Under the pieces are notes generated by a model. The model saw only the letters and a list, made by a program, of their open reading frames with translations, searched no databases and was not told the DNA's origin. A stretch of 64,000 bases of DNA from Bacteroidales bacterium (lineage in GTDB: Bacteria > Bacteroidota > Bacteroidia > Bacteroidales > UBA12077): positions 34,679 through 98,678 of the forward strand of contig JAHOYT010000002.1 in NCBI GenBank assembly GCA_019038645.1, written 5' to 3'. Numbering within the stretch: the first letter of the stretch is position 1; every line of letters begins with the position of its first letter. The position numbers and the translations under genes were made by a program. This document shows, in pieces, positions 1 through 64,000 of this stretch.

Positions 1-844
1 AATTTAATGATGATGAAATTGCTACTTTTGAATCTAAACCAAAATTGCCCGTTGTGGATATAGGTAAATTATCAACATTATTTTTTTCCACACTTCCTAA
101 TGTAGATGGAACAATAACAAACTTTTTAGAACTTGCACTTGGTAAATCCTTAAATATAATGTTTCCTGTGTGACCAAGATCAATGCCCTGAAAATTAGTT
201 GGGAATTTTGTCCACGTTGAGTAAGTATTACGCTTCATGTCGTTACGTATGAAGTTTATTCCCCATTCAGTATTTTGACTAAATTTCAATGAGCTAAATG
301 GAATTGCCATTTCAATTTCCCAATGATCTTCAGCTATACTTAAATCCGAATGCCAAATATTGTTCCAATTAGCATCTATGGAATTATAACTACCATTAAC
401 AGCAATTAATCCATCAAATTGAGCTCCACCGGCATTAACGCCAAATATGTAACCATTACTTTTTGAATTTATTGGATCAATAATAACTGCAAAAGCATCA
501 CTATTCCAGTATTCGTTTTCGCTATCGCGTTTAAGCGTTTGGATAATTTTTTCACTATTATCATCATCTAATATAATAGCTAAATATAAAAAGTCTTCAT
601 CGTAAGTAATTTTGACTTCCGTTTGATATTCTGATTGGGTGCTGTCTGATGGCCAATGATCCCAAAAGTTTTTAAAAGTATATGCATTCTCCCATTCTTT
701 GTTATTTATTATTCCATCAATAGTTGGAGAGATTTCAGATGGGCCAATGTTAGCAGTATATTCAGCTATGTTGAATGCAGCTTTGTTTGCTTGTATCTGC
801 GAACATATTATAATTAGTAATAATAAGTTTATAAGCCTTTTCAT
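1..844 (-). CDS. Secreted CBM9-like / DUF5916-type protein; only the N-terminal part is in the window, and the ORF continues past position 1
   Basis: Hand translation from the ATG at 844-842 stays open to the window edge. It starts MKRLINLLLLIIICSQIQA (signal peptide), then ...PTIDGIINNKEWENAYTFKNFW...KITYDEDFLYLAIILDD... It is absent from the ORF track because no stop lies in the window. The family call rests on motif resemblance only. Confidence 0.5.
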   Translation of the reverse strand, partial: MKRLINLLLLIIICSQIQANKAAFNIAEYTANIGPSEISPTIDGIINNKEWENAYTFKNFWDHWPSDSTQSEYQTEVKITYDEDFLYLAIILDDDNSEKIIQTLKRDSENEYWNSDAFAVIIDPINSKSNGYIFGVNAGGAQFDGLIAVNGSYNSIDANWNNIWHSDLSIAEDHWEIEMAIPFSSLKFSQNTEWGINFIRNDMKRNTYSTWTKFPTNFQGIDLGHTGNIIFKDLPSASSKKFVIVPSTLGSVEKNNVDNLPISTTGNFGLDSKVAISSSLN

Positions 845-1078
845 ATCCTAAAATTTAAATTTATCATATCAAAAGTATGGTGCATTATATTCTGTTTCAG
901 GAAATATAGACGATCGTTGTAAGTTGCTGGATATAAAGCAGAAATTCTTTATTATCTGCAGTTAAGGAGATTTTAACTGTTACTAATCTTCAAAACAAAG
1001 CATTCAGTCGAAATTTTAATATTTCATTCTTTTACTGTATATTAAAGCTTTATTTTTACCGTTGTAAATAGTTTAATT

Positions 1079-2149
1079 ATGCGGGGACTCACATCAAATA
1101 ACGAAGGTTTTTCATTTAACAGGATTAAGTGGCATTTACTATTGTGGTTTTCTTATTTATTCTTTTACGTAATAGTGCTTGGTTCGTTAGAAACAGAACA
1201 TTCAGTTTTTCAGCAACTTAAAATAGAATTAATACGGCTTCCGATAAAACTTATTGCAACCTATACGTTAATCTATTTTTTCATTCCGAGATTTTTATTA
1301 AGAAGACAGTACTATAGTTTTTTTCTTTCAGTTATGCCAGTAGCTTTTGTATTAGGTTTATTACAGCGATACATTGATTATCATACATTTTATCAGGAAT
1401 TATGGCCTGATTATGTTATTGAGTATCCTTGGTTATATTGGCCAAAAGTATTATATGGTTCAATTGGTGTTTATACAATTGCTGCTATTGCGGCAATAAT
1501 TAAACTTTTAAAACAATGGTTTACAACACAACAAATAAATAACTCGCTAAGACAAGAAAAACTTGCTGCAGAGCTAAAATTTCTAAAAGCTCAAATTCAT
1601 CCGCACTTTTTGTTTAATACATTAAATAATCTGTATGCTTTAACGCTAAAGAAATCTTCAAAAGCACCAGAGGTTGTGTTGAAACTATCTGATTTATTAG
1701 ATTATATGCTTTACGAATGCAATGTTCCAAAAGTTGGTTTAGATAAAGAGATTGCAATGCTTGAAAATTATATTGAATTAGAAAAAATAAGATATGGAGA
1801 TGATTTAAAGGTAGATTTTAAGGTTGATAATGCTTCAAAAAGTGTATTAATTTCACCTATGTTATTACTGCCTTTAATTGAGAATGCTTTTAAGCATGGG
1901 GTAAGTGGGGAAATTAATAGTAAATGGTTGAATATAAATTTAGAAACTAATAATGGAAACTTAGAATTTAGTATTGAAAATTCGAAAGATCCAAAATCAC
2001 AAAATAAGAAAGAATCATATACCGAAGGAATTGGTTTGAAGAATGTAATTCGTCGTTTGGAACTTGTTTATAAAGATGTGCATCAATTACAGGTTAATGA
2101 TAAAGGAGAAAGTTTTAAAGTAGTTCTTAATGTTGAAATAGAAAATTAA
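1079..2149 (+). CDS. Sensor histidine kinase, LytS/YehU-like (His_kinase plus HATPase), multi-TM N-terminus
   Basis: AQIHPHFLFNTLNNL H-box typical of the LytS family. C-terminal ATPase motifs (LLPLIENAFKHG, GIGLKNV). Hydrophobic N-terminal half. Immediately followed by a LytTR regulator gene. Confidence 0.8.
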   Translation: MRGLTSNNEGFSFNRIKWHLLLWFSYLFFYVIVLGSLETEHSVFQQLKIELIRLPIKLIATYTLIYFFIPRFLLRRQYYSFFLSVMPVAFVLGLLQRYIDYHTFYQELWPDYVIEYPWLYWPKVLYGSIGVYTIAAIAAIIKLLKQWFTTQQINNSLRQEKLAAELKFLKAQIHPHFLFNTLNNLYALTLKKSSKAPEVVLKLSDLLDYMLYECNVPKVGLDKEIAMLENYIELEKIRYGDDLKVDFKVDNASKSVLISPMLLLPLIENAFKHGVSGEINSKWLNINLETNNGNLEFSIENSKDPKSQNKKESYTEGIGLKNVIRRLELVYKDVHQLQVNDKGESFKVVLNVEIEN

Positions 2150-2154
2150 TTGTA

Positions 2155-2886
2155 ATGCATAAAACGAAGTGTATAATAGTTGATGATGAGCCACTTGCAA
2201 TTGAGGTAATTGAAAACCATCTTTCTAAATTTGACGATTTTGAGATCGTGGCAAAATGCAGCAATGCAGTTTCAGCATTTGAAATTATCAGAAAAACACA
2301 CGTCGATTTAATATTTTTAGACATTCAAATGCCTAAAATTACGGGAGTAGATTTTCTTAAATCATTAAGGAATTCTCCAAAAGTTATTTTTACTACGGCA
2401 TATCGCGATTACGCAATTGAAGCATACGAACTGGATGTGGTAGATTATTTATTAAAACCAATATCATTTGAAAGGTTTTTAAAAGCTATTAATAAGTTTT
2501 ATGAAGTTTCAGGTCGAGACCTGAATATATTCAATCAAAATGGGAGTGTTTCTATTGATCAGGATCAATATACTTACATTAAAGCAGATAAAAAATTACA
2601 TAAAGTTTTTTTAAAGGATATAATCTATATTGAAGCTTTAAAAGATTATGTAAAAATAATCTGCAAAAAGAAATCTTTAATTACAAAACATCCCATAAGT
2701 ACTTTTGAAGAAAAATTACCACAAGAGTATTTTATTAGAATACATCGTTCTTATATAATAAATTTTGCTTTAATCGAAGCATTTAATTCCACTGAAATAG
2801 ATATACATGATCGACAATTGCCTATAGGTAGAAGTTATAAAAATCATGTTTTAAAAGTTCTAAATATTAGCGAAGGTAGCATATAG
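2155..2886 (+). CDS. LytR/AlgR-family response regulator (REC plus LytTR DNA-binding domain)
   Basis: REC motifs (IIVDDEP, DLIFLDIQMP, K in LLKP). C-terminal LytTR pattern (IIYIEALKDYVKI...FIRIHRSYIIN). Only 5 nt downstream of the kinase gene. Confidence 0.85.
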   Translation: MHKTKCIIVDDEPLAIEVIENHLSKFDDFEIVAKCSNAVSAFEIIRKTHVDLIFLDIQMPKITGVDFLKSLRNSPKVIFTTAYRDYAIEAYELDVVDYLLKPISFERFLKAINKFYEVSGRDLNIFNQNGSVSIDQDQYTYIKADKKLHKVFLKDIIYIEALKDYVKIICKKKSLITKHPISTFEEKLPQEYFIRIHRSYIINFALIEAFNSTEIDIHDRQLPIGRSYKNHVLKVLNISEGSI

Positions 2887-2938
2887 TTCCTTTTTTTATT
2901 TATTTTTGTTATTTGAAACAAATCTAAATAAATAGGGA

Positions 2939-3835
2939 ATGAAAATATTAAAGGTTTTAATATTGTTAACGTTGATTCTTCCTGCTTGTAATAGTCCAAA
3001 AGAGAATCAGCCAGACATAAAAAAAACAATTACTGTAAGCATTTTACCCCAAAAATATTTTGTAGAAAAAATAGCTGGAGATCATTTTAATATTAACGTA
3101 ATGATTCCTCCCGGAGCAAGTCCTGTAACTTATGAACCCACTCCTAAACAAATGAAAGAATTATCAAATTCTTTTGTTTATTTTCGGATCGGGCATATAG
3201 AATTTGAAAAGTCGTGGATGAAAAAACTCATGGACATTAATCCTGATATGCAGATTGTTGATTTGTCAAAAAATGCAACTTTAATTTATCCGGAACAAAA
3301 GGTTGAGGCAGAACATGCACATGATCATGAAGGTCATCATCATCACGGGATTGATCCTCATATTTGGACATCGCCTAAAGAAGTAAAAAAACAAGCAAAA
3401 GCTATTTATGATTTTTTAATTAAATATGACTCCGGAAATAATGATGAGTATAGTGTAAATTATAAATTATTTAATGATGAGGTGGATAGTCTGGATGCTT
3501 ACCTGAGAGAGGTTTTGCTTCCATACAAAGGACTAAAATTTATGATATTCCACCCAGCACTGTCTTACTTTGCACGCGATTACGAACTGGAACAAATCTC
3601 CATAGAGACAGATGGTAAAGAACCAACACCAGCAGGTATTCAGAAAATTATTGAAGTAGCCAAAAAAGAAAACATAAGAATTGTGTTTGTACAAAAACAA
3701 TTTAGTACACATAATGCCGAAGTAATTGCAAAAGAAATAGATGGCAGAGTGGTTCAGATTGATCCATTAGATTATAATTGGGTTGAAAGTATTAAGTTTA
3801 TTGCGGAAGAAATTGTAAAATCGTATTCAAACTAG
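2939..3835 (+). CDS. znuA: Zinc ABC transporter substrate-binding lipoprotein (ZnuA/TroA family)
   Basis: Lipobox LILPAC. His-rich loop EAEHAHDHEGHHHHGIDPH. Cluster-9 SBP pattern (DPHIW, FHPALSYFA). Followed by ATPase and permease genes. Confidence 0.8.
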   Translation: MKILKVLILLTLILPACNSPKENQPDIKKTITVSILPQKYFVEKIAGDHFNINVMIPPGASPVTYEPTPKQMKELSNSFVYFRIGHIEFEKSWMKKLMDINPDMQIVDLSKNATLIYPEQKVEAEHAHDHEGHHHHGIDPHIWTSPKEVKKQAKAIYDFLIKYDSGNNDEYSVNYKLFNDEVDSLDAYLREVLLPYKGLKFMIFHPALSYFARDYELEQISIETDGKEPTPAGIQKIIEVAKKENIRIVFVQKQFSTHNAEVIAKEIDGRVVQIDPLDYNWVESIKFIAEEIVKSYSN

Positions 3836-3840
3836 AGTTT

Positions 3841-4596
3841 ATGGAAAAAATACTCGGAATAGAGTCTGTATATGCCGGTTATAATAACGAAGTTATATTA
3901 AAGGATGTATCACTTGAAGTTTTTGACGATGATTTTATAGGAATTATAGGTCCCAATGGTGGAGGTAAAACAACGCTTTTAAACGTAATTCTGGGATTAA
4001 TAAAACCATTCAAAGGATCGGTAGAATTTTTTGATGATTCCAAAGCCAGTCGTAATAATAGAATTGGTTATTTACCGCAAATAAACAAGATTGATAAAAA
4101 ATTTCCAATTACCGTTAACGAAGTTGTATTGTCCGGACTTATTTATGGATCCGCAATATTTACGCGTTATACAAAATCCGACAGGGAAAAAGCTGTTGAA
4201 ACTCTGGAAAGAATAGGAATTTGCGACATTAAGAACACATCAATTGAGGAATTGTCCGGCGGGCAGATGCAAAAAGTCCTTCTTGCCAGGGCTTTGGTGT
4301 CATCGCCGCGTTTGTTAATTCTTGATGAGCCAAATACATTTGTCGATAACCAGTTCGAAGGTGAATTATATGAGATATTAAAGGAATTAAATAAGGAAAT
4401 GGCTATTATTATTGTTTCTCATGATGTAGGAACAATTTCAAGCTATATTAAAACAATTGCCTGTGTTAACAGAAGTTTACACTATCATAAATCAAACAAA
4501 ATTTCAGAAGAACAATTAGCTTCTTATAATTGCCCTATTAAATTAATTACTCATGGAGAGGTTCCTCATACAGTATTAAAAAAACACCATCATTAA
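3841..4596 (+). CDS. znuC: Zinc/metal ABC transporter ATP-binding protein
   Basis: Walker A GPNGGGKTT, signature LSGGQMQK, Walker B LLILDEP. C-terminus ends in KKHHH. Confidence 0.8.
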   Translation: MEKILGIESVYAGYNNEVILKDVSLEVFDDDFIGIIGPNGGGKTTLLNVILGLIKPFKGSVEFFDDSKASRNNRIGYLPQINKIDKKFPITVNEVVLSGLIYGSAIFTRYTKSDREKAVETLERIGICDIKNTSIEELSGGQMQKVLLARALVSSPRLLILDEPNTFVDNQFEGELYEILKELNKEMAIIIVSHDVGTISSYIKTIACVNRSLHYHKSNKISEEQLASYNCPIKLITHGEVPHTVLKKHHH

Positions 4597-4597
4597 T

Positions 4598-5431
4598 ATG
4601 ATTTCAGAACTATTGGAATATAAATTCATTGTTAACTCACTGCTTGCAGGAATCCTTGCAAGTATTAGTTGCGGTATTATTGGAACTTATATTGTTACAA
4701 GAAGAATGGTGTTCCTGAGTGGCGGTATTACACATTCATCATTTGGAGGAATAGGAATAGGATATTTTTTAGGTTTTAATCCTATAATTTCGGCTGCAAT
4801 TTTTGGAGTTTTTTCTGCGTTAGGAATTGAATTTATTTCAAAAAGGTCGGACATTCGGGAAGATTCCGTAATTGGGATATTATGGTCTTTTGGAATGGCA
4901 ATAGGTATTATGTTTATATTTTTAACACCCGGTTATGCACCCAATTTAATGTCTTATTTATTTGGAAGCATATTAACAGTATCAACATTTGACATTCTTT
5001 TAATGTTGGGTTTAAGTATTGTTCTTATTCTCGTATTTACATTTTTTTATCGGATTATTCTTTTCATTTCTTACGATCAGGAGTTTGCCCGGACACATAA
5101 AATTGCTGTTAGTTTAATTAATTACATACTTATTGGGTTAGTTGCTCTTACAATAGTTTTAAACATTAAGGTAGTTGGAATTATATTAGTTATTTCTTTG
5201 TTGACGATTCCACAATCAATAGCAAATCTTTTTACTAAAAATTTCAGAAACATTATTATTGTTTCAATTGTTATAGGTCTTATTGGTGCTTTTATGGGAT
5301 TGGTTATTTCTTATAAAATCAATATCCCATCGGGAGCATCGATTATTTTTTCTTTAGTAATGATCTTTTTAATTGCAAAACTATTTCAGATAATTAAAGG
5401 GAAGATTAATTTGAAAAAACAGAAAATTTAA
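4598..5431 (+). CDS. znuB: Zinc/metal ABC transporter permease (ABC-3 family)
   Basis: Polytopic membrane protein. It starts 2 nt after the ATPase stop. ABC-3-like pattern (SYLFGSILTVS, SLLTIPQSIA). Confidence 0.75.
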   Translation: MISELLEYKFIVNSLLAGILASISCGIIGTYIVTRRMVFLSGGITHSSFGGIGIGYFLGFNPIISAAIFGVFSALGIEFISKRSDIREDSVIGILWSFGMAIGIMFIFLTPGYAPNLMSYLFGSILTVSTFDILLMLGLSIVLILVFTFFYRIILFISYDQEFARTHKIAVSLINYILIGLVALTIVLNIKVVGIILVISLLTIPQSIANLFTKNFRNIIIVSIVIGLIGAFMGLVISYKINIPSGASIIFSLVMIFLIAKLFQIIKGKINLKKQKI

Positions 5432-5515
5432 AAAGTTTTATAATAAAATAAATAATCTATAATTTCGCATTAGATAATTAATAATCGATTTATAATCAAT
5501 AAAAATATTTAACAA

Positions 5516-6907
5516 ATGAATTACGATTTAATTATAATAGGAAGCGGTCCGGGAGGTTACGTTGCAGCAATCCGTGCATCTCAGTTAGGAATGAAAGTAG
5601 GCGTTGTAGAAAAATCAGAACTAGGAGGTATTTGCTTAAACTGGGGATGTATTCCAACGAAATCTTTATTAAAAAGCGGTCAGGTATTTAATTATGTAAA
5701 ACATGCTGCCGATTATGGTGTAACTATCGAAGGAGAAGCTAGAGCAAATTTTGAACAAATGGTTGCCCGAAGTCGTGGAGTTGCGGATGGAATGAGCAAA
5801 GGAATTCAGTTTTTGTTTAAAAAGAATAAAATTGATCATATTCAGGGATATGGAAAGTTAAAAAGTAACCAGACCGTTGAAGTAACAGATGCTGAAGGAA
5901 AAACTCAGGAAATAAAGGCTAAAAATATTATTCTGGCAACAGGTGCAAGATCTAAAGAGCTTCCAAATCTTAAACAGGATGGTAAAAAAATTATAGGTTA
6001 TCGTGAGGCTTTAACTTTGCCAAAACAACCGGAATCGATGATTGTTGTTGGATCAGGAGCAATTGGAAGTGAATTTGCTAATTTTTATAATAATATTGGA
6101 ACAAAAGTAACATTGGTTGAGTTTTTACCAACTGTTGTTCCAAACGAAGACGAAGAAGTTTCTAAACAACTGGGTCGTTCTTTCAAAAAGGCCGGAATTA
6201 AAGTAATGGTTGGCTCATCGGTTGAATCTGTCGATACCAGTGGCAATTTGTGTAAGGTTGTAATTAAAACAAAAAAGGGAGAAGAAAACCATGAGGCTGA
6301 AATAGTATTATCAGCAGTTGGAGTAACTCCGAATCTGGAAAATATTGGTATTGAAGAATTAGGAATTGAACTTGAAAAGGGTAAAGTAAAAGTTGATGAT
6401 TACTACAAAACTAACCTTGACGGAGTTTATGCAATTGGCGATATAGTTCACGGACCGGCATTGGCGCATGTAGCTTCAGCAGAAGGAATTACATGTGTTG
6501 AAAAAATGACAGGACTAAATCCTGAACCAGTTGATTATAGTAATATTCCTGGTTGTACATATACATCACCGGAAGTGGCATCTGTAGGACTAACAGAACA
6601 AGCTGCCCAAGACAAGGGTTATGAAATAAAAGTTGGTAAATTCCCATTTACTGCATCGGGTAAAGCAAGTGCTGCAGGTGAAAAGGATGGCTTCGTGAAA
6701 CTTATTTTTGACGAAAAATATGGTGAACTGTTAGGAGCTCATTTAATTGGAGCCAATGTAACCGAAATGATTGCTGAACTTGTTGTGGCTAAAAAACTGG
6801 AAACTACAGGGCATGAATTGTTAAAAGCAATTCATCCGCATCCAACTATGTCTGAGGCCGTTATGGAAGCTGCCGCCGCTGCTTATGGCGAGGTTATTCA
6901 TATATAA
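5516..6907 (+). CDS. lpdA: Dihydrolipoyl dehydrogenase (E3 component)
   Basis: FAD motif GSGPGGY. Redox-active disulfide GGICLNWGCIPTK. NAD motif GSGAIGSEF. C-terminal HPHPTMSE dimer-interface motif. Confidence 0.9.
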   Translation: MNYDLIIIGSGPGGYVAAIRASQLGMKVGVVEKSELGGICLNWGCIPTKSLLKSGQVFNYVKHAADYGVTIEGEARANFEQMVARSRGVADGMSKGIQFLFKKNKIDHIQGYGKLKSNQTVEVTDAEGKTQEIKAKNIILATGARSKELPNLKQDGKKIIGYREALTLPKQPESMIVVGSGAIGSEFANFYNNIGTKVTLVEFLPTVVPNEDEEVSKQLGRSFKKAGIKVMVGSSVESVDTSGNLCKVVIKTKKGEENHEAEIVLSAVGVTPNLENIGIEELGIELEKGKVKVDDYYKTNLDGVYAIGDIVHGPALAHVASAEGITCVEKMTGLNPEPVDYSNIPGCTYTSPEVASVGLTEQAAQDKGYEIKVGKFPFTASGKASAAGEKDGFVKLIFDEKYGELLGAHLIGANVTEMIAELVVAKKLETTGHELLKAIHPHPTMSEAVMEAAAAAYGEVIHI

Positions 6908-6930
6908 AATTGAATAAAATGATGTATTAT

Positions 6931-6963
6931 ACAGGGATATGTTTTTACGTATTCCTGTTTTTA
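6931..6963 (+). terminator. Intrinsic terminator after lpdA
   Basis: Roughly 9-bp stem pairing 6931-6939 (ACAGGGATA) with 6950-6958 (TATTCCTGT), including one G-U pair, followed by a T-run. Confidence 0.55.
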
Positions 6964-7093
6964 TTAAAATACATCAGGTTTTTTTATCAAATGATTCATT
7001 TTGTACGCAACCACTTACGGAGTTTTCACATCTAATTTTTACAGAATAACGGAAAAAAAAGTTTAGCAAGCTTTTTGTTGTAGAATTATTCAA

Positions 7094-7101
7094 TAAATTT
7101 G
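7094..7101 (+). promoter_or_regulatory. Candidate Bacteroidota -7 box (TAAATTTG) upstream of the ECF sigma gene
   Basis: Matches TAnnTTTG, 32 nt upstream of the TTG start at 7133. A TTTG lies at 7074-7077, but the spacing (16 nt) is shorter than the usual value. Confidence 0.3.
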
Positions 7102-7132
7102 TATATCATCTGAAAATAAACGGGGATATCTT

Positions 7133-7684
7133 TTGGATAATTATTCTGATATTATTAAAGCTTGCATTAAAGGCAACCGTATTGCACAAAACAGACTTTA
7201 TCAGCTTTTTGCAGATAAAATGTATGGAGTGTGTTTAAGGTATGCTGAAGATGAAGATGACGCAAAAGATATTTTACAAGATGGATTTATTAAGGTTTTT
7301 TTAAATCTTAACAAGTTTAAAAATAAAGGTTCTTTTGAAGGTTGGATTAGAAGAATAATTGTAAATACAGCTTTAGAGAAATTCAGAGATAAGAATTATT
7401 TGTTTGCAGTAAATATGGCGACTGAGATTGATGCAGCTGATAAAACATATGATCATATCATTAGTGAGTTGTCGGCAAATGATTTACTAAAGCTTATTCA
7501 GGATTTGTCACCTCAGTACAGAATGGTTTTTAACCTGTACGCTATTGAGGGATATTCGCATAAAGAGATTTGTGATAAACTGAAAATAAAAGAAGGAACT
7601 TCTAAATCTAATTTATCAAGAGCGAGAGATATTTTAAAAGATAAAGTAAAAAAACATTATAGCGTAAGTGTTAATTTTAGCTGA
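7133..7684 (+). CDS. ECF-type RNA polymerase sigma-70 family factor
   Basis: Region 2 (DAKDILQDGFIKVF...FEGWIRRIIVNTAL) and region 4 (YRMVFNLYAIEGYSHKEICDKL...SKSNLSRAR). TTG start, with no usable in-frame ATG. Confidence 0.85.
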   Translation: MDNYSDIIKACIKGNRIAQNRLYQLFADKMYGVCLRYAEDEDDAKDILQDGFIKVFLNLNKFKNKGSFEGWIRRIIVNTALEKFRDKNYLFAVNMATEIDAADKTYDHIISELSANDLLKLIQDLSPQYRMVFNLYAIEGYSHKEICDKLKIKEGTSKSNLSRARDILKDKVKKHYSVSVNFS

Positions 7685-9084
7685 TGAGTGCAAACTTTGA
7701 AAATATAGACAGTGAATTCAGAAGAGAACTGAGAGATTATTCTCAGCCTGTTCCTAGTGATGTGTGGGGTAATATTGAGAAAGGTCTTAATCAGTCCAAA
7801 AAGAGTAAATTTGCATCTTTTTATAAAATAGCAGCTGCAATAATGTCTTTCGCACTAATCGGATCTCTTTATTTTTATATCAATAGTAATAATGATCTTG
7901 AAACCGATCCTGTAATTGCTGATAGCCAGCAACCTGTAAAAACAGATTCTCAATCTCAGACCATTGATAACAACTTAATTATTTCTGAACCCGAAAGTAA
8001 TTTATCTGAAAACATAAGCAAGACTTCGAAAAATGAGGATGACTTATTAATTACTGAAACTCCACTTATAACGCAGACAAAAAATCAACTAACTTATTTA
8101 GTGGCAGATGTTAATACTATCAGGATTAATGATAATTTGAGCAAAATTGAAAGTTATCCGATTATAATTAATGTTGATAAGCCGAAAGGGGAAATTATTG
8201 ATGTCAGAAAAGAAAGGATTAAAGAATTATTAAATTCTATATCTGATTTAAATAATGTTATAGCATTAAATATTTTTTCAGACCAGGTAGAACAGAAAAG
8301 TGATAAATGGGCATTCGGAGGGGAGTTTTCTCCTTTATATTCATACCGACATATTACAGAAACAGTCAAAGAATCTGATAAAGAATATTTCAATAATGTT
8401 GAAAATCCTGTTATGACGTATTCCGGTGGATTAAATATGCAGTATAAAGCATATGGTAGGCTTACAGTTCAGCTTGGAGTTTATTATTCAACAATGGGCC
8501 AGTCACTTGATTATATGTCGGTGTATGCTAACAGTGTGTTTAGCGCGGTTGCAGATGAATACAAAGACCGATACCTAAATTCCTGGTCTCTTGAAAATTC
8601 AACCGGAGGTATTTCATTTAACTCAGAATATGTATTTATTGATGATAGAGCAGAGAGAGTAGTTAACCTGGCAGGAACTAAAAACACACCAGACATTACA
8701 AATCCGGTTTTTAGCGACCTTGATGCAGAGGTCCGGCAGAATTTTCAGTATGTCGAAGTCCCTTTTTTATTGCGTTATAAATTAGTTGATAAATTAATTG
8801 ATGTGAATTTGGTAGGTGGGTTTGGTGCTAATTTCCTTATTGGTAACAATGTATTTCTTGTTTATGGAGATACCAGGGAAACAATTGGACACACTGAGGG
8901 TGTTAATGATATTAATTACAACGGAACAATAGGTCTTGGATTTGAATATCCTTTAATGAAAAGAATAAATATTCGCTTTGAACCTACAGTTAAGTATTAT
9001 CTGAATGAAATAAATCCGGGTTCTCCGGTGGAGTCTCATCCATATTCGTTAGGAATTTATACTGGGATTAATTATTCATTTTGA
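7684..9084 (+). CDS. Putative anti-sigma-like membrane protein with a C-terminal OMP-type beta-barrel
   Basis: The start overlaps the sigma gene stop (TGATG). Hydrophilic N-terminus with PVPSDVWGNIEKGL, then one TM helix (FYKIAAAIMSFALIGSLYFYI). The C-terminal ~260 aa have a beta-strand pattern and end in GINYSF. Confidence 0.5.
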   Translation: MSANFENIDSEFRRELRDYSQPVPSDVWGNIEKGLNQSKKSKFASFYKIAAAIMSFALIGSLYFYINSNNDLETDPVIADSQQPVKTDSQSQTIDNNLIISEPESNLSENISKTSKNEDDLLITETPLITQTKNQLTYLVADVNTIRINDNLSKIESYPIIINVDKPKGEIIDVRKERIKELLNSISDLNNVIALNIFSDQVEQKSDKWAFGGEFSPLYSYRHITETVKESDKEYFNNVENPVMTYSGGLNMQYKAYGRLTVQLGVYYSTMGQSLDYMSVYANSVFSAVADEYKDRYLNSWSLENSTGGISFNSEYVFIDDRAERVVNLAGTKNTPDITNPVFSDLDAEVRQNFQYVEVPFLLRYKLVDKLIDVNLVGGFGANFLIGNNVFLVYGDTRETIGHTEGVNDINYNGTIGLGFEYPLMKRINIRFEPTVKYYLNEINPGSPVESHPYSLGIYTGINYSF

Positions 9085-9203
9085 TTTTTCTTTTAATTTC
9101 ACGTAAAAAAAAATCTAATTTTGTAACCTTTGTTATTAAAATATGTTTCTATTATAGCGATAACAAATTGTAGCACATCATATTTTTACAAAGGGACTAC
9201 TTT

Positions 9204-10178
9204 ATGAAAACAAAATATACATTTCTTTTAATAATAGGTTTGTTATTAATTACAACTATTTTTAAATTTTCTAAACCTGATGAAAAATCAGATGATGTAA
9301 ATTATCAGCAGATATTTCAGAAAAAATATTCCGTTTTTTCGCTTTCGTTACCGGAAGAAGTTTCGTTTGCCGGAGAAAAGGTTCCTATGGATTATTTTGA
9401 TGTGCGGGAAGCTCTTGATCAGGAAATCCTTGTTAATACATACTGGCAGTCACAAACCATCTTGTTTATTAAACGGGCACATAAATATTTCCCGCAGATT
9501 GAAAAAATACTTGCTGAAAACAATATCCCGGATGACTTTAAATATATAGTTCTTGCCGAAAGTGATTTGAAAAATGCAGTTTCATCAGCAGGTGCAGTAG
9601 GAATATGGCAGCTTATGAAAGGTACAGCAACTGATTATGGTCTGGAAGTAAATAGCGAAATAGACGAAAGATATCATTTTGAAAAATCCACAGAAGTGGC
9701 CTGTAAGTTTTTTAAAGATGCGCACGAATTATTTGGCAACTGGACTATGACTGCGGCTTCATATAATATGGGAAGAAGAGGCCTTATTAAGCAGGTTAAC
9801 AGACAAAAACAGAATAATTATTATGACTTGTTACTTAATAATGAAACCGGGAGATATATTTATCGTGTTTTAGCTATAAAGTTGATCCTGGAAAATCCTG
9901 AGAAATTTGGATTCCATGTTCGTGAAAAAGATTTGTATCACTCAGTACCAACCTATGAAGTTAAAGTAGATACTGCAGTTTCTGATTTTGCCGATTTCGC
10001 TGAAAAATTTGCAATAAACTACAAAGTCTTAAAATATTTCAATCCGTGGTTAAGAGAATCATTTTTAACTAATAAGTCAAATAAAGAATATTACATAAAA
10101 ATACCAAAAGAAGGATACAGAAGTTATTCAAAATTTATAGATTATTTTGAAATTGATTCAACTGTTGTTAATAATTAA
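9204..10178 (+). CDS. Lytic transglycosylase (SLT domain, MltD-like)
   Basis: SLT catalytic motif LAESDLKN...AVGIWQLMKGTATDYGL...AASYNMG. N-terminal signal anchor. Confidence 0.75.
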   Translation: MKTKYTFLLIIGLLLITTIFKFSKPDEKSDDVNYQQIFQKKYSVFSLSLPEEVSFAGEKVPMDYFDVREALDQEILVNTYWQSQTILFIKRAHKYFPQIEKILAENNIPDDFKYIVLAESDLKNAVSSAGAVGIWQLMKGTATDYGLEVNSEIDERYHFEKSTEVACKFFKDAHELFGNWTMTAASYNMGRRGLIKQVNRQKQNNYYDLLLNNETGRYIYRVLAIKLILENPEKFGFHVREKDLYHSVPTYEVKVDTAVSDFADFAEKFAINYKVLKYFNPWLRESFLTNKSNKEYYIKIPKEGYRSYSKFIDYFEIDSTVVNN

Positions 10179-10218
10179 TTTTTGATATTTTTATCATTGA
10201 AAAAAAGATAATTGTAAG

Positions 10219-13053
10219 GTGGAGGAAAAAATCAAAAGAACTTCTGAAATTAATGTTCTGGGGGCAAGAGTTCATAATTTAAAAAATATTGATGTATCTG
10301 TTCCAAGAAACCAACTGACCGTAATTACAGGATTAAGTGGCAGCGGAAAATCATCGCTGGCTTTTGATACAATTTATGCCGAAGGCCAAAGAAGATATAT
10401 AGAAACACTTTCGGCTTATGCAAGACAATTTCTGGGAACTATGGAACGTCCTGATGTTGATCAGATTACAGGACTAAGTCCCGTTATTTCAATTGAACAG
10501 AAAACAACAAACCGAAATCCAAGATCTACAGTAGGTACTGTAACAGAAATTTACGATTTCCTAAGATTATTATTTGCACGTGCTTCCGATGCATATTCTC
10601 ATGTAACGGGCGAAAAAATGGTTAAGTATACCGATGAACAAATTATTCAACTAATTCTTGAGCAGTTCGAAAATAAGAATATCATTGTATTGTCACCACT
10701 TGTTAAGGGAAGGAAAGGACATTATCGTGAGCTTTTTGAGCAAATAAGAAAGAAAGGATTTTTATATGCGAGAATTAATGGCAAAATAAAAGAACTTGTT
10801 CATGGAATGAAGCTCGATCGGTATAAAACGCATCATATTGAAATGGTAATTGATAAACTGAAAGTATCTGAAAAAGATATTAAGAGGTTGAAAAGAACCA
10901 TAAAAACTGCGATGGATCAGGGTAAGGGTGTATTAATGATTTTGGAAAAAGACTCAGATAAGGTTAACTTTTTCAGTCGTAAACTTATGTGTCCTGTAAG
11001 TGGGATTTCATATAATGAACCGGCTCCGCATACTTTTTCTTTTAATTCGCCACAAGGTGCGTGTACAAAATGCAATGGGCTGGGATACGTAAATGAAATT
11101 GACATTAAAAAAATTATTCCGGATTCAAGCTTAAGTATTAAGAATGGTGGAATATCTCCTTTGGGAAAGTATAAAAACATATTAATATTCTGGCAGCTTG
11201 ATGCAATAGCTGCAAAATATAAATTTACACTCGAAACACCAATAAAAAGCATTCCTGAAAAAGCCATGCAAACAATTTTGTATGGATCCGACGAAACATT
11301 TAAGCTATTAAATACACCTTTAGGTAAATCATCAAATTATTTTTTAAGCTTTGAAGGGATAGTAAATTATATAAATAACTTTCAACGGGAAAAAGTTGTT
11401 GGTACTGGTAAAAAATGGTCAGATCAATTTGTAAAAAAAATAACTTGTTCTGTATGCAATGGTCATCGCTTAAAAAAAGAATCTCTTCATTTTAAAATAG
11501 CTGAAAAAAATATTGCTCAGTTATCTTCTATGGATATTGATGAGTTATATAGTTGGTTTATTAATGTTGAAAAATATCTTTCTGAAAGACAAATGATAAT
11601 TGCGCATGATATTTTAAAGGAAATTAAAGAGCGCTTATCTTTTTTGCTCAATGTAGGATTAAATTATCTGTCATTAAACAGGACTTCGAGAAGCTTATCT
11701 GGCGGGGAAAGTCAGCGAATTCGTCTTGCAACACAGGTGGGTTCTAAATTAGTTAATGTGTTGTATATTCTTGATGAACCAAGTATTGGATTACATCAAA
11801 AAGATAATTTAAAACTAATAAGTTCATTAAAAGAACTGAGAGATTCGGGAAATTCGGTTATCGTTGTTGAGCATGATAAAGAAATGATTTTATCAGCAGA
11901 TCATATAATTGACATGGGACCTAAGGCCGGGAGATATGGTGGTAAAGTTGTAACTGAAGGTTCGCCCGGTGAAATTATGAAATCAGATTCTTTAACCGCA
12001 GCATATCTGAATCATAAAAAACAAATAGAGACTCCTGCTGAAAGAAGACCAGGGAATGGTAAATTTTTAACAATTACAGGTGCAAAAGGTCATAATCTGA
12101 AAAATATATCAGTTAAATTTCCTTTAGGAAAACTCATTTGTGTAACAGGGGTATCCGGTTCAGGTAAATCTTCTTTAATAAACGAAACATTACATCCGGT
12201 ATTAAGTAAACATTTTTACAGGAGTAGCAAACAATTGCTTGAGTACGAGTCTGTTGACGGAATAAAGAATATTGATAAGGTTATTGAAGTAGACCAGTCT
12301 CCTTTAGGCAGAACTCCACGATCTAATCCGGTTACATATACCGGAGTTTTTGGCGATATAAGAAAACTTTTTGAGATTACTCCTGAAGCTAAAATCAGAG
12401 GATATAAGGCTGGTAGATTTTCGTTTAATGTAAAAGGTGGGCGATGCGAAACATGCCAGGGAGCAGGAGTACAGACTATAGAAATGAATTTCTTACCCGA
12501 TGTATATGTTCATTGTAAGGATTGCAACGGGAGACGATACAACCGTGAAACACTGGAAGTTAAATTTAAAGGTAAATCCATTAGCGATGTTCTGGATATG
12601 ACTATTAATCAGTCGGTAGAGTTTTTTGATCAGATACCTTCGATAAAACAGAAGCTTAAGGCATTACAGGGTGTGGGACTGGGGTATATAACACTTGGTC
12701 AGCCATCTACTACCTTGTCTGGTGGAGAATCTCAAAGAGTTAAGCTGGCTGCGGAACTGGCAAAAAGAAATACCGGAAATACTCTTTATATACTTGATGA
12801 ACCAACAACAGGTTTGCATTTTGATGATATCAGAGTACTAATGAAAGTATTAAACAATTTGGTTGATAAAGGAAATACAGTAATAATAATCGAGCATAAT
12901 ATGGATGTAATAAAACTAGCCGATCATATTATTGATCTTGGTAAAGAAGGCGGAGCGAAGGGAGGAGACATTTTATGTACTGGTACACCTGAAGAAATAA
13001 TAAGAAACAAGGAAAGTTATACAGCAAGGTACTTAAAAAAGGAGCTTCAGTAA
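10219..13053 (+). CDS. uvrA: Excinuclease ABC subunit A
   Basis: 944 aa with two ABC modules (GLSGSGKSS, GVSGSGKSS; LSGGESQR twice) and zinc-finger cysteines (CTKCNG, CETCQGAG...CKDCNG). GTG start. Confidence 0.95.
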   Translation: MEEKIKRTSEINVLGARVHNLKNIDVSVPRNQLTVITGLSGSGKSSLAFDTIYAEGQRRYIETLSAYARQFLGTMERPDVDQITGLSPVISIEQKTTNRNPRSTVGTVTEIYDFLRLLFARASDAYSHVTGEKMVKYTDEQIIQLILEQFENKNIIVLSPLVKGRKGHYRELFEQIRKKGFLYARINGKIKELVHGMKLDRYKTHHIEMVIDKLKVSEKDIKRLKRTIKTAMDQGKGVLMILEKDSDKVNFFSRKLMCPVSGISYNEPAPHTFSFNSPQGACTKCNGLGYVNEIDIKKIIPDSSLSIKNGGISPLGKYKNILIFWQLDAIAAKYKFTLETPIKSIPEKAMQTILYGSDETFKLLNTPLGKSSNYFLSFEGIVNYINNFQREKVVGTGKKWSDQFVKKITCSVCNGHRLKKESLHFKIAEKNIAQLSSMDIDELYSWFINVEKYLSERQMIIAHDILKEIKERLSFLLNVGLNYLSLNRTSRSLSGGESQRIRLATQVGSKLVNVLYILDEPSIGLHQKDNLKLISSLKELRDSGNSVIVVEHDKEMILSADHIIDMGPKAGRYGGKVVTEGSPGEIMKSDSLTAAYLNHKKQIETPAERRPGNGKFLTITGAKGHNLKNISVKFPLGKLICVTGVSGSGKSSLINETLHPVLSKHFYRSSKQLLEYESVDGIKNIDKVIEVDQSPLGRTPRSNPVTYTGVFGDIRKLFEITPEAKIRGYKAGRFSFNVKGGRCETCQGAGVQTIEMNFLPDVYVHCKDCNGRRYNRETLEVKFKGKSISDVLDMTINQSVEFFDQIPSIKQKLKALQGVGLGYITLGQPSTTLSGGESQRVKLAAELAKRNTGNTLYILDEPTTGLHFDDIRVLMKVLNNLVDKGNTVIIIEHNMDVIKLADHIIDLGKEGGAKGGDILCTGTPEEIIRNKESYTARYLKKELQ

Positions 13054-13121
13054 AATATTTCGCAAAAAAGATTAAATTAGTGTGATTAATGATTTATATA
13101 TGATTTCAAATACTTTAGCAT

Positions 13122-13829
13122 ATGACAAACAAAGAATTAATACAGGACGCTTTTCAGAATAAAGACTGGAACGAAGTTCAGACATCTGATTCATGGGAAA
13201 TTTTCAAGGTAATGGCCGAATTTGTTGAGGGCTTCTCTAAATTGTCAAAGATTGGCCCGTGTGTTTCAATATTTGGTTCGGCAAGAACAAAACCCAATAA
13301 TAAATACTTTAAACTGGCTGAGGATATTGCTTTTAAATTAACACAACATGGCTACGGTGTTATTACAGGAGGAGGACCGGGAATAATGGAAGCGGGTAAT
13401 ATGGGAGCTAAAAAAGGAAACGGTAAATCGGTTGGACTAAATATTGATTTACCATTCGAGCAATCAGGTAATATATTTATTGATCCGGATAAATTAATCA
13501 GTTTCGAGCATTTTTTTGTTCGTAAAACAATGTTTGTAAAATATGCACAGGGTTTTATTGTTTTGCCGGGAGGATTCGGAACATTCGATGAACTCTTTGA
13601 AGCGATAACACTTATTCAGACTGAAAAAATTGGAAAGTTTCCTATCATACTTGTTGGCTCTTCTTATTGGCAGGGATTAATAGATTGGGTGAAAAATGTT
13701 GTATTGGCCGAAGAACACAATATCAGCGAAAGTGACCTTGACTTAATACAAATAGTTGACACTGCTGATGAGGCCGTTGATAAAATTAATGAATTTTATT
13801 CGGGGTATTTATTAAGTCCAAATTTTTAA
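13122..13829 (+). CDS. LOG-family protein (TIGR00730 Rossmann fold; cytokinin riboside 5'-monophosphate phosphoribohydrolase-like)
   Basis: GGGPGIMEA and PGGFGTFDELFE motifs diagnostic of the LOG family. Confidence 0.8.
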   Translation: MTNKELIQDAFQNKDWNEVQTSDSWEIFKVMAEFVEGFSKLSKIGPCVSIFGSARTKPNNKYFKLAEDIAFKLTQHGYGVITGGGPGIMEAGNMGAKKGNGKSVGLNIDLPFEQSGNIFIDPDKLISFEHFFVRKTMFVKYAQGFIVLPGGFGTFDELFEAITLIQTEKIGKFPIILVGSSYWQGLIDWVKNVVLAEEHNISESDLDLIQIVDTADEAVDKINEFYSGYLLSPNF

Positions 13830-13875
13830 TTTATTATATTTATTTTTAAAGGTATAATTATTAACAAACCAGTAA

Positions 13876-13899
13876 AGTTATTAACAAATGTTAATAACT
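13876..13899. promoter_or_regulatory. Perfect 11-2-11 palindrome AGTTATTAACA-AA-TGTTAATAACT, a candidate operator
   Basis: Read directly from the sequence. A third direct copy of TTATTAACAAA lies at 13858-13868. It sits in the gap upstream of the 13974 gene. Confidence 0.3.
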
Positions 13900-13973
13900 A
13901 TTGTTGACATTTTGTTAGTTTTGTTTTAAATAGCTATTTTTATTGAGCTTTGATAAACTAATACATATGCATT

Positions 13974-15305
13974 ATGATTAAACATTTAATGCTTCTCTTA
14001 AATATGTTTATACTGTTGGTTCTGAATTCTGTTTTTTCAGATGTGGCTGTAAACATGACTGCAGCAGATCAGGTAGAAGCAGGAGATGAGATTTATGTTG
14101 AAATAAATTTAAGTAAATCAGATTACGACAGCTTTGCAAGATTCCAACAGGAAATTCCGGCAGGACTAAATGCTGTGCCTGTTAATACAGCTAATGCAGA
14201 TTTTAGTTTTAAAGATCAAAAAGTTAAATTTATCTGGCTTAAACTTCCTGATGATCAGAACATAACAATTTCATATAAGTTGCAGGTTAATCAAAGATTA
14301 AAAGGTAAATTTGATCTGAAAGGAACTTTTTCATATATCTCCGATAATGAAAGAAATTCTGTAGCAGTTACTCCTCAAAGTATAGTAATTACAGCTTCTG
14401 CAACAATCGACCCTAAAATGATTGTTGATATTAAAGATTTTAAAAACCTTGTAAGTCCTGTTCAACAAAGCAAAACAGGAATTGAGCAGGTAAAATGTAT
14501 TAGACAAACACCATACCTTGCTGATCAGGGGAATGATTATATTGTCAATTTATTAGTAAACAAAGGTAATAAAGAAAAATTTGCAAAAATTCAGGAAGAT
14601 GTTCCTGATGGTTATTCAGCTGTGAGTTTAGAAAGTAAAGACGCTATTTTTACTTTTAAAGATCAAACAGTTAAGCTCCTTTGGATGAACCTTCCTGCCG
14701 AAAAGTATTTTGTAGTTTCATATAAACTCGTACCGGACGAAGGGAATAGTGAAAAACCAAATCTGAATGGAACTTTTTCTTATATTGAAAGTGATAATAC
14801 TCTAAGTATTAATATTGTTGAAAAAGATGTTAATCTTAAAAATGCAGCACCAGAGAACTTGCTCGCTATTATTAATTCTACCGAAGCAATTAGCAGTAAA
14901 GCAATTTCATATGTTCAACCGCAGGACTATTCCGGAAAAGTGAAAATAGAAATAGCCGAAAGCGCGCTTAAACTAATTAATGAGAATAGTAAATTAACTA
15001 ATATGTTGGAACCTGAATCAGGTATTTATTATCGTGTTCAGATTGCTGCCGGCCACAGACCAATAAATATGGACAGATATTTCAGGAAATATAATCTGGA
15101 TAAAGAAGTTCGCATTGAGTTTCACGAAGGCTGGAGAAAATATTCTGTTGGATCGTTTAATGTGTACAAAGCAGCAAGAGATTACCGGGTTCACATTTGG
15201 AATACAACAACAATTGATGATGCGTTTGTTTCAGCGTACAATGACGGAAAACGTGTTGTTGTGCAAGAGGCTTTAATGATAACAAATCACGAATGGTATC
15301 GCTAA
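13974..15305 (+). CDS. Secreted protein with an internally duplicated ~95-aa domain and a C-terminal SPOR (peptidoglycan-binding) domain
   Basis: Signal peptide. Repeat A covers ~14079-14363 and repeat B ~14526-14810 (FARFQQEIPAGLNAV...FSFKDQKVKFIWLKLP...GTFSYISDN versus FAKIQEDVPDGYSAV...FTFKDQTVKLLWMNLP...GTFSYIESDN). SPOR-like tail YYRVQIAAG...WRKYSVGSF...AFVSAYNDG from ~15024. Confidence 0.65.
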   Translation: MIKHLMLLLNMFILLVLNSVFSDVAVNMTAADQVEAGDEIYVEINLSKSDYDSFARFQQEIPAGLNAVPVNTANADFSFKDQKVKFIWLKLPDDQNITISYKLQVNQRLKGKFDLKGTFSYISDNERNSVAVTPQSIVITASATIDPKMIVDIKDFKNLVSPVQQSKTGIEQVKCIRQTPYLADQGNDYIVNLLVNKGNKEKFAKIQEDVPDGYSAVSLESKDAIFTFKDQTVKLLWMNLPAEKYFVVSYKLVPDEGNSEKPNLNGTFSYIESDNTLSINIVEKDVNLKNAAPENLLAIINSTEAISSKAISYVQPQDYSGKVKIEIAESALKLINENSKLTNMLEPESGIYYRVQIAAGHRPINMDRYFRKYNLDKEVRIEFHEGWRKYSVGSFNVYKAARDYRVHIWNTTTIDDAFVSAYNDGKRVVVQEALMITNHEWYR

Positions 15306-15324
15306 TTTAAACTGGACTTTTCCA

Positions 15325-16689
15325 ATGAGGTTTATTAAATTTGTATCCGTATTAATTATTATTTTCCTGAGCGCCCAGCTTGTTTTTGCACAAGGCGGTT
15401 ATGAAGATCTCCTTTTCGAAGAAGTTGAGGTGGAAAATCCTGTTTATATGCCCGTAATAGGACTTGGAGCAGGTGTTATTAATTATTATGGTGAATTAAA
15501 AAACGATGTAAAGAATCTCATCCAGGGTCAACCAACTTTTCGTGGGAATATTTACCAGTATATCGACAATAAACATTATTGGAAAGTAAATGCTAATATA
15601 TTGTATGGGAAGATATCCGGTTATGAAAGTTCATATGAAGATACAAGCCGAAATATGAATTTTGAATCCAGTATATTTAGTGTTGGTTTAAATGTTGAAT
15701 ACAGTTTTGGAAATATTTATAAAGGAGGGAAAAAGATAGTGCCTTTTATTTCGCTGGGAGGCGAATATTTTAATTTTAGTTCAAAAACAGATAAAATATA
15801 TGTAGAAAGGGATGGAAGCGGGAATGTAATATTTTCAGGTGATTACAGATATTTCCCTGATGGAACAATACGGGTTGGTGACCGATTGGTTTCCAGAGAT
15901 TATGAATATGAAACAGATATTCGTAAAGAAGACCCTTTTGGAAGAGGTGATTATACACAAAGTTCAATTGCATTAACAGCGGATGTTGGTGTTGATTTTA
16001 AAGTGAGCGACAGGGTTGCACTCAGATTGGCAACATCACTTCATTATACGTTTACTGATGATCTGGATGGAGTTAGTAGCGACAACACAGTAGGTAGAAT
16101 TGGAGATGCTGCTACTGATATGTTTACACTTACATATGTGGCATTGAATATTGATTTATTTTCCGAGGCGAAAACAAAAATTATAGAAAATCTATTTGCC
16201 GATGTTACCGGAGATTTCGACTATACATTAATTGCAGATAGTGATAGAGACGGATATCTTGATTTAGCAGATGACTGTCCGGAAACTCCGGCTGGTGTGC
16301 CTGTTGATTCATTAGGTTGTCCGCATGATGATGATAAAGATGGTATTCCAAATTATATCGATAAGGAACAATTCTCGAATAAAGGAGCTATTGTGGATGA
16401 ATTTGGAGCTGAATTAAGTGCCAATAAAATCAGAGATGGATTATTTCAGGATTTAGCGGCTGTTGAACGTGACGCTGTTTACATGATGCCAATTGGAATG
16501 GGTTGGTCAAAATATGACGAAATGACTAATCTGGAAATACCTGAAAAATTTAAGAAACTGGATATTGACGGAGATGCTTATATTTCATTTGATGAATTAC
16601 TTGAAGCCATAAGCGAATTTTTTGATTTTGATTCGGAGTTTAAAACCGAAGATATTTATGAGCTGAATAGTTTCTTCTTTGCTCAGTAG
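15325..16689 (+). CDS. Outer-membrane beta-barrel protein with thrombospondin type-3 repeats and a C-terminal EF-hand; no OmpA_C domain
   Basis: Signal peptide (LSAQLVFAQG). N-terminal barrel-like strands. TSP3 motifs DSDRDGYLDLADDCPETPAG...DDDKDGIPNYIDKE (16237-16368). Canonical 12-residue EF loop DIDGDAYISFDE (16561-16596). Confidence 0.6.
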   Translation: MRFIKFVSVLIIIFLSAQLVFAQGGYEDLLFEEVEVENPVYMPVIGLGAGVINYYGELKNDVKNLIQGQPTFRGNIYQYIDNKHYWKVNANILYGKISGYESSYEDTSRNMNFESSIFSVGLNVEYSFGNIYKGGKKIVPFISLGGEYFNFSSKTDKIYVERDGSGNVIFSGDYRYFPDGTIRVGDRLVSRDYEYETDIRKEDPFGRGDYTQSSIALTADVGVDFKVSDRVALRLATSLHYTFTDDLDGVSSDNTVGRIGDAATDMFTLTYVALNIDLFSEAKTKIIENLFADVTGDFDYTLIADSDRDGYLDLADDCPETPAGVPVDSLGCPHDDDKDGIPNYIDKEQFSNKGAIVDEFGAELSANKIRDGLFQDLAAVERDAVYMMPIGMGWSKYDEMTNLEIPEKFKKLDIDGDAYISFDELLEAISEFFDFDSEFKTEDIYELNSFFFAQ

Positions 16690-16706
16690 TTAACAGGAAA
16701 AATATA

Positions 16707-17156
16707 TTAATATTTTCTTACGCGGTCCATGTCCCGTTTAAGGTCTTTGTTTTTTATTTCTTCACGTTTATCATATTCCTGCTTACCTTTTGCCAGCGCT
16801 ATTTCTACTTTTGCCCAGCCTCTTTCATTGATAAAAATCCTTATTGCAACAATAGTAAGTCCTTTAACTGTTGATTTTCTTTCAAGTTTTTTTAACTCAC
16901 GTTTATTTAAAAGGAGCTTTCTGTCTTGTCCCGGATCATGATTAACATGCGTTCCAAAAGAATATTCAGAAATTGAAAGCCCACGTATAAATAATTCTTT
17001 ATTGTAGAATATACAGTAAGAATCACCCATGTTTGCTTTGCCGGATCTAATAGATTTAATTTCCGTACCAGTAAGTTTAATTCCGGCAATATACTTTTCT
17101 ATAAAGGTAAAATTAAATCCTGCTTTTTTATTTCTGATATTAATGTTGTTTTGCAT
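16707..17156 (-). CDS. smpB: SsrA-binding protein
   Basis: 149 aa with the typical SmpB pattern (NKKAGFNF...GTEIKSIR...LLLNKRELKKL). Confidence 0.9.
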   Translation of the reverse strand: MQNNINIRNKKAGFNFTFIEKYIAGIKLTGTEIKSIRSGKANMGDSYCIFYNKELFIRGLSISEYSFGTHVNHDPGQDRKLLLNKRELKKLERKSTVKGLTIVAIRIFINERGWAKVEIALAKGKQEYDKREEIKNKDLKRDMDRVRKY

Positions 17157-17198
17157 GTCATTATTTTTTTACCAGCAACAAAGTTATTTTATTTACTT

Positions 17199-17206
17199 TA
17201 ACTTTG
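17199..17206 (+). promoter_or_regulatory. Candidate -7 box TAACTTTG upstream of miaA
   Basis: Matches TAnnTTTG, 20 nt upstream of the ATG at 17226. No clear -33 TTTG partner. Confidence 0.3.
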
Positions 17207-17225
17207 AATATAAAATTTGGTATTT

Positions 17226-18146
17226 ATGAGTTCGAAGTATGATATGCTTACTATTCTTGGACCAACGGCAGGTGGTAAAACATCTGTTGCTGCGAGAATG
17301 GCTTATATTTTAAAAGGAGAGATTATTAGTGCGGATTCCAGACAGGTATATCGCGAAATGGATTTAGGAACGGGTAAAGACCTGGATGATTATATTGTGG
17401 AAGGGAGAAAAATTCCTTATCATTTAATTGATATTGTTGAGGTTGGGTATAAATATAATGTTTATGAATATCAGCGTGATTTTTTAAAAGTTTATTCGGA
17501 TTTGAAGGTGGTTAATAAATTTCCTGTATTTTGTGGTGGTTCAGGAATGTATCTGGATGCTGTCTTGAAAGGATATAAACTTACAAAAGTTGCGGCAAAC
17601 GAACAGTTAAGAAGTGAACTTGAAAATAAAGACACCGAAGAATTAATAGGTATATTAAAATCATTTAAGAAATTACATAATACATCAGATATTGACTCCC
17701 GAAAAAGAATGATAAGGGCTATAGAGATTGAAACTTTCTATGATGAATCTAAGGATGTTGATGATTATTTCCCGGATATCAAAACACTTTTAATCGGAGT
17801 TAAGTTTGACAGAGATTCCAGACGTAGAAGAATCACAGAACGCCTGAAGCAAAGATTAGATGAAGGAATGATTGATGAAGCTAAAAGCATCCTGGATAAA
17901 GGCGTATCTCCTGAAAATCTTATTTATTATGGTTTAGAATATAAATATCTTACTCAACATGTAATCGGAGAGATATCGTATAACGAAATGTTTAAGCAAC
18001 TGGAAACTGCTATCCATCAGTTTGCAAAACGGCAAATGACCTGGTTTCGCAGGATGGAAAGGAAAGGATTTAAAATATTCTGGCTCGACGGATATTCACC
18101 AATGAAAGAAAAAACGGAGAGAATAATGGATTTGTTAAATTCCTGA
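17226..18146 (+). CDS. miaA: tRNA dimethylallyltransferase
   Basis: P-loop GPTAGGKTS, then SADSRQVYREMDLGT. I prefer the ATG at 17226 over the TTG at 17217 given in the ORF track. Confidence 0.85.
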   Translation: MSSKYDMLTILGPTAGGKTSVAARMAYILKGEIISADSRQVYREMDLGTGKDLDDYIVEGRKIPYHLIDIVEVGYKYNVYEYQRDFLKVYSDLKVVNKFPVFCGGSGMYLDAVLKGYKLTKVAANEQLRSELENKDTEELIGILKSFKKLHNTSDIDSRKRMIRAIEIETFYDESKDVDDYFPDIKTLLIGVKFDRDSRRRRITERLKQRLDEGMIDEAKSILDKGVSPENLIYYGLEYKYLTQHVIGEISYNEMFKQLETAIHQFAKRQMTWFRRMERKGFKIFWLDGYSPMKEKTERIMDLLNS

Positions 18147-18150
18147 GATT

Positions 18151-18540
18151 TTAAAAAATAAACCAGTCAAACTGATCTAGTTTAAATATTACAAAAAAAG
18201 TAATTATAAGATTAATTACGGAAAATATATAATTATACAATTCCCGGTATTTTTTGAAATTTCTTCGGAACAGAATGCCCAGATTAGGAATAAATAAACA
18301 GATTAACAAGCCAAAAAAGAATACTTCGCTTAGCTGATTCTCAATATCACTTGGACCATAAAACATGAATAAATAAACGCAAACTAAAAGAGTTGCTAAA
18401 TAAATTAAATAAGAAATCTTTAAGCTAATTGTTGAAACTAGTCTTTTGTAATTTAAAAGAAATGGTTTTACAATTATAAATGCCAGAACATAAATAATCA
18501 AAAACACAATCATTAATAAAAAATGAAAAACTGTTTCCAT
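18151..18540 (-). CDS. Hypothetical small membrane protein (about 4 TM helices)
   Basis: The ORF is strongly hydrophobic in segments. No recognisable motif. Confidence 0.4.
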   Translation of the reverse strand: METVFHFLLMIVFLIIYVLAFIIVKPFLLNYKRLVSTISLKISYLIYLATLLVCVYLFMFYGPSDIENQLSEVFFFGLLICLFIPNLGILFRRNFKKYRELYNYIFSVINLIITFFVIFKLDQFDWFIF

Positions 18541-18600
18541 TAATCAAGGACTGAAATGAATAAACTGAATTTGGAATAAATTTACATGATTTAAATAATA

Positions 18601-18632
18601 AAAGCAAAAAGCCGGAAATGAATGATTCCGGC
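18601..18632 (-). terminator. Intrinsic terminator downstream of the S9 peptidase gene
   Basis: Read on the minus strand: GCCGGAA-loop-TTCCGGC followed by TTTTTGCTTT. Confidence 0.55.
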
Positions 18633-18656
18633 CTTAGTTGTCTTATTGAATAATGT

Positions 18657-20744
18657 TTAGTCTTCGTCTTTCAACCATTGATCGAGCCAGCTAAAGAATT
18701 CTCTTTGCCAAAGTATTCCATTTTGAGGGCTTAATACCCAATGGTTTTCGTAAGGGAAATGAAGATATTTTGCTGGAATATCACGAAGACGAGCAGCATT
18801 AAACGCACTCATGCCTTGTGTATAAACAATACGATAATCTTTTTCTCCGTGAACAACCATTATTGGTGTATCCCATTTATCCACGAATTTATGTGGAGAA
18901 TTATCGTAAGTTTTTTTATTTGCTTTATCCCAGTATGGTCCACCGATATCCCAGTTAACAAAAAACATCTCTTCTGTTTCAAGATACATGGATTCAAAAT
19001 TAAAGATACCATCGTGTGAAATAAATGCATCAAATCGACCATCATGATTTCCTGCCAGCCAGAAAACAGAAAAACCACCGTAACTTGCTCCAACAGCACC
19101 AAGATTGTTTTCATCAACAAATGGTTCTTTCGATACAGCATCAATCGCACTAAAATAATCCTTCATATTTTGGCCACCATAATCACCGGAGATTTGATCA
19201 TTCCATTCTTTTCCGAACGATGGAAGACCCCTTCTGTTTGGTGCAACAATAATATAATCGTTAGCTGCCATCATCTGGAAATTCCATCGGAATGAGTAGA
19301 ACTGACTAACAGAACCATGTGGGCCGCCCTGACAATATAGCAAAGCCGGATATTTTTTAGCAGGATCAAAATTAGGAGGATAAATAACCCATACCAGCAT
19401 ATCTTTGTTATCAGTTGTTTTAATCCATCTTTCTTCTACGTTTCCATAAGTTAACTGATTGTGCAGATTCTTATTAATAAATGACAATTGAGTTTCTTCA
19501 CCAGTATCAGAATTAATAGCATAAACCTCTGTAGGGAATGTCATACTTTGTTTCGATCCAATCAGTTTATTCCCTGCAGGTTGAACAGAGCGATAATTGT
19601 GAACACCGTCAGTTATTTGCTTTATTTCTTCAGTTTCGATATTTAAACTATAAATCTGGAATCTGGCATGATAATCACTTGTAAAATAGATTGATTTGCT
19701 GTCCGGGGTCCAAACCAGACCATGAACATCCTGATCAAAGTCAGCTGTATAGTCTTTCTTTTCTTCTGTAGCGAAATCCATGATAAATAATCTGTTCTGA
19801 TCAGATTCGTAACCGTCGCGCTCCATACTTTCCCATGCAATCATCCTTCCGTCAGGTGAAAATACAGGACTTACATCATATCCTTTTAATCCTTCAGTTA
19901 TACTTTTTGTTTCTTTTGTTTCAGAGTTATATAAATAGATTGCTGAATTTGTAGAAAGAGTATATTCTCTTCCTGACATTCTTTTACATGTATATGCAAT
20001 TATTTTGCTGTCAGGACTCCAGTTTATTTGTTCCATTCCTCCAAAAGGATTCATAGGACTATCAAATTTTTCACCTTCCATAATGTCAATCTCATTACTT
20101 ATCGATTTTCCGTTATAGTCAGCAATAAAAATGTGACTATATGCATAATCATGCCATTGATCCCAGTGTCTGTGCATCAGGTCGGTTTCAATTCTTGCTT
20201 CTGCTTTTGGAAGATCAGGATGAAGTTCATTTGGAGTTTTATCTAGTTTTACATCTTTTATAAAAACAACTTTGGTCTGATCAGGAGAGTATTTAAAACC
20301 ACCAATTCCTTCGTCAACATCTGAAACCTGAACTCTTCCGCTTCCGTCAGGATTCATTTCCCATAATTGTAACTCTCCGCTTTCTGTACTTAGAAATCCT
20401 ATTTTTTTGCCATCAGGTCTCCATTGAGCAGAGTATTCACCTGATTCTGTTTTTGTAATATTTACTGCTTCTCCACCTTCAGAAGGTAACATAAATAACT
20501 CTCTGTTACCTCTGTTTTCTTCCATATTGTAGAATGAAACACCAAATAAAACTGATTCATTATCTGGTGAAACTTCAACTCCGCTTACTCTTCCAAATGA
20601 CCATAAAACTTCCGGAGTCATAATATCAGAAGTAAGCTGAATTTCATCAACAGGATTATCAACTACTATTTTTGTTTTTTCGCCAGTACACGAAGAAAGT
20701 ATTAAAATGGAAAATATAACCGTTAATAGTTGTAGTTTTTTCAT
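18657..20744 (-). CDS. S9-family serine peptidase (prolyl oligopeptidase / dipeptidyl peptidase type) with an N-terminal beta-propeller
   Basis: Lipoprotein-like signal (ILILSSC). PD40/TolB-like repeats (SPD...). Catalytic serine motif GASYGG, and a C-terminal HGEKDYRI...ENHW alpha/beta-hydrolase pattern. Confidence 0.85.
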   Translation of the reverse strand: MKKLQLLTVIFSILILSSCTGEKTKIVVDNPVDEIQLTSDIMTPEVLWSFGRVSGVEVSPDNESVLFGVSFYNMEENRGNRELFMLPSEGGEAVNITKTESGEYSAQWRPDGKKIGFLSTESGELQLWEMNPDGSGRVQVSDVDEGIGGFKYSPDQTKVVFIKDVKLDKTPNELHPDLPKAEARIETDLMHRHWDQWHDYAYSHIFIADYNGKSISNEIDIMEGEKFDSPMNPFGGMEQINWSPDSKIIAYTCKRMSGREYTLSTNSAIYLYNSETKETKSITEGLKGYDVSPVFSPDGRMIAWESMERDGYESDQNRLFIMDFATEEKKDYTADFDQDVHGLVWTPDSKSIYFTSDYHARFQIYSLNIETEEIKQITDGVHNYRSVQPAGNKLIGSKQSMTFPTEVYAINSDTGEETQLSFINKNLHNQLTYGNVEERWIKTTDNKDMLVWVIYPPNFDPAKKYPALLYCQGGPHGSVSQFYSFRWNFQMMAANDYIIVAPNRRGLPSFGKEWNDQISGDYGGQNMKDYFSAIDAVSKEPFVDENNLGAVGASYGGFSVFWLAGNHDGRFDAFISHDGIFNFESMYLETEEMFFVNWDIGGPYWDKANKKTYDNSPHKFVDKWDTPIMVVHGEKDYRIVYTQGMSAFNAARLRDIPAKYLHFPYENHWVLSPQNGILWQREFFSWLDQWLKDED

Positions 20745-20754
20745 AGATCAAATA

Positions 20755-21768
20755 TTATTTGAGTTTAAACGATTCCATAATTTTTAGCTCCAGTTCTTCT
20801 GCTAATTCAGGATTATCTTTTAAAAGTTGTTTTACAGCTTCACGACCTTGTCCAAGTTTTGTATCTCCATAACTGAACCATGAACCGCTCTTTTTCACTA
20901 TTTCTTTTTCAACTCCAAGATCAACTATTTCTCCAATTTTCGATATGCCCTGACCGTATACGATATCAAATTCTGCTTTTTTAAATGGGGGAGCAAGTTT
21001 GTTCTTTACTATTTTAACTCTGGTACGATTGCCTGAAACATCTTCGCCGTCTTTTATTTGCCCAATTCTTCTGATATCAATACGTACGGTGGCATAAAAT
21101 TTTAGAGCATTTCCCCCTGTTGTAGTCTCGGGGTTGCCAAACATAACACCAATTTTTTCGCGTAATTGATTAATAAAGACACAACAAGTATTGGTTTTGC
21201 TAATATTTGCAGTAAGTTTTCTTAAAGCCTGAGACATTAAACGAGCCTGTAAACCCATTCTTGAATCTCCCATATCACCTTCAATTTCAGCTTTTGGAGT
21301 AAGGGCCGCTACCGAATCAATAACAACTATATCAATTGCTCCGGAACGTATTAAATGATCAGCAATTTCAAGTGCTTGCTCACCATTGTCAGGTTGCGAA
21401 ATTAACAGATTTTCAACATCAACGCCTAATTTTTCAGCATAAAATCTGTCAAATGCATGTTCTGCATCAATTATAGCCGCAATCCCACCTTTTTTCTGAG
21501 CTTCGGCAATAGCATGTATTGCAAGGGTTGTTTTACCCGATGATTCAGGACCATAAATTTCAATTACTCTACCCCGTGGAAATCCACCCACACCAAGTGC
21601 CATATCCAGTGAAATGGATCCGGACGAAATCGAAGGCACATTCATTATAGCCTTATCACCCATTTTCATTATTGCCCCTTTACCAAAATCCTTATCAATT
21701 TTATCTAGTGTGAGCTGAAGAGCTTTTAGCTTTTCTTTATTGATATTATCCTTTTTTTCTTTGTCCAT
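20755..21768 (-). CDS. recA: Recombinase A
   Basis: Unmistakable RecA sequence ([57 protein letters not shown]). Confidence 0.97.
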
Positions 21769-21788
21769 GTTTGTTATTTTATTCTTAT

Positions 21789-22265
21789 TTATAATTTCAG
21801 TTCCTGGAATATCTGATTTGTATGATCTTTTGTTTTTACCTTCTCAATTATTTTTTCAATTTTTTGCTCTTCATCAATAATAAATGTTTTTCTCAGAACC
21901 CCATCATATGTTTTACCGTAAAGTTTTTTTTCTCCCCAAGCGTTATAGAGCTTTAAAATATCTTTTTGAGGATCAGAAATAAGTTTAAAAGGTAAATCAT
22001 ATTTCTCGATAAACTTTATATGAGAAGTTTCTGTGTCCGGACTAACTCCTATTATATCAAGTCCTTTACTCATAATATCGGAATAATTATCTCTCAGATT
22101 ACAGGCTTCCGCAGTACAGCCGGGAGTATTGTCTTTTGGGTAAAAAAATAAAATGACCTTTTTATCTTTATACTGATCGAGTATAACTACATTTCCGTTT
22201 TGGTCCAAACCCCTGAAATAAGGAGCTGTTTGACCTTCTTTAAGAATTGTCATAAGTAAGCTCAA
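21789..22265 (-). CDS. bcp: Thioredoxin-dependent thiol peroxidase (Bcp-type peroxiredoxin)
   Basis: [15 protein letters not shown] active-site motif. 158 aa. Confidence 0.85.
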
Positions 22266-22661
22266 TTAAGTTTATAAAATTAAAAAAATATCATTGATAA
22301 GACAGAATATGTGGTTTAATGTTTATAAATCTTTATTAACAAACTTACAGGAAGTCAAATTATAGAATTTAAAATAGAATTGATAAGATATTTCTTTTTG
22401 ATATTCAGCAATGTTTAAGGTGTTTTCAAACTGTATTAGCATTTAAATTGCGCAGCACATGAGCGTGGGGATAATGCTGTTAAACAGGAGTTAAATGAAT
22501 AACAATGAAAAATATAGAAGTTGAAATCCAGACTATTTTTGGTGAAATTCACAATCCCCTTGATCAAGCTAAAAAAATCACTAAATAACATAAAAAAAGA
22601 ATACCTTTATATTGATTTATATTGTATATTAGGCTTTTCAAAAAAAGAAGAAAATTTAGCA

Positions 22662-22943
22662 ATGAATAGAAAAAGAAATCCCGGGAAGAACCCTGATTTG
22701 GAAAAAGTACCGGATAGTGGAAAGGATTATTCATTAGTATTACATGATGATGATATTCATGATTTTACTTATGTGATTGATTCTTTGATTGATATTTGTG
22801 ATCATGATTTAGTCCAGGCTGAACAGTGCACTTATATTGTTCATTATCGAGGTGAGTGTGATGTTAAAACCGGAAAGTATGAACAACTCAAGGCTATGTA
22901 TAACAGTCTCATTGAAAAAGGATTAACAGTTTCGATAAATTAA
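22662..22943 (+). CDS. clpS: ATP-dependent Clp protease adaptor ClpS
   Basis: ClpS core YSLVLHDDDIHDFTYVIDSLIDIC...QAEQCTYIVHYRGECDV. I use the ATG at 22662. The upstream TTG extension (22521) encodes low-complexity, non-conserved-looking sequence. Confidence 0.75.
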   Translation: MNRKRNPGKNPDLEKVPDSGKDYSLVLHDDDIHDFTYVIDSLIDICDHDLVQAEQCTYIVHYRGECDVKTGKYEQLKAMYNSLIEKGLTVSIN

Positions 22944-22948
22944 AGAAT

Positions 22949-23416
22949 ATGTCATTAACAGCTATTATATTTTTAATTATTTTAGGAATTATACTTTTTT
23001 ATGTTGAATTCTTAATTATTCCGGGTGTGACTATAGCCGGAATTGTAGGTGCAATAGTAATAATTGTTGGAGTATACTTTGGGTATAAAGAATACGGTTC
23101 TCCGGGTGGACATTATATATTAGTTGCTACAGCTTTGGCATCAATCTTCTCGGTAGTAATTATGCTACGCTCAGGTACATGGAACAAAATTGCACTTAAA
23201 GCTAAAATTGAAGGAAAAACAAGTACTTCATTAGATTCTGAAATTAATATCGGGGATACAGGCGAAACGGTTACCCGGTTAAACCCTTATGGAAAAGCCT
23301 TAATTAATAATAAATTTTACGAAGCTAAATCTTCAGATTCATATATTGATCCAAAAGTGAAAATAGAAGTAAAAAAGATTGATGGATCACATCTTATTGT
23401 AAAACCCTTAAATTAA
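22949..23416 (+). CDS. Short NfeD-family membrane protein (no protease domain)
   Basis: Three N-terminal TM helices plus a C-terminal OB-fold-like NfeD tail (GDTGETVTRLNPYGKALINNKFYEAKS). Directly upstream of floA. Confidence 0.7.
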   Translation: MSLTAIIFLIILGIILFYVEFLIIPGVTIAGIVGAIVIIVGVYFGYKEYGSPGGHYILVATALASIFSVVIMLRSGTWNKIALKAKIEGKTSTSLDSEINIGDTGETVTRLNPYGKALINNKFYEAKSSDSYIDPKVKIEVKKIDGSHLIVKPLN

Positions 23417-23422
23417 AATATT

Positions 23423-24397
23423 ATGGAATTACTACCCTTAGTAGGAATAATAGTCGGAGTAATTATTTTACTCTATTTGTTTTTATATTTAATCCCAATC
23501 GGATTATGGTTTCAGGCACTTGTTTCAGGCGTTAGAATCTCACTTTTACAATTAATTTTTATGAGATGGCGTAAGGTGCCACCATCAATTATTGTTCGTG
23601 CATTGATTGAAGGAACAAAAGCCGGTTTATCACTAAACAGGAACGACCTTGAGGCACACTTTTTAGCAGGAGGTAGGGTTGCAGAGGTAGTACATGCATT
23701 GGTGTCAGCAGAAAAGGCGAATATCGGTTTGCCATTCAATATGGCTACAGCTATTGATCTGGCCGGTCGTAATGTTTTAGAGGCAGTACAAATGTCTGTA
23801 AATCCTAAGGTTATTGATACGCCTCCTGTAACAGCAGTTGCAAAAGACGGTATTCAGTTAATTGCAAAAGCACGTGTAACGGTTCGTGCCAATATTAAAC
23901 AGTTGGTTGGTGGTGCTGGTGAGGATACAGTTCTGGCACGTGTTGGTGAAGGTATTGTTTCATCAATTGGTTCATCGAAATCGCATAAAGAAGTTTTGGA
24001 AAATCCTGATGCAATTTCACGTGTTGTTTTGGACAAAGGTTTGGATGCCGGAACTGCATTTGAAATACTTTCAATTGATATTGCAGATATTGATATCGGT
24101 AAAAATATTGGAGCTGTGCTGCAAATGGATCAGGCAAATGCCGATAAGAATATTGCTCAGGCTAAAGCAGAAGAGCGTAGAGCTATGGCTGTTGCAGAAG
24201 AGCAGGAAATGATTGCAAAAGCACAGGAAGCACGTGCAAAAGTTATTGAAGCTGAAGCTCAAATACCTTTGGCTATGGCAGGTGCTTTTAAAGCAGGTAA
24301 TATGGGAATAATGGATTATTATAAGTTTAAAAACATTGAGGCGGATACCAAAATGCGTGATACAATTGCAAAGCCAGGTAAGAAAGATAAGAAATAG
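23423..24397 (+). CDS. floA: Flotillin-like protein FloA (SPFH domain, UPF0365)
   Basis: Very close, by recall, to the FloA/YqfA pattern ([22 protein letters not shown]...[13 protein letters not shown]...[19 protein letters not shown]...[21 protein letters not shown]). Confidence 0.9.
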
Positions 24398-24400
24398 AAA

Positions 24401-25168
24401 ATGAGGAAACTTCTTTTCATAATTAGCTTTTGGGTATATGTAATTAGTGTTAGTGCGCAGTCATCTGATACTATAACTACAGAAAGTGGTTTAAAGTATT
24501 ATATTGTTGAAGATGGTGATGGGGAAAAAGTTCAGGAAGGAAAAGAAGTTACATTACACGGAATTGGTACATTGGAAAATGGAGAAGTTTTTTGGGAAAC
24601 CAGGGAAAGTAATTCTCCATTTCAATTTGTTACAGGTAAAAATAATGTAATAAAAGGTGTTGAAGAAGGTGTAAGCAAGATGAGAGTTGGAGATAGATGG
24701 ATTTTTATTCTCCCTCCTGAAATTGCGTATGGCGTTAAACAGCGAGGGCCAATTCCTCCGAACTCAACTCTTGTTTTTGATTATGAAGTTCTGGATGTTT
24801 CTGATCCCAAAAAATCAATTATTGATACGCTTTATAAAATTATAGAAAGCGATGGAATTGATCAGGCTTTGGATATGTACCAGTATTTAAAAGATCAAAA
24901 AGATATCTTTAATTTCAGAGCTGATCAATTGAATGTATTAGGTTATAAACTGATTGGTGAAGAAAAACACGATGCGGCAGAAGTTGTATTAGAACTCAAT
25001 GCAAAGGAGCATCCTGACAATTTCAATGTTTGGGATAGTTTGGGTGAAATATACATGGTTTTGGGTAAGGATGAGCTCGCTGTTGAGTGTTATGAAAAAT
25101 CCCTTGAGCTTTATCCTAAAAATACAAATGCCACTGAAATGATCCGAAAAATAAAGGCGAAAGAATAA
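24401..25168 (+). CDS. Secreted FKBP-type peptidyl-prolyl isomerase fused to a TPR-like C-terminal domain
   Basis: Signal peptide. FKBP core (GLKYYIVEDGDGEKV...VIKGVEEGVSKMRVGDRW...PPEIAYG). TPR-like tail (CYEKSLELYPKNTNA). Confidence 0.8.
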   Translation: MRKLLFIISFWVYVISVSAQSSDTITTESGLKYYIVEDGDGEKVQEGKEVTLHGIGTLENGEVFWETRESNSPFQFVTGKNNVIKGVEEGVSKMRVGDRWIFILPPEIAYGVKQRGPIPPNSTLVFDYEVLDVSDPKKSIIDTLYKIIESDGIDQALDMYQYLKDQKDIFNFRADQLNVLGYKLIGEEKHDAAEVVLELNAKEHPDNFNVWDSLGEIYMVLGKDELAVECYEKSLELYPKNTNATEMIRKIKAKE

Positions 25169-25213
25169 GCATTAAAAAAATTGGATAACCTGCCTAAACT
25201 TTTTTAAGTTTTA

Positions 25214-25244
25214 TTTGGTAATAAAGATCAATTTTATACTTTTG
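25214..25244 (+). promoter_or_regulatory. Bacteroidota-type promoter for tRNA-Ser (-33 TTTG at 25214-25217; -7 TACTTTTG at 25237-25244)
   Basis: Both consensus elements are present, with 19 nt between them. The -7 box ends 12 nt before the mature tRNA 5' end. Confidence 0.45.
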
Positions 25245-25255
25245 TGCAACATTTT

Positions 25256-25345
<90 letters not shown>

Positions 25346-25356
25346 AATAATTTTAC

Positions 25357-25386
25357 AACCAGTTTCGAAAGATTCTGGTTTTTTTA
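25357..25386 (+). terminator. Weak intrinsic terminator after tRNA-Ser
   Basis: AACCAG...CTGGTT stem followed by a T-run. Confidence 0.4.
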
Positions 25387-25570
25387 TGTAATAAATTTCT
25401 TTGATTAGGAATTAATATAATAAGTTATATCCTGATTATGAGAAAGCTTCAAAAATGTTGTTATGATTGTATTGCTATTTTGAATAAAAAATATCAATTT
25501 TATTTTGATAATTAAAAAACTATTCATTTATTTGCATCCGCAATTCAGCATACGATTGCAACAAACATTT

Positions 25571-25645
25571 CGGGGTGTAGCGTAGCCCGGTTATCGCGCC
25601 TGCTTTGGGAGCAGGAGGTCGCAGGTTCGAATCCTGCCACCCCGA
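25571..25645 (+). tRNA. tRNA-Pro (anticodon TGG)
   Basis: Acceptor CGGGGTG/CACCCCG. Anticodon arm CCTGC-TTTGGGA-GCAGG. T-arm GCAGG-TTCGAAT-CCTGC. Confidence 0.9.
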
Positions 25646-25647
25646 CG

Positions 25648-25690
25648 AAAAAAGAAAGAGAGCAAAATTATTTGCTCTCTTTCTTTTTTT
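25648..25690 (+). terminator. Strong intrinsic terminator after tRNA-Pro
   Basis: Hairpin of about 16 bp, AAAGAAAGAGAGCAAA-ATTA-TTTGCTCTCTTTCTTT, followed by a T-run. Confidence 0.7.
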
Positions 25691-25695
25691 ATTTA

Positions 25696-25791
25696 TGGGT
25701 GATGCTGGTGAGAATCCTGGTTCGAACCGAGGAGCAAAGCGACGAGCTCATGAACGAACATCGTGAGTGAATAATCCTTGCCACCCCGACG
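25696..25791 (+). other. tRNA-Pro-derived fragment or duplicated tRNA 3' end (att-like repeat or decayed pseudo-tRNA)
   Basis: 25773-25791 AATCCTTGCCACCCCGACG repeats 25630-25647 AATCCTGCCACCCCGACG with one extra T. 25697-25705 GGGTGATGC resembles the tRNA 5' end, and 25712-25728 contains GGTTCGAA. It cannot be folded into a full cloverleaf. Confidence 0.4.
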
Positions 25792-25804
25792 GAATAAAAA
25801 CAAA

Positions 25805-25838
25805 TAAAAAAGCCGATCAGCAAACGATCGGCTTTTTT
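25805..25838. terminator. Bidirectional intrinsic terminator; it ends buk on the minus strand and the tRNA-side transcript on the plus strand
   Basis: GCCGATC-AGCAAAC-GATCGGC hairpin flanked by an A-run upstream and a T-run downstream. Confidence 0.7.
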
Positions 25839-25864
25839 GTTCCTCATTACTATATCTTTAATAC

Positions 25865-26935
25865 TTAATATTCAAGAGCCTCTTCCTGATTATCCAAAAC
25901 TCTGAATATACCTTCCGCTAATGCCTCCATTTCATTTTCGCCCGGGCATATATGAAATTCTGTAAGCGCACCGACATATTCTTTTAGGTCATTATTAAAT
26001 TTTTCGTTATATGCAATCCCACCGGTAATAACAATTGCCTGAGCTTTACATTTAGAAGCAGCATAGCATGCACCTATTTCTTTGGCAAGCTGGTACACGA
26101 AAGCGGAATAAATTAATTCTGCTTTTTTATCACCCTGCTCAACCATTTTTAATACTTCTCTTACATCTTCTGTTCCCAGATATGCTTTAAATCCGCTGTT
26201 TTGTGAAAAAAGTTTTATAACTTCGTCTTCCGGTTTGCTATAACACAATTTTATTACTCCCCGAAGAGGTAGAGCTCCTGCTCTGTTAGGTGTAAAAGGA
26301 CCCATTCCTAATAATCCATCATTTACGTCAATTATTTTGCCTCCTGTTACTAAAGAAACGGAGATACCCCCACCTAAATGAGCAATCACATAACACGATT
26401 TCTCAAATGGGATACTCTGTCGTAATGCCATTTTGCGTGCAGTAATTTTAATATTTAAAGTGTGTGCTCTTCCATCACGAATTATACCCGGAACACCAGA
26501 AATTTCTGCTACCGGACTTATGCTGCTTGTTGACACAGGATCCACAGTATAACTGTCTGACAAGCCAAATTCATCTTTTATATAATTTACCAGCAAACTA
26601 CCCAGGTTCGACGCGTGTTCTCCGTAAGTACCAGATTTTGCGTCACTTAAAAATGCCTGATTTATACGATAAGTTCCTCCCTTTATTGGTTTTACAATTC
26701 CACCTCTACCAACAACACCTATAACTTTAACTTTTGATTTTGAAAGATACTCGTTAATAAATGGCTTTAAATGCTCGTAACGATACTCTAATTGGTCAGC
26801 TATCTTCTCAAATTTGACTAATTCATTTTGAGGATGACTAATAGATTTAGAAATTAACTCTCCTTGCCTGGTATAGAATGCTATTTTCGTTGAGGTTGAA
26901 CCGGGATTTACAACAATTACTACTTCTTTATTCAT
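25865..26935 (-). CDS. buk: Butyrate kinase (canonical paralog)
   Basis: ASKHA motifs VVNPGSTSTKIA, AHLGGGISV, GMGPFTPNRAGALP and ITGGIAYN. 356 aa. Confidence 0.9.
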   Translation of the reverse strand: MNKEVVIVVNPGSTSTKIAFYTRQGELISKSISHPQNELVKFEKIADQLEYRYEHLKPFINEYLSKSKVKVIGVVGRGGIVKPIKGGTYRINQAFLSDAKSGTYGEHASNLGSLLVNYIKDEFGLSDSYTVDPVSTSSISPVAEISGVPGIIRDGRAHTLNIKITARKMALRQSIPFEKSCYVIAHLGGGISVSLVTGGKIIDVNDGLLGMGPFTPNRAGALPLRGVIKLCYSKPEDEVIKLFSQNSGFKAYLGTEDVREVLKMVEQGDKKAELIYSAFVYQLAKEIGACYAASKCKAQAIVITGGIAYNEKFNNDLKEYVGALTEFHICPGENEMEALAEGIFRVLDNQEEALEY

Positions 26936-27431
26936 ATTTTAAAATTAGGATGGAAATATACATAATAATTATAAATACTGCCATGTGTTTAATAATACTT
27001 TAATGTTTTTTTATGATATTTTAACTAAAAATTGATTTGATTCGGATTTCTTAATGTCCTTAAATATTTGCCGTACTTTCAGGACTAATAATTTGGTCAA
27101 TTCCAATATCATACAAAACAATACAATACGAATCATATTAGGACATTATTATTTGTGTTTTAAATTATATTTTATCTATTTTTAAGGATTAATTTATCAT
27201 TTTAATTCAGACAAAATTGTCTCTATAAATGATGAACAGGTTCTTTTAGGAATTAGTGCTGAGTTCGTGAAGCTAAAGCAGACTATGTTCAGTTAAAAAG
27301 AAAAATGGAGAAACTCACGTTTGATCATTATAATAAAACTGAGTGTATTTATGATAGAGCAGTTACGAATGATAAAACTTTGCACAATTAACAACAAATA
27401 AATATTCAGATAAACCTAAATATAAAAAACA

Positions 27432-28574
27432 ATGAACTTTGACTACACAGAAGAGCAATTAATGGCCCAACAATCAGCAAGAGACTTTGCACAAAGAGAG
27501 TTAATCCTGGATGTAATTGAAAGAGATACTAAAGCTGAATTTCCAACTGAACATGTAAAAAAACTAGCTGAACTTGGATTTCTTGGAATGCTGGTTGACC
27601 CTGCATATGACGGAACAGGTATGGATACCATTTCTTATGTTTTAGCACTTGAGGAAATTTCGAAAGTAGATTCCTCCGTTGCTGTTATAATGTCTGTAAA
27701 TAATTCTTTAGTAGCCTGGGGACTCGAAGAGTATGGAACTGAGGAACAAAAAGAAAAATATCTAAAGCCTTTAGCCAGAGGTGATAAAATCGGTGCATTT
27801 CTTTTATCTGAGCCAGAAGCAGGATCAGATGCTACTATGCAGCGTACGACAGCTGTTGATATGGGTGATCATTACCTTGTTAATGGTACTAAAAATTGGA
27901 TTACTAACGGTAATTCAGCATCTACTTATATTGTTATTGCTCAAACCGATCCTGAAAAAGGTCACAAAGGAATTAATGCATTGTTAGTTGATCGTCATGC
28001 CGAAGGTATTAGCCTTGGTCAGCATGAGGACAAGATGGGAATGAGAAGTTCTGATACACATTCTGTAATGTTTACTGATGTTAAAGTTCCGAAAGAGAAC
28101 CGACTTGGTGAAGATGGCTTTGGATTTAAATTTGCAATGAAAACGTTGGAAGGCGGAAGATTAGGAATAGCAGCTCAAGCATTGGGACTTGCTTCCGGAG
28201 CATACGAGATAGCTTTAAAATATTCTCAGGAGAGAAAAGCTTTTGGTAAAGAAATTATAAAACATCAGGCTATAGCTTTTAAATTAGCCGATATGGCAAC
28301 CGAGATTGAAGCTATGAGATTTTTATGCTTAAAAACCGCCTGGCTTAAAGATAATAATAGACCTTATGGTACTGAAAGTGCTATGGCAAAATTGTATTGT
28401 GCCGAAACAGCCATGAAAATCACTACTGAGGCAGTTCAGATTTTGGGTGGATATGGCTATGTTAAAGAATATCACGTGGAAAGATTAATGCGGGATGCCA
28501 AGCTCACACAAATATACGAGGGAACTTCAGAAGTTCAGAAAATTGTTATCTCAAGAGCTATTTCAAGCTTGTGA
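27432..28574 (+). CDS. Short-chain acyl-CoA dehydrogenase (butyryl-CoA dehydrogenase-like)
   Basis: 380 aa. ACAD motifs (LSEPEAGSD, GTKNWITNG, QILGGYGY, catalytic Glu in IYEGTSEVQ). Confidence 0.85.
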   Translation: MNFDYTEEQLMAQQSARDFAQRELILDVIERDTKAEFPTEHVKKLAELGFLGMLVDPAYDGTGMDTISYVLALEEISKVDSSVAVIMSVNNSLVAWGLEEYGTEEQKEKYLKPLARGDKIGAFLLSEPEAGSDATMQRTTAVDMGDHYLVNGTKNWITNGNSASTYIVIAQTDPEKGHKGINALLVDRHAEGISLGQHEDKMGMRSSDTHSVMFTDVKVPKENRLGEDGFGFKFAMKTLEGGRLGIAAQALGLASGAYEIALKYSQERKAFGKEIIKHQAIAFKLADMATEIEAMRFLCLKTAWLKDNNRPYGTESAMAKLYCAETAMKITTEAVQILGGYGYVKEYHVERLMRDAKLTQIYEGTSEVQKIVISRAISSL

Positions 28575-28713
28575 TAACAGTTAAATGAACCGATTATTGA
28601 TAATATAAGTTAATAATACTAATTATTATTTTTTAGTAAACATCTGTAAAAAATATTTTAATTAACCTTTTTTTAGGTTTTATATTTAAGTATTTAAAAA
28701 CGAATAAAAGCAA

Positions 28714-31700
28714 ATGATTCAACCCGATATTTATAAAGTCACAAATAATATTAGAATTGTAACTGCCACATCTCTTTTTGATGGACACGACGCTACGATT
28801 AACATTATAAGAAGAATAATACAATCAACGGGAGGTGAAGTAATACATCTCGGTCATAATAAATCTGTTGACGAAATAGTGAATTGTGCAATACAGGAAG
28901 ATGCACATGCTATTGCAGTTACCTCTTATCAGGGAGGACATATTGAATTTTATAAATATATGTTTGATTTATTAAAAGAGAAATCATGTGAACATATAAA
29001 AATATTTGGTGGTGGTGGCGGAGTTATTTTACCCGATGAAAAAATCGAACTGCTAAAATATGGGATTGCCGGAATATATTCTCCTGATGATGGCAGAAAT
29101 ATGGGATTGCAGGGGATGATAAATGATTTAATGCAAAAATCAGATTACCCGCTTGGTAATTCAGATATAAATTTAAAGAAAGTAAAATCTAAAGATCAAT
29201 ACGCAATAGCATCGCTGATATCAAAATCGGAAAATTATCCCGATCAGGCAAAAGATTATTTACAAACCATTGGTAAAGAAATAGCAAAATCAAAAACACC
29301 TATTGTTGGTATTACCGGAACAGGAGGAGCTGGAAAATCGTCTATTGTTGATGAAATAATCCGAAGATTTGTGGATTTATATCCTGATTTATCTATTGGA
29401 ATAGTATCTGTTGATCCTTCCAAACGAAAAAGCGGTGGTGCATTATTGGGTGATCGTATTAGAATGAACTCTATTAATTATCCTAATATTTATATGCGTT
29501 CGTTAGCGACCCGACAACAAAACCTTGCTTTATCGGCTAATGTAAAGGATGCGGTTGATATTCTTAAATATGCAAATTATGATATAATTATTTTAGAATC
29601 ATCCGGAATTGGTCAATCTGATACAGAAATAATTGATCAGAGCGATGTTTATTTTTATGTTATGACTCCGGATTACGGAGCAGCATCACAGCTTGAAAAG
29701 ATCGCTATGCTTGATTATGCTGATATCATCGCCTTAAATAAATTTGATAAACAAGGAGCTCTGGATGCGTTGCGAGATGTTAAAAAACAATATCAGCGAA
29801 ATAATTTATTATTTGAAACTCCTGTTGATGAAATGCCTGTTTACGGAACAATTGCTTCTCAATACAATAATGAGGGACTTAATAATTTATTTAAGAAGTT
29901 AATAAATATAATAAGTGCAAAAACAGGAGCCAGTTTTCCTGAAACAGATTATTCATTGAAGATTAGTCATAATGACCAGCAAGTAGTTCCAACTGGTAAA
30001 GTCAGATATCTTTCAGATATAGCTGATGCTATTCGAAATTACAATCTACATATTGATGAACAGGCTAAGATAGCAAACCGATGGCAGGCATTGGTTACCT
30101 CGGAAGAAGAGATAGAAACAGACAAAGGAGTTTCGAAGCAAATAGCAGATCGGATTACATTATTGAAGGATGAACTTAGCAAAGAAAGTATTAAGATAAT
30201 TGAGAACTGGGAGAGCAAAAAGAAAAAATATAAGGATGAGTATTATACTTATGAGGTTAGAGGTAAGTCAATTAAAGTTGAAACCCACATTGAATCTTTG
30301 TCTCATTCAAAAATTCCCAAAATTGCACTACCGTCTTATTCTTCATGGGGCGACATATTAAAATGGAATTTGAAAGAAAATGTGCCGGGAGAATTTCCAT
30401 ATGCGGCTGGTGTATTTCCTTTTAAGCGTGAATCGGAAGATCCAACACGAATGTTTGCAGGGGAAGGTGGTCCCGAACGAACTAATAAACGATTCCACTA
30501 TCTTTCTGAGGGACAAAAAGCAAAGCGTTTATCAACAGCATATGATTCGGTAACACTTTATGGTGCTGATCCGGATATAAGACCTGATATTTTGGGGAAA
30601 ATTGGCAATTCTGGTGTTTCTGTCGCTTGTTTAGATGATGCTAAGAAGCTTTATTCCGGTATCGATTTACTTGACCCTTCTACTTCTGTTTCAATGACCA
30701 TAAATGGTCCGGCTCCTTTAATGGTTGGTTATTTCATGAATACAGCTATTGATCAGAGTTGCGAAAAGTACATTATGGAGAATGGGCTCAAGGAAAAAGT
30801 CAAAAAGCAGATTGAAAAAATATATAAAGAAAAAGGAATTGAACGACCTGAGTACCAGGGCAAATTACCTAAATCAAATACTGGATTAGGATTATTCCTT
30901 CTTGGTATAACTGGCGATCAGGTTTTACCAAAGGATGTTTATAGCAAAATAAAAGAAGATACAATACACAGAGTAAGGGGAACCATTCAGGCCGATATTT
31001 TAAAAGAAGATCAGGCTCAGAATACCTGTATTTTCTCAACAGATTTTGCTCTAAAAATGATGGGTGATATTCAGGAGTATTTTATCGATAATACTGTTAA
31101 GAATTTTTATTCAGTATCTATTTCCGGATATCATATAGCTGAAGCAGGAGCTAATCCAATTACACAACTTGCTTTTACTTTGGCAAACGGATTTACGTTT
31201 GTTGAGTATTATCTTTCACGTGGAATGAAGATTGATGATTTTGCACCCAGCTTATCATTTTTCTTTTCAAATGGTCTTGATCCGGAATACTCAGTAATAG
31301 GAAGAGTTGCCAGAATCATATGGTCAAAAGCCATGAAGTATAAATACAAAGCCAACTCTTTATCTCAAAAACTAAAATATCATATTCAAACTTCAGGCAG
31401 ATCTCTGCATTCACAGGAAATAGAATTTAATGATATTAGAACTACTTTGCAGGCACTTTCAGGGATTTACGATAATTGTAATTCATTACATACAAATGCT
31501 TACGATGAAGCAATTACCACACCTACAGAAGAATCTGTGAGAAGAGCAATGGCTATTCAAATGATAATTAATCATGAATACGGATTGGCAAAAAACCAAA
31601 ATCCTTTGCAAGGATCATTTATTATTGATGAGTTAACAGAGCTTGTTGAGGAAGCAGTTTTGGTGGAATTTGACCGGCTCACAGATCGTGGTGGTGTATT

Positions 31701-32076
31701 AGGAGCAATGGAGTCTATGTACCAGAGAGGAAAAATTCAGGATGAATCGATTTATTATGAATCTCTAAAGCATAGCGGTGAACTTCCGATTATGGGAGTA
31801 AATACATTCTTGTCTTCTAAGGGCTCGCCAACTATTGTTCCAAAAGAAGTAATCAGAGCGACTGAAGAAGAAAAAAACTATCAAATTAAAAACTTAAAAA
31901 GCTTACATAAAATTAACGAAGGATTATCGGATAAAATCCTCGAAGATCTTAAACGAGCTGTTCTTGATAATAAAAATACATTTGAATACCTGATAGAAGC
32001 AACAAAATATTGTTCTATTGGGCAAATTACAAATGCATTGTACGAAGTAGGAGGACAGTACAGAAGAAACATGTAA
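28714..32076 (+). CDS. icmF: Fused isobutyryl-CoA mutase IcmF (B12-binding domain, MeaB-like G-protein, mutase TIM-barrel domain)
   Basis: 1120 aa. N-terminal B12 domain ([15 protein letters not shown]). Central P-loop [12 protein letters not shown] with NKFD. C-terminal methylmalonyl-CoA-mutase-family substrate domain. This domain order is the one described for IcmF. Confidence 0.85.
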
Positions 32077-32136
32077 GACAATTTGAAACTGATCGAATTA
32101 ATTTAGTAAATATTAAAAAACTGTAAATTCTTACCC

Positions 32137-33231
32137 ATGAAATATAAGATAGATTATTCTGCAGATAGCTTGATTGTTGTGATTAATCCAAGAACATTAT
32201 TTACGAAAGTCGGGGTTTACAATAATAAAAATCTTGTGTTTTTAAAAAAAATAAAACACAAAGAAGATGATCTGCATAAATTTTCAAAACTTGAAGATCA
32301 GACAGAATATCGAACAGATGTAATACTAAAGGAGTTGAAGGAAAATGATATTGATTTTGAAAAAATAAGAGTAATAATCAGTAGAGGAGGTTTGCTTCAA
32401 CCGGTAAAATCAGGTGTTTATTTAGTAGATGATAAGGTAAAGCAAGATCTCATGAACTCAGTACAGGGTACAGATATCGTTAACTTAGGAGGGCTGATAT
32501 CAGGAAGTATGGTAGCAAGTTTCCCAAATGCAAATGCCTTTATTGCAGATCCGGTTGTTGTGGATGAATATGATGAAATTGCAAAAATTACTGGTTTACC
32601 CGAGATTAAAAGAAGATCAATCTTTCATGCACTAAATCAAAAATATATAGCTGGCCGATATGCAAAATCTATTGACAAAGAGTATAAAGATTTGAATTTG
32701 ATTGTTGCTCATATGGGAACAGGAATAACAGTAGGTGCACACAAAAAAGGATGTGTAATAGATTCAAATATGGGTTATGATGGTGATGGACCGTTTTCGC
32801 CTGTTAGAGCAGGAAGCCTCCCTACAGGAGATTTAATAAGACTTTGTTTTAGTGGAAAGTATACCGAAGAAGAGCTTTTAAGAAAAGTTAGCGTAGAGGG
32901 TGGATTATATGCTCATTTTGGTACTTATAGTGGAATAGAAATTGATCGGAGAGTTACAGAAGGCGATAAAGAAGCAACTCTTGTTTTTGAAGCTATGGCA
33001 TATCAGATATCAAAAACTATTGGATCTATGTTTGTTGTATTGGAAGGAACTGTTGATGCAATTATTATTACAGGACCACTTGCCAATAGCACATGGTTAG
33101 TTCGTAAAATAGTTGAAAAGGTAGAGAAAATTGCACCGGTTTCCATTTATCCTGGATCTGACGATATAAAGACACTGGCTTTAAAAGGCCTCGCAGTATT
33201 ACATGGAGATGAAGATGTAAAAAAGTATTAA
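32137..33231 (+). CDS. Divergent butyrate-kinase paralog
   Basis: Collinear with Buk (AHMGTGITV, GDGPFSPVRAGSLP), but the N-terminal phosphate motif reads VINPRTLFTKVG and the adenosine motif reads ITGPLANS. Confidence 0.7.
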   Translation: MKYKIDYSADSLIVVINPRTLFTKVGVYNNKNLVFLKKIKHKEDDLHKFSKLEDQTEYRTDVILKELKENDIDFEKIRVIISRGGLLQPVKSGVYLVDDKVKQDLMNSVQGTDIVNLGGLISGSMVASFPNANAFIADPVVVDEYDEIAKITGLPEIKRRSIFHALNQKYIAGRYAKSIDKEYKDLNLIVAHMGTGITVGAHKKGCVIDSNMGYDGDGPFSPVRAGSLPTGDLIRLCFSGKYTEEELLRKVSVEGGLYAHFGTYSGIEIDRRVTEGDKEATLVFEAMAYQISKTIGSMFVVLEGTVDAIIITGPLANSTWLVRKIVEKVEKIAPVSIYPGSDDIKTLALKGLAVLHGDEDVKKY

Positions 33232-33286
33232 CCCAATTAAGCAGTCAAAAATCTACCTTTTAAATAATACAAAACAAAAAGTGTTG

Positions 33287-33781
33287 CTATTTTTTAGCAG
33301 CATTTTTTATTATTTCTTTAATATATTTATCGGGAACCTGAATAGTAATTACTTCACCCGTTGCGGTAACAACACCGTTTGCGAATACCTCCACATCAAC
33401 GGTAACCTTTTTCCCGCTAATCTCTTTAATTTTACCTCTTATCTCTAAAGTACAATCTATTGGTGTTGGTTTTACATATTTTACATTTAACGAGCCGGTT
33501 AAAAATCTGAAAGAAGGTTCTGTATCCATCTCTCTGTTTTCTTGTTTATACATAGCGGCCGCCGCCGAACCAGTTCCGTGGCAATCTATAAGTGAAGCAA
33601 TTAATCCACCATAGACAAAGCCAGGGACTGCAGTATGATATGGCTGAGGAGTGAATGTTGTTACTGTTTCATCACCATCCCAAACAGTTTTTATTTGATA
33701 TCCGTGTTCATTCAGACTACCACAACCATAGCAGTGACTTAAGTGATCAGGATAATAATCCTGAAATGCTTTTATATTCAT
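33287..33781 (-). CDS. PaaI-family hotdog-fold thioesterase with an N-terminal Cys-rich (zinc-ribbon-like) segment
   Basis: CYGCGSLNEHG near the N-terminus. Hotdog pattern (PGFVYGGLIASLIDCHG...LNVKYVKP). Confidence 0.65.
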   Translation of the reverse strand: MNIKAFQDYYPDHLSHCYGCGSLNEHGYQIKTVWDGDETVTTFTPQPYHTAVPGFVYGGLIASLIDCHGTGSAAAAMYKQENREMDTEPSFRFLTGSLNVKYVKPTPIDCTLEIRGKIKEISGKKVTVDVEVFANGVVTATGEVITIQVPDKYIKEIIKNAAKK

Positions 33782-34029
33782 AAAACAATAATTTTACTGT
33801 TAATATCCGACTAAAATAATATTAAATTGATTACTACCCAAAGGTTTCTTTTCAAAATTGCAATATTGTTATGGCAGGTCAGTTCTAACAAAAAGTGTAT
33901 TGCGTATCAATCTCAGGTTTAAAAATCTGGCAATAAAAAACAGAAGATTTTCTATCGAAATAAATTAGATTGCAACAGTATAATATAAATCATTAAATAG
34001 ATAATCTTAAATCCATATATTTACATCAA

Positions 34030-35103
34030 ATGACGATAATGGAATTGAAAGAGATAGTTAAACACTTTATTTCAGGTAACACCATTAAGGATATTAGAAT
34101 ATTTGGTAACGGGCATATTAATACTACCTACAAGGTTACATTTGAGAATATTAGAGATGAATATATCTTACAAAAAATAAATACGAAGGTTTTTGAAAAT
34201 CCACAAATAATAATTCAAAATCATTTAAAGCTGCAGGAACATTTGTTATCCGCTAAATCAGATATTGAAATTCCACACTTAGAAAGTATTGGTATAAATC
34301 AATTTCTTTACAAAGATGACGATAAGAATCAATGGCGAATGATGAACTTTATAAAGGATTCGTATTCTGTTGAAGTAGTGGAAAATGAGAATCAATCTTA
34401 CGAAGCAGGTAAAGGGTTTGGATGGTTTCTAAAAGCTTGCTCAATAATAAATTCATCTGAATTACATGAAGCTATAAAGGACTTTCATAGCTTATCATTT
34501 AGAATTAATCAATTACATAAAGCAATTGAATATGATTTAGTCAATCGTGTTTCTAAAGCAGGTCAATTAATTAGTTTTTATAAAGAAAGAGAAAATGGCT
34601 TACTGGAAATCGAAAGTTCTTTTCAGAAAAATAAGATTCCACTGAGAGTTGTTCACAATGATACAAAGATCAACAATCTTTTATTCAGGAACGAAAGGGC
34701 TGTAGCAGTAATTGATTTAGATACTGTTGGACCTGGAGTTGTTGTATTCGATTATGGCGATGCGATTCGAACTATAACAAATACAGCTGCTGAAGATGAA
34801 AAGGATTTGAATAAAGTGAATTTTGATATAAAAATGTTTGAGTCATTTACAAAGGGATACCTTGAGAATGCAAGATCAATTTTAAATGTTAAGGAAAAAG
34901 ACTTGTTTTTACATGCTCCATTTTATATGACCTTTATAATGGGAATAAGATTCTTAACAGATTATATAAATGGAGATATTTACTATAAAACTGAATATGC
35001 TGAACACAATTTTGTGCGTACTTCTGTACAAAAAAGACTTGTCGAGCAAATAGAAACTAATAAAGATATTATAAAACAAATTATTGAAAGATATACAATC
35101 TAA
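34030..35103 (+). CDS. N-acetylhexosamine 1-kinase-like phosphotransferase (APH/NahK family)
   Basis: GNGHINTTYKV, IPLRVVHNDTKINNLLF, VIDLDTVGPG, AAEDEKDLNKVNF and RFLTDYINGDIYYKTEYAEHNFVRT follow the NahK pattern as I recall it. Confidence 0.6.
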   Translation: MTIMELKEIVKHFISGNTIKDIRIFGNGHINTTYKVTFENIRDEYILQKINTKVFENPQIIIQNHLKLQEHLLSAKSDIEIPHLESIGINQFLYKDDDKNQWRMMNFIKDSYSVEVVENENQSYEAGKGFGWFLKACSIINSSELHEAIKDFHSLSFRINQLHKAIEYDLVNRVSKAGQLISFYKERENGLLEIESSFQKNKIPLRVVHNDTKINNLLFRNERAVAVIDLDTVGPGVVVFDYGDAIRTITNTAAEDEKDLNKVNFDIKMFESFTKGYLENARSILNVKEKDLFLHAPFYMTFIMGIRFLTDYINGDIYYKTEYAEHNFVRTSVQKRLVEQIETNKDIIKQIIERYTI

Positions 35104-35130
35104 AGCTAAAACATCCCTAAAATTAATGTT

Positions 35131-36510
35131 ATGAAAAGGTTATTTATTTTACTTATTATTGCTGTAACTCTTACTAATTGTGATTTTCAGAATTCGAATA
35201 AAACGGAATTATTTAAAGCTCAACAAGTTTTTAAGGAAGATGAAAGGCCCATCGGGCAGCAAGATGTAATTGAATTAAGATGCGAACCGATTGATACGGT
35301 GCGAATGGCAATTATCGGATTGGGTATGAGAGGGTCAGGAGCTGTCTATCGTTACAACTTTATTGAAGGAGCTAAAATAGTTGCTCTTTGTGATGTTGTT
35401 CCTGAAAATGTTGAAAAAGCTCAGAATGCGCTGTTAGATGCGGACAAACCCAAAGCTGATGTTTATACTGATTCATTGGGATGGCAAGCAATTTGTGAAC
35501 GTGATGATATTGATCTTATTTATATATGTACTCATTGGGATTTACATACTCCAATAGCTGTTTATGCAATGGAGCACGGGAAACATGTTGCAACAGAAGT
35601 GCCTGCAGCATTAACAATTGATGAGTGTTGGCAATTGGTTAATACTGCTGAAAAAACACAACAACATTGCATGCAACTGGAAAATTGCAACTACGATTTT
35701 TTTGAAATGGCTACATTAAATATGGCTCAGAAAGGATTGTTTGGTGAGATTGTACATGGCGAAGGCGCGTATATTCACGATTTACGCTGGCTTAATTTTA
35801 TGGAAGAAGGTGGATACTGGAATATGTGGAGATTAAGGCATCTTGAAAAAGAAGATGGAAATACGTATCCGACTCATGGATTTGGACCCATATGTCATAT
35901 TATGAATATTCATAGAGGTGATAAAATGGATTATCTGGTTTCTGTGTCGGGTAATCAGTTTGGAATGACAGCTTATGCGAAAGAAAAATTTGGCGAAGAA
36001 TCTGACTATGCTAAAACAGAATATGCTAAGGGTGATATAAATACAACCATTGTTAAAACGAATAAAGGTAAAACAATTATGATTCAGCATGATGTTACAA
36101 GCCCAAGACCATATAGCAGGATTCATATGGTAAGTGGTACAAAGGGTTTTGCTCAAAAATGGCCCCGAAAAGGTATTGCTTTAGAGCCTAATGCTCATAG
36201 TTTTTTATCGGATGAAGAAATGGAAAAACTTCTGGTTGAATATGAACACCCGATAACAAAAGAAGTTGGAAAAAAAGCAAAAGAGGTAGGTGGTCATGGA
36301 GGAATGGATTTTATTATGGATTATAGATTAATTTATTGTTTACGAAACGGATTACCATTAGATCAGGATGTGTATGATGCTGCTGAATGGTCTGCCATTA
36401 TTGAACTTTCACAAATATCTGTTAAGAATCAGGGAATGCCCGTTAAAGTGCCTGATTTTACAAGAGGTGCATGGAATAAAGTAAACACGGTAACATATTT
36501 TACAAAGTAA
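35131..36510 (+). CDS. GH109-like NAD-dependent glycosidase (alpha-N-acetylgalactosaminidase family; Gfo/Idh/MocA fold), lipoprotein
   Basis: Lipobox LTNC. Rossmann motif IIGLGMRGSG. The ~460-aa length and overall pattern are typical of GH109. Confidence 0.65.
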   Translation: MKRLFILLIIAVTLTNCDFQNSNKTELFKAQQVFKEDERPIGQQDVIELRCEPIDTVRMAIIGLGMRGSGAVYRYNFIEGAKIVALCDVVPENVEKAQNALLDADKPKADVYTDSLGWQAICERDDIDLIYICTHWDLHTPIAVYAMEHGKHVATEVPAALTIDECWQLVNTAEKTQQHCMQLENCNYDFFEMATLNMAQKGLFGEIVHGEGAYIHDLRWLNFMEEGGYWNMWRLRHLEKEDGNTYPTHGFGPICHIMNIHRGDKMDYLVSVSGNQFGMTAYAKEKFGEESDYAKTEYAKGDINTTIVKTNKGKTIMIQHDVTSPRPYSRIHMVSGTKGFAQKWPRKGIALEPNAHSFLSDEEMEKLLVEYEHPITKEVGKKAKEVGGHGGMDFIMDYRLIYCLRNGLPLDQDVYDAAEWSAIIELSQISVKNQGMPVKVPDFTRGAWNKVNTVTYFTK

Positions 36511-36530
36511 TATCCTTATGATAAACTTAA

Positions 36531-36567
36531 AGGCTGTTTCTTGTGTTATACGGAAACAGCCTTTTTC
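36531..36567 (+). terminator. Intrinsic terminator after the GH109-like gene
   Basis: 10-bp stem AGGCTGTTTC / GGAAACAGCCT followed by TTTTT. Confidence 0.7.
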
Positions 36568-36805
36568 TTTAGGAAGATATTAGAATAACATAAATATTTG
36601 GATGGTTCAAAAACTATTAGACTTTCGGAATTTGAACAAATAGAGTTGTAGTAAGTAATACGTTATTATGGGTTAATTAAACAAACAAATAATTACTAAG
36701 TCCTGTGGTTTTAATATATAGAAAATACTTTTAAATGTAAATAATTAGTATTAAATTCGATTTCCAATCAGAAAAAGAAAATAATATATCGTAAAAGAGA
36801 AATCG

Positions 36806-39448
36806 GTGATTAAAAAGTGGCGTAGTTATTTGTTTCATCCTTTAATTCTGGGAATTATTTTAAGCGTTGTTGCAATTTTTATATTTGCAGCATACCTGCC
36901 AAAATATTATACAGAAATTATTGAGGAGTCTATGCTATTTAATAACGGAGAAATATATTTCTATGATCTCGATAATGATGGTAACAGCGAAAAAATCAAT
37001 TATTGTCACTACGATAAAATATTTCAGCCCACTTTATACTTGTATGATTCAGAAGATAATTTTAAAGCACTTTGGAATTTTTTCGAATCTCCGGTAAAGA
37101 ATAGCAGGATATATTCAGGCGATTACAATAACGATAGTATTAAAGAAATATTTGTTTTTACAGAAAAAGACGATTCAGTTTTTTTATATATACTTAATCC
37201 CGAAAATGATGCTGAGAATGTAATTCAAAGAGAGTATATAACAAGTATCACCGGAAATAAAGATATTTACAAAATATTATCAATAGGATTATTTGAGAGT
37301 AAACAAAAAAATGAAAAAGATTTTTTCTTTTCTATTGATGCAGGTTATCCGGACAATCCGGTTAAACTGTATTCGTTTAATATTTCCGGTAAATCTCTGA
37401 AATCTTCACCAAACATTAATGCAAAAATTAAAGCTCCTGTAATTGTTGACGATATTAATAATGATGGAATTGCCGAAGTGTTAATCTCAAATGAATCTGT
37501 AAATGTGCCGGGAAACGGCAGCACCGCTCAACTAATAGTGTTGGATAATAACCTTAATTATCTTTTTAATCCGGTTGGTTTTCAGGGTACAAGGTCAGAA
37601 TTAACAACTGATATTGTTAAAATAAACAATAAAAATTTTATTGCCGTATTAAATAGCGGGACCACAACCGAAAATACTTTTAATAATCTGATGTTGTACG
37701 ATATTTCCGGAAAAAGAATTCAGGAAAAAATAATTTCAGGAAAATCAAACCTGGAAATAATAGATAACTTAACTTATCATGATAATTTATTCTTATTTTC
37801 TGGCAAAAAGATTATCAGATATAATTCAGATTTTAAAAAAATAAAAAGCTTTTTAATTAGCAGAAAGGCAAAAGTTCAGTTTATTGGATCAGTAGATATT
37901 TCCAGCGATGGAAGACCTGAATTAATATTTAAAAATAACAATGAGTTAATTCTGGTAAATGAAAATTTACGGTTTAGTTCTAAATTAAATATTTCAGGCG
38001 AAGGTACATTGAACATTAGTATTTCTGAAAGTACCGAAAGGCATAATCAATTATCTGTTCAGCTTGGTGATAAATGGTATTTGATTGATTATTACAGGAA
38101 TGATGCTTTTTTTTATAATCAGATTCTTTATATTTCAATATTTGTAATTATTACATTCCTTACTTTTATTGTTTTTTCAATAGTAAATAGAAGAACGTTA
38201 ATTAGCGGAAAAATAAAAGATAAAAAATACAAAGAAATAGAAGAAAATATTGAAGACAAATTATTTGGATTAAAATCAAGACTGAGCGAAATAAAGAATG
38301 AATTCAAGGAATATTCTTATAACAAAGTTATTGATGAAATTGAAGATACTTTCGAAGAAGTAAAAACGATAACGAAAGAAATAAGAGGTAGTGCAGATCA
38401 CAAAGTTGATTTTAATAAAAGTCTTTCGGCATTAAGTAAAAGAAATGAAGACAGAGTAAATTTAAGTTACTCATTATTCCCTGAACAAGATTGGGGAAAA
38501 ACTGCTCCGGTAATAGAATTTAGTATTATTGAATTTTGCGATGGGTTATTCAGCAAACTTGATAAATCCACAGGCAGGATTAATATAAGTATTCAACTTA
38601 TTAACCACAGCGAATATATTAATGTATTAATTGAAGCTGAAGATTTTTATATAGAAAATAAGTCGTTGAGAGATAACAAGGATTTAATTAATATTTTAAA
38701 AGGTGTTAACGGTAAATATGACCTGGATACATTTTCCGGGTTTGGAACAGTATTTAATGTTGCTATTCCTCTTAAATTTAATAAAACTACTGAAAACAAT
38801 AAAGTTCAGGGGAAAATCAGGGTTATTCTTGCTGAAGATCATGAGGTATCACTTTTTGGTTTAATTTCATTATTTAAAACTAAAAACGATATTGAGATAA
38901 TTGGTACAGCTAAAAACGGAATGGAAGTACTCAAGATTCTTGAAACTAAAAAAACAGATATTGTTATAACCGATATTTCAATGCCGGGAATGGATGGTAT
39001 TGAATTATCCGAAAAACTGCAAAGCGACTTTCCTGATGTTAAGGTAATAGTATTTACAATGTATATGGAGAATTGGTTCGTTGAGCAACTGTTAAATTTT
39101 GGTGCAAAAGGTTTTGTGTCAAAAACCTCAAAAATTATTGAATTGCATGGTGCTGTTAAAAACGTCTATGCAGGGAATAACTATTATTGTCCACAATTTA
39201 AATCAAAATTCGGATTTAAGAATAAGAGTAATGGAAACGGAAATGGAAATCGACTTGACTCCTTAACAAAAGCAGAATTACTTATCATTAAATTTTACGC
39301 CGAAAATTTGACTAAAAATCAGATTGCTGAGAAAATGGACCTTAGTATGGAGATAACCGAATCGTTCATTGCTAATATATTATTAAAACTAAATGCCGGT
39401 GATGAAGAAGAAATTATCCGGATAGCCAGGAAACAAAAATTTATCTAA
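36806..39448 (+). CDS. Hybrid one-polypeptide regulator: FG-GAP/VCBS-like extracytoplasmic domain, TM helix, degenerate HK-like module, REC, LuxR-type HTH
   Basis: Two TM helices (~36836-36900 and ~38121-38190) flank a region with DxDxDG-type motifs (DLDNDGNSE, VDDINNDGIAE, DISSDGRPE). REC from 38819 (ILAEDH, ITDISMPGMDG, FTMY, KGFVSK). C-terminal LuxR HTH (LTKAELLIIKFYAENLTKNQIAEKM). GTG start. Confidence 0.7.
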   Translation: MIKKWRSYLFHPLILGIILSVVAIFIFAAYLPKYYTEIIEESMLFNNGEIYFYDLDNDGNSEKINYCHYDKIFQPTLYLYDSEDNFKALWNFFESPVKNSRIYSGDYNNDSIKEIFVFTEKDDSVFLYILNPENDAENVIQREYITSITGNKDIYKILSIGLFESKQKNEKDFFFSIDAGYPDNPVKLYSFNISGKSLKSSPNINAKIKAPVIVDDINNDGIAEVLISNESVNVPGNGSTAQLIVLDNNLNYLFNPVGFQGTRSELTTDIVKINNKNFIAVLNSGTTTENTFNNLMLYDISGKRIQEKIISGKSNLEIIDNLTYHDNLFLFSGKKIIRYNSDFKKIKSFLISRKAKVQFIGSVDISSDGRPELIFKNNNELILVNENLRFSSKLNISGEGTLNISISESTERHNQLSVQLGDKWYLIDYYRNDAFFYNQILYISIFVIITFLTFIVFSIVNRRTLISGKIKDKKYKEIEENIEDKLFGLKSRLSEIKNEFKEYSYNKVIDEIEDTFEEVKTITKEIRGSADHKVDFNKSLSALSKRNEDRVNLSYSLFPEQDWGKTAPVIEFSIIEFCDGLFSKLDKSTGRINISIQLINHSEYINVLIEAEDFYIENKSLRDNKDLINILKGVNGKYDLDTFSGFGTVFNVAIPLKFNKTTENNKVQGKIRVILAEDHEVSLFGLISLFKTKNDIEIIGTAKNGMEVLKILETKKTDIVITDISMPGMDGIELSEKLQSDFPDVKVIVFTMYMENWFVEQLLNFGAKGFVSKTSKIIELHGAVKNVYAGNNYYCPQFKSKFGFKNKSNGNGNGNRLDSLTKAELLIIKFYAENLTKNQIAEKMDLSMEITESFIANILLKLNAGDEEEIIRIARKQKFI

Positions 39449-39489
39449 GATTAAATATTTAGAATTCAACTTTTTTCCCAGGATTGACC

Positions 39490-39497
39490 TAAATTTG
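39490..39497 (+). promoter_or_regulatory. Candidate -7 box TAAATTTG upstream of the 39514 operon
   Basis: Matches TAnnTTTG, 17 nt before the ATG. No clear -33 element. Confidence 0.3.
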
Positions 39498-39513
39498 TAC
39501 TCAAATTGCGTAT

Positions 39514-39828
39514 ATGTTTATGGAAAAATCAGAAGAGGTTAAAAAACTGATTAGTAGCAAAGAATATGAGCAGGCTGTTGCTAAGCTTAATAATTTGCTG
39601 AAGGAAAACCCGAATGAAGGTAGTTGGTTAATTTTAAGGGGAAATGTATTCTATTTACAACAGAAATTTGCAAAAGCGTTAAACGATTATAGAAAGGCAA
39701 TAAAATCATCCCCGGAAAACAAAATCCTTGCTTCAAAAATTGAAATGATAAAAGAAATTCTTAAATTTCAGGCATGGGACATTTACGCATCAACAAATCT
39801 AAATAGTGATCCCTGGTTAGAAGATTAA
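39514..39828 (+). CDS. Small TPR-like protein
   Basis: TPR-like pattern (YEQAVAKLNNLLKENPNEG...FAKALNDYRKAIKSSPEN). Confidence 0.5.
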   Translation: MFMEKSEEVKKLISSKEYEQAVAKLNNLLKENPNEGSWLILRGNVFYLQQKFAKALNDYRKAIKSSPENKILASKIEMIKEILKFQAWDIYASTNLNSDPWLED

Positions 39829-39832
39829 AACT

Positions 39833-40330
39833 ATGCAATTAAACTACAATTCATCTCAAAGTGATCACAGTTATTCGGGCCGTTTATTTCTTTTTGCAAA
39901 AAGAAATCTTTGGCTTTTTGTACTTGATTTGGTAATTATTCTATTTTTAATCCTTCCGCCATATTCATGGGATGAAGCTCAGATAATAATTGGATTACTT
40001 ATAATATTTTTAATTCGCGATGTTTTTATCATAAAATTAAGCATCAGGCATCTTGGCAAATTTAAAGCAAAAGGCAACGATATAACTATTGGAATCTTAA
40101 AAGGAAGTAAGATAAGCAAGGAAATTAAGGAATGGCTCCCCGATATTGATCTGGAAATAAGAAACTCATTTGGATTTCCGGTAATGTGTATTTATAAAGA
40201 AAATGAAACTATATTTAAACAATACCCATTTGGTGACTGGAGCGGAAAAAAAATGAAAGAATTTGTAGATTCCTTTTACGACTATAAAAAGGAGCAAAAT
40301 CTTTGGAAAATGTATAAAGGAGAAGAGTAA
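39833..40330 (+). CDS. Hypothetical membrane protein (2 TM helices plus a cytoplasmic domain)
   Basis: ORF with two hydrophobic helices, 4 nt after the previous gene. No recognisable motif. Confidence 0.4.
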   Translation: MQLNYNSSQSDHSYSGRLFLFAKRNLWLFVLDLVIILFLILPPYSWDEAQIIIGLLIIFLIRDVFIIKLSIRHLGKFKAKGNDITIGILKGSKISKEIKEWLPDIDLEIRNSFGFPVMCIYKENETIFKQYPFGDWSGKKMKEFVDSFYDYKKEQNLWKMYKGEE

Positions 40331-40342
40331 ACTTATATTTAT

Positions 40343-41077
40343 ATGACATACAATACTCCTTTTCTCGATTCACGAAATTCTATTGATAAAAGCTGGAATG
40401 ATTTTTTAAGTCCTGATATTATTGAAGAAATAAAATCCATTGAAAGTGCAATAGTTAAATCCGGAAAAGATTTTACACCCGATATTCCAAATGTTTTAAG
40501 ATTCTTATGCACACCATTGCAAAGTGTAAAAGTAATTATAATCGGACAGGATCCGTATCCACAAAAGGGAGCAGCAACAGGAAGGGCTTTTGAAGTAGGA
40601 ACACTTAAATCGTGGAACGAAAAATATAGTAATATTTCATTAAAAAATATAATCAGGGCTATTTATTATGCCCATAAAAAGGTTTATCTCAAATACAGCG
40701 AAATAAAACCAAAGTTGGAGGTTGATTTTCAACTAAAGCCTCCATATGAGTTATTTGTAAATTGGGAGCAACAAGGTGTTTTATTATTAAATACTTCGTT
40801 TACCTGCGAAACAGGAAACTCCAACAGTCATGAAAAGCTATGGAAAAATTTTACCATTAAATTGCTGGAATATTTAGCAGGTATAAATTCTGATATAATA
40901 TGGTTTTTGTGGGGGAATAATGCAAAATCTATTGTCAACAACATTGAAATAAAAAATAAGATCGAATCAATGCATCCAATGATGTGTTACAATAAACCCG
41001 GAAGAGATGATGACTTTCTTTTTGGCAAAATAAATCCCTTTTTTGAAACAAAAGATCTTGTTAACTGGTTAGGTTGA
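40343..41077 (+). CDS. Uracil-DNA glycosylase, divergent family-1-like
   Basis: Collinear with UNG: GQDPYP (UNG has GQDPYH), GRAFEV, QGVLLLNTSFT, FLWGNNA and HPMMCY (UNG has HPSPLS). Confidence 0.65.
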   Translation: MTYNTPFLDSRNSIDKSWNDFLSPDIIEEIKSIESAIVKSGKDFTPDIPNVLRFLCTPLQSVKVIIIGQDPYPQKGAATGRAFEVGTLKSWNEKYSNISLKNIIRAIYYAHKKVYLKYSEIKPKLEVDFQLKPPYELFVNWEQQGVLLLNTSFTCETGNSNSHEKLWKNFTIKLLEYLAGINSDIIWFLWGNNAKSIVNNIEIKNKIESMHPMMCYNKPGRDDDFLFGKINPFFETKDLVNWLG

Positions 41078-41902
41078 TCTTTCATTTATGTAGTCTTCAA
41101 TAGATTTATTGTATAAACCTGAAATTTTTTGCAAAACCTGATTTTGAGTGTAAAATTCAAATGAATCAATATTATTTACCGGTAATATTTTTAATGATGT
41201 TCCACTTAAAAATGCCGAGTCCATTTCAGAAATTTCTGAAATGTGAATTTTTTTTTCTTTCAGTTTAATATTTTCAGATTTACATAATCTAATAATATTC
41301 AATCTTGTAATACCTTGTAAAACATCAGATTCTGGTGGGGTTATTAGTTCGTCATCTTTTATGAAAAAGACATTGGACCTACTGCCTTCAGTTATAAAAC
41401 CATCATTATCCTGTAAAATAACTTCAAAAAGTTTTTTCTCTGCTATTGTATCGTTAGCTCTTATTCTGGCTTCGGAATTTAAAATTTTCACTTGAGGATT
41501 AAGTCTTATTGCTTTACAAAACCCTGTCTTAACACCTTTTTTACATTCCTCTGAAGTTGGGAAATAATGTGGCGTAAAATAAATTAATAAATTCTTTTCC
41601 TTGTCACCATTTACAGTGTTAAACTGAACAATTATTTTTATTTTACCCCGAAGGATATTATTCTTTGTTATTAATTCTCCCGTTAAAGTTTCAAAATCAC
41701 AATAACTTTCATTAATAGAAAAATTTGAAATTTCAGATGATTTATACAATCGGTTAAGATGATTTTCAAGAAAAAGCGGAACACCATTCTCTATCCTGAT
41801 TACTTCATAAATAGAGATACCGTTTTTAAGAAACGAATCATCAAAATGATCTGATTTTATAAATTTAAAATTATGCAAATAAAAATTTCCTGAGCATTCC
41901 AT
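41069..41902 (-). CDS. Class IV aminotransferase-fold protein (branched-chain aminotransferase / aminodeoxychorismate lyase-like)
   Basis: Fold-type IV pattern (LENHLNRLYKS, ITEGSRSNVFFIKDDELITPP, VLQGITR). The 3' end overlaps the UDG gene by 9 nt in convergent orientation. Confidence 0.6.
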   Translation of the reverse strand: MECSGNFYLHNFKFIKSDHFDDSFLKNGISIYEVIRIENGVPLFLENHLNRLYKSSEISNFSINESYCDFETLTGELITKNNILRGKIKIIVQFNTVNGDKEKNLLIYFTPHYFPTSEECKKGVKTGFCKAIRLNPQVKILNSEARIRANDTIAEKKLFEVILQDNDGFITEGSRSNVFFIKDDELITPPESDVLQGITRLNIIRLCKSENIKLKEKKIHISEISEMDSAFLSGTSLKILPVNNIDSFEFYTQNQVLQKISGLYNKSIEDYINERST

Positions 41903-42156
41903 AATTTCTCTATTTTATTTTAGTTAAAAGTAATAATTAATGGCACATTTTCGTATTGTATTTAAGTTTTAAAAGCAATTTATCTTTTAAATAAGAGCCG
42001 AATGTCCGATATAGAACATAAAATGTACAGATACGTGCAGCATTCAGGGTTGTATTAATTTTAGAAACCTGTAATAACTAATGGAAAATCAGACAGATAA
42101 GCGTTTTGGTATAAAACTTGAAAGTTTGTTAAAGTACTCATAAATCGAATTTAGGA

Positions 42157-42837
42157 ATGATAGAACTTAAGGGATTGCATAAATCTTATATAACTGGTAA
42201 TAATAAATTACACGTACTAAAAGGCCTTGATCTTATTATTGAGCAGGGAGAACTGGTTTCCGTTATGGGATCATCCGGCTCGGGAAAATCAACCTTATTG
42301 AATGTGTTAGGTATTCTTGATTCATACGATAATGGGTCTTATAAACTGAATAATACCTTAATGAGTAATCTTACAGAAAAAAAGGCAGCTCATTTCAGGA
42401 ATAATATGATTGGTTTTGTTTTTCAGTCGTTTAATCTTATTTCTTTTAAAAATGCAATGGAAAATGTAGCTCTTCCATTGTATTATCAAAGAGTCGGACG
42501 AAAAACAAGAAATAAAATAGCAATGGAGTATCTCGATAAAATGGGTATTAAGGATTGGGCTGAACATATGCCTAACGAATTATCAGGAGGCCAGAAACAA
42601 CGTGTAGCAATTGCAAGAGCAATGATTAGTAAACCGAAAGTTATTTTGGCAGATGAACCCACAGGAGCTCTTGACTCTACAACATCACTTGAAGTAATGG
42701 ATTTATTTCGTGAGATTAATAAATCAGGTATAACAATGATTATTGTTACGCATGAAAGGGATATTTCTGAAAAAACGAACAGAATTATACAATTAAAAGA
42801 TGGTATTATAGAATCTGATCTTATCTCAAAAAATTAG
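42157..42837 (+). CDS. ABC transporter ATP-binding protein (MacB/LolD type)
   Basis: Walker A GSSGSGKST, signature LSGGQKQR, Walker B ILADEPTGALD. Confidence 0.85.
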   Translation: MIELKGLHKSYITGNNKLHVLKGLDLIIEQGELVSVMGSSGSGKSTLLNVLGILDSYDNGSYKLNNTLMSNLTEKKAAHFRNNMIGFVFQSFNLISFKNAMENVALPLYYQRVGRKTRNKIAMEYLDKMGIKDWAEHMPNELSGGQKQRVAIARAMISKPKVILADEPTGALDSTTSLEVMDLFREINKSGITMIIVTHERDISEKTNRIIQLKDGIIESDLISKN

Positions 42838-42840
42838 CAC

Positions 42841-44082
42841 ATGTTCGATCTTGATAAATGGCAAGAAATATTCTCAACAATAAAAAAGAACAGGCTTCGG
42901 ACTTTTCTTACAGGATTTAGTGTAGCCTGGGGAATTTTTATGCTTATTATTTTATTAGGATCCGGACGAGGACTTGAAAATGGAGTACGAAATCAGTTCA
43001 AAGGCTCGGTGAATAATGGAATATGGATAAGTTCGGGAAGAACTACAATGGCTTACCAGGGATTCAAACCTGGTAGAGACATTAAATTTACAAATGAAGA
43101 TTACGAAAGAGTTAAAGAAACAATAGACGGTATTGATGTAATATCAGCCCGATCAATGATAAATATTAATAACACAATTTCATACAAAAACGAATATGGT
43201 AATTTTACTATTAGTCCTTGTCATCCTGGTTACGCGATTATTAAAGATGTAAAAATTGAAGAAGGTCGTTTTTTAAACGATATAGATCTTCAGAAATACA
43301 GGAAAGTAGTTGCAATAAGCACAATTGTGCGGGATGCTCTGTTTAAAAACGGAGATAAAAAGAAAGCCGTTGGTAAATATATTAAAATCAGCGGAGTACC
43401 CTTTAAAGTCGTTGGAGTTTTTTCCGACGAAGGCCTTGAAGATGAACAACGAAGAGTCTATATACCTATTTATACAGCTCAACGGGTATTTTTTGGTAGT
43501 AATGAGATTGATCAGGTTTCATTAACAACCGGTGATAAAACAATCGATGAAGTAGATGCAATGGTAGAACAAATCAGAAAGCAATTTTCTGCTATACATA
43601 AATTTGATGTCGAAGACCATCGGGCAATTAGTATCTGGAATAAAGCACAGGACTTTAAAAGAACTATGGATCTGTTTGCCGGCATAAGATTGTTTGTCTG
43701 GATTGTAGGAATAGGAACAATAATAGCCGGAATTGTTGGAGTTAGCAACATAATGATTATTGTAGTAAAGGAAAGAACCAAAGAAATTGGAATAAGAAAA
43801 GCCATTGGAGCAACTCCTTATTCAATAGTAAGTACAATTATTGCTGAATCAATATTGATTACAGCATTTGCAGGTTACGTTGGTTTGATTTTGGGTATCG
43901 GGTTGCTTGAATTAATTTCAAAGGCATTACCTCCAATTGAGTTTTTTGTAAACCCGGAAGCAGATTTAAGGGTAGCTGTGAGCGCAACTATTCTGTTAGT
44001 TGTTTCCGGAACTCTGGCGGGTTTATTCCCGGCTTTAAAAGCTGCAGGAATCAGACCTATAGAAGCATTACGTGATGAATAG
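42841..44082 (+). CDS. ABC transporter permease (MacB_PCD plus FtsX domain), paralog 1
   Basis: N-terminal TM helix, periplasmic domain and C-terminal FtsX pattern (VVKERTKEIGIRKAIGA). Confidence 0.8.
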   Translation: MFDLDKWQEIFSTIKKNRLRTFLTGFSVAWGIFMLIILLGSGRGLENGVRNQFKGSVNNGIWISSGRTTMAYQGFKPGRDIKFTNEDYERVKETIDGIDVISARSMININNTISYKNEYGNFTISPCHPGYAIIKDVKIEEGRFLNDIDLQKYRKVVAISTIVRDALFKNGDKKKAVGKYIKISGVPFKVVGVFSDEGLEDEQRRVYIPIYTAQRVFFGSNEIDQVSLTTGDKTIDEVDAMVEQIRKQFSAIHKFDVEDHRAISIWNKAQDFKRTMDLFAGIRLFVWIVGIGTIIAGIVGVSNIMIIVVKERTKEIGIRKAIGATPYSIVSTIIAESILITAFAGYVGLILGIGLLELISKALPPIEFFVNPEADLRVAVSATILLVVSGTLAGLFPALKAAGIRPIEALRDE

Positions 44083-44105
44083 TAAAAATAAAAATATCCG
44101 TAGAT

Positions 44106-45368
44106 ATGTTCGATACAGATAAATGGCAGGAAATATATTATTCTTTAAAACAGAATAAATTACGTAGTTTTTTGACTGCATTTGGTGTATTCTGGGGAAT
44201 ATTTATGTTAATTGTAATGCTTGGTTCCGGAAACGGGCTTCAGAATGGAGTAACTCAGGGTTTTGGAGATTTTGCCACAAATAGTGTATTTATCTGGACA
44301 CAACGAACAACAGTTGAATATAAGGGTTTTCCTAAAGGTCGATTTTTCAATTATAATAATGCTGATATAACAGCAATACAAAAGAATATAAAAAATATCA
44401 GGTACCTGGCACCAAGATTAAGAGCGGGCGGCTTTGGTGGAGGTGATAATGTAATTCGTGGATTAAATTCCGGTGCATTTCAGATTTCAGGTGATTATCC
44501 TGCTATGAATTTAATCGACCCTATTAATATTGATAAAGGAAGATTTATTAATGATATTGATATTGAGCAAAAAAGAAAGATTGTAATTATTGGAACAAGA
44601 GTACAAGAAGCTTTATTTGAGCCAGATGAAGATCCAATGGGTGAATATATTCGTATACAGGGAGTTTATTTTAAAGTTGCGGGTATTTTTTCTTCAAAAA
44701 AATCCGGCGAACAAGGTGATAGAGAGAATCAAGGAATATATATGCCTTTTACAACTTTACAAAAGACATATAATTACGGCGATATTGTAGGATTTTTTGC
44801 TATAACAGCTTATGATAATGTATCTGTATCAAAGGTTGAAGAAGAAACAATTAAATTGTTAAAGCAAAGACATCTTATTGCTCCTGAGGATGATCAGGCA
44901 ATTGGTCATTTTAATGTTGAAAAAGAATTTAAACAGATGAAAGGTGTTTTTTTGGGTATTGATGGACTAATTTGGTTAGTTGGCATTGGAACCCTTTTAG
45001 CCGGAGTTATTGGTGTAAGTAATATTATGCTTGTTATTGTTAAAGAAAGAACAAAAGAAATAGGTATTCAAAGGGCAATAGGAGCAACACCGGTTAAAAT
45101 AATGAGTCAGATTATTACCGAATCAATTTTTATTACAGCTTTTGCAGGATATATTGGACTTGTAATTGGTACAGGATTGATTGAGTTAGTGAGCTTTGCT
45201 TTAATTAAATTTGAAGTAGATTCAAATATGTTCAGGAATCCGGAAGTCGATTTTCAGGTTGCTGTTACAGCGTTATTAATTTTAGTTATCTCCGGTGCAT
45301 TTGCTGGCTTTATACCTGCAAAAAGAGCTGTTAGTATAAAACCCATCGATGCTTTAAGAAGTGAATAA
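44106..45368 (+). CDS. ABC transporter permease (MacB_PCD plus FtsX domain), paralog 2
   Basis: Same architecture as the preceding gene (MFDTDKWQEI..., VKERTKEIGIQRAIGA). Confidence 0.8.
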   Translation: MFDTDKWQEIYYSLKQNKLRSFLTAFGVFWGIFMLIVMLGSGNGLQNGVTQGFGDFATNSVFIWTQRTTVEYKGFPKGRFFNYNNADITAIQKNIKNIRYLAPRLRAGGFGGGDNVIRGLNSGAFQISGDYPAMNLIDPINIDKGRFINDIDIEQKRKIVIIGTRVQEALFEPDEDPMGEYIRIQGVYFKVAGIFSSKKSGEQGDRENQGIYMPFTTLQKTYNYGDIVGFFAITAYDNVSVSKVEEETIKLLKQRHLIAPEDDQAIGHFNVEKEFKQMKGVFLGIDGLIWLVGIGTLLAGVIGVSNIMLVIVKERTKEIGIQRAIGATPVKIMSQIITESIFITAFAGYIGLVIGTGLIELVSFALIKFEVDSNMFRNPEVDFQVAVTALLILVISGAFAGFIPAKRAVSIKPIDALRSE

Positions 45369-45386
45369 TATATAAATAATAATAAA

Positions 45387-46466
45387 ATGAAAAAAGTATT
45401 AAGAATTACTCTGTTAATTGTCATTATTGGAATTTTTGGCTGGACAATTTACTTTTTATATCAGAAGTCAAAACCCGAACCGGTTGTTTATGAGACCAAA
45501 ACTCCACAAATTGCAAATATAATTAAGAAAACTGTTGCAACCGGATCAGTTGTTCCAAGGAAAGAAATTGAAATAAAACCACAGGTTTCCGGTATTATTG
45601 AAGCGGTTTATATAGAACCCGGAACAGTTGTTAAAAATGGTGATTTAATAGCAAAAATCAGGATTATTCCGAATATGATCAATTTAAACAACGCAGAAGC
45701 CAGACTTGATCAGGCTAAAATTGATTGTGAAGATGCAGGACTAGTATATGATCGCCAAAAAAAGATATTTGATGAAGGTGTAATTCCTGCTGCAGAGTTT
45801 CAGCAATATAAAATTTCTCTTAACAGAGCAAAATCTGAATTGAATGCTGCAGAAAATAATTTACAGTTAATCAGAGAGGGTGTTACAAAGGATTCGGAAA
45901 ATACCACAAATACACTTATACGTTCAACTATTGAAGGAATGGTTCTTGATGTTCCTGTTGAAGAAGGTAACTCAGTTATTGAAAGTAATACTTTTAACGC
46001 GGGAACAACAATTGCTATTGTTGCTGATATGGGCGAAATGGTATTTGAAGGCAAAGTAGACGAGACTGAAGTTGGCAAAATTAAAACAGGTATGAAATTG
46101 TTACTTACAATCGGAGCTATTGAAGAAACAAAATTCAATGCTTATCTTGAATATATATCACCTAAAGGAATTGAAGAAAGCGGGGCAATACAATTTGAGA
46201 TAAAGGCTGCAGTTGAACTTAAGCAAGACTATTTTGTAAGAGCAGGATATAGTGCAAATGCCGATATAGTTTTGGCTCGTAAAGATAGTGTATTGGCCAT
46301 TGAAGAAAGTTTATTGCTTTTTGAAAATGATTCAGTATTTGTTGAAATCGAAACATCAGCACAGTTATATGAGAAAAAACTTATTGAAGTTGGTCTGTCT
46401 GATGGTATTTTAATTGAAATAATTTCAGGGGTATCACAGGATGAAAAAATAAAAGTACCATTATAG
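45387..46466 (+). CDS. Efflux transporter periplasmic adaptor subunit (HlyD/MacA family)
   Basis: Signal anchor, biotinyl-lipoyl-like hairpin (GDLIAKI), a coiled-coil segment and a beta-barrel domain. Last gene of the ABC efflux operon. Confidence 0.75.
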   Translation: MKKVLRITLLIVIIGIFGWTIYFLYQKSKPEPVVYETKTPQIANIIKKTVATGSVVPRKEIEIKPQVSGIIEAVYIEPGTVVKNGDLIAKIRIIPNMINLNNAEARLDQAKIDCEDAGLVYDRQKKIFDEGVIPAAEFQQYKISLNRAKSELNAAENNLQLIREGVTKDSENTTNTLIRSTIEGMVLDVPVEEGNSVIESNTFNAGTTIAIVADMGEMVFEGKVDETEVGKIKTGMKLLLTIGAIEETKFNAYLEYISPKGIEESGAIQFEIKAAVELKQDYFVRAGYSANADIVLARKDSVLAIEESLLLFENDSVFVEIETSAQLYEKKLIEVGLSDGILIEIISGVSQDEKIKVPL

Positions 46467-46497
46467 GATTTAGATTATAATTTTATTGTTAGATGTG

Positions 46498-46523
46498 CCC
46501 GGAATTTATGTTCCGGGTTTTTT
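46498..46523 (+). terminator. Intrinsic terminator after the efflux operon
   Basis: CCCGGAA-TTTATG-TTCCGGG followed by TTTTTT. Confidence 0.6.
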
Positions 46524-46569
46524 AAACCCTTTTTCGGAAAATATATCCAATCAAAGCAAATTAATGAAT

Positions 46570-46599
46570 TTTGAACTTTATCAAATATTGTTACATTTG
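46570..46599 (+). promoter_or_regulatory. Bacteroidota-type promoter (-33 TTTG at 46570-46573; -7 TACATTTG at 46592-46599) for the symporter gene
   Basis: Both elements are present, with 18 nt between them, 36 nt upstream of the ATG. Confidence 0.4.
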
Positions 46600-46634
46600 T
46601 TAACGGTTGAAAAAAATAACAGATAATAAATATT

Positions 46635-48353
46635 ATGCAACAAATTAATGATTTCTTTCAGAACCTCCATAGTGTATTAGGAGGTCATCCATGGTTTGTA
46701 TTCTTTTTAATTGGTACAGGACTTTTTTTTACGATTTATCTAAAGTTTCCACAATTAAGATATTTTGGACATGCAATAAAAATTGTAAAAGGTAAATTTG
46801 ATAAAAAGGATGATAAGGGAGATACATCTCATTTTCAGGCATTAACAACTGCACTTTCAGGAACTGTAGGAACAGGTAATATTGCTGGAGTAGCATTTGC
46901 AATTTTTATGGGAGGTCCGGCAGCTTTGTTTTGGATGCTGGTTACAGCCTTTTTTGGAATGACAACAAAGTTTGTTGAAGTTACATTATCGCATAAATAC
47001 CGTGGCTTTGATGAAAAAGGAATGGTTGCCGGGGGCCCGATGTATTATATGAAAGAGAGATTGAATATTAATTTTAAGAATGGAAAGATACTTAAAACAG
47101 GTAAGTGGCTGGGTATATTTTTTGCGGCAGCAACAATCCTTTCTTCGTTTGGATCAGGTAGTATGCCTCAGATAAATAGTATTACAGACTCTGTATTAGC
47201 AACATTTGGTATTGAAAGAATAATAACCGGTGCGGTATTGGCAGTGTTATTAGGATTTGTAATAGTAGGAGGAATTAAAAGAATTGCAAAAGTAACGGAA
47301 CGTCTGGTACCGGGAATGGCATTAATTTATCTTATTGGGGCTTTTGCAGTAATAATTACAAATTATCAGAACATTATACCTTCGTTTGGTGCTATATTCT
47401 CAAATGTTTTTTCAGCACAAGCTGCTGTTGGAGGATTTTTGGGAGCTAGTTTTGCTTTTATGTTTAACCAGGGTGTTAATCGGGGATTATTTTCTAATGA
47501 AGCTGGTCAGGGTTCTGCTCCAATTGCTCACTCAGCAGCTCGTGCACACGAACCAGTTTCTGAAGGTTTGGTCGCAATTCTTGAACCATTTATCGATACG
47601 TTAATAATTTGTACAATTACCGGATTAGTTCTTTTATCTTCAGGTGTTTGGAATGAAAAACTGGATAATCAATTCCAGAATACAGATATGATTGTGTTTG
47701 CTGATACCTATAATGATGAAGTTAAGGAGGATCAGAAAGCTATTCTAAACCACTTGTCAAATGAAAGTTCATTACCTTTATTCAATGGAGAACTTGAAAT
47801 TAATAATGGAGAAATCCAAAATGAATTAACAATTTTACATGCTCGTTCAATTGCCGAAGATATTAAAGTGCTTTATGATGATAAACCATTCAGTGGCAAA
47901 ATAAATATTAGCAATGGAAGAGTAAAAAATGGCGAAGTTGATGTTGTATTTACCGGAAAGTCGTTAATGCATAGTGCTCCGTTAACAGCAAAAGCATTTA
48001 CAAGGAGCTTTTTTGGAGAGTGGGGTAAATACATTGTTTCCATTGGATTATTGCTATTTGCATTTTCAACAGCCATATCCTGGTCTTATTATGGTGATAG
48101 ATCCGTAACATTCTTATTTGGAGCAAAATATGTAATATATTATAGATTGTTATATGTTGTCGGATTTTTCTTTGCAGGATTTACCGATACAACAATAATA
48201 TGGAATTTATCATTGTTGACAGTTGTATTTATGGCTATTCCTAATCTTTTTGGAATATTGCTTTTACACAGAGAAGTAAGGTCAACAATTAAAAATTACT
48301 GGGTTACGTTTAAAAAGGAAAACCCCGATGTAAAAATTCCGGAAAAAGTGTAG
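46635..48353 (+). CDS. Alanine/glycine:cation symporter (AGCS family) with a ~115-aa hydrophilic insertion
   Basis: AGCS signature [30 protein letters not shown]. Hydrophilic segment at ~47649-47999. Confidence 0.8.
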
Positions 48354-48374
48354 AGATTAATTGATATTACTTAA

Positions 48375-48407
48375 ATCATCCTTGTTTATTCAGGGATGAT
48401 TTTTTTA
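48375..48407 (+). terminator. Intrinsic terminator after the symporter gene
   Basis: 10-bp stem ATCATCCTTG / CAGGGATGAT (one G-U pair) followed by TTTTTT. It overlaps the stop codon of the convergent phosphatase gene. Confidence 0.55.
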
Positions 48408-49829
48408 TAATCGAAAGCCAAAGATCATAATATCATCAACTTGTTCATGTTTTCGTCCCATCCATTTTTTTAGATTGAGATCGATCAGGTCTTTCTGGAT
48501 TTCAAGTGGTTTATTGTGAATTTCAAGAAGCATATGTTTAAATCTTCGCGAGCGGTATTTTTTACCATCGTCACCACCAAACTGGTCTATAAACCCATCT
48601 GAAAATAAATAAAACATATCACCAGGTTCAAATTCTATATCATTATTTTGAAATGGAATTTCTATTGGTGTTAAACCAATTGGATTTCGTGTAGGTTTAT
48701 ATTCATTTAATTTATTATCCCGGACTAAATATAATGGCAGGTTTGCCCCTGAATACTGAAGTATGCCTTTATTATGATCTATTACGCACAGAGCAATATC
48801 CATTCCGTTATTGTGTGAATAATCATCGTCAGATTGATTTAGTGTTTCCTTTAAATCGTATCGTAAAACTTCCAGTGCCTGATTTGCTTTCTTTATTTCC
48901 TTTCTTCTCACAATTTCATTTAATAAAGTAATTCCTAAAACACTCATAAATGCTCCTGGAACACCATGCCCGGTACAATCTGCGGCAGCAATAACTGTAG
49001 ACTCATTAATCTGTTTTGCCCAATAAAAATCACCACTTACAATATCTTTAGGGATATAAAAAATAAAATGGTTTGGGAGGATTTTTGCAATGTATTTTTT
49101 TTCTGTCAGAAGTGCTGTTTGTAAACTTTTGGCATATTGAATACTATCTGTAATTTGTTTCTTTTGAAATATTAGCTCATCTTTTTGAGAGATTGAGATG
49201 TATTTTTCTTCTCGGTAACTTTTTACTAAAATTGCCACAACAAAATAAATGAGCACAAAAGAGAATAAAAATGTTATAGATACGTCATAAAATTTAATGA
49301 AATCACTCTCATAAGGAGTAATTAAATCCGGAAATTTCCTTTCCAGATAAAATAGAAGAACAAGGTTTAATAAAAAGGAAGTCATTACTATTACCCTGTT
49401 TCTGCCTTCTGTAATTATTACGAAAAGAACTAAACCAACAAGATAAACAAATACAACAGGTCCTTCAGAGCCCGCATTAAAAAACCATACTATGGATAAT
49501 ACTATTAACGAGTAAATGATATAAGGTGTAATCAGAGGCTTAAAAACTTTTCTTTTTCTTGATAAAAAATAGAAAATAAATAGAATTACTGTAGAAAACA
49601 TGGTGAAGATTGTAAGTCTGAAATCCAGCTGCAAAGCAATATTTGTAATACTCGCAAAACATGCAGCGAGAGCAGAGAACAGACTAACAGAGTTAAAGAA
49701 TCTATGCTCCAGACTATAATCATTCCTGCTTCCAAAAAGTAAATCTGTATAGCTGTAATGAATTTTATTTTCAGAATCTGATATGTCTTGTGTCATTATT
49801 CTGTTACTAATAAATAATGCCGGAATCAA
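48405..49829 (-). CDS. Membrane-anchored PP2C-type phosphatase (SpoIIE domain) with a multi-TM N-terminal domain
   Basis: About 6-7 hydrophobic helices, then the PP2C/SpoIIE pattern (SGDFYW, AADCTGHGVPGA, SDGFIDQFGG). TTG start at 49829. An alternative ATG lies 11 codons downstream. Confidence 0.75.
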   Translation of the reverse strand: MIPALFISNRIMTQDISDSENKIHYSYTDLLFGSRNDYSLEHRFFNSVSLFSALAACFASITNIALQLDFRLTIFTMFSTVILFIFYFLSRKRKVFKPLITPYIIYSLIVLSIVWFFNAGSEGPVVFVYLVGLVLFVIITEGRNRVIVMTSFLLNLVLLFYLERKFPDLITPYESDFIKFYDVSITFLFSFVLIYFVVAILVKSYREEKYISISQKDELIFQKKQITDSIQYAKSLQTALLTEKKYIAKILPNHFIFYIPKDIVSGDFYWAKQINESTVIAAADCTGHGVPGAFMSVLGITLLNEIVRRKEIKKANQALEVLRYDLKETLNQSDDDYSHNNGMDIALCVIDHNKGILQYSGANLPLYLVRDNKLNEYKPTRNPIGLTPIEIPFQNNDIEFEPGDMFYLFSDGFIDQFGGDDGKKYRSRRFKHMLLEIHNKPLEIQKDLIDLNLKKWMGRKHEQVDDIMIFGFRL

Positions 49830-49969
49830 ATTTGAAAAATGTTATTTTCCGGCAATAATGTTAGCTAATTTAACTAAATAATATTAATTATCAAACCGGA
49901 AAAGAGTGATCTAATGATATATAACGGTTTTATGGGTATGAGGCTTTAATATTGATGTATAAATGACAA

Positions 49970-51379
49970 TTACCTCCTTAGTAAAAGTACAATATTTTCT
50001 ACGTGGTATGTATGTGGGAACATATCAACAGGTTGTACTTTTATTACTTTATAATCAATATCTAAAAGATTAATATCTCTGGCCTGTGTTGCAGGATTAC
50101 AACTTACATAAACAATTTTTTCAGGCTTTGCTTTCAGAATTGTATCAACAACATCTTTATGCATCCCTGCACGCGGAGGATCCGAAATAATCACATCCGG
50201 ATAACCGTTATCTTCCAAAAATGTATGATTCAGAATGTCTTTCATATCACCTGCATAAAAAGCAGTATTTGTTATGTTGTTAATTTTTGAATTCAGTTTT
50301 GCATCTTCAATAGCATCAGGAATATATTCAATTCCAATTACCCTTTTAGCTTCTCTTGCAATAAAATTGGCAATGGTTCCTGTTCCTGTATATAAATCAT
50401 AAACCGTTTCTTTTCCTGTTAAACCTGCAAATTCTCTTGTTTTAGAATATAGATTATGCGCTTGTTCTGAATTTGTCTGGTAAAAAGATTTTGGTCCGAT
50501 TCTGAATTTAAGATCTTCCATTTGCTCAAAAATGTGATCATTGCCCTTAAAAAGAATAACATCCTGATCGGTAATGGAATCATTTGCTTTTGAATTAACA
50601 ATATACATTAAAGAACTTATTTCAGGGAATACTTCAGAAAGATGATTCAACAATGATACAATGTTAGCTTTATCGTTTTTATAAAAAACCATAATTACCA
50701 TTAATTCACCTGTTGTTGATGAGCGAATAATTACATTTCTTAAAAAACCTTCTTGTTTCCTTAAATCAAAATATGAAAGATTGTTCTTATCGGCATATTT
50801 TTTTATCTCTAAACGAATTGCATTCGACGGATCTTTTTGTAAATAGCATTTGTTAATATTAACTACTTTATCCCATATTCGGGGAACATGAAATCCCAAT
50901 GCATTATCTTGTTTTAGTGTATCAGGAGTATTTATTTCTTCTTTTGTAAGCCAGCGTTTGTTCGAAAAAGTATACTCAAGTTTATTTCTGTAAAACTGTG
51001 TTTGATCTGATGACAATATATAATCTATCTCAGGCAATTCAACTTTTGCGATCCTTTGCAAATTATCAATTACCTGTTGATGTTTATATTTTAATTGTTC
51101 ATCGTACGGAAGGTTTTGCCATTTGCAACCGCCACAAACACCAAAATGTTCACAAAAAGGCTCTGTTCTAATGTCAGAATATTTATGGAATTTTACGGGT
51201 ACAGCTTCCAAAAAACTTTTTTTCTTTCTGGTAACCTGAATGTCAACAATATCTCCCGGAACAGTTTGTGTAATAAATATTACTTTATCATCGATCTTTG
51301 CAATTGCTTTTCCTTCAGCAGCAACATTCGTAATCTCTACTCTTTCAATTATTGGTAATGACTTTTTCTTTCGTCCCAC
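49970..51379 (-). CDS. rlmD: 23S rRNA (uracil-C5)-methyltransferase RlmD/RumA family
   Basis: N-terminal TRAM domain, Fe-S cysteines CEHFGVCGGCKWQ, and a SAM-MTase core (DLYTGTGT, DPPRAG, YVSCNP). Confidence 0.85.
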   Translation of the reverse strand: MGRKKKSLPIIERVEITNVAAEGKAIAKIDDKVIFITQTVPGDIVDIQVTRKKKSFLEAVPVKFHKYSDIRTEPFCEHFGVCGGCKWQNLPYDEQLKYKHQQVIDNLQRIAKVELPEIDYILSSDQTQFYRNKLEYTFSNKRWLTKEEINTPDTLKQDNALGFHVPRIWDKVVNINKCYLQKDPSNAIRLEIKKYADKNNLSYFDLRKQEGFLRNVIIRSSTTGELMVIMVFYKNDKANIVSLLNHLSEVFPEISSLMYIVNSKANDSITDQDVILFKGNDHIFEQMEDLKFRIGPKSFYQTNSEQAHNLYSKTREFAGLTGKETVYDLYTGTGTIANFIAREAKRVIGIEYIPDAIEDAKLNSKINNITNTAFYAGDMKDILNHTFLEDNGYPDVIISDPPRAGMHKDVVDTILKAKPEKIVYVSCNPATQARDINLLDIDYKVIKVQPVDMFPHTYHVENIVLLLRR

Positions 51380-51479
51380 GGTTTATCCAGATTAAATTTT
51401 TGCAAAGATATAATAATTGTTTAATGCTTAAATATTTCGAAGAATTTATAATCCTGTTAAATTGTTATCGTATAAATTT

Positions 51480-51487
51480 TATCTTTG
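51480..51487 (+). promoter_or_regulatory. Candidate -7 box TATCTTTG upstream of the ABC-F gene
   Basis: Matches TAnnTTTG, 22 nt before the ATG at 51509. It overlaps the TTG start proposed in the ORF track, which argues for the ATG. Confidence 0.35.
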
Positions 51488-51508
51488 CGGGAAATATTAT
51501 ATTATCAT

Positions 51509-53446
51509 ATGATTTCTGTTGATCAGTTAACCATTGAATTTGGAGGTTTTCAATTATTTAATGATGTTTCTTTTTTAATAAATCCAAAAGATCGTATTGG
51601 ACTTGTAGGTAAAAATGGCGCCGGAAAGTCAACCTTGTTAAAAGTATTTATGGGTATGCAAAATCCAACGAAAGGAGTTGTTACAATACCCTCAGATATT
51701 AGTTTGGGCTACCTTCCGCAAAATATGATTTGCAAAGACGTACGGACAGTATTTGATGAAGCCCGAGAAGCTTTTTCGGAAGTATTAAAATTGGATGAGA
51801 GCATAAAGAAAATTAATTTACAATTAGCTGATCGTAATGATTATGAATCTAAGGAGTATTTAAAGCTTATACATGATTTATCGGATGCAAATGACAGATA
51901 CCATATTTTGGGAGGAGGCTCACTAGAAGCCAATATTGAAAGGATATTACTCGGTTTAGGGTTTAAATCAAAAGACTTTAAAAGGCAAACATCCGAATTT
52001 AGCGGTGGCTGGAGAATGCGAATTGAGCTGGCTAAAATCTTGCTGCAAAAACCGAACGTTTTATTGCTTGATGAGCCTACAAATCATTTGGATATAGAGG
52101 CAATACAGTGGTTTGAGGATTTTTTGATAGAATACTCAGGAGCTGTTGTCCTAATTTCGCACGACAGGGCTTTTCTGGATAATATTACAAAACGAACTGT
52201 TGAAATTTCGTTGGGTAAAATATATGATTATAACGTTCCGTATTCAAAATATGAAGAACTGAGAAAAGAAAGAAGAGAACAACAATTAGCAGCATACAGA
52301 AATCAACAAAAATTAATAGAAGAAACTGAAGATTTTATTGAACGATTCAGATATAAGGCAACAAAAGCGGTTCAGGTGCAGTCAAGAGTTAAGTCACTTA
52401 AAAAAATAGATCGTATTGAAATTGATGAAGAAGATAACGCAGAAATGCATATAAAATTTCCTTCTGCACCACGTTCCGGAGATTTGGCTGTAAAAACAGA
52501 TTCTGTTACGAAAAATTACGGAGATTTAACGGTTTTTAAGGATATTGATCTGACAATATTAAGAGGTGAGAAAATTGCGTTTGTAGGCAGAAATGGTGAA
52601 GGAAAAACAACACTTTCAAGGATTATTGTTGGTGATCTGGATTATACCGGGGAATTAAAAATCGGGCATAAAGTTTCGATTGGTTATTTTGCACAAAATC
52701 AGGATGAGCTTCTTAATGAGAAACTCACCGTTTTTCAGACAATTGACGATATTGCTGTAGGCGATATCAGAACTAAAATAAGAAATATACTTGGTGCGTT
52801 TTTATTTAGTGGCGAGGATATTGATAAGAAAGTAAAAGTTTTGTCGGGAGGCGAGCGATCAAGACTCGCAATGGCAAAATTGCTTTTAAAACCTTACAAT
52901 TTGCTGGTTCTTGATGAGCCAACAAATCATCTTGATATGCGTTCTAAAGATATTCTTAAAAAGGCATTGAAAGAATTTGAAGGTACTATCATAATTGTAT
53001 CGCACGACAGAGAATTTCTGGATGATTTGGTTGAAAAAGTATATGAATTCAGAGATAAAAATATAAGAGAGCATATTGGTGGAATTTATGAATTTTTAAA
53101 AAAACGGAAACTTGAAAATTTAAAAGAACTGGAAAGGAAAGAGAAACAATTCTTACAAAAAAAGCCTAAGGCTATTTCTGAAAACAAACTTTCGTATCTG
53201 GAACGAAAGGAATTTGAAAAGAAAATAAGAAAAGCCAGAACACTGGTAAGCGATAGTGAAGAAAGAATTGAAACTTTAGAACTTAGTATTAATGAAATAA
53301 GTAAAAATTTATTGGATCCTGAGAAAATGACCGATGATAAGTTGTTCATTAAATATGATGAACTTAAAAAGGAGCTTGATTACGAAATGAAAAAATGGGA
53401 GATGCTTACTGAAAAACATGAAGAATTGAAACAACAAAGAAATTAA
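51509..53446 (+). CDS. ABC-F family ATPase (two ABC domains plus a C-terminal coiled coil)
   Basis: Walker A GKNGAGKST and GRNGEGKTT, signatures FSGGWRMR and LSGGERSR, and a Lys/Glu-rich tail. Confidence 0.85.
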   Translation: MISVDQLTIEFGGFQLFNDVSFLINPKDRIGLVGKNGAGKSTLLKVFMGMQNPTKGVVTIPSDISLGYLPQNMICKDVRTVFDEAREAFSEVLKLDESIKKINLQLADRNDYESKEYLKLIHDLSDANDRYHILGGGSLEANIERILLGLGFKSKDFKRQTSEFSGGWRMRIELAKILLQKPNVLLLDEPTNHLDIEAIQWFEDFLIEYSGAVVLISHDRAFLDNITKRTVEISLGKIYDYNVPYSKYEELRKERREQQLAAYRNQQKLIEETEDFIERFRYKATKAVQVQSRVKSLKKIDRIEIDEEDNAEMHIKFPSAPRSGDLAVKTDSVTKNYGDLTVFKDIDLTILRGEKIAFVGRNGEGKTTLSRIIVGDLDYTGELKIGHKVSIGYFAQNQDELLNEKLTVFQTIDDIAVGDIRTKIRNILGAFLFSGEDIDKKVKVLSGGERSRLAMAKLLLKPYNLLVLDEPTNHLDMRSKDILKKALKEFEGTIIIVSHDREFLDDLVEKVYEFRDKNIREHIGGIYEFLKKRKLENLKELERKEKQFLQKKPKAISENKLSYLERKEFEKKIRKARTLVSDSEERIETLELSINEISKNLLDPEKMTDDKLFIKYDELKKELDYEMKKWEMLTEKHEELKQQRN

Positions 53447-53480
53447 GTATCTTTATCTTCAGGAAGATTAATATAACTCT

Positions 53481-54764
53481 ATGTGCAATAACCACAAATA
53501 TTTATGCCTTTTAATTATTTCTCTTTTTGCATGGAGTTGTAAGGTGTCAGATAAAACTACTATACCGAGAAATCTTGAGGGAATTTATAATCCTGCAAGT
53601 ACTTCTGTACATCCTGAAACAGAAGTTTATAATACTTCAGATACGAGTTCACTTATAATTGAAAAAATTTATTCAAAGGAACTGCTTTTTAATCAGGCCA
53701 ATAAAGAAAATAAACTTTTGGCAAATGTATTAATAAAATTTTCTTTGTATGATTTAAATGATAAACAGAGACTCGTAGATAGCTTAACCACAACATATAA
53801 ACTTAGTAAAAACCCTGATAAATCCTTTTATACTTTTAAAATACCTGTAAATACATTAAAAGGGAATGATTATATTCTTGAAATAATCACACTTGACCAA
53901 AACCGCAATAGCAGTCAGTTTTCTTTTTTCAGGATTTCCAGAAGTAATGAATTAAATAATCAGGATTTTATAGTCTTCAATAAAAACGACGATGAGTTTT
54001 TAACTAATCATAATATAAAAAGTAATTTACAGTTTGGAATTAAGCATTATAAAAAAGCATTTGATTCATTAAATGTATTCTATTTTAGAAATACCGATAC
54101 TGTTCCTGAACCTCCTCATATTAGGGATACTATTACAGAGAATTTCTTAAATCCAGACACAATTTGGGTTTGTATTTTGGATTCTATTTTATACGAAAAC
54201 TTTAACAACGAAGGAGTATATTACTTTTCTCCGAACAAAAAACCTGTTAATGGATTTGCCTTATATAACTTTGGATCGGGATTTCCTGCCATAAGAACTC
54301 CGGATGAGCTGTTTAAACCGTTAAAGTATCTGGGAAATAATTTGGAAGTGGCAGATGAAGATTCAACCGGAAAGATGACAAAACTTGCAGTTGATAATTT
54401 TTGGCTTGAAAAAGCCAATAATGTTAATAAATCGAGGGAATTGCTTAAAGAATATTACACCAGGGTTATGTTTGCAAACTTATATTTTTCTTCGATTAAA
54501 GAAGGTTGGCAGACAGATCGTGGAATGATTTATATAATATTCGGATTACCGGATTATTTGTATAAGTCAGGAGAAGAAGAAAAATGGATTTACAATCCGG
54601 CATCCATTGGACCTGGAATAAGTTTTTCTTTTTTGTATTATAAAAATCCGTTTAGTCTGAATCATTATGTTTTGCAAAGGGGCAAAATAAAATTTTCAGG
54701 TTGGGATTGGGATCAAGCTATTAAAATGTGGAATAAAGGTGAAATTTTTTATTATCAAAATTAA
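53481..54764 (+). CDS. GWxTD domain-containing lipoprotein
   Basis: Lipobox FAWSC. C-terminal GWQTDRGMIYIIFGLPD motif. Confidence 0.7.
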   Translation: MCNNHKYLCLLIISLFAWSCKVSDKTTIPRNLEGIYNPASTSVHPETEVYNTSDTSSLIIEKIYSKELLFNQANKENKLLANVLIKFSLYDLNDKQRLVDSLTTTYKLSKNPDKSFYTFKIPVNTLKGNDYILEIITLDQNRNSSQFSFFRISRSNELNNQDFIVFNKNDDEFLTNHNIKSNLQFGIKHYKKAFDSLNVFYFRNTDTVPEPPHIRDTITENFLNPDTIWVCILDSILYENFNNEGVYYFSPNKKPVNGFALYNFGSGFPAIRTPDELFKPLKYLGNNLEVADEDSTGKMTKLAVDNFWLEKANNVNKSRELLKEYYTRVMFANLYFSSIKEGWQTDRGMIYIIFGLPDYLYKSGEEEKWIYNPASIGPGISFSFLYYKNPFSLNHYVLQRGKIKFSGWDWDQAIKMWNKGEIFYYQN

Positions 54765-54767
54765 TAT

Positions 54768-55508
54768 ATGCAACAAAGTAAAGATTTTATATTTGGTATT
54801 CGTGCTGTTATTGAGGCAATAAAATCAGGCAAGCAGATTGATAAACTGATGATTCGTAGTGGACTTAAAGGTGAGCTGATTTTTGAGTTAATGGCTGTGA
54901 TTAAAGAATTACAAATCCCATTTCAATATGTTCCCAACGAGCGAATCAACCGGGTAACAATGAAAAATCACCAGGGAGTGTTAGCATTTATTTCGCCAAT
55001 TGAATTTCAGAATATTGAAAATATATTGCCATCGTTATTTGAAGCCGGAAAGAATCCTCTATTTGTAATTCTGGATAAAGTGACTGATGTGAGAAATTTT
55101 GGTGCAATTACACGCACTGCCGAGTGTGCAGGTGTTAACACCATTATTATTCCTGAAAAGGGATCTGCACAAATTTCCGGTGATGCAGTTAAAACGTCGG
55201 CAGGCGCATTGCTTAAGATTCCTGTTTGCAGGGTAAAAAACCTTTCTGAAACTATTAAATTTTTACAGCAAAGTGGAATCCAGATTATCGCTGCTACGGA
55301 AAAAGCAGAAGATTTTTATTATAAAGTTGATTTCTCGATACCAACTGCAATATTAATGGGAGCAGAGGATAAGGGCGTTGATATGGAATATTTAAGAATT
55401 GCAGATAAAATGGTAAAAATTCCCGTTTTAGGAGAAATAGATTCACTTAACGTTTCTGTAGCGGCATCAATAATGATTTACGAAGCTGTCAAACAAAGAA
55501 TAAATTAG
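54768..55508 (+). CDS. rlmB: 23S rRNA (guanosine-2'-O)-methyltransferase RlmB (SpoU/TrmH family)
   Basis: SpoU substrate-binding N-domain plus SPOUT motifs (LDKVTDVRNFGAITRTAE, LMGAEDKGV, SLNVSVAASIMIYE). Confidence 0.8.
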   Translation: MQQSKDFIFGIRAVIEAIKSGKQIDKLMIRSGLKGELIFELMAVIKELQIPFQYVPNERINRVTMKNHQGVLAFISPIEFQNIENILPSLFEAGKNPLFVILDKVTDVRNFGAITRTAECAGVNTIIIPEKGSAQISGDAVKTSAGALLKIPVCRVKNLSETIKFLQQSGIQIIAATEKAEDFYYKVDFSIPTAILMGAEDKGVDMEYLRIADKMVKIPVLGEIDSLNVSVAASIMIYEAVKQRIN

Positions 55509-57274
55509 GCTGATTTTAAAGTAAAAGTAAAGCTTGATCCTTTTCCATATTCGCTCTCAACTTTTATTGAACCTCCATTTTGTTCAATAAATTCCTTACA
55601 TATAATTAAACCAAGACCTGAACCTTTTTCCCTGTTTGTCCCCGGATTGGAAAAACTTTGATCGATACTAAATAGCTTCAGTTGGTCTTTTTCGGTAATT
55701 CCAATACCCTGATCAGAAATATCGATCTCAATAAAATCAGATTTTGTAACGGCGCTAAGGGTAAATATGGATTTTTTGTGAGAAAATTTTATAGCATTAA
55801 TAATCAGATTTCTGAAAACAGTACTAATCATATTAACATCTGCAGAAACATTAATTTCCGGAGCAATTTTAACAATAGCTTTAAGCTCTTTTTCTTTTAT
55901 AAGGTCATCGAAAACAGGAAGAATATTACTAATTAGTTTTTTCAGATTAATTTTTTCCGGGTTTTGTTTTAAGCTTCCGGTTTGAGTTCTCGACCACTCA
56001 AGTAAATTTTCGAGTAATGAATACAATTGTTTCGATGATTGATTCATTTTTATGATCAGGTCATGCATATCATCAGATGGCAGATTTTGGAAATCTTCTG
56101 CAAGAAAATCTGTCTGACCTATAAAACCTCCGATTGCACCCTTTAGATCATGTGATATTATTGAGAAGAATTTATCTTTCGTTGTATTTAATTTGTCAAG
56201 AACTTCACTTTGTTCCGTAATTTTTTGATTTTTTGCAGACAGCATGTGGAGTGCTTCCTTTTTAGCTTTCCCCTGTCTTTTAAGCAGAATTACCAGAATT
56301 ATAAAAACAATAAATGCTACCGACAGAATTACAATAATTATTCTGCCAAGTTCATTTTGTTTATTTAATAATTCAATTTCTTTTTCCTTTTTATTCGTTT
56401 CATATTGAATTTCAAGTTCTGCAATTTCTTTCCCGGATTCAAGACTAAGTCTATTGTTCCTTAAATCTGTATACAACTCAAAATAAAAAAGTGCTTTTTG
56501 AAAATTTACTTTACGTTTATACATTTTATATAAACATTTGTAATTAATTTCAATTGTATGTTTGTCTTCAATTAATTCTGAAATTTCCAGACTTTGTGTG
56601 AAATAACTTAAAGCCAGATTATAATTATTTAATAAGCTGTGTACTTCTCCAATATTAAGTAAAGAAGTTGCAATACCTGATTTATTATTTAATGCTTTCT
56701 CGAGCTCATATGATTTTGTATAGTAATCAAGCGCCTGTTTATAATCATTCATATGAAAATACAAAACACCGATATTGTTATAAGTGCTGCTTATACCAAC
56801 CGAGTCGTTCACAGTTTCTTTAATTTCAAGACTCTCAAGATAATACTGTATTGCAGTTTCGTATTTTTCAATGTATCTGTATACAATCCCAAGATTATTA
56901 TAGGCTGTTCCAATACCATCAATGTCTTGTTGCAGAATATTTATTTCAAGAAATTTCTCAAAATATTCTATTGATTTTTCAATATTATCCAGATAAAAAT
57001 ATGCCTCGCCTAAAAATGAGCATGCCAGGTCAATGTATTTTAAATTTTTGGCTTCTTCGGCCAGTGTTAAAAGTTCATTAGCATATTTTATAACATCTTC
57101 AACAGAATTGTTCATATGTTCTTTGGAAATCTGTTTTAAAGTTTCCATTCGCATTTCACCTTCCTGATTTGAAAGAACGGTGAGTAAACTATCTGTATTA
57201 ATAGAATTTGCCTGTAAAAATCCAATAGAAAAGAAAAATGAAAAGTATAATAATATTGTTGAAAATTTAAGCAT
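55505..57274 (-). CDS. Sensor histidine kinase with an extracytoplasmic TPR domain
   Basis: Signal/TM segment, ~6 TPR-like repeats, a second TM helix (IIIVILSVAFIVFIILVILL), HisKA FFSIISHDLKGAIGG, and HATPase (NLIINAIKFS, DQGIG, GSGLGL). Confidence 0.8.
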   Translation of the reverse strand: MLKFSTILLYFSFFFSIGFLQANSINTDSLLTVLSNQEGEMRMETLKQISKEHMNNSVEDVIKYANELLTLAEEAKNLKYIDLACSFLGEAYFYLDNIEKSIEYFEKFLEINILQQDIDGIGTAYNNLGIVYRYIEKYETAIQYYLESLEIKETVNDSVGISSTYNNIGVLYFHMNDYKQALDYYTKSYELEKALNNKSGIATSLLNIGEVHSLLNNYNLALSYFTQSLEISELIEDKHTIEINYKCLYKMYKRKVNFQKALFYFELYTDLRNNRLSLESGKEIAELEIQYETNKKEKEIELLNKQNELGRIIIVILSVAFIVFIILVILLKRQGKAKKEALHMLSAKNQKITEQSEVLDKLNTTKDKFFSIISHDLKGAIGGFIGQTDFLAEDFQNLPSDDMHDLIIKMNQSSKQLYSLLENLLEWSRTQTGSLKQNPEKINLKKLISNILPVFDDLIKEKELKAIVKIAPEINVSADVNMISTVFRNLIINAIKFSHKKSIFTLSAVTKSDFIEIDISDQGIGITEKDQLKLFSIDQSFSNPGTNREKGSGLGLIICKEFIEQNGGSIKVESEYGKGSSFTFTLKSA

Positions 57275-57347
57275 TCCGGAACTTTCCCATTTGGTAAAAA
57301 GAGTTTAAATATAAGAATTAATCTTTTATATACATTTTCCGGAGAAT

Positions 57348-58562
57348 TTAATGTCTAATTTTTTCATCATGTACAGGAAGTGAAAAGATAAAAGCCGAAC
57401 CCTTATTAAGTTCACTTTCCACCCAAATTTTGCCATTATTTTTTGCAATAAATTCTTTACATAAAATAAGACCTAAGCCTGAACCTTTTTCTTCGGAAGT
57501 ACCTTGTGTTGTAACTTGCTGATCAATTTTAAAAAGCTTTTCCTGATCGGTTTTATTAATTCCAACTCCGTTATCAATAATGGATATCTCAACGAAATTA
57601 TCTTTTTGATTACATCTTATGGAAATAGGTTCACCCGGATGAGAAAATTTTATTGCATTACTTAAAAGATTTCTGATAACCGTTGTAATCATATTTTCAT
57701 CGGCATAAACCATTGTTTTTTCTTCAGCCTTAATATTTACCTTAATTTCTTTGTTTTCAATATTTATCATTAAAGTATCTATCGTATTTTCTATCATACT
57801 TTTGACGGACACAATTTGTGGATTAAAAGAAATACTATCCGTTTGAGATCTCGACCATTGAAGCAAATTTTCCAGAAGATTATAAAGTTGTTTTGAAGCC
57901 TGATTCATTACATCAATAAATTCCTTGCTTTCTTTTTCAGAAAAAACCTCAAAATTACCCGATAAAATTTCTGTAAGATTAAGAAATCCAGCAATGGGAT
58001 TTCGTAAATCATGTGCTATAATCGAGAAAAATTTATCTTTACTTGCATTTAGTGCGCTTAACTTTTCACGGTGTTTTTCAATTTCTTCTTTCTGAATACT
58101 TATTGTTTTTTTAGCTTTTTTTAAATCAATCATCTTTCCAAAAAGCTCAATTGTTCTTTCCCTGAATTTCTGATTTGATTTTTCCAGTTCTTCCTGATGT
58201 TCCTCTATTTCTTTTTGTTGCTTACTGAGCTTTTTATTTTGAAGGCTTATTGTTTTTTTTGCTTTTTTCAGGTCAACCAATTTGCCAAACAGATCAATCG
58301 TTTTTCCACGGAACTTCTCACTTGCTTCCTCCAGTATTTTTTGTTGTTTGTCAATATTTAAACGCTGCAATTCAAGTTCGCGGAATTGCTCAAATATTAT
58401 ATCCTGACCATTTTCGAGGCTGGCAATTTTTTCTGTGAGTTTTATTTTCTCTTCCTGAGATTTTTTAAGGATCTCATTTAGTTCAGTATTTGCCTTAATA
58501 TTCTCTTCTTCGGTAAGATTTAATGTTTGTTTTGTTCTGCGTTTAAATTTGTTTATTGACAT
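57348..58562 (-). CDS. Soluble histidine kinase with a coiled-coil N-terminus containing a tandem ~49-aa duplication
   Basis: No TM helix. KFRGKTIDLFGKLVDLKKAKKTISLQ... repeats as KFRERTIELFGKMIDLKKAKKTISIQ... (58059-58316). HisKA FFSIIAHDLRNPIAG. HATPase (NLLSNAIKFS, DNGVG, GSGLGL). Confidence 0.8.
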   Translation of the reverse strand: MSINKFKRRTKQTLNLTEEENIKANTELNEILKKSQEEKIKLTEKIASLENGQDIIFEQFRELELQRLNIDKQQKILEEASEKFRGKTIDLFGKLVDLKKAKKTISLQNKKLSKQQKEIEEHQEELEKSNQKFRERTIELFGKMIDLKKAKKTISIQKEEIEKHREKLSALNASKDKFFSIIAHDLRNPIAGFLNLTEILSGNFEVFSEKESKEFIDVMNQASKQLYNLLENLLQWSRSQTDSISFNPQIVSVKSMIENTIDTLMINIENKEIKVNIKAEEKTMVYADENMITTVIRNLLSNAIKFSHPGEPISIRCNQKDNFVEISIIDNGVGINKTDQEKLFKIDQQVTTQGTSEEKGSGLGLILCKEFIAKNNGKIWVESELNKGSAFIFSLPVHDEKIRH

Positions 58563-58630
58563 AAATAATTATCGATTTAGTATTACTTCTGAAAGCAAAA
58601 GCAATATCAGGAATTAAGTTTTTTTACGAC

Positions 58631-58972
58631 TTAAAATAATAAATGTTTCTTTTCCTGGTTTTTCCACTTTGCCTGATAGTCATAATCAACAAAATAGATT
58701 TTTAAGTTAGCCTGATAATCATATTTGGTAAAAAAAACTGTTTTGTCGGCTTGATAATCATATTTTGTAAAGAACCATAAACCTTTATTATCATTTGCCT
58801 GATAATCGTATTTCACTTTGTATACTAATAAATCTGCCTGATAATCATGATCAGTAACAAATATTTTGACGTCAGCCTGATAATCATAGCTGACAGAATA
58901 TATTTTTTGTGAAAACCCGTTATTTATGAATGCAAAAGTTATAAGAAAAATAAAAACAAACTTATACTTCAT
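58631..58972 (-). CDS. Small secreted repeat protein with six [YH]DYQA[DNK] units
   Basis: Signal peptide MKYKFVFIFLITFAFINNGFSQ. Six repeats spaced 13, 13, 16, 13 and 13 aa apart. The start codon lies 3 nt after the MscS gene stop. Confidence 0.6.
   Translation of the reverse strand: MKYKFVFIFLITFAFINNGFSQKIYSVSYDYQADVKIFVTDHDYQADLLVYKVKYDYQANDNKGLWFFTKYDYQADKTVFFTKYDYQANLKIYFVDYDYQAKWKNQEKKHLLF
58671..58887 (-). repeat. Six copies of GCCTGATAATCAT (plus-strand reading), a coding repeat of the YDYQA protein
   Basis: Copies start at 58671, 58710, 58749, 58797, 58836 and 58875, giving spacings of 39, 39, 48, 39 and 39 nt. Three copies carry a single substitution each. Confidence 0.85.
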
Positions 58973-58975
58973 GCT

Positions 58976-60253
58976 TTATATCTGGTTTGTTAATTTCATA
59001 AAATCATAACCGGTTGGATTCTGGAAAACTCTCAGATCAAATTCAGGAACAACTGCAAAAATATGATCAAATATATCGGCCTGTACCTGCTCAAATTTTC
59101 CCCAGTCCTGATCTTTGCTAAATGCATAAATCTGTATAGGCAATCCATTTTCTGTGGGTTGTAAATGACGAACAATAAGCGTGTAGTTTGATTCTATCCC
59201 ATGAATTTTAGGATGTTTCTCAAGATATATTTCTATATACTTTCTGTAAACGCCTATATTAGTAAGGTTTCTGCGACTTGCCATATCAGTATCATCAACT
59301 TCCAGATGTTTATTATGATTTTCAATTTCCGTTTGTTTTTCGTCCACATATGCCCGAATTAATTTAATTTTTTTAAACTTATCCAGCATTTCATTGTCAC
59401 AAAATTTTATGCTTTTTAAATCAATATATATGGAGCGGGCAATCCGTCTTCCTCCTGATTCTTCCATTCCTCTCCAATTTTGGAATGATTCCGAAATCAA
59501 TGAGTATGTCGGAATTGTTACAATGGTTTTGTCAAAGTTCTGAACTTTTACTGTATTCAAAGTAATTTCAATTACTGTACCATCTGCATCTTTTGATGGC
59601 ATAGTTATCCAGTCGCCGGGTTTTACCATTTGATTTGCTGACAGCTGAATACTTGAAACAAAACCAAGAATTGTATCCTTAAAAACTAAAATTAAAATAG
59701 CAGCAATTGCACCTAAACTTGCTAAAAGTGTTCCGGGAGATTTTCCTAAAATAACCGATAAAATAAATATTATTCCAAAAGCGTAAATAACAATTTTTAC
59801 ACTTTGAATATAGCCTTTTATTGGTTTCTCTTTTGAGATTGGCAGAGTAAGGTATGCAGAGTGTAACGCACTTAAAAATGCATCCAGAACCAACATTCCC
59901 ACAAATATCATATAGATATATGCTGCGGATTGAATAATTGAAGCTGTTACCGGAAATTCGGCAAGTCCCGTTAGCGCAAAATAATAGATTATAATTGCCG
60001 GAACAATATGTGAGAGTCTTTTAAAAACTTTCTTTTGAAAAATAATGTCATCCCAGGCATATTTTGTTCTTCTTACAAGCTTACTAATAATTCTGAATAT
60101 AACTTTATTAGTAATTAAATAGGCTAGATATGATATCAATATAATAGCCAGAATTATAATTGCTGATTTAATAAGCGAAGCATAATGTTCCGGGATGCCA
60201 ATGCTAATAAACCATTCCTGTAGTTTTAATCCAATTAAAGAATTCATAGTCAA
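58976..60253 (-). CDS. Mechanosensitive ion channel family protein (MscS-like)
   Basis: N-terminal TM helices and the MscS core (PGDWITM...GTVIEITLNTVKVQNFDKTIVTIPTYSL). Confidence 0.8.
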   Translation of the reverse strand: MTMNSLIGLKLQEWFISIGIPEHYASLIKSAIIILAIILISYLAYLITNKVIFRIISKLVRRTKYAWDDIIFQKKVFKRLSHIVPAIIIYYFALTGLAEFPVTASIIQSAAYIYMIFVGMLVLDAFLSALHSAYLTLPISKEKPIKGYIQSVKIVIYAFGIIFILSVILGKSPGTLLASLGAIAAILILVFKDTILGFVSSIQLSANQMVKPGDWITMPSKDADGTVIEITLNTVKVQNFDKTIVTIPTYSLISESFQNWRGMEESGGRRIARSIYIDLKSIKFCDNEMLDKFKKIKLIRAYVDEKQTEIENHNKHLEVDDTDMASRRNLTNIGVYRKYIEIYLEKHPKIHGIESNYTLIVRHLQPTENGLPIQIYAFSKDQDWGKFEQVQADIFDHIFAVVPEFDLRVFQNPTGYDFMKLTNQI

Positions 60254-60312
60254 ATAAGAGTTTTGGAGTAGTATTTTGTAAATTTAACAACTTAATTCTT
60301 GCTAAAAAAATT

Positions 60313-61584
60313 ATGAGACACTTTACAACTTTTTTGTTTTTAATATTGAGTTTTTCGGTTAAACCCCAAAATTCTTATTTTGATTATTTCACAGATAACT
60401 CAATGCGGATTGATTTTGTTTTTGCAGGTAATGCTGTAGAAGAAAACATATATCTTGATAAAATAATAAAGGAACCTTTTTGGGGTGGTTCTAAAATAAA
60501 TCTAACTGATAAATTTGATTATGGCGAGTATAAATTTGAAGTATTTGATAATGAAACAAACACTTTAATTTTTTCAAAAGGTTTTTGTACTTTATTTGAA
60601 GAATGGCAAACAACGAATGAAGCAAAATTAATTGATAAAAGCTTTAATCAAACCATAACATTTCCTTATCCTTTAAAAACAGTAGCTCTTAAGATATATA
60701 GCAGAAAATGGGAGGGCGATTTTGAAAAAATATTTGAGATGAATATTGATCCAGGGAATTATTTTATTAATCCTGAGCGATCAGATTTTACATATGTAAA
60801 AGCAATCGATAATGGCGATCCGGCAAAAAAAGTAGATCTTGTATTTTTAGCAGAAGGATATACTGAAAGTGAAATGGACAAATTTGTAGAAGATTCTGAA
60901 AGATTAATAAAGTATATGTTTTCACAGGAACCATATAATAAATATAAAGACAGGTTTAATATTTGGTTAGTAAAATCAGTGTCGAAAGAGTCCGGAACAG
61001 ATATTCCTGGAGAGAGATTGTATAAGAAAACAATTATCAATAGTAACTTCTATACTTTCGATAGTGAACGTTATCTGACGACTATGGATGTTCAAAAAGT
61101 GAGGGATATTGCTTCGGTTGTTCCATATGATGATATTTGTATACTGGTAAATTCTGAAAAATATGGTGGAGGCGGAATTTATAATCATTATTGTATTTCT
61201 ACTGTGGATAATTCTTTATCCGATAAAGTATTTATTCATGAACTTGGTCATTCATTTGCTGGTTTAGGAGATGAATATTACAATTCTGTTACTTCTTACA
61301 ATGATTTTTTTAATCTGGAAATAGAGCCATGGCAACCAAATTTAACCACAATGGTAGATTTTAATCAAAAATGGAAAAACATGATTACAGAAGATATTCC
61401 AATTCCTACACTTCGCGATGATCAATTTAAAAATGTAATTGGAGTTTTTGAAGGAGGAGGATATGTGAACAAAGGAATGTTTAGCCCGTTTATGGATTGT
61501 AGAATGAATAACAATGAAGCCGAAGGCTTTTGTCCTGTTTGTAAGGAAGCTATAATAAAGATGATATTATTTAAATCTGAATAG
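60313..61584 (+). CDS. M64-family (IgA-peptidase-like) zinc metallopeptidase
   Basis: Signal peptide. HEXXH in FIHELGHSFAGLGDEY. The overall M64 N- and C-domain pattern. Confidence 0.75.
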   Translation: MRHFTTFLFLILSFSVKPQNSYFDYFTDNSMRIDFVFAGNAVEENIYLDKIIKEPFWGGSKINLTDKFDYGEYKFEVFDNETNTLIFSKGFCTLFEEWQTTNEAKLIDKSFNQTITFPYPLKTVALKIYSRKWEGDFEKIFEMNIDPGNYFINPERSDFTYVKAIDNGDPAKKVDLVFLAEGYTESEMDKFVEDSERLIKYMFSQEPYNKYKDRFNIWLVKSVSKESGTDIPGERLYKKTIINSNFYTFDSERYLTTMDVQKVRDIASVVPYDDICILVNSEKYGGGGIYNHYCISTVDNSLSDKVFIHELGHSFAGLGDEYYNSVTSYNDFFNLEIEPWQPNLTTMVDFNQKWKNMITEDIPIPTLRDDQFKNVIGVFEGGGYVNKGMFSPFMDCRMNNNEAEGFCPVCKEAIIKMILFKSE

Positions 61585-61596
61585 AAAATATCTATA

Positions 61597-61640
61597 TAAA
61601 AAAACATCCGGAGTTTTGAACGCTTCGGATGTTTTCTTTT
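61597..61640. terminator. Bidirectional intrinsic terminator between convergent genes
   Basis: 10-bp stem AAAACATCCG / CGGATGTTTT with A-rich and T-rich flanks. Confidence 0.6.
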
Positions 61641-61657
61641 ATCACATTTACAATAGA

Positions 61658-61984
61658 TTATTCTTTTCGAACATGTTTTTTGGCTATAAAGTAGTATACA
61701 ACTAATCCAATACCACCGAATAAGAAAATCATTGATAAGTACGCAACTCCTTCATCTAAATGAGTTGTTTCGCTTAAAATTGCACCCATTAAGAATCCAA
61801 TTGCAATACCAATACAGAATATTCCGTATTTTAAACTTGGAGATACATTTGACTCGCTGTTAAAAATTGCTGCAGTTAAGCCTTTATCAATTAGTGCAAG
61901 TCTTTCTTTTCTTCTTACATATAAATGGAAAATTCCATAAACTACTGCGAAGAATGCTATTCCAATTAAAAATTCAAAGTCCAT
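61658..61984 (-). CDS. Small membrane protein (3-4 TM helices), divergent from the ECF sigma operon
   Basis: 108-aa hydrophobic ORF. It is preceded by an ECF-type promoter that mirrors the sigma operon promoter. Confidence 0.55.
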   Translation of the reverse strand: MDFEFLIGIAFFAVVYGIFHLYVRRKERLALIDKGLTAAIFNSESNVSPSLKYGIFCIGIAIGFLMGAILSETTHLDEGVAYLSMIFLFGGIGLVVYYFIAKKHVRKE

Positions 61985-62017
61985 AATAATTTGTTTTAGT
62001 TTAACATTGTTTTATTG

Positions 62018-62048
62018 CTATGACGCCATGTTTTTTATTTGGGTTACA
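62018..62048 (-). promoter_or_regulatory. ECF-type promoter (minus strand): TGTAACC-N16-CGTCATAG
   Basis: The reverse complement of 62018-62048 reads TGTAACCcaaataaaaaacatggCGTCATAG. The -10 element ends 33 nt upstream of the ATG at 61984. Confidence 0.5.
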
Positions 62049-62089
62049 CTTTGCGTTAAAAAATGTTGTAAATTGTTTTGTTTATTATC

Positions 62090-62119
62090 TGTAACCTGAT
62101 TAATATTTTTGCGTCATAG
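62090..62119 (+). promoter_or_regulatory. ECF-type promoter (plus strand): TGTAACC-N15-CGTCATAG; probably the autoregulated sigma promoter
   Basis: Reads TGTAACCtgattaatatttttgCGTCATAG. AAC/CGTC spacing of 16 nt, as in the classical ECF consensus. It ends 15 nt before the TTG start at 62135. Confidence 0.5.
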
Positions 62120-62134
62120 TAAAAAAGAACAGGA

Positions 62135-62704
62135 TTGAAAGAAGATAAATATTATATCGAGCGCGTTTTACTGGGTGATGTTAATGCTTTTAGTTTTCTG
62201 GTTGATAAGCATAAAGGTCTTGTTTATACTATAGCATTAAGAATGTTGAAAAATCCGGAAGATGCAGAAGAGTTAGCTCAGGATACTTTTGTAAAAGCAT
62301 ATAATTCCTTAAAAGAGTTTAAATTTGAATCGAAGTTCTCAACATGGTTGTATCGCGTAACATATAACGGAGCAATTTCAAAATTACGAAAGAAACAAAT
62401 TGAAGTGACTGATGTTGACCATGATAATTTGCCTGATAGCGAAGTAGTTTCAACATATAGTGCAATAAGCGAATTAAAAAGAAACGAGCAAAAAAAATAT
62501 ATTAATTATGCAATTGAACAATTAAAAGAAGATGATGCTTTAATGATAACAATGTATTATTTAAATGAAAGTTCAATTGAAGAGATTAGCGAAATTACAC
62601 AATTAACTCTCTCAAATGTAAAAGTAAAATTGCACCGGGCACGAAAACGATTTTACGATGAACTAAAAGTGATTTTAAAAGAAGAAGTAAGGGCAATATT
62701 ATGA
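62135..62704 (+). CDS. ECF-type RNA polymerase sigma factor
   Basis: Region 2 (DAEELAQDTFVKAY...FSTWLYRVTYNGAI) and region 4 (ITMYYLNESSIEEISEITQLTLSNVKVKLHRARKR). TTG start. Confidence 0.85.
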   Translation: MKEDKYYIERVLLGDVNAFSFLVDKHKGLVYTIALRMLKNPEDAEELAQDTFVKAYNSLKEFKFESKFSTWLYRVTYNGAISKLRKKQIEVTDVDHDNLPDSEVVSTYSAISELKRNEQKKYINYAIEQLKEDDALMITMYYLNESSIEEISEITQLTLSNVKVKLHRARKRFYDELKVILKEEVRAIL

Positions 62705-63117
62705 ACAACAATAAATTAAATTCCGACACTTATACCCGTAAGTTAGTAAATATGGGCGGACTTGAACAGCCTGGTTCTGATTTTACTAAGAATGTAATGA
62801 GCCAAATCTTAAAAGATCCATCGGTAAAGGTGAGCTTTATTACAAATGATGACAAGAAAAGTAATATATGGTTGTTTATTGCAATTGGTGCAATGACTAT
62901 TGGATATTCCATTTTTTATTATATCAAAAATGGTTTTAGTTTTACTTCAGATACAGGTGCGATCGAAACTCCTGGTTACTTTAAAGTTTTTTCTCAATTT
63001 TTCTCAGGTTTATTTAATGAATTAAGCTTGTCACCGTACATATTGATTGCTTTGATCGGTGTTGTAGTTTTAGTTGTTTTGGATAAAACTATAGTTCGAT
63101 ATTTGTATTCCATTTAA
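62701..63117 (+). CDS. Putative cognate anti-sigma membrane protein
   Basis: 4-nt ATGA overlap with the sigma gene. N-terminal GSDFTKNVMSQI motif typical of Bacteroidota anti-sigma N-termini. Two TM helices. Confidence 0.5.
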   Translation: MNNNKLNSDTYTRKLVNMGGLEQPGSDFTKNVMSQILKDPSVKVSFITNDDKKSNIWLFIAIGAMTIGYSIFYYIKNGFSFTSDTGAIETPGYFKVFSQFFSGLFNELSLSPYILIALIGVVVLVVLDKTIVRYLYSI

Positions 63118-63140
63118 AAATATATAAGCCATTAGTTTTA

Positions 63141-63168
63141 AGATCGTAAAGTGTTACGATCTTTTTTA
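63141..63168 (+). terminator. Intrinsic terminator after the sigma/anti-sigma operon
   Basis: AGATCGTAA-AGTG-TTACGATCT followed by TTTTTT. Confidence 0.65.
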
Positions 63169-63193
63169 TTTTTAATTTAATCAGTAATTTTTT

Positions 63194-63201
63194 TAGATTT
63201 G
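63194..63201 (+). promoter_or_regulatory. Candidate -7 box TAGATTTG upstream of the third sigma gene
   Basis: Matches TAnnTTTG, 20 nt before the TTG start at 63221. Confidence 0.3.
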
Positions 63202-63220
63202 GTATAATTTATATTACAAA

Positions 63221-63796
63221 TTGTTCAGCAAATTGAAATACTCTGCTACCAGAAATTTAATAGAAGGCATTCGTAATCAGGATAAAACTACACTTCGGAA
63301 TATATATTCTGATTATTTTCCTACGATAAAACGATATGTAATTGAAAATAGTGGAAGTGAGCAGGATGCGAAAGATGTATTTCAGGAAGGAATTGTAATA
63401 ATCTACAGAAAAATAAAAGAAGGAACATTTGAGCTTACTTCTTCGTTTAAATCATATATATATTCTGTTTGCAGGTTTATCTGGATAAAACAACTGTCAA
63501 AAAACAAGGAAAACGCTGAGCAGCAGAATGTTTATCTTGAATATGAAGGAGTTAGTGATATAAGCCCGGATGAATATAAAAAAAATGAACAGTATAAACT
63601 TTATCAATATCATTTTAAAAGACTTGGTAAAGATTGTCAGAAATTATTAACTTTATATTTGAAGGAAGTATCCTTAAAAGAAATAGCCGAAGAATTGGGA
63701 ATTGATAGTTTACATTATATTAAGCGTAAAAAATATAAGTGTAAAGAACAGCTGGTAAGATACATAAAAAGCGATTCGAATTATAAAAAAGAGTGA
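63221..63796 (+). CDS. Sigma-70 family (ECF-like) RNA polymerase sigma factor
   Basis: Region 2-like DAKDVFQEGIVIIYRK...FKSYIYSVCRFIWIKQ and region 4-like LTLYLKEVSLKEIAEELG. TTG start. Confidence 0.7.
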   Translation: MFSKLKYSATRNLIEGIRNQDKTTLRNIYSDYFPTIKRYVIENSGSEQDAKDVFQEGIVIIYRKIKEGTFELTSSFKSYIYSVCRFIWIKQLSKNKENAEQQNVYLEYEGVSDISPDEYKKNEQYKLYQYHFKRLGKDCQKLLTLYLKEVSLKEIAEELGIDSLHYIKRKKYKCKEQLVRYIKSDSNYKKE

Positions 63797-64000
63797 TGGA
63801 GAACAGATTTGATTTGATAGAGAAGTATTTGATGAATGATATGTCAGTCGGTGAACAAAAGGAATTTGAAAGATTATTAAGTACGGACACCGACCTGAAA
63901 AAAGAATTTTTGCTCAGAAAAGAGATAAATGACGCAATTCTGGAAGATGATATAATAGATTTGAGGAATAGTTTAGAAGAAATTACAGAAAAAGATAAGA
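63796..64000 (+). CDS. Hypothetical protein, N-terminal part only (runs off the window); possible partner of the preceding sigma factor
   Basis: The ATG overlaps the sigma stop (TGATG). The N-terminus MENRFDLIEKYLMNDMSVGEQKEFERLL... is a common Bacteroidota anti-sigma/TPR-protein leader pattern. It is open to position 64000. Confidence 0.45.
   Translation, partial: MENRFDLIEKYLMNDMSVGEQKEFERLLSTDTDLKKEFLLRKEINDAILEDDIIDLRNSLEEITEKDK

Follow-up and report, generated by a model that had tools for sequence, protein, structure and literature searches.

The window analyzed here, the whole 64-kb stretch of DNA, carries a butyrate kinase gene (buk1) and, across an AT-rich divergent intergenic region, a genuine three-gene operon, acd-icmF-buk2, which is followed by a conserved convergent hotdog thioesterase gene (Table 1). 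This arrangement matches exactly, in its coordinates, the one described by an earlier sequence-only reading. The icmF gene lies 60 bp from the start of buk2. Where buk2 and the thioesterase gene converge, a terminator-like hairpin reaches into the 3′ end of the latter. Because a terminator-like hairpin and then two tRNA genes come after buk1, this gene is monocistronic, forming its own operon with no room for a ptb gene beside it. The 496-bp region presumably holds the promoters of both buk1 and acd-icmF-buk2; it contains no cobalamin riboswitch (zero Rfam family matches) and no block conserved with the related loci L003, L004, and L082.

Table 1. Features of the buk1/acd-icmF-buk2 locus (positions in the 64-kb window)
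Feature	Position	Strand	Description
tRNA-Ser	25256-25345	+	past buk1 terminator-like hairpin
tRNA-Pro	25571-25646	+	past buk1 terminator-like hairpin
Hairpin, terminator-like	25806-25838	-	just past buk1 stop; 14-bp stem then T run
buk1	25865-26935	-	356 aa
Divergent intergenic region buk1/acd	26936-27431		496 bp, AT-rich
acd	27432-28574	+	380 aa; short-chain (butyryl-CoA type) acyl-CoA dehydrogenase
icmF	28714-32076	+	1120 aa; fused AdoCbl-dependent isobutyryl-CoA mutase with MeaB-like GTPase domain
buk2 (Buk2*)	32137-33231	+	364 aa; butyrate-kinase-fold paralog, last operon gene
Hairpin, terminator-like	33276-33308	+	between convergent buk2 and thioesterase; 14-bp stem then T run
Thioesterase	33287-33781	-	164 aa; hotdog fold, 4HBT family; converges on buk2

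IcmF scored 1689 bits against NF045497 (cut-off: 1500) and 1344 bits against Cupriavidus IcmF (4XC6), and a Pfam scan recovered the B12-binding, MeaB, and MM_CoA_mutase domains in that order. The B12-binding His25 (in DGHDA), the P-loop GTGGAGKSS (residues 202-210), and the specificity pair Phe581 and Gln769 (equivalent to F598 and Q742) are all kept. Acd contains three acyl-CoA dehydrogenase (ACAD) Pfam domains, with the catalytic Glu363 within a YEGT motif, and reached none of the equivalog cut-offs. Among solved structures, it scores highest against 4L1F (403 bits) and 5OL2 (398 bits), both EtfAB-dependent butyryl-CoA dehydrogenases, which rank above rat SCAD and well above isobutyryl-CoA dehydrogenase 1RX0 (258 bits). 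Both of these enzymes come from fermentative butyrate producers, whose butyryl-CoA dehydrogenases act reductively in electron-bifurcating complexes.

Both kinase-like proteins pass TIGR02707 (cut-off: 289 bits), with 371 bits for Buk1 and 434 bits for Buk2. The nucleotide motifs of Buk1 are all canonical (NPGSTSTK at 10, GEHASN at 105, HLGGG at 186, TGGIA at 304, and PGENE at 331) and, judged by its sequence, Buk1 is a canonical butyrate/branched-chain acyl kinase from a clade distant from Buk2, in line with the first assignment of this gene. In Carboxylicivirga, its ortholog is the first gene of a buk-vorGDAB-aminotransferase-ptb operon, and besides the window Buk1 adjoins acd-icmF only in L003, L004, and L082, from the closest relatives. 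Buk1 is probably a separate kinase of an amino-acid-fermentation module, acting after 2-oxoacid:ferredoxin oxidoreductase (VOR) and Ptb, and placed beside the acd-icmF-buk2 cluster in this lineage only. The earlier proposal of one kinase per isomer fares poorly, as the two proteins are only 32% identical and differ in history, with Buk1 in the VOR-ptb clade and the motifs of Buk2 rebuilt.

The AlphaFold model of Buk2 (pLDDT 91.6) superimposes on Thermotoga maritima Buk2 with a Foldseek TM of 0.91-0.93, and the protein falls into a distinct subclade of the family, named Buk2*. Here, the family-invariant PHOSPHATE1 loop NPGSTSTK is swapped for NP[RK]xxxT[KQR], and the PHOSPHATE2 and ADENOSINE glycines are changed too; the Buk2 of the window has NPRTLFTK for NPGSTSTK, GTDIVN for GEHASN, HMGTG for HxGGG, and TGPLA for TGG[LI]A, as well as PGSDD. 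All remaining family-invariant residues are kept, including the His and Arg aligning with His180 and Arg241 of acetate kinase (ACK) and ~45 further positions that are strictly conserved. The hallmark catalytic PHOSPHATE1 residues of ACK are Ser10, Ser11, Ser12, and Lys14, while its ADENOSINE Gly331, a contact of the alpha and beta phosphates, is shared by all ATP-dependent ACKs (PMC4390882, PMC5517563). In contrast, these residues are replaced in Buk2*, which makes an ordinary ATP-dependent kinase doubtful; with its nucleotide-phosphate motifs rebuilt, Buk2 departs from ordinary kinase paralogs.

Next to icmF, Buk2* recurs well beyond this locus. Among the 69 surveyed icmF loci with downstream sequence, it is encoded directly downstream in 17 and, in another 4, no more than 10 kb away, and all 21 of these loci are from Bacteroidota, with no icmF-linked Buk2* in the Leptospira, Bacillaceae, Rhodocyclaceae, or Balneolaceae loci of the survey. 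The complete genome of Salinivirga cyanobacteriivorans has the identical layout, with Buk1 and Buk2 genes flanking icmF. The icmF-buk2* operon is therefore real and conserved in Bacteroidota, with an atypical Buk2-like partner, and the literature searched gave no description of an IcmF operon with a kinase, as the sequence-only reading had supposed. Directly upstream of icmF, acd is found in 16 of 76 surveyed loci. In relatives, the operon gains crotonase, Hbd, thiolase, EtfAB, and leucine-degradation (liu) genes, as in crt-hbd-acd-icmF-buk2* with a convergent thioesterase (L089, L090), in icmF-mccB-ech-mccA-ivd-hmgl-buk2*-TE (L085, L088), and in a 22-kb Marinifilum supercluster of crt, hbd, thiolase, acd, etfBA, an FeS/CCG oxidoreductase gene, icmF, liu genes, and buk2*. 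These additions indicate branched-chain acyl-CoA catabolism. They favor the breakdown of branched acyl-CoAs over a module devoted to acid formation.

The thioesterase matches the 4HBT hotdog family (PF03061; 35 bits), but its former label, "PaaI-type", holds only at that level, as no PaaI-specific NCBIfam model matched and its closest solved relative is 2PRX (179 bits; THEM4 is weak at ~27 bits). Its membership in the cluster is well borne out, since orthologs (171-330 bits) adjoin Buk2* in eight further loci (L003, L004, L005, L082, L085, L088, L089, and L090) spanning three operon layouts. Counting the window, the orthologous thioesterase follows Buk2* in 9 NPR-type loci, and an MBL-fold hydrolase follows it in 8 NPK-type loci (the L019 coordinate being ambiguous), i.e., in every locus of both groups with enough downstream room. 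Neither hydrolase follows Buk2* in L006 and L086, which belong to other groups and have downstream room, and the Marinifilum group has no thioesterase in the 0.8-1.2 kb past Buk2*.

A phosphotransbutyrylase gene is indeed missing from the window: no PF01515 domain turned up in a Pfam scan of all ORFs ≥120 aa, a genuine Ptb used as phmmer query had no match among six-frame ORFs ≥50 aa, and the best E-value from tblastn searches with four Ptb sequences was 0.28. Nor is ptb present within 10 kb of any hydrolase-paired Buk2*. It adjoins Buk2* only in one basal clade member (L031), while the canonical sister clade occurs in ptb-buk pairs (L087). However, another contig of the same sample (SRR14477300) carries a lone ptb, P0156, and matches the window in GC content (32.5% vs 32.2%) and tetranucleotide usage (correlation 0.989; within-window control range 0.983-0.993), so that Ptb probably acts in trans. 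This ptb is followed by a CN-hydrolase gene and relA/spoT, a synteny that recurs in relatives with Ptb 92% identical. On this circumstantial evidence, the contig very probably belongs to the same genome, and the connection between the CoA pool and the kinases, previously called unclear, is largely explained.

Taken as a whole, the explanation we prefer, at about an even chance (~50%), is a catabolic module with phosphotransfer by Buk2*, Ptb in trans, and Buk1 separate. The acd-icmF-buk2* operon would be part of a Bacteroidota module for branched short-chain acyl-CoA catabolism, in which IcmF would convert isobutyryl-CoA derived from valine or free isobutyrate into butyryl-CoA and Acd, as a butyryl-CoA-dehydrogenase type, would form crotonyl-CoA. 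Crotonase, Hbd, and thiolase, which relatives encode within this operon and this genome presumably carries elsewhere, would finish the route to acetyl-CoA. The window itself shows no crt, hbd, thiolase, or etf, only acd, icmF, and buk2* being clustered, and the catabolic direction is therefore suggested by the extended operons of relatives. It is consistent with the retained IcmF residues and the affinities of Acd, and in syntrophs, isobutyrate is known to be isomerized in a B12-dependent step and then beta-oxidized (PMC5017805). Buk2* most likely remains a phosphotransferase, adding phosphoryl groups to a short (branched) carboxylate or taking them from it, as its invariant residues, modeled Buk fold, and ptb-paired basal member suggest, and it would join the free-acid pool to the CoA pathway via acyl-phosphate, exchanged with acyl-CoA by the stand-alone Ptb. 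Because the nucleotide side of the site is rebuilt, ATP should not be taken for granted as the phosphoryl partner of Buk2*. The thioesterase probably serves as a relief valve, freeing CoA from accumulating or dead-end isomers. Against this explanation, a hydrolase gene rather than ptb consistently follows Buk2*, which a simple Ptb-in-trans scheme leaves unexplained, and the nearest solved relatives of Acd are from fermentative butyrate producers. The NPK-type loci also have AMP-forming acyl-CoA synthetase or Pat-like genes close by, so acid activation there may dispense with Buk2*.

It is possible, though unlikely, that Buk2* is an active acyl-phosphate phosphotransferase that dispenses with ATP/ADP, its partner being Pi/PPi as in Entamoeba acetate kinase (EhACK) or another compound, and that it feeds a PPi economy in acyl-CoA catabolism. 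Such a change would fit the clustering of replacements on the nucleotide side (PHOSPHATE1, PHOSPHATE2, and ADENOSINE), the retention of the other invariant residues with the His180 and Arg241 equivalents among them, and the new Arg/Lys conserved in the PHOSPHATE1 loop of 84 of the 111 nearest homologs. In the PPi-dependent EhACK, Gly331 is replaced by Gln or Asp and Asn211 by Thr (PMC4390882, PMC5517563), and both positions are altered in Buk2* as well (Pro314 and Thr195, respectively, in the Buk2 of the window, by alignment to TdcD). Yet the analogy is partial. Across Buk2*, the first position is Pro, Asp, Glu, Ala, or Ser, with Gly kept in some members, and the second is Thr, Ser, or Asn, and Ptb would still be needed.

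We give less credence to a fermentative exit module for straight and branched C4/C5 acids, in which Buk1 and Buk2 would each serve one isomer as ordinary ATP-yielding kinases and the thioesterase would be a non-ATP exit. Marinilabiliales are fermenters, both kinases pass the equivalog cut-off and flank icmF here and in Salinivirga, and Acd resembles the dehydrogenases of butyrate fermenters. In Clostridia, moreover, icmF beside a CoA transferase gene is linked to isobutyrate production (PMC7764203). Still, the adjacency of Buk1 is limited to the closest relatives, its ortholog elsewhere sitting in a VOR-ptb operon, Buk2* lacks the canonical ATP-phosphate motifs, and its operons in relatives hold the irreversible, catabolic methylcrotonyl-CoA carboxylase and HMG-CoA lyase as well as EtfAB and the FeS/CCG oxidoreductase.

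Slimmer again are the chances that Buk2* is a non-catalytic or regulatory paralog (a ligand sensor or a partner of IcmF, the hydrolase, or a canonical Buk) that no longer binds nucleotide but has kept its fold and acid site. The PHOSPHATE1 Gly and Ser/Thr residues, nearly universal in ASKHA proteins, are gone, a canonical Buk1 lies next door in this lineage, and nucleotide-free ASKHA paralogs that partner active ones exist, e.g., TsaB/YeaZ. However, the strict conservation of the aligned catalytic residues and ~45 invariant positions argues otherwise, most carriers have no nearby Buk1, and conservation extends to the replacing motif (NPRxx[FY]T[KQ]), which looks like changed function, not decay.

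Least probable of all is a Ptb-independent link from acyl-CoA to acid or acyl-phosphate formed by Buk2* and the adjacent hydrolase, e.g., through a hotdog acyl-enzyme intermediate resolved by phosphate or CoA, for which we know of no precedent: the hydrolase-paired loci, none with ptb within 10 kb, would suit it, but such unusual phosphorolytic chemistry is unlikely to be common to two unrelated hydrolase folds, the MBL-fold protein is nearest to YtnP-type lactonases, not thioesterases, and a lone ptb is available in this lineage. The NPK-type loci also have AMP-forming acyl-CoA synthetase or Pat-like genes close by, so acid activation there may dispense with Buk2*.

The six-frame ORF list reproduced exactly the gene order of the sequence-only reading: a canonical butyrate kinase gene (buk1) diverges from acd, icmF and a second kinase gene (buk2), and a convergent thioesterase gene follows. 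On the 3′ side of buk1 we found a terminator-like hairpin and then genes for tRNA-Ser and tRNA-Pro, and a hairpin also lies 3′ of buk2. Both tRNA genes mark the boundary of the buk1 transcription unit, and together with the hairpins they exclude an operon shared by either kinase with a phosphotransbutyrylase gene (ptb) just beyond the window. The divergent leader contained no cobalamin or other riboswitch, as the two tRNAs were the sole Rfam matches; it showed no alignment, apart from AT-richness, with the corresponding region of the three closest relatives (L003, L004 and L082), and a sigma-70 promoter scan was uninformative (49 sites versus 41 expected).

Features of the butyrate kinase/IcmF locus and other genes of interest in the window
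Feature	Position	Strand	Remarks
dihydrolipoamide-dehydrogenase-like gene	5516-6907		
tRNA-Ser(gct)	25256-25345		in 696-bp gap between FKBP/TPR gene and buk1
tRNA-Pro(tgg)	25571-25646		in 696-bp gap between FKBP/TPR gene and buk1
buk1	25865-26935	−	six-frame ORF list
gap buk1/acd			496 bp, divergent intergenic
acd	27432-28574	+	six-frame ORF list; three ACAD domains
icmF	28714-32076	+	six-frame ORF list; NF045497
buk2	32137-33231	+	six-frame ORF list; TIGR02707
thioesterase gene	33287-33781	−	164 aa; 4HBT-family hotdog
APH-family phosphotransferase and GH109/GFO-type oxidoreductase genes	34030-36510	+	357 aa and 459 aa; after thioesterase gene
FG-GAP/receiver/HTH protein gene	36806-39448		880 aa
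class IV aminotransferase gene	41069-41902	−	branched-chain or D-amino-acid type
Na+:alanine symporter gene	46635-48353		

The window has a GC content of 32%, and its proteins match those of uncultured Bacteroidales of Marinilabiliales/Salinivirgaceae type. We surveyed 80 genome loci with an IcmF most similar to that of the window, using naively called ORFs searched with the window proteins. A Buk2-type gene lies directly downstream of icmF in 17 of the 69 loci having downstream sequence and within 10 kb in four others; all 21 loci belong to Bacteroidota, chiefly Bacteroidales/Marinilabiliales, and no such gene was found near icmF in Leptospira, Bacillaceae, Rhodocyclaceae, Balneolaceae or the other loci surveyed. 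The icmF-buk2* linkage, on whose presence in relatives the sequence-only reading hinged, is therefore genuine (Buk2* denotes the motif-remodelled Buk subclade that includes window Buk2, with NPR-type and NPK-type subgroups named after the PHOSPHATE1 loop). It extends to cultured Salinivirga cyanobacteriivorans, whose complete genome (CP013118) shows the window arrangement, with a divergent buk1 as well as the thioesterase gene. In 16 surveyed loci acd is directly upstream of icmF; by contrast, a buk1 neighboring the cluster was confined to L003, L004 and L082, the closest relatives.

Three layouts were observed: crt-hbd-acd-icmF-buk2* with a convergent hotdog thioesterase gene (L089 and L090); icmF-mccB-ech-mccA-ivd-hmgl-buk2*-thioesterase (L085 and L088); and, in Marinifilum, yebC-crt-hbd-thiolase-acd-etfB-etfA-FeS protein-CCG protein-icmF-mccB-ech-mccA-atuA-ivd-buk2*. 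The last (L011) brings a YebC-like regulator together with a full butyryl-CoA beta-oxidation set, EtfAB, an FeS/CCG oxidoreductase and leucine-degradation (liu) genes; in Marinifilum sp. D714 it spans 22 kb (L011, 280-22512), with all genes co-directional. Four NPK-type loci (L015, 5494-8178; also L018, L019 and L043) encode, a few hundred bp upstream of acd, an ADP-forming acyl-CoA-synthetase-like protein of 894 aa that carries a fused GNAT domain (Pat-like protein acyltransferase), and an AMP-forming acyl-CoA synthetase gene lies 7-11 kb upstream of buk2* in L007, L009, L014 and L043.

Window IcmF scored 1,689 bits against NF045497 (cut-off, 1,500). It comprises, in order, the B12-binding (PF02310), MeaB GTPase (PF03308) and mutase barrel (PF01642) domains, and retains the B12-binding His25 and the GTPase P-loop at 202-210. 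Its Phe581 and Gln769 occupy the positions of F598 and Q742 in 4XC6, the Phe/Gln pair that sets substrate specificity and is Tyr/Arg in methylmalonyl-CoA mutase. The three-domain fusion, the His, the P-loop and the Phe/Gln pair are common to IcmF of Cupriavidus metallidurans and Geobacillus kaustophilus (4XC6 and related structures; 1,344 bits), but the gene neighborhoods differ from the window: icmF follows two acd genes in Bacillaceae loci and has neither acd nor buk within 10 kb in Rhodocyclaceae loci, and Buk2* and a hydrolase accompany icmF in Bacteroidota loci only. Elsewhere in the survey, the IcmF match is ~5 kb long in an Aneurinibacillus locus (L041, 9980-14997) and a Thermoactinomycetaceae MAG (L044, 9845-14725), with the N-terminal B12 part 0.6-0.8 kb away from the remainder, which could be due to an insertion, to an intein or to splitting of the gene. 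In a Draconibacterium MAG (L025, 2180-5600), icmF occupies two overlapping ORFs with a break near the 5′ end, for which either a frameshift or an assembly error may account.

Window Acd has three ACAD domains, with the catalytic Glu in a C-terminal YEGT motif, and is most similar to Bcd/SCAD; its nearest solved relatives are butyryl-CoA dehydrogenases and not isobutyryl-CoA dehydrogenase. Its substrate preference can only be predicted, since it fell below every NCBIfam equivalog cut-off (top model, AcrC; 447 bits versus 640). The cluster family reads as one for the catabolism of acyl-CoAs derived from valine and leucine, or of the free acids, because methylcrotonyl-CoA carboxylase, HMG-CoA lyase, thiolase and Etf with the FeS/CCG oxidoreductase are enzymes of oxidation, and the window Acd fits this reading through its closest solved relatives. 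Enzymes of the IcmF family use AdoCbl and GTP to interconvert isobutyryl-CoA with butyryl-CoA and isovaleryl-CoA with pivalyl-CoA; here IcmF is predicted to convert isobutyryl-CoA to butyryl-CoA, which would feed ordinary beta-oxidation.

The thioesterase had been described as PaaI-type. A convergent hotdog thioesterase of the 4HBT family is indeed encoded (generic PF03061, 35 bits, with weak YbgC-type NCBIfam hits), but no PaaI-specific model matched, and the best solved relative is the uncharacterized 2PRX. In every NPR-type layout, the thioesterase encoded next to Buk2* belongs to one orthologous group (171-330 bits pairwise, with a common CYGCG...YGG...DCH pattern). The NPK-type subclade lacks the hotdog gene; in eight loci a gene for an MBL-fold hydrolase (~280 aa) lies 15-132 bp behind buk2*. 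This protein is closest to a YtnP-type lactonase model, though under its cut-off, so its assignment as a thioesterase is unsupported. In both main subclades buk2* is thus followed by a hydrolase gene, whether of the hotdog or the MBL fold. Neither kind follows buk2* in L006 or the stand-alone L086, and no thioesterase was found in the short stretch downstream of buk2* in the Marinifilum group. A CoA-releasing safety valve would be the conservative reading of the pairing.

The sequence-only reading had seen no ptb in the window, and our searches upheld this, pseudogenes included. Specifically, the PTA_PTB domain (PF01515) did not turn up in a Pfam scan of all ORFs of 120 aa or more, phmmer with a real Ptb as query gave no match, and tblastn with four Ptb sequences reached a best E-value of 0.28; phmmer and tblastn rule out a small ORF or a pseudogene. 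Among the surveyed loci none has ptb within 10 kb of icmF except L031, the basal locus that is also the sole exception to the lack of ptb adjacent to Buk2*. A Ptb homolog (P0156) was found on a contig from the window's own sample (SRR14477300), with a GC content of 32.5% (window, 32.2%) and a tetranucleotide correlation of 0.989 to the window (control chunks within the window, 0.983-0.993). This ptb stands alone, in the order Fe-S protein gene, ptb, CN-hydrolase gene, relA/spoT. Relatives with a Ptb 92% identical to P0156 repeat this gene order and have no buk within 10 kb of it. A single orphan Ptb serving the kinase or kinases in trans is the most economical answer, the assignment of P0156 to the window's genome being circumstantial. 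The best 120 Ptb homologs did not include a Ptb from S. cyanobacteriivorans. The orphan ptb is followed, at a distance of a few kb and in conserved synteny, by genes for a second small hotdog protein (FlK/4HBT, 129 aa; L091, 7214-7603; L092, 17350-17739) and a flavodiiron-like protein.

P0156 is of the VOR-operon type: it shares 75% identity with the Carboxylicivirga Ptb but only ~42% with the Ptb proteins of ptb-buk pairs. In the Carboxylicivirga operon, a Buk1 ortholog comes first, followed by four 2-oxoacid:ferredoxin oxidoreductase (VOR) subunits, an aminotransferase and ptb, which is the classical path from branched-chain amino acid to acyl-CoA, acyl-phosphate and acid. For several further Buk1 orthologs and Ptb homologs, identical lengths of the longest contig suggest shared contigs as well. 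The two Ptb clades, ~42% identical, differ in company: one occurs with Buk1-type kinases and VOR (L083 and L091), and members of the other are closely paired with buk genes from the canonical group that is sister to Buk2* (L087 and L031).

We propose that acd-icmF-buk2* acts as a catabolic funnel from isobutyryl-CoA through butyryl-CoA to crotonyl-CoA. Buk2* would tie in the free-acid pool through acyl-phosphate, with Ptb acting in trans; the thioesterase would serve as a relief valve; and Buk1 would be a member of the VOR fermentation module that was recently juxtaposed. We give this model as a whole a probability of about 50%, and its weakest step is the activity of Buk2*.

The two window kinases (32% identical) are not equivalent. 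Buk1 scored 371 bits against TIGR02707 (cut-off, 289) and all its motifs are canonical (NPGSTSTK, HLGGG and TGGIA). Window Buk2 scored 434 bits against the same model, and its AlphaFold model (pLDDT, 91.6) superimposes on Thermotoga maritima butyrate kinase 2 (TmBuk2; 1SAZ and 1X9J) with a TM of 0.91-0.93, so that its predicted fold is intact. It resembles TmBuk2 in fold, in sequence (~43% identity) and in all non-nucleotide invariant residues, but has NPRTLFTK, GTDIV, HMGTG, TGPLA and DD in place of NPGSTSTK, GEHAS, HMGGG, TGGLA and NEE. Its PHOSPHATE1 loop is therefore not the canonical one of the TIGR02707 family; NPGSTSTK is exact in 84 of 150 Buk-family representatives, with Gly kept in most of the variants listed.

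Comparison of 23 Buk2* members (20 from icmF-containing loci) with 70 canonical sequences revealed NP[RK]xxxT[KQR] at PHOSPHATE1, with the G-S-T-S stretch missing in all 23. Of the residues that never vary in canonical Buks, those altered in Buk2* are five in PHOSPHATE1, His104 and Ser106 (T. maritima numbering), the central PHOSPHATE2 Gly, the second Gly of the ADENOSINE TGG motif and, in part, Glu334, besides a conservative change of one Ile to Val/Leu just ahead of the PHOSPHATE1 loop. The other ~45 family-invariant positions are retained, and the acyl- and phosphoryl-site residues (R50, R74, D128, H154, H182 and R214 of TmBuk2) are each kept in at least 21 of the 23. Of the 111 nearest Buk2 homologs with a readable motif, 84 carry Arg in place of the PHOSPHATE1 Gly, usually with Phe/Tyr three residues on; since this replacement itself recurs, the motif change does not look like decay.

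By alignment with acetate kinase (ACK) via Salmonella propionate kinase (TdcD), His164 and Arg224 of window Buk2 correspond to His180 and Arg241, and Thr195 (PHOSPHATE2) and Pro314 (ADENOSINE) to Asn211 and Gly331. Across the 23 members, the Gly331 equivalent is D/E/P/N or in some Gly, and the Asn211 equivalent (Gly in Buk) is N/T or in some Gly; Ala and Ser variants also occur at these positions among the nearest Buk2 homologs. In ACK, the PHOSPHATE1 residues are hallmark catalytic residues, and Gly331, which touches the alpha and beta phosphates, is kept in all ATP-dependent enzymes and replaced solely in the PPi-dependent Entamoeba ACK and putative bacterial relatives, where Asn211 is altered too (PMC4390882, PMC5517563). 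The conserved acyl- and phosphoryl-site residues argue for catalysis by Buk2*, while the rebuilt nucleotide loops argue against ordinary use of ATP.

In a rough neighbor-joining tree without support values, Buk2* is monophyletic and Buk1 lies far off; the sister group comprises canonical Bacteroidota Buks of ptb-buk pairs (L087), and a ptb-linked intermediate with the loop NPVTQSTQ (L031) is basal. Buk2* might define a subfamily marked by NP[RK]xxxT[KQR] that descended from ptb-linked Bacteroidota Buk, lost its ptb partner and ATP-phosphate loops, and now works with IcmF and a dedicated hydrolase by non-ATP chemistry, and not by ATP-dependent acid phosphorylation. Candidate chemistries would be PPi/Pi-dependent acyl-phosphate turnover and Ptb-independent coupling to acyl-CoA; we hold this reading only tentatively and at well below even odds. 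Five Buk-family representatives of 720-790 aa with a C-terminal kinase (P0258, P0268, P0286, P0290 and P0333) suggest natural fusions, possibly with Ptb as partner.

A different phosphoryl partner in place of ATP would accommodate the rebuilt loops, and the PPi-dependent ACK of Entamoeba histolytica offers a precedent within the Ack/Buk family for altered Gly331 and Asn211 with ATP no longer used (PMC5517563); that enzyme belongs, however, to a different subfamily (ACK), and we consider this alternative unlikely. The sequence-only reading had guessed at a module for making or consuming C4/C5 acids with one kinase per isomer, which amounts to a two-kinase fermentative exit. Both kinases exceed the butyrate-kinase cut-off, but the non-equivalence of the two kinases and the oxidation enzymes of the cluster family make it distinctly improbable. 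Loss of the G-S-T-S stretch might also mark Buk2* as a non-catalytic paralog, which the retained active-site residues render more improbable still. A Ptb-independent pairing of Buk2* with the hydrolase, in keeping with their recurrent proximity, has the slightest chance of all.

The funnel can be compared with several known systems. The clusters of Bacillus subtilis (ptb-bcd-buk-lpdV-bkd) and Enterococcus faecalis (ptb-buk-bkd), and the Carboxylicivirga VOR operon, whose kinase is the ortholog of window Buk1, have a Buk-family gene in a branched-chain acyl-CoA operon, as here; in the window, by contrast, ptb is neither in nor near the operon, IcmF is present, and Buk2* is without canonical ATP motifs. 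The conversion of isobutyryl-CoA to butyryl-CoA with subsequent beta-oxidation is already accepted for syntrophic isobutyrate degraders such as Syntrophothermus lipocalidus, which employs an isobutyryl-CoA mutase (PMC5017805). The logic is the same, namely B12-dependent isomerization followed by Acd, crotonase, Hbd and thiolase, to which the Marinifilum relative adds EtfAB and the FeS/CCG oxidoreductase. However, Syntrophothermus has split IcmA/B, a separate MeaB and an adenosyltransferase in a cluster without a kinase, whereas the window has a fused IcmF joined to Buk2* and a thioesterase. In clostridial isobutyrate producers, a putative IcmF adjoins a CoA transferase, read as isobutyrate formation (PMC7764203); IcmF is again tied to an enzyme connecting acyl-CoA and free acid, but in the window the connection is a Buk-like protein with a thioesterase in a catabolic context.

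Every part belongs to a known family, and B12-dependent isobutyrate isomerization is known. No paper that we found describes the conserved linkage of IcmF with a Buk-like protein and a hydrolase in Bacteroidota, its embedding in beta-oxidation and leucine-degradation operons, or the motif-remodelled Buk subfamily. IcmF is well studied as an enzyme, and its physiological role is described for few organisms in the accessible literature; the present loci link it to entire beta-oxidation and leucine-degradation operons in marine and sediment Bacteroidota, which suggests a B12-dependent route by which abundant protein degraders oxidize valine or isobutyrate via butyryl-CoA. Buk2* is annotated as butyrate kinase everywhere, yet it is without the loop by which the whole ASKHA superfamily holds the ATP phosphates, and keeps the remainder of the active site. 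If it is no ATP kinase, predictions of butyrate synthesis that count buk genes overcount in these taxa, and a new phosphotransfer or coupling reaction would await description. Cultured, genome-sequenced carriers include S. cyanobacteriivorans, with a complete genome, and Marinifilum, represented here by contigs of draft assemblies.

Of the further genes of the window, the dihydrolipoamide-dehydrogenase-like gene, the class IV aminotransferase gene and the Na+:alanine symporter gene could serve amino-acid catabolism but are unlinked to the operon. The APH-family phosphotransferase and GH109/GFO-type oxidoreductase genes stand beside the cluster in no relative, and the 880-aa protein has an unusual architecture in which FG-GAP repeats are joined to a response-regulator receiver and to an HTH of LuxR type.
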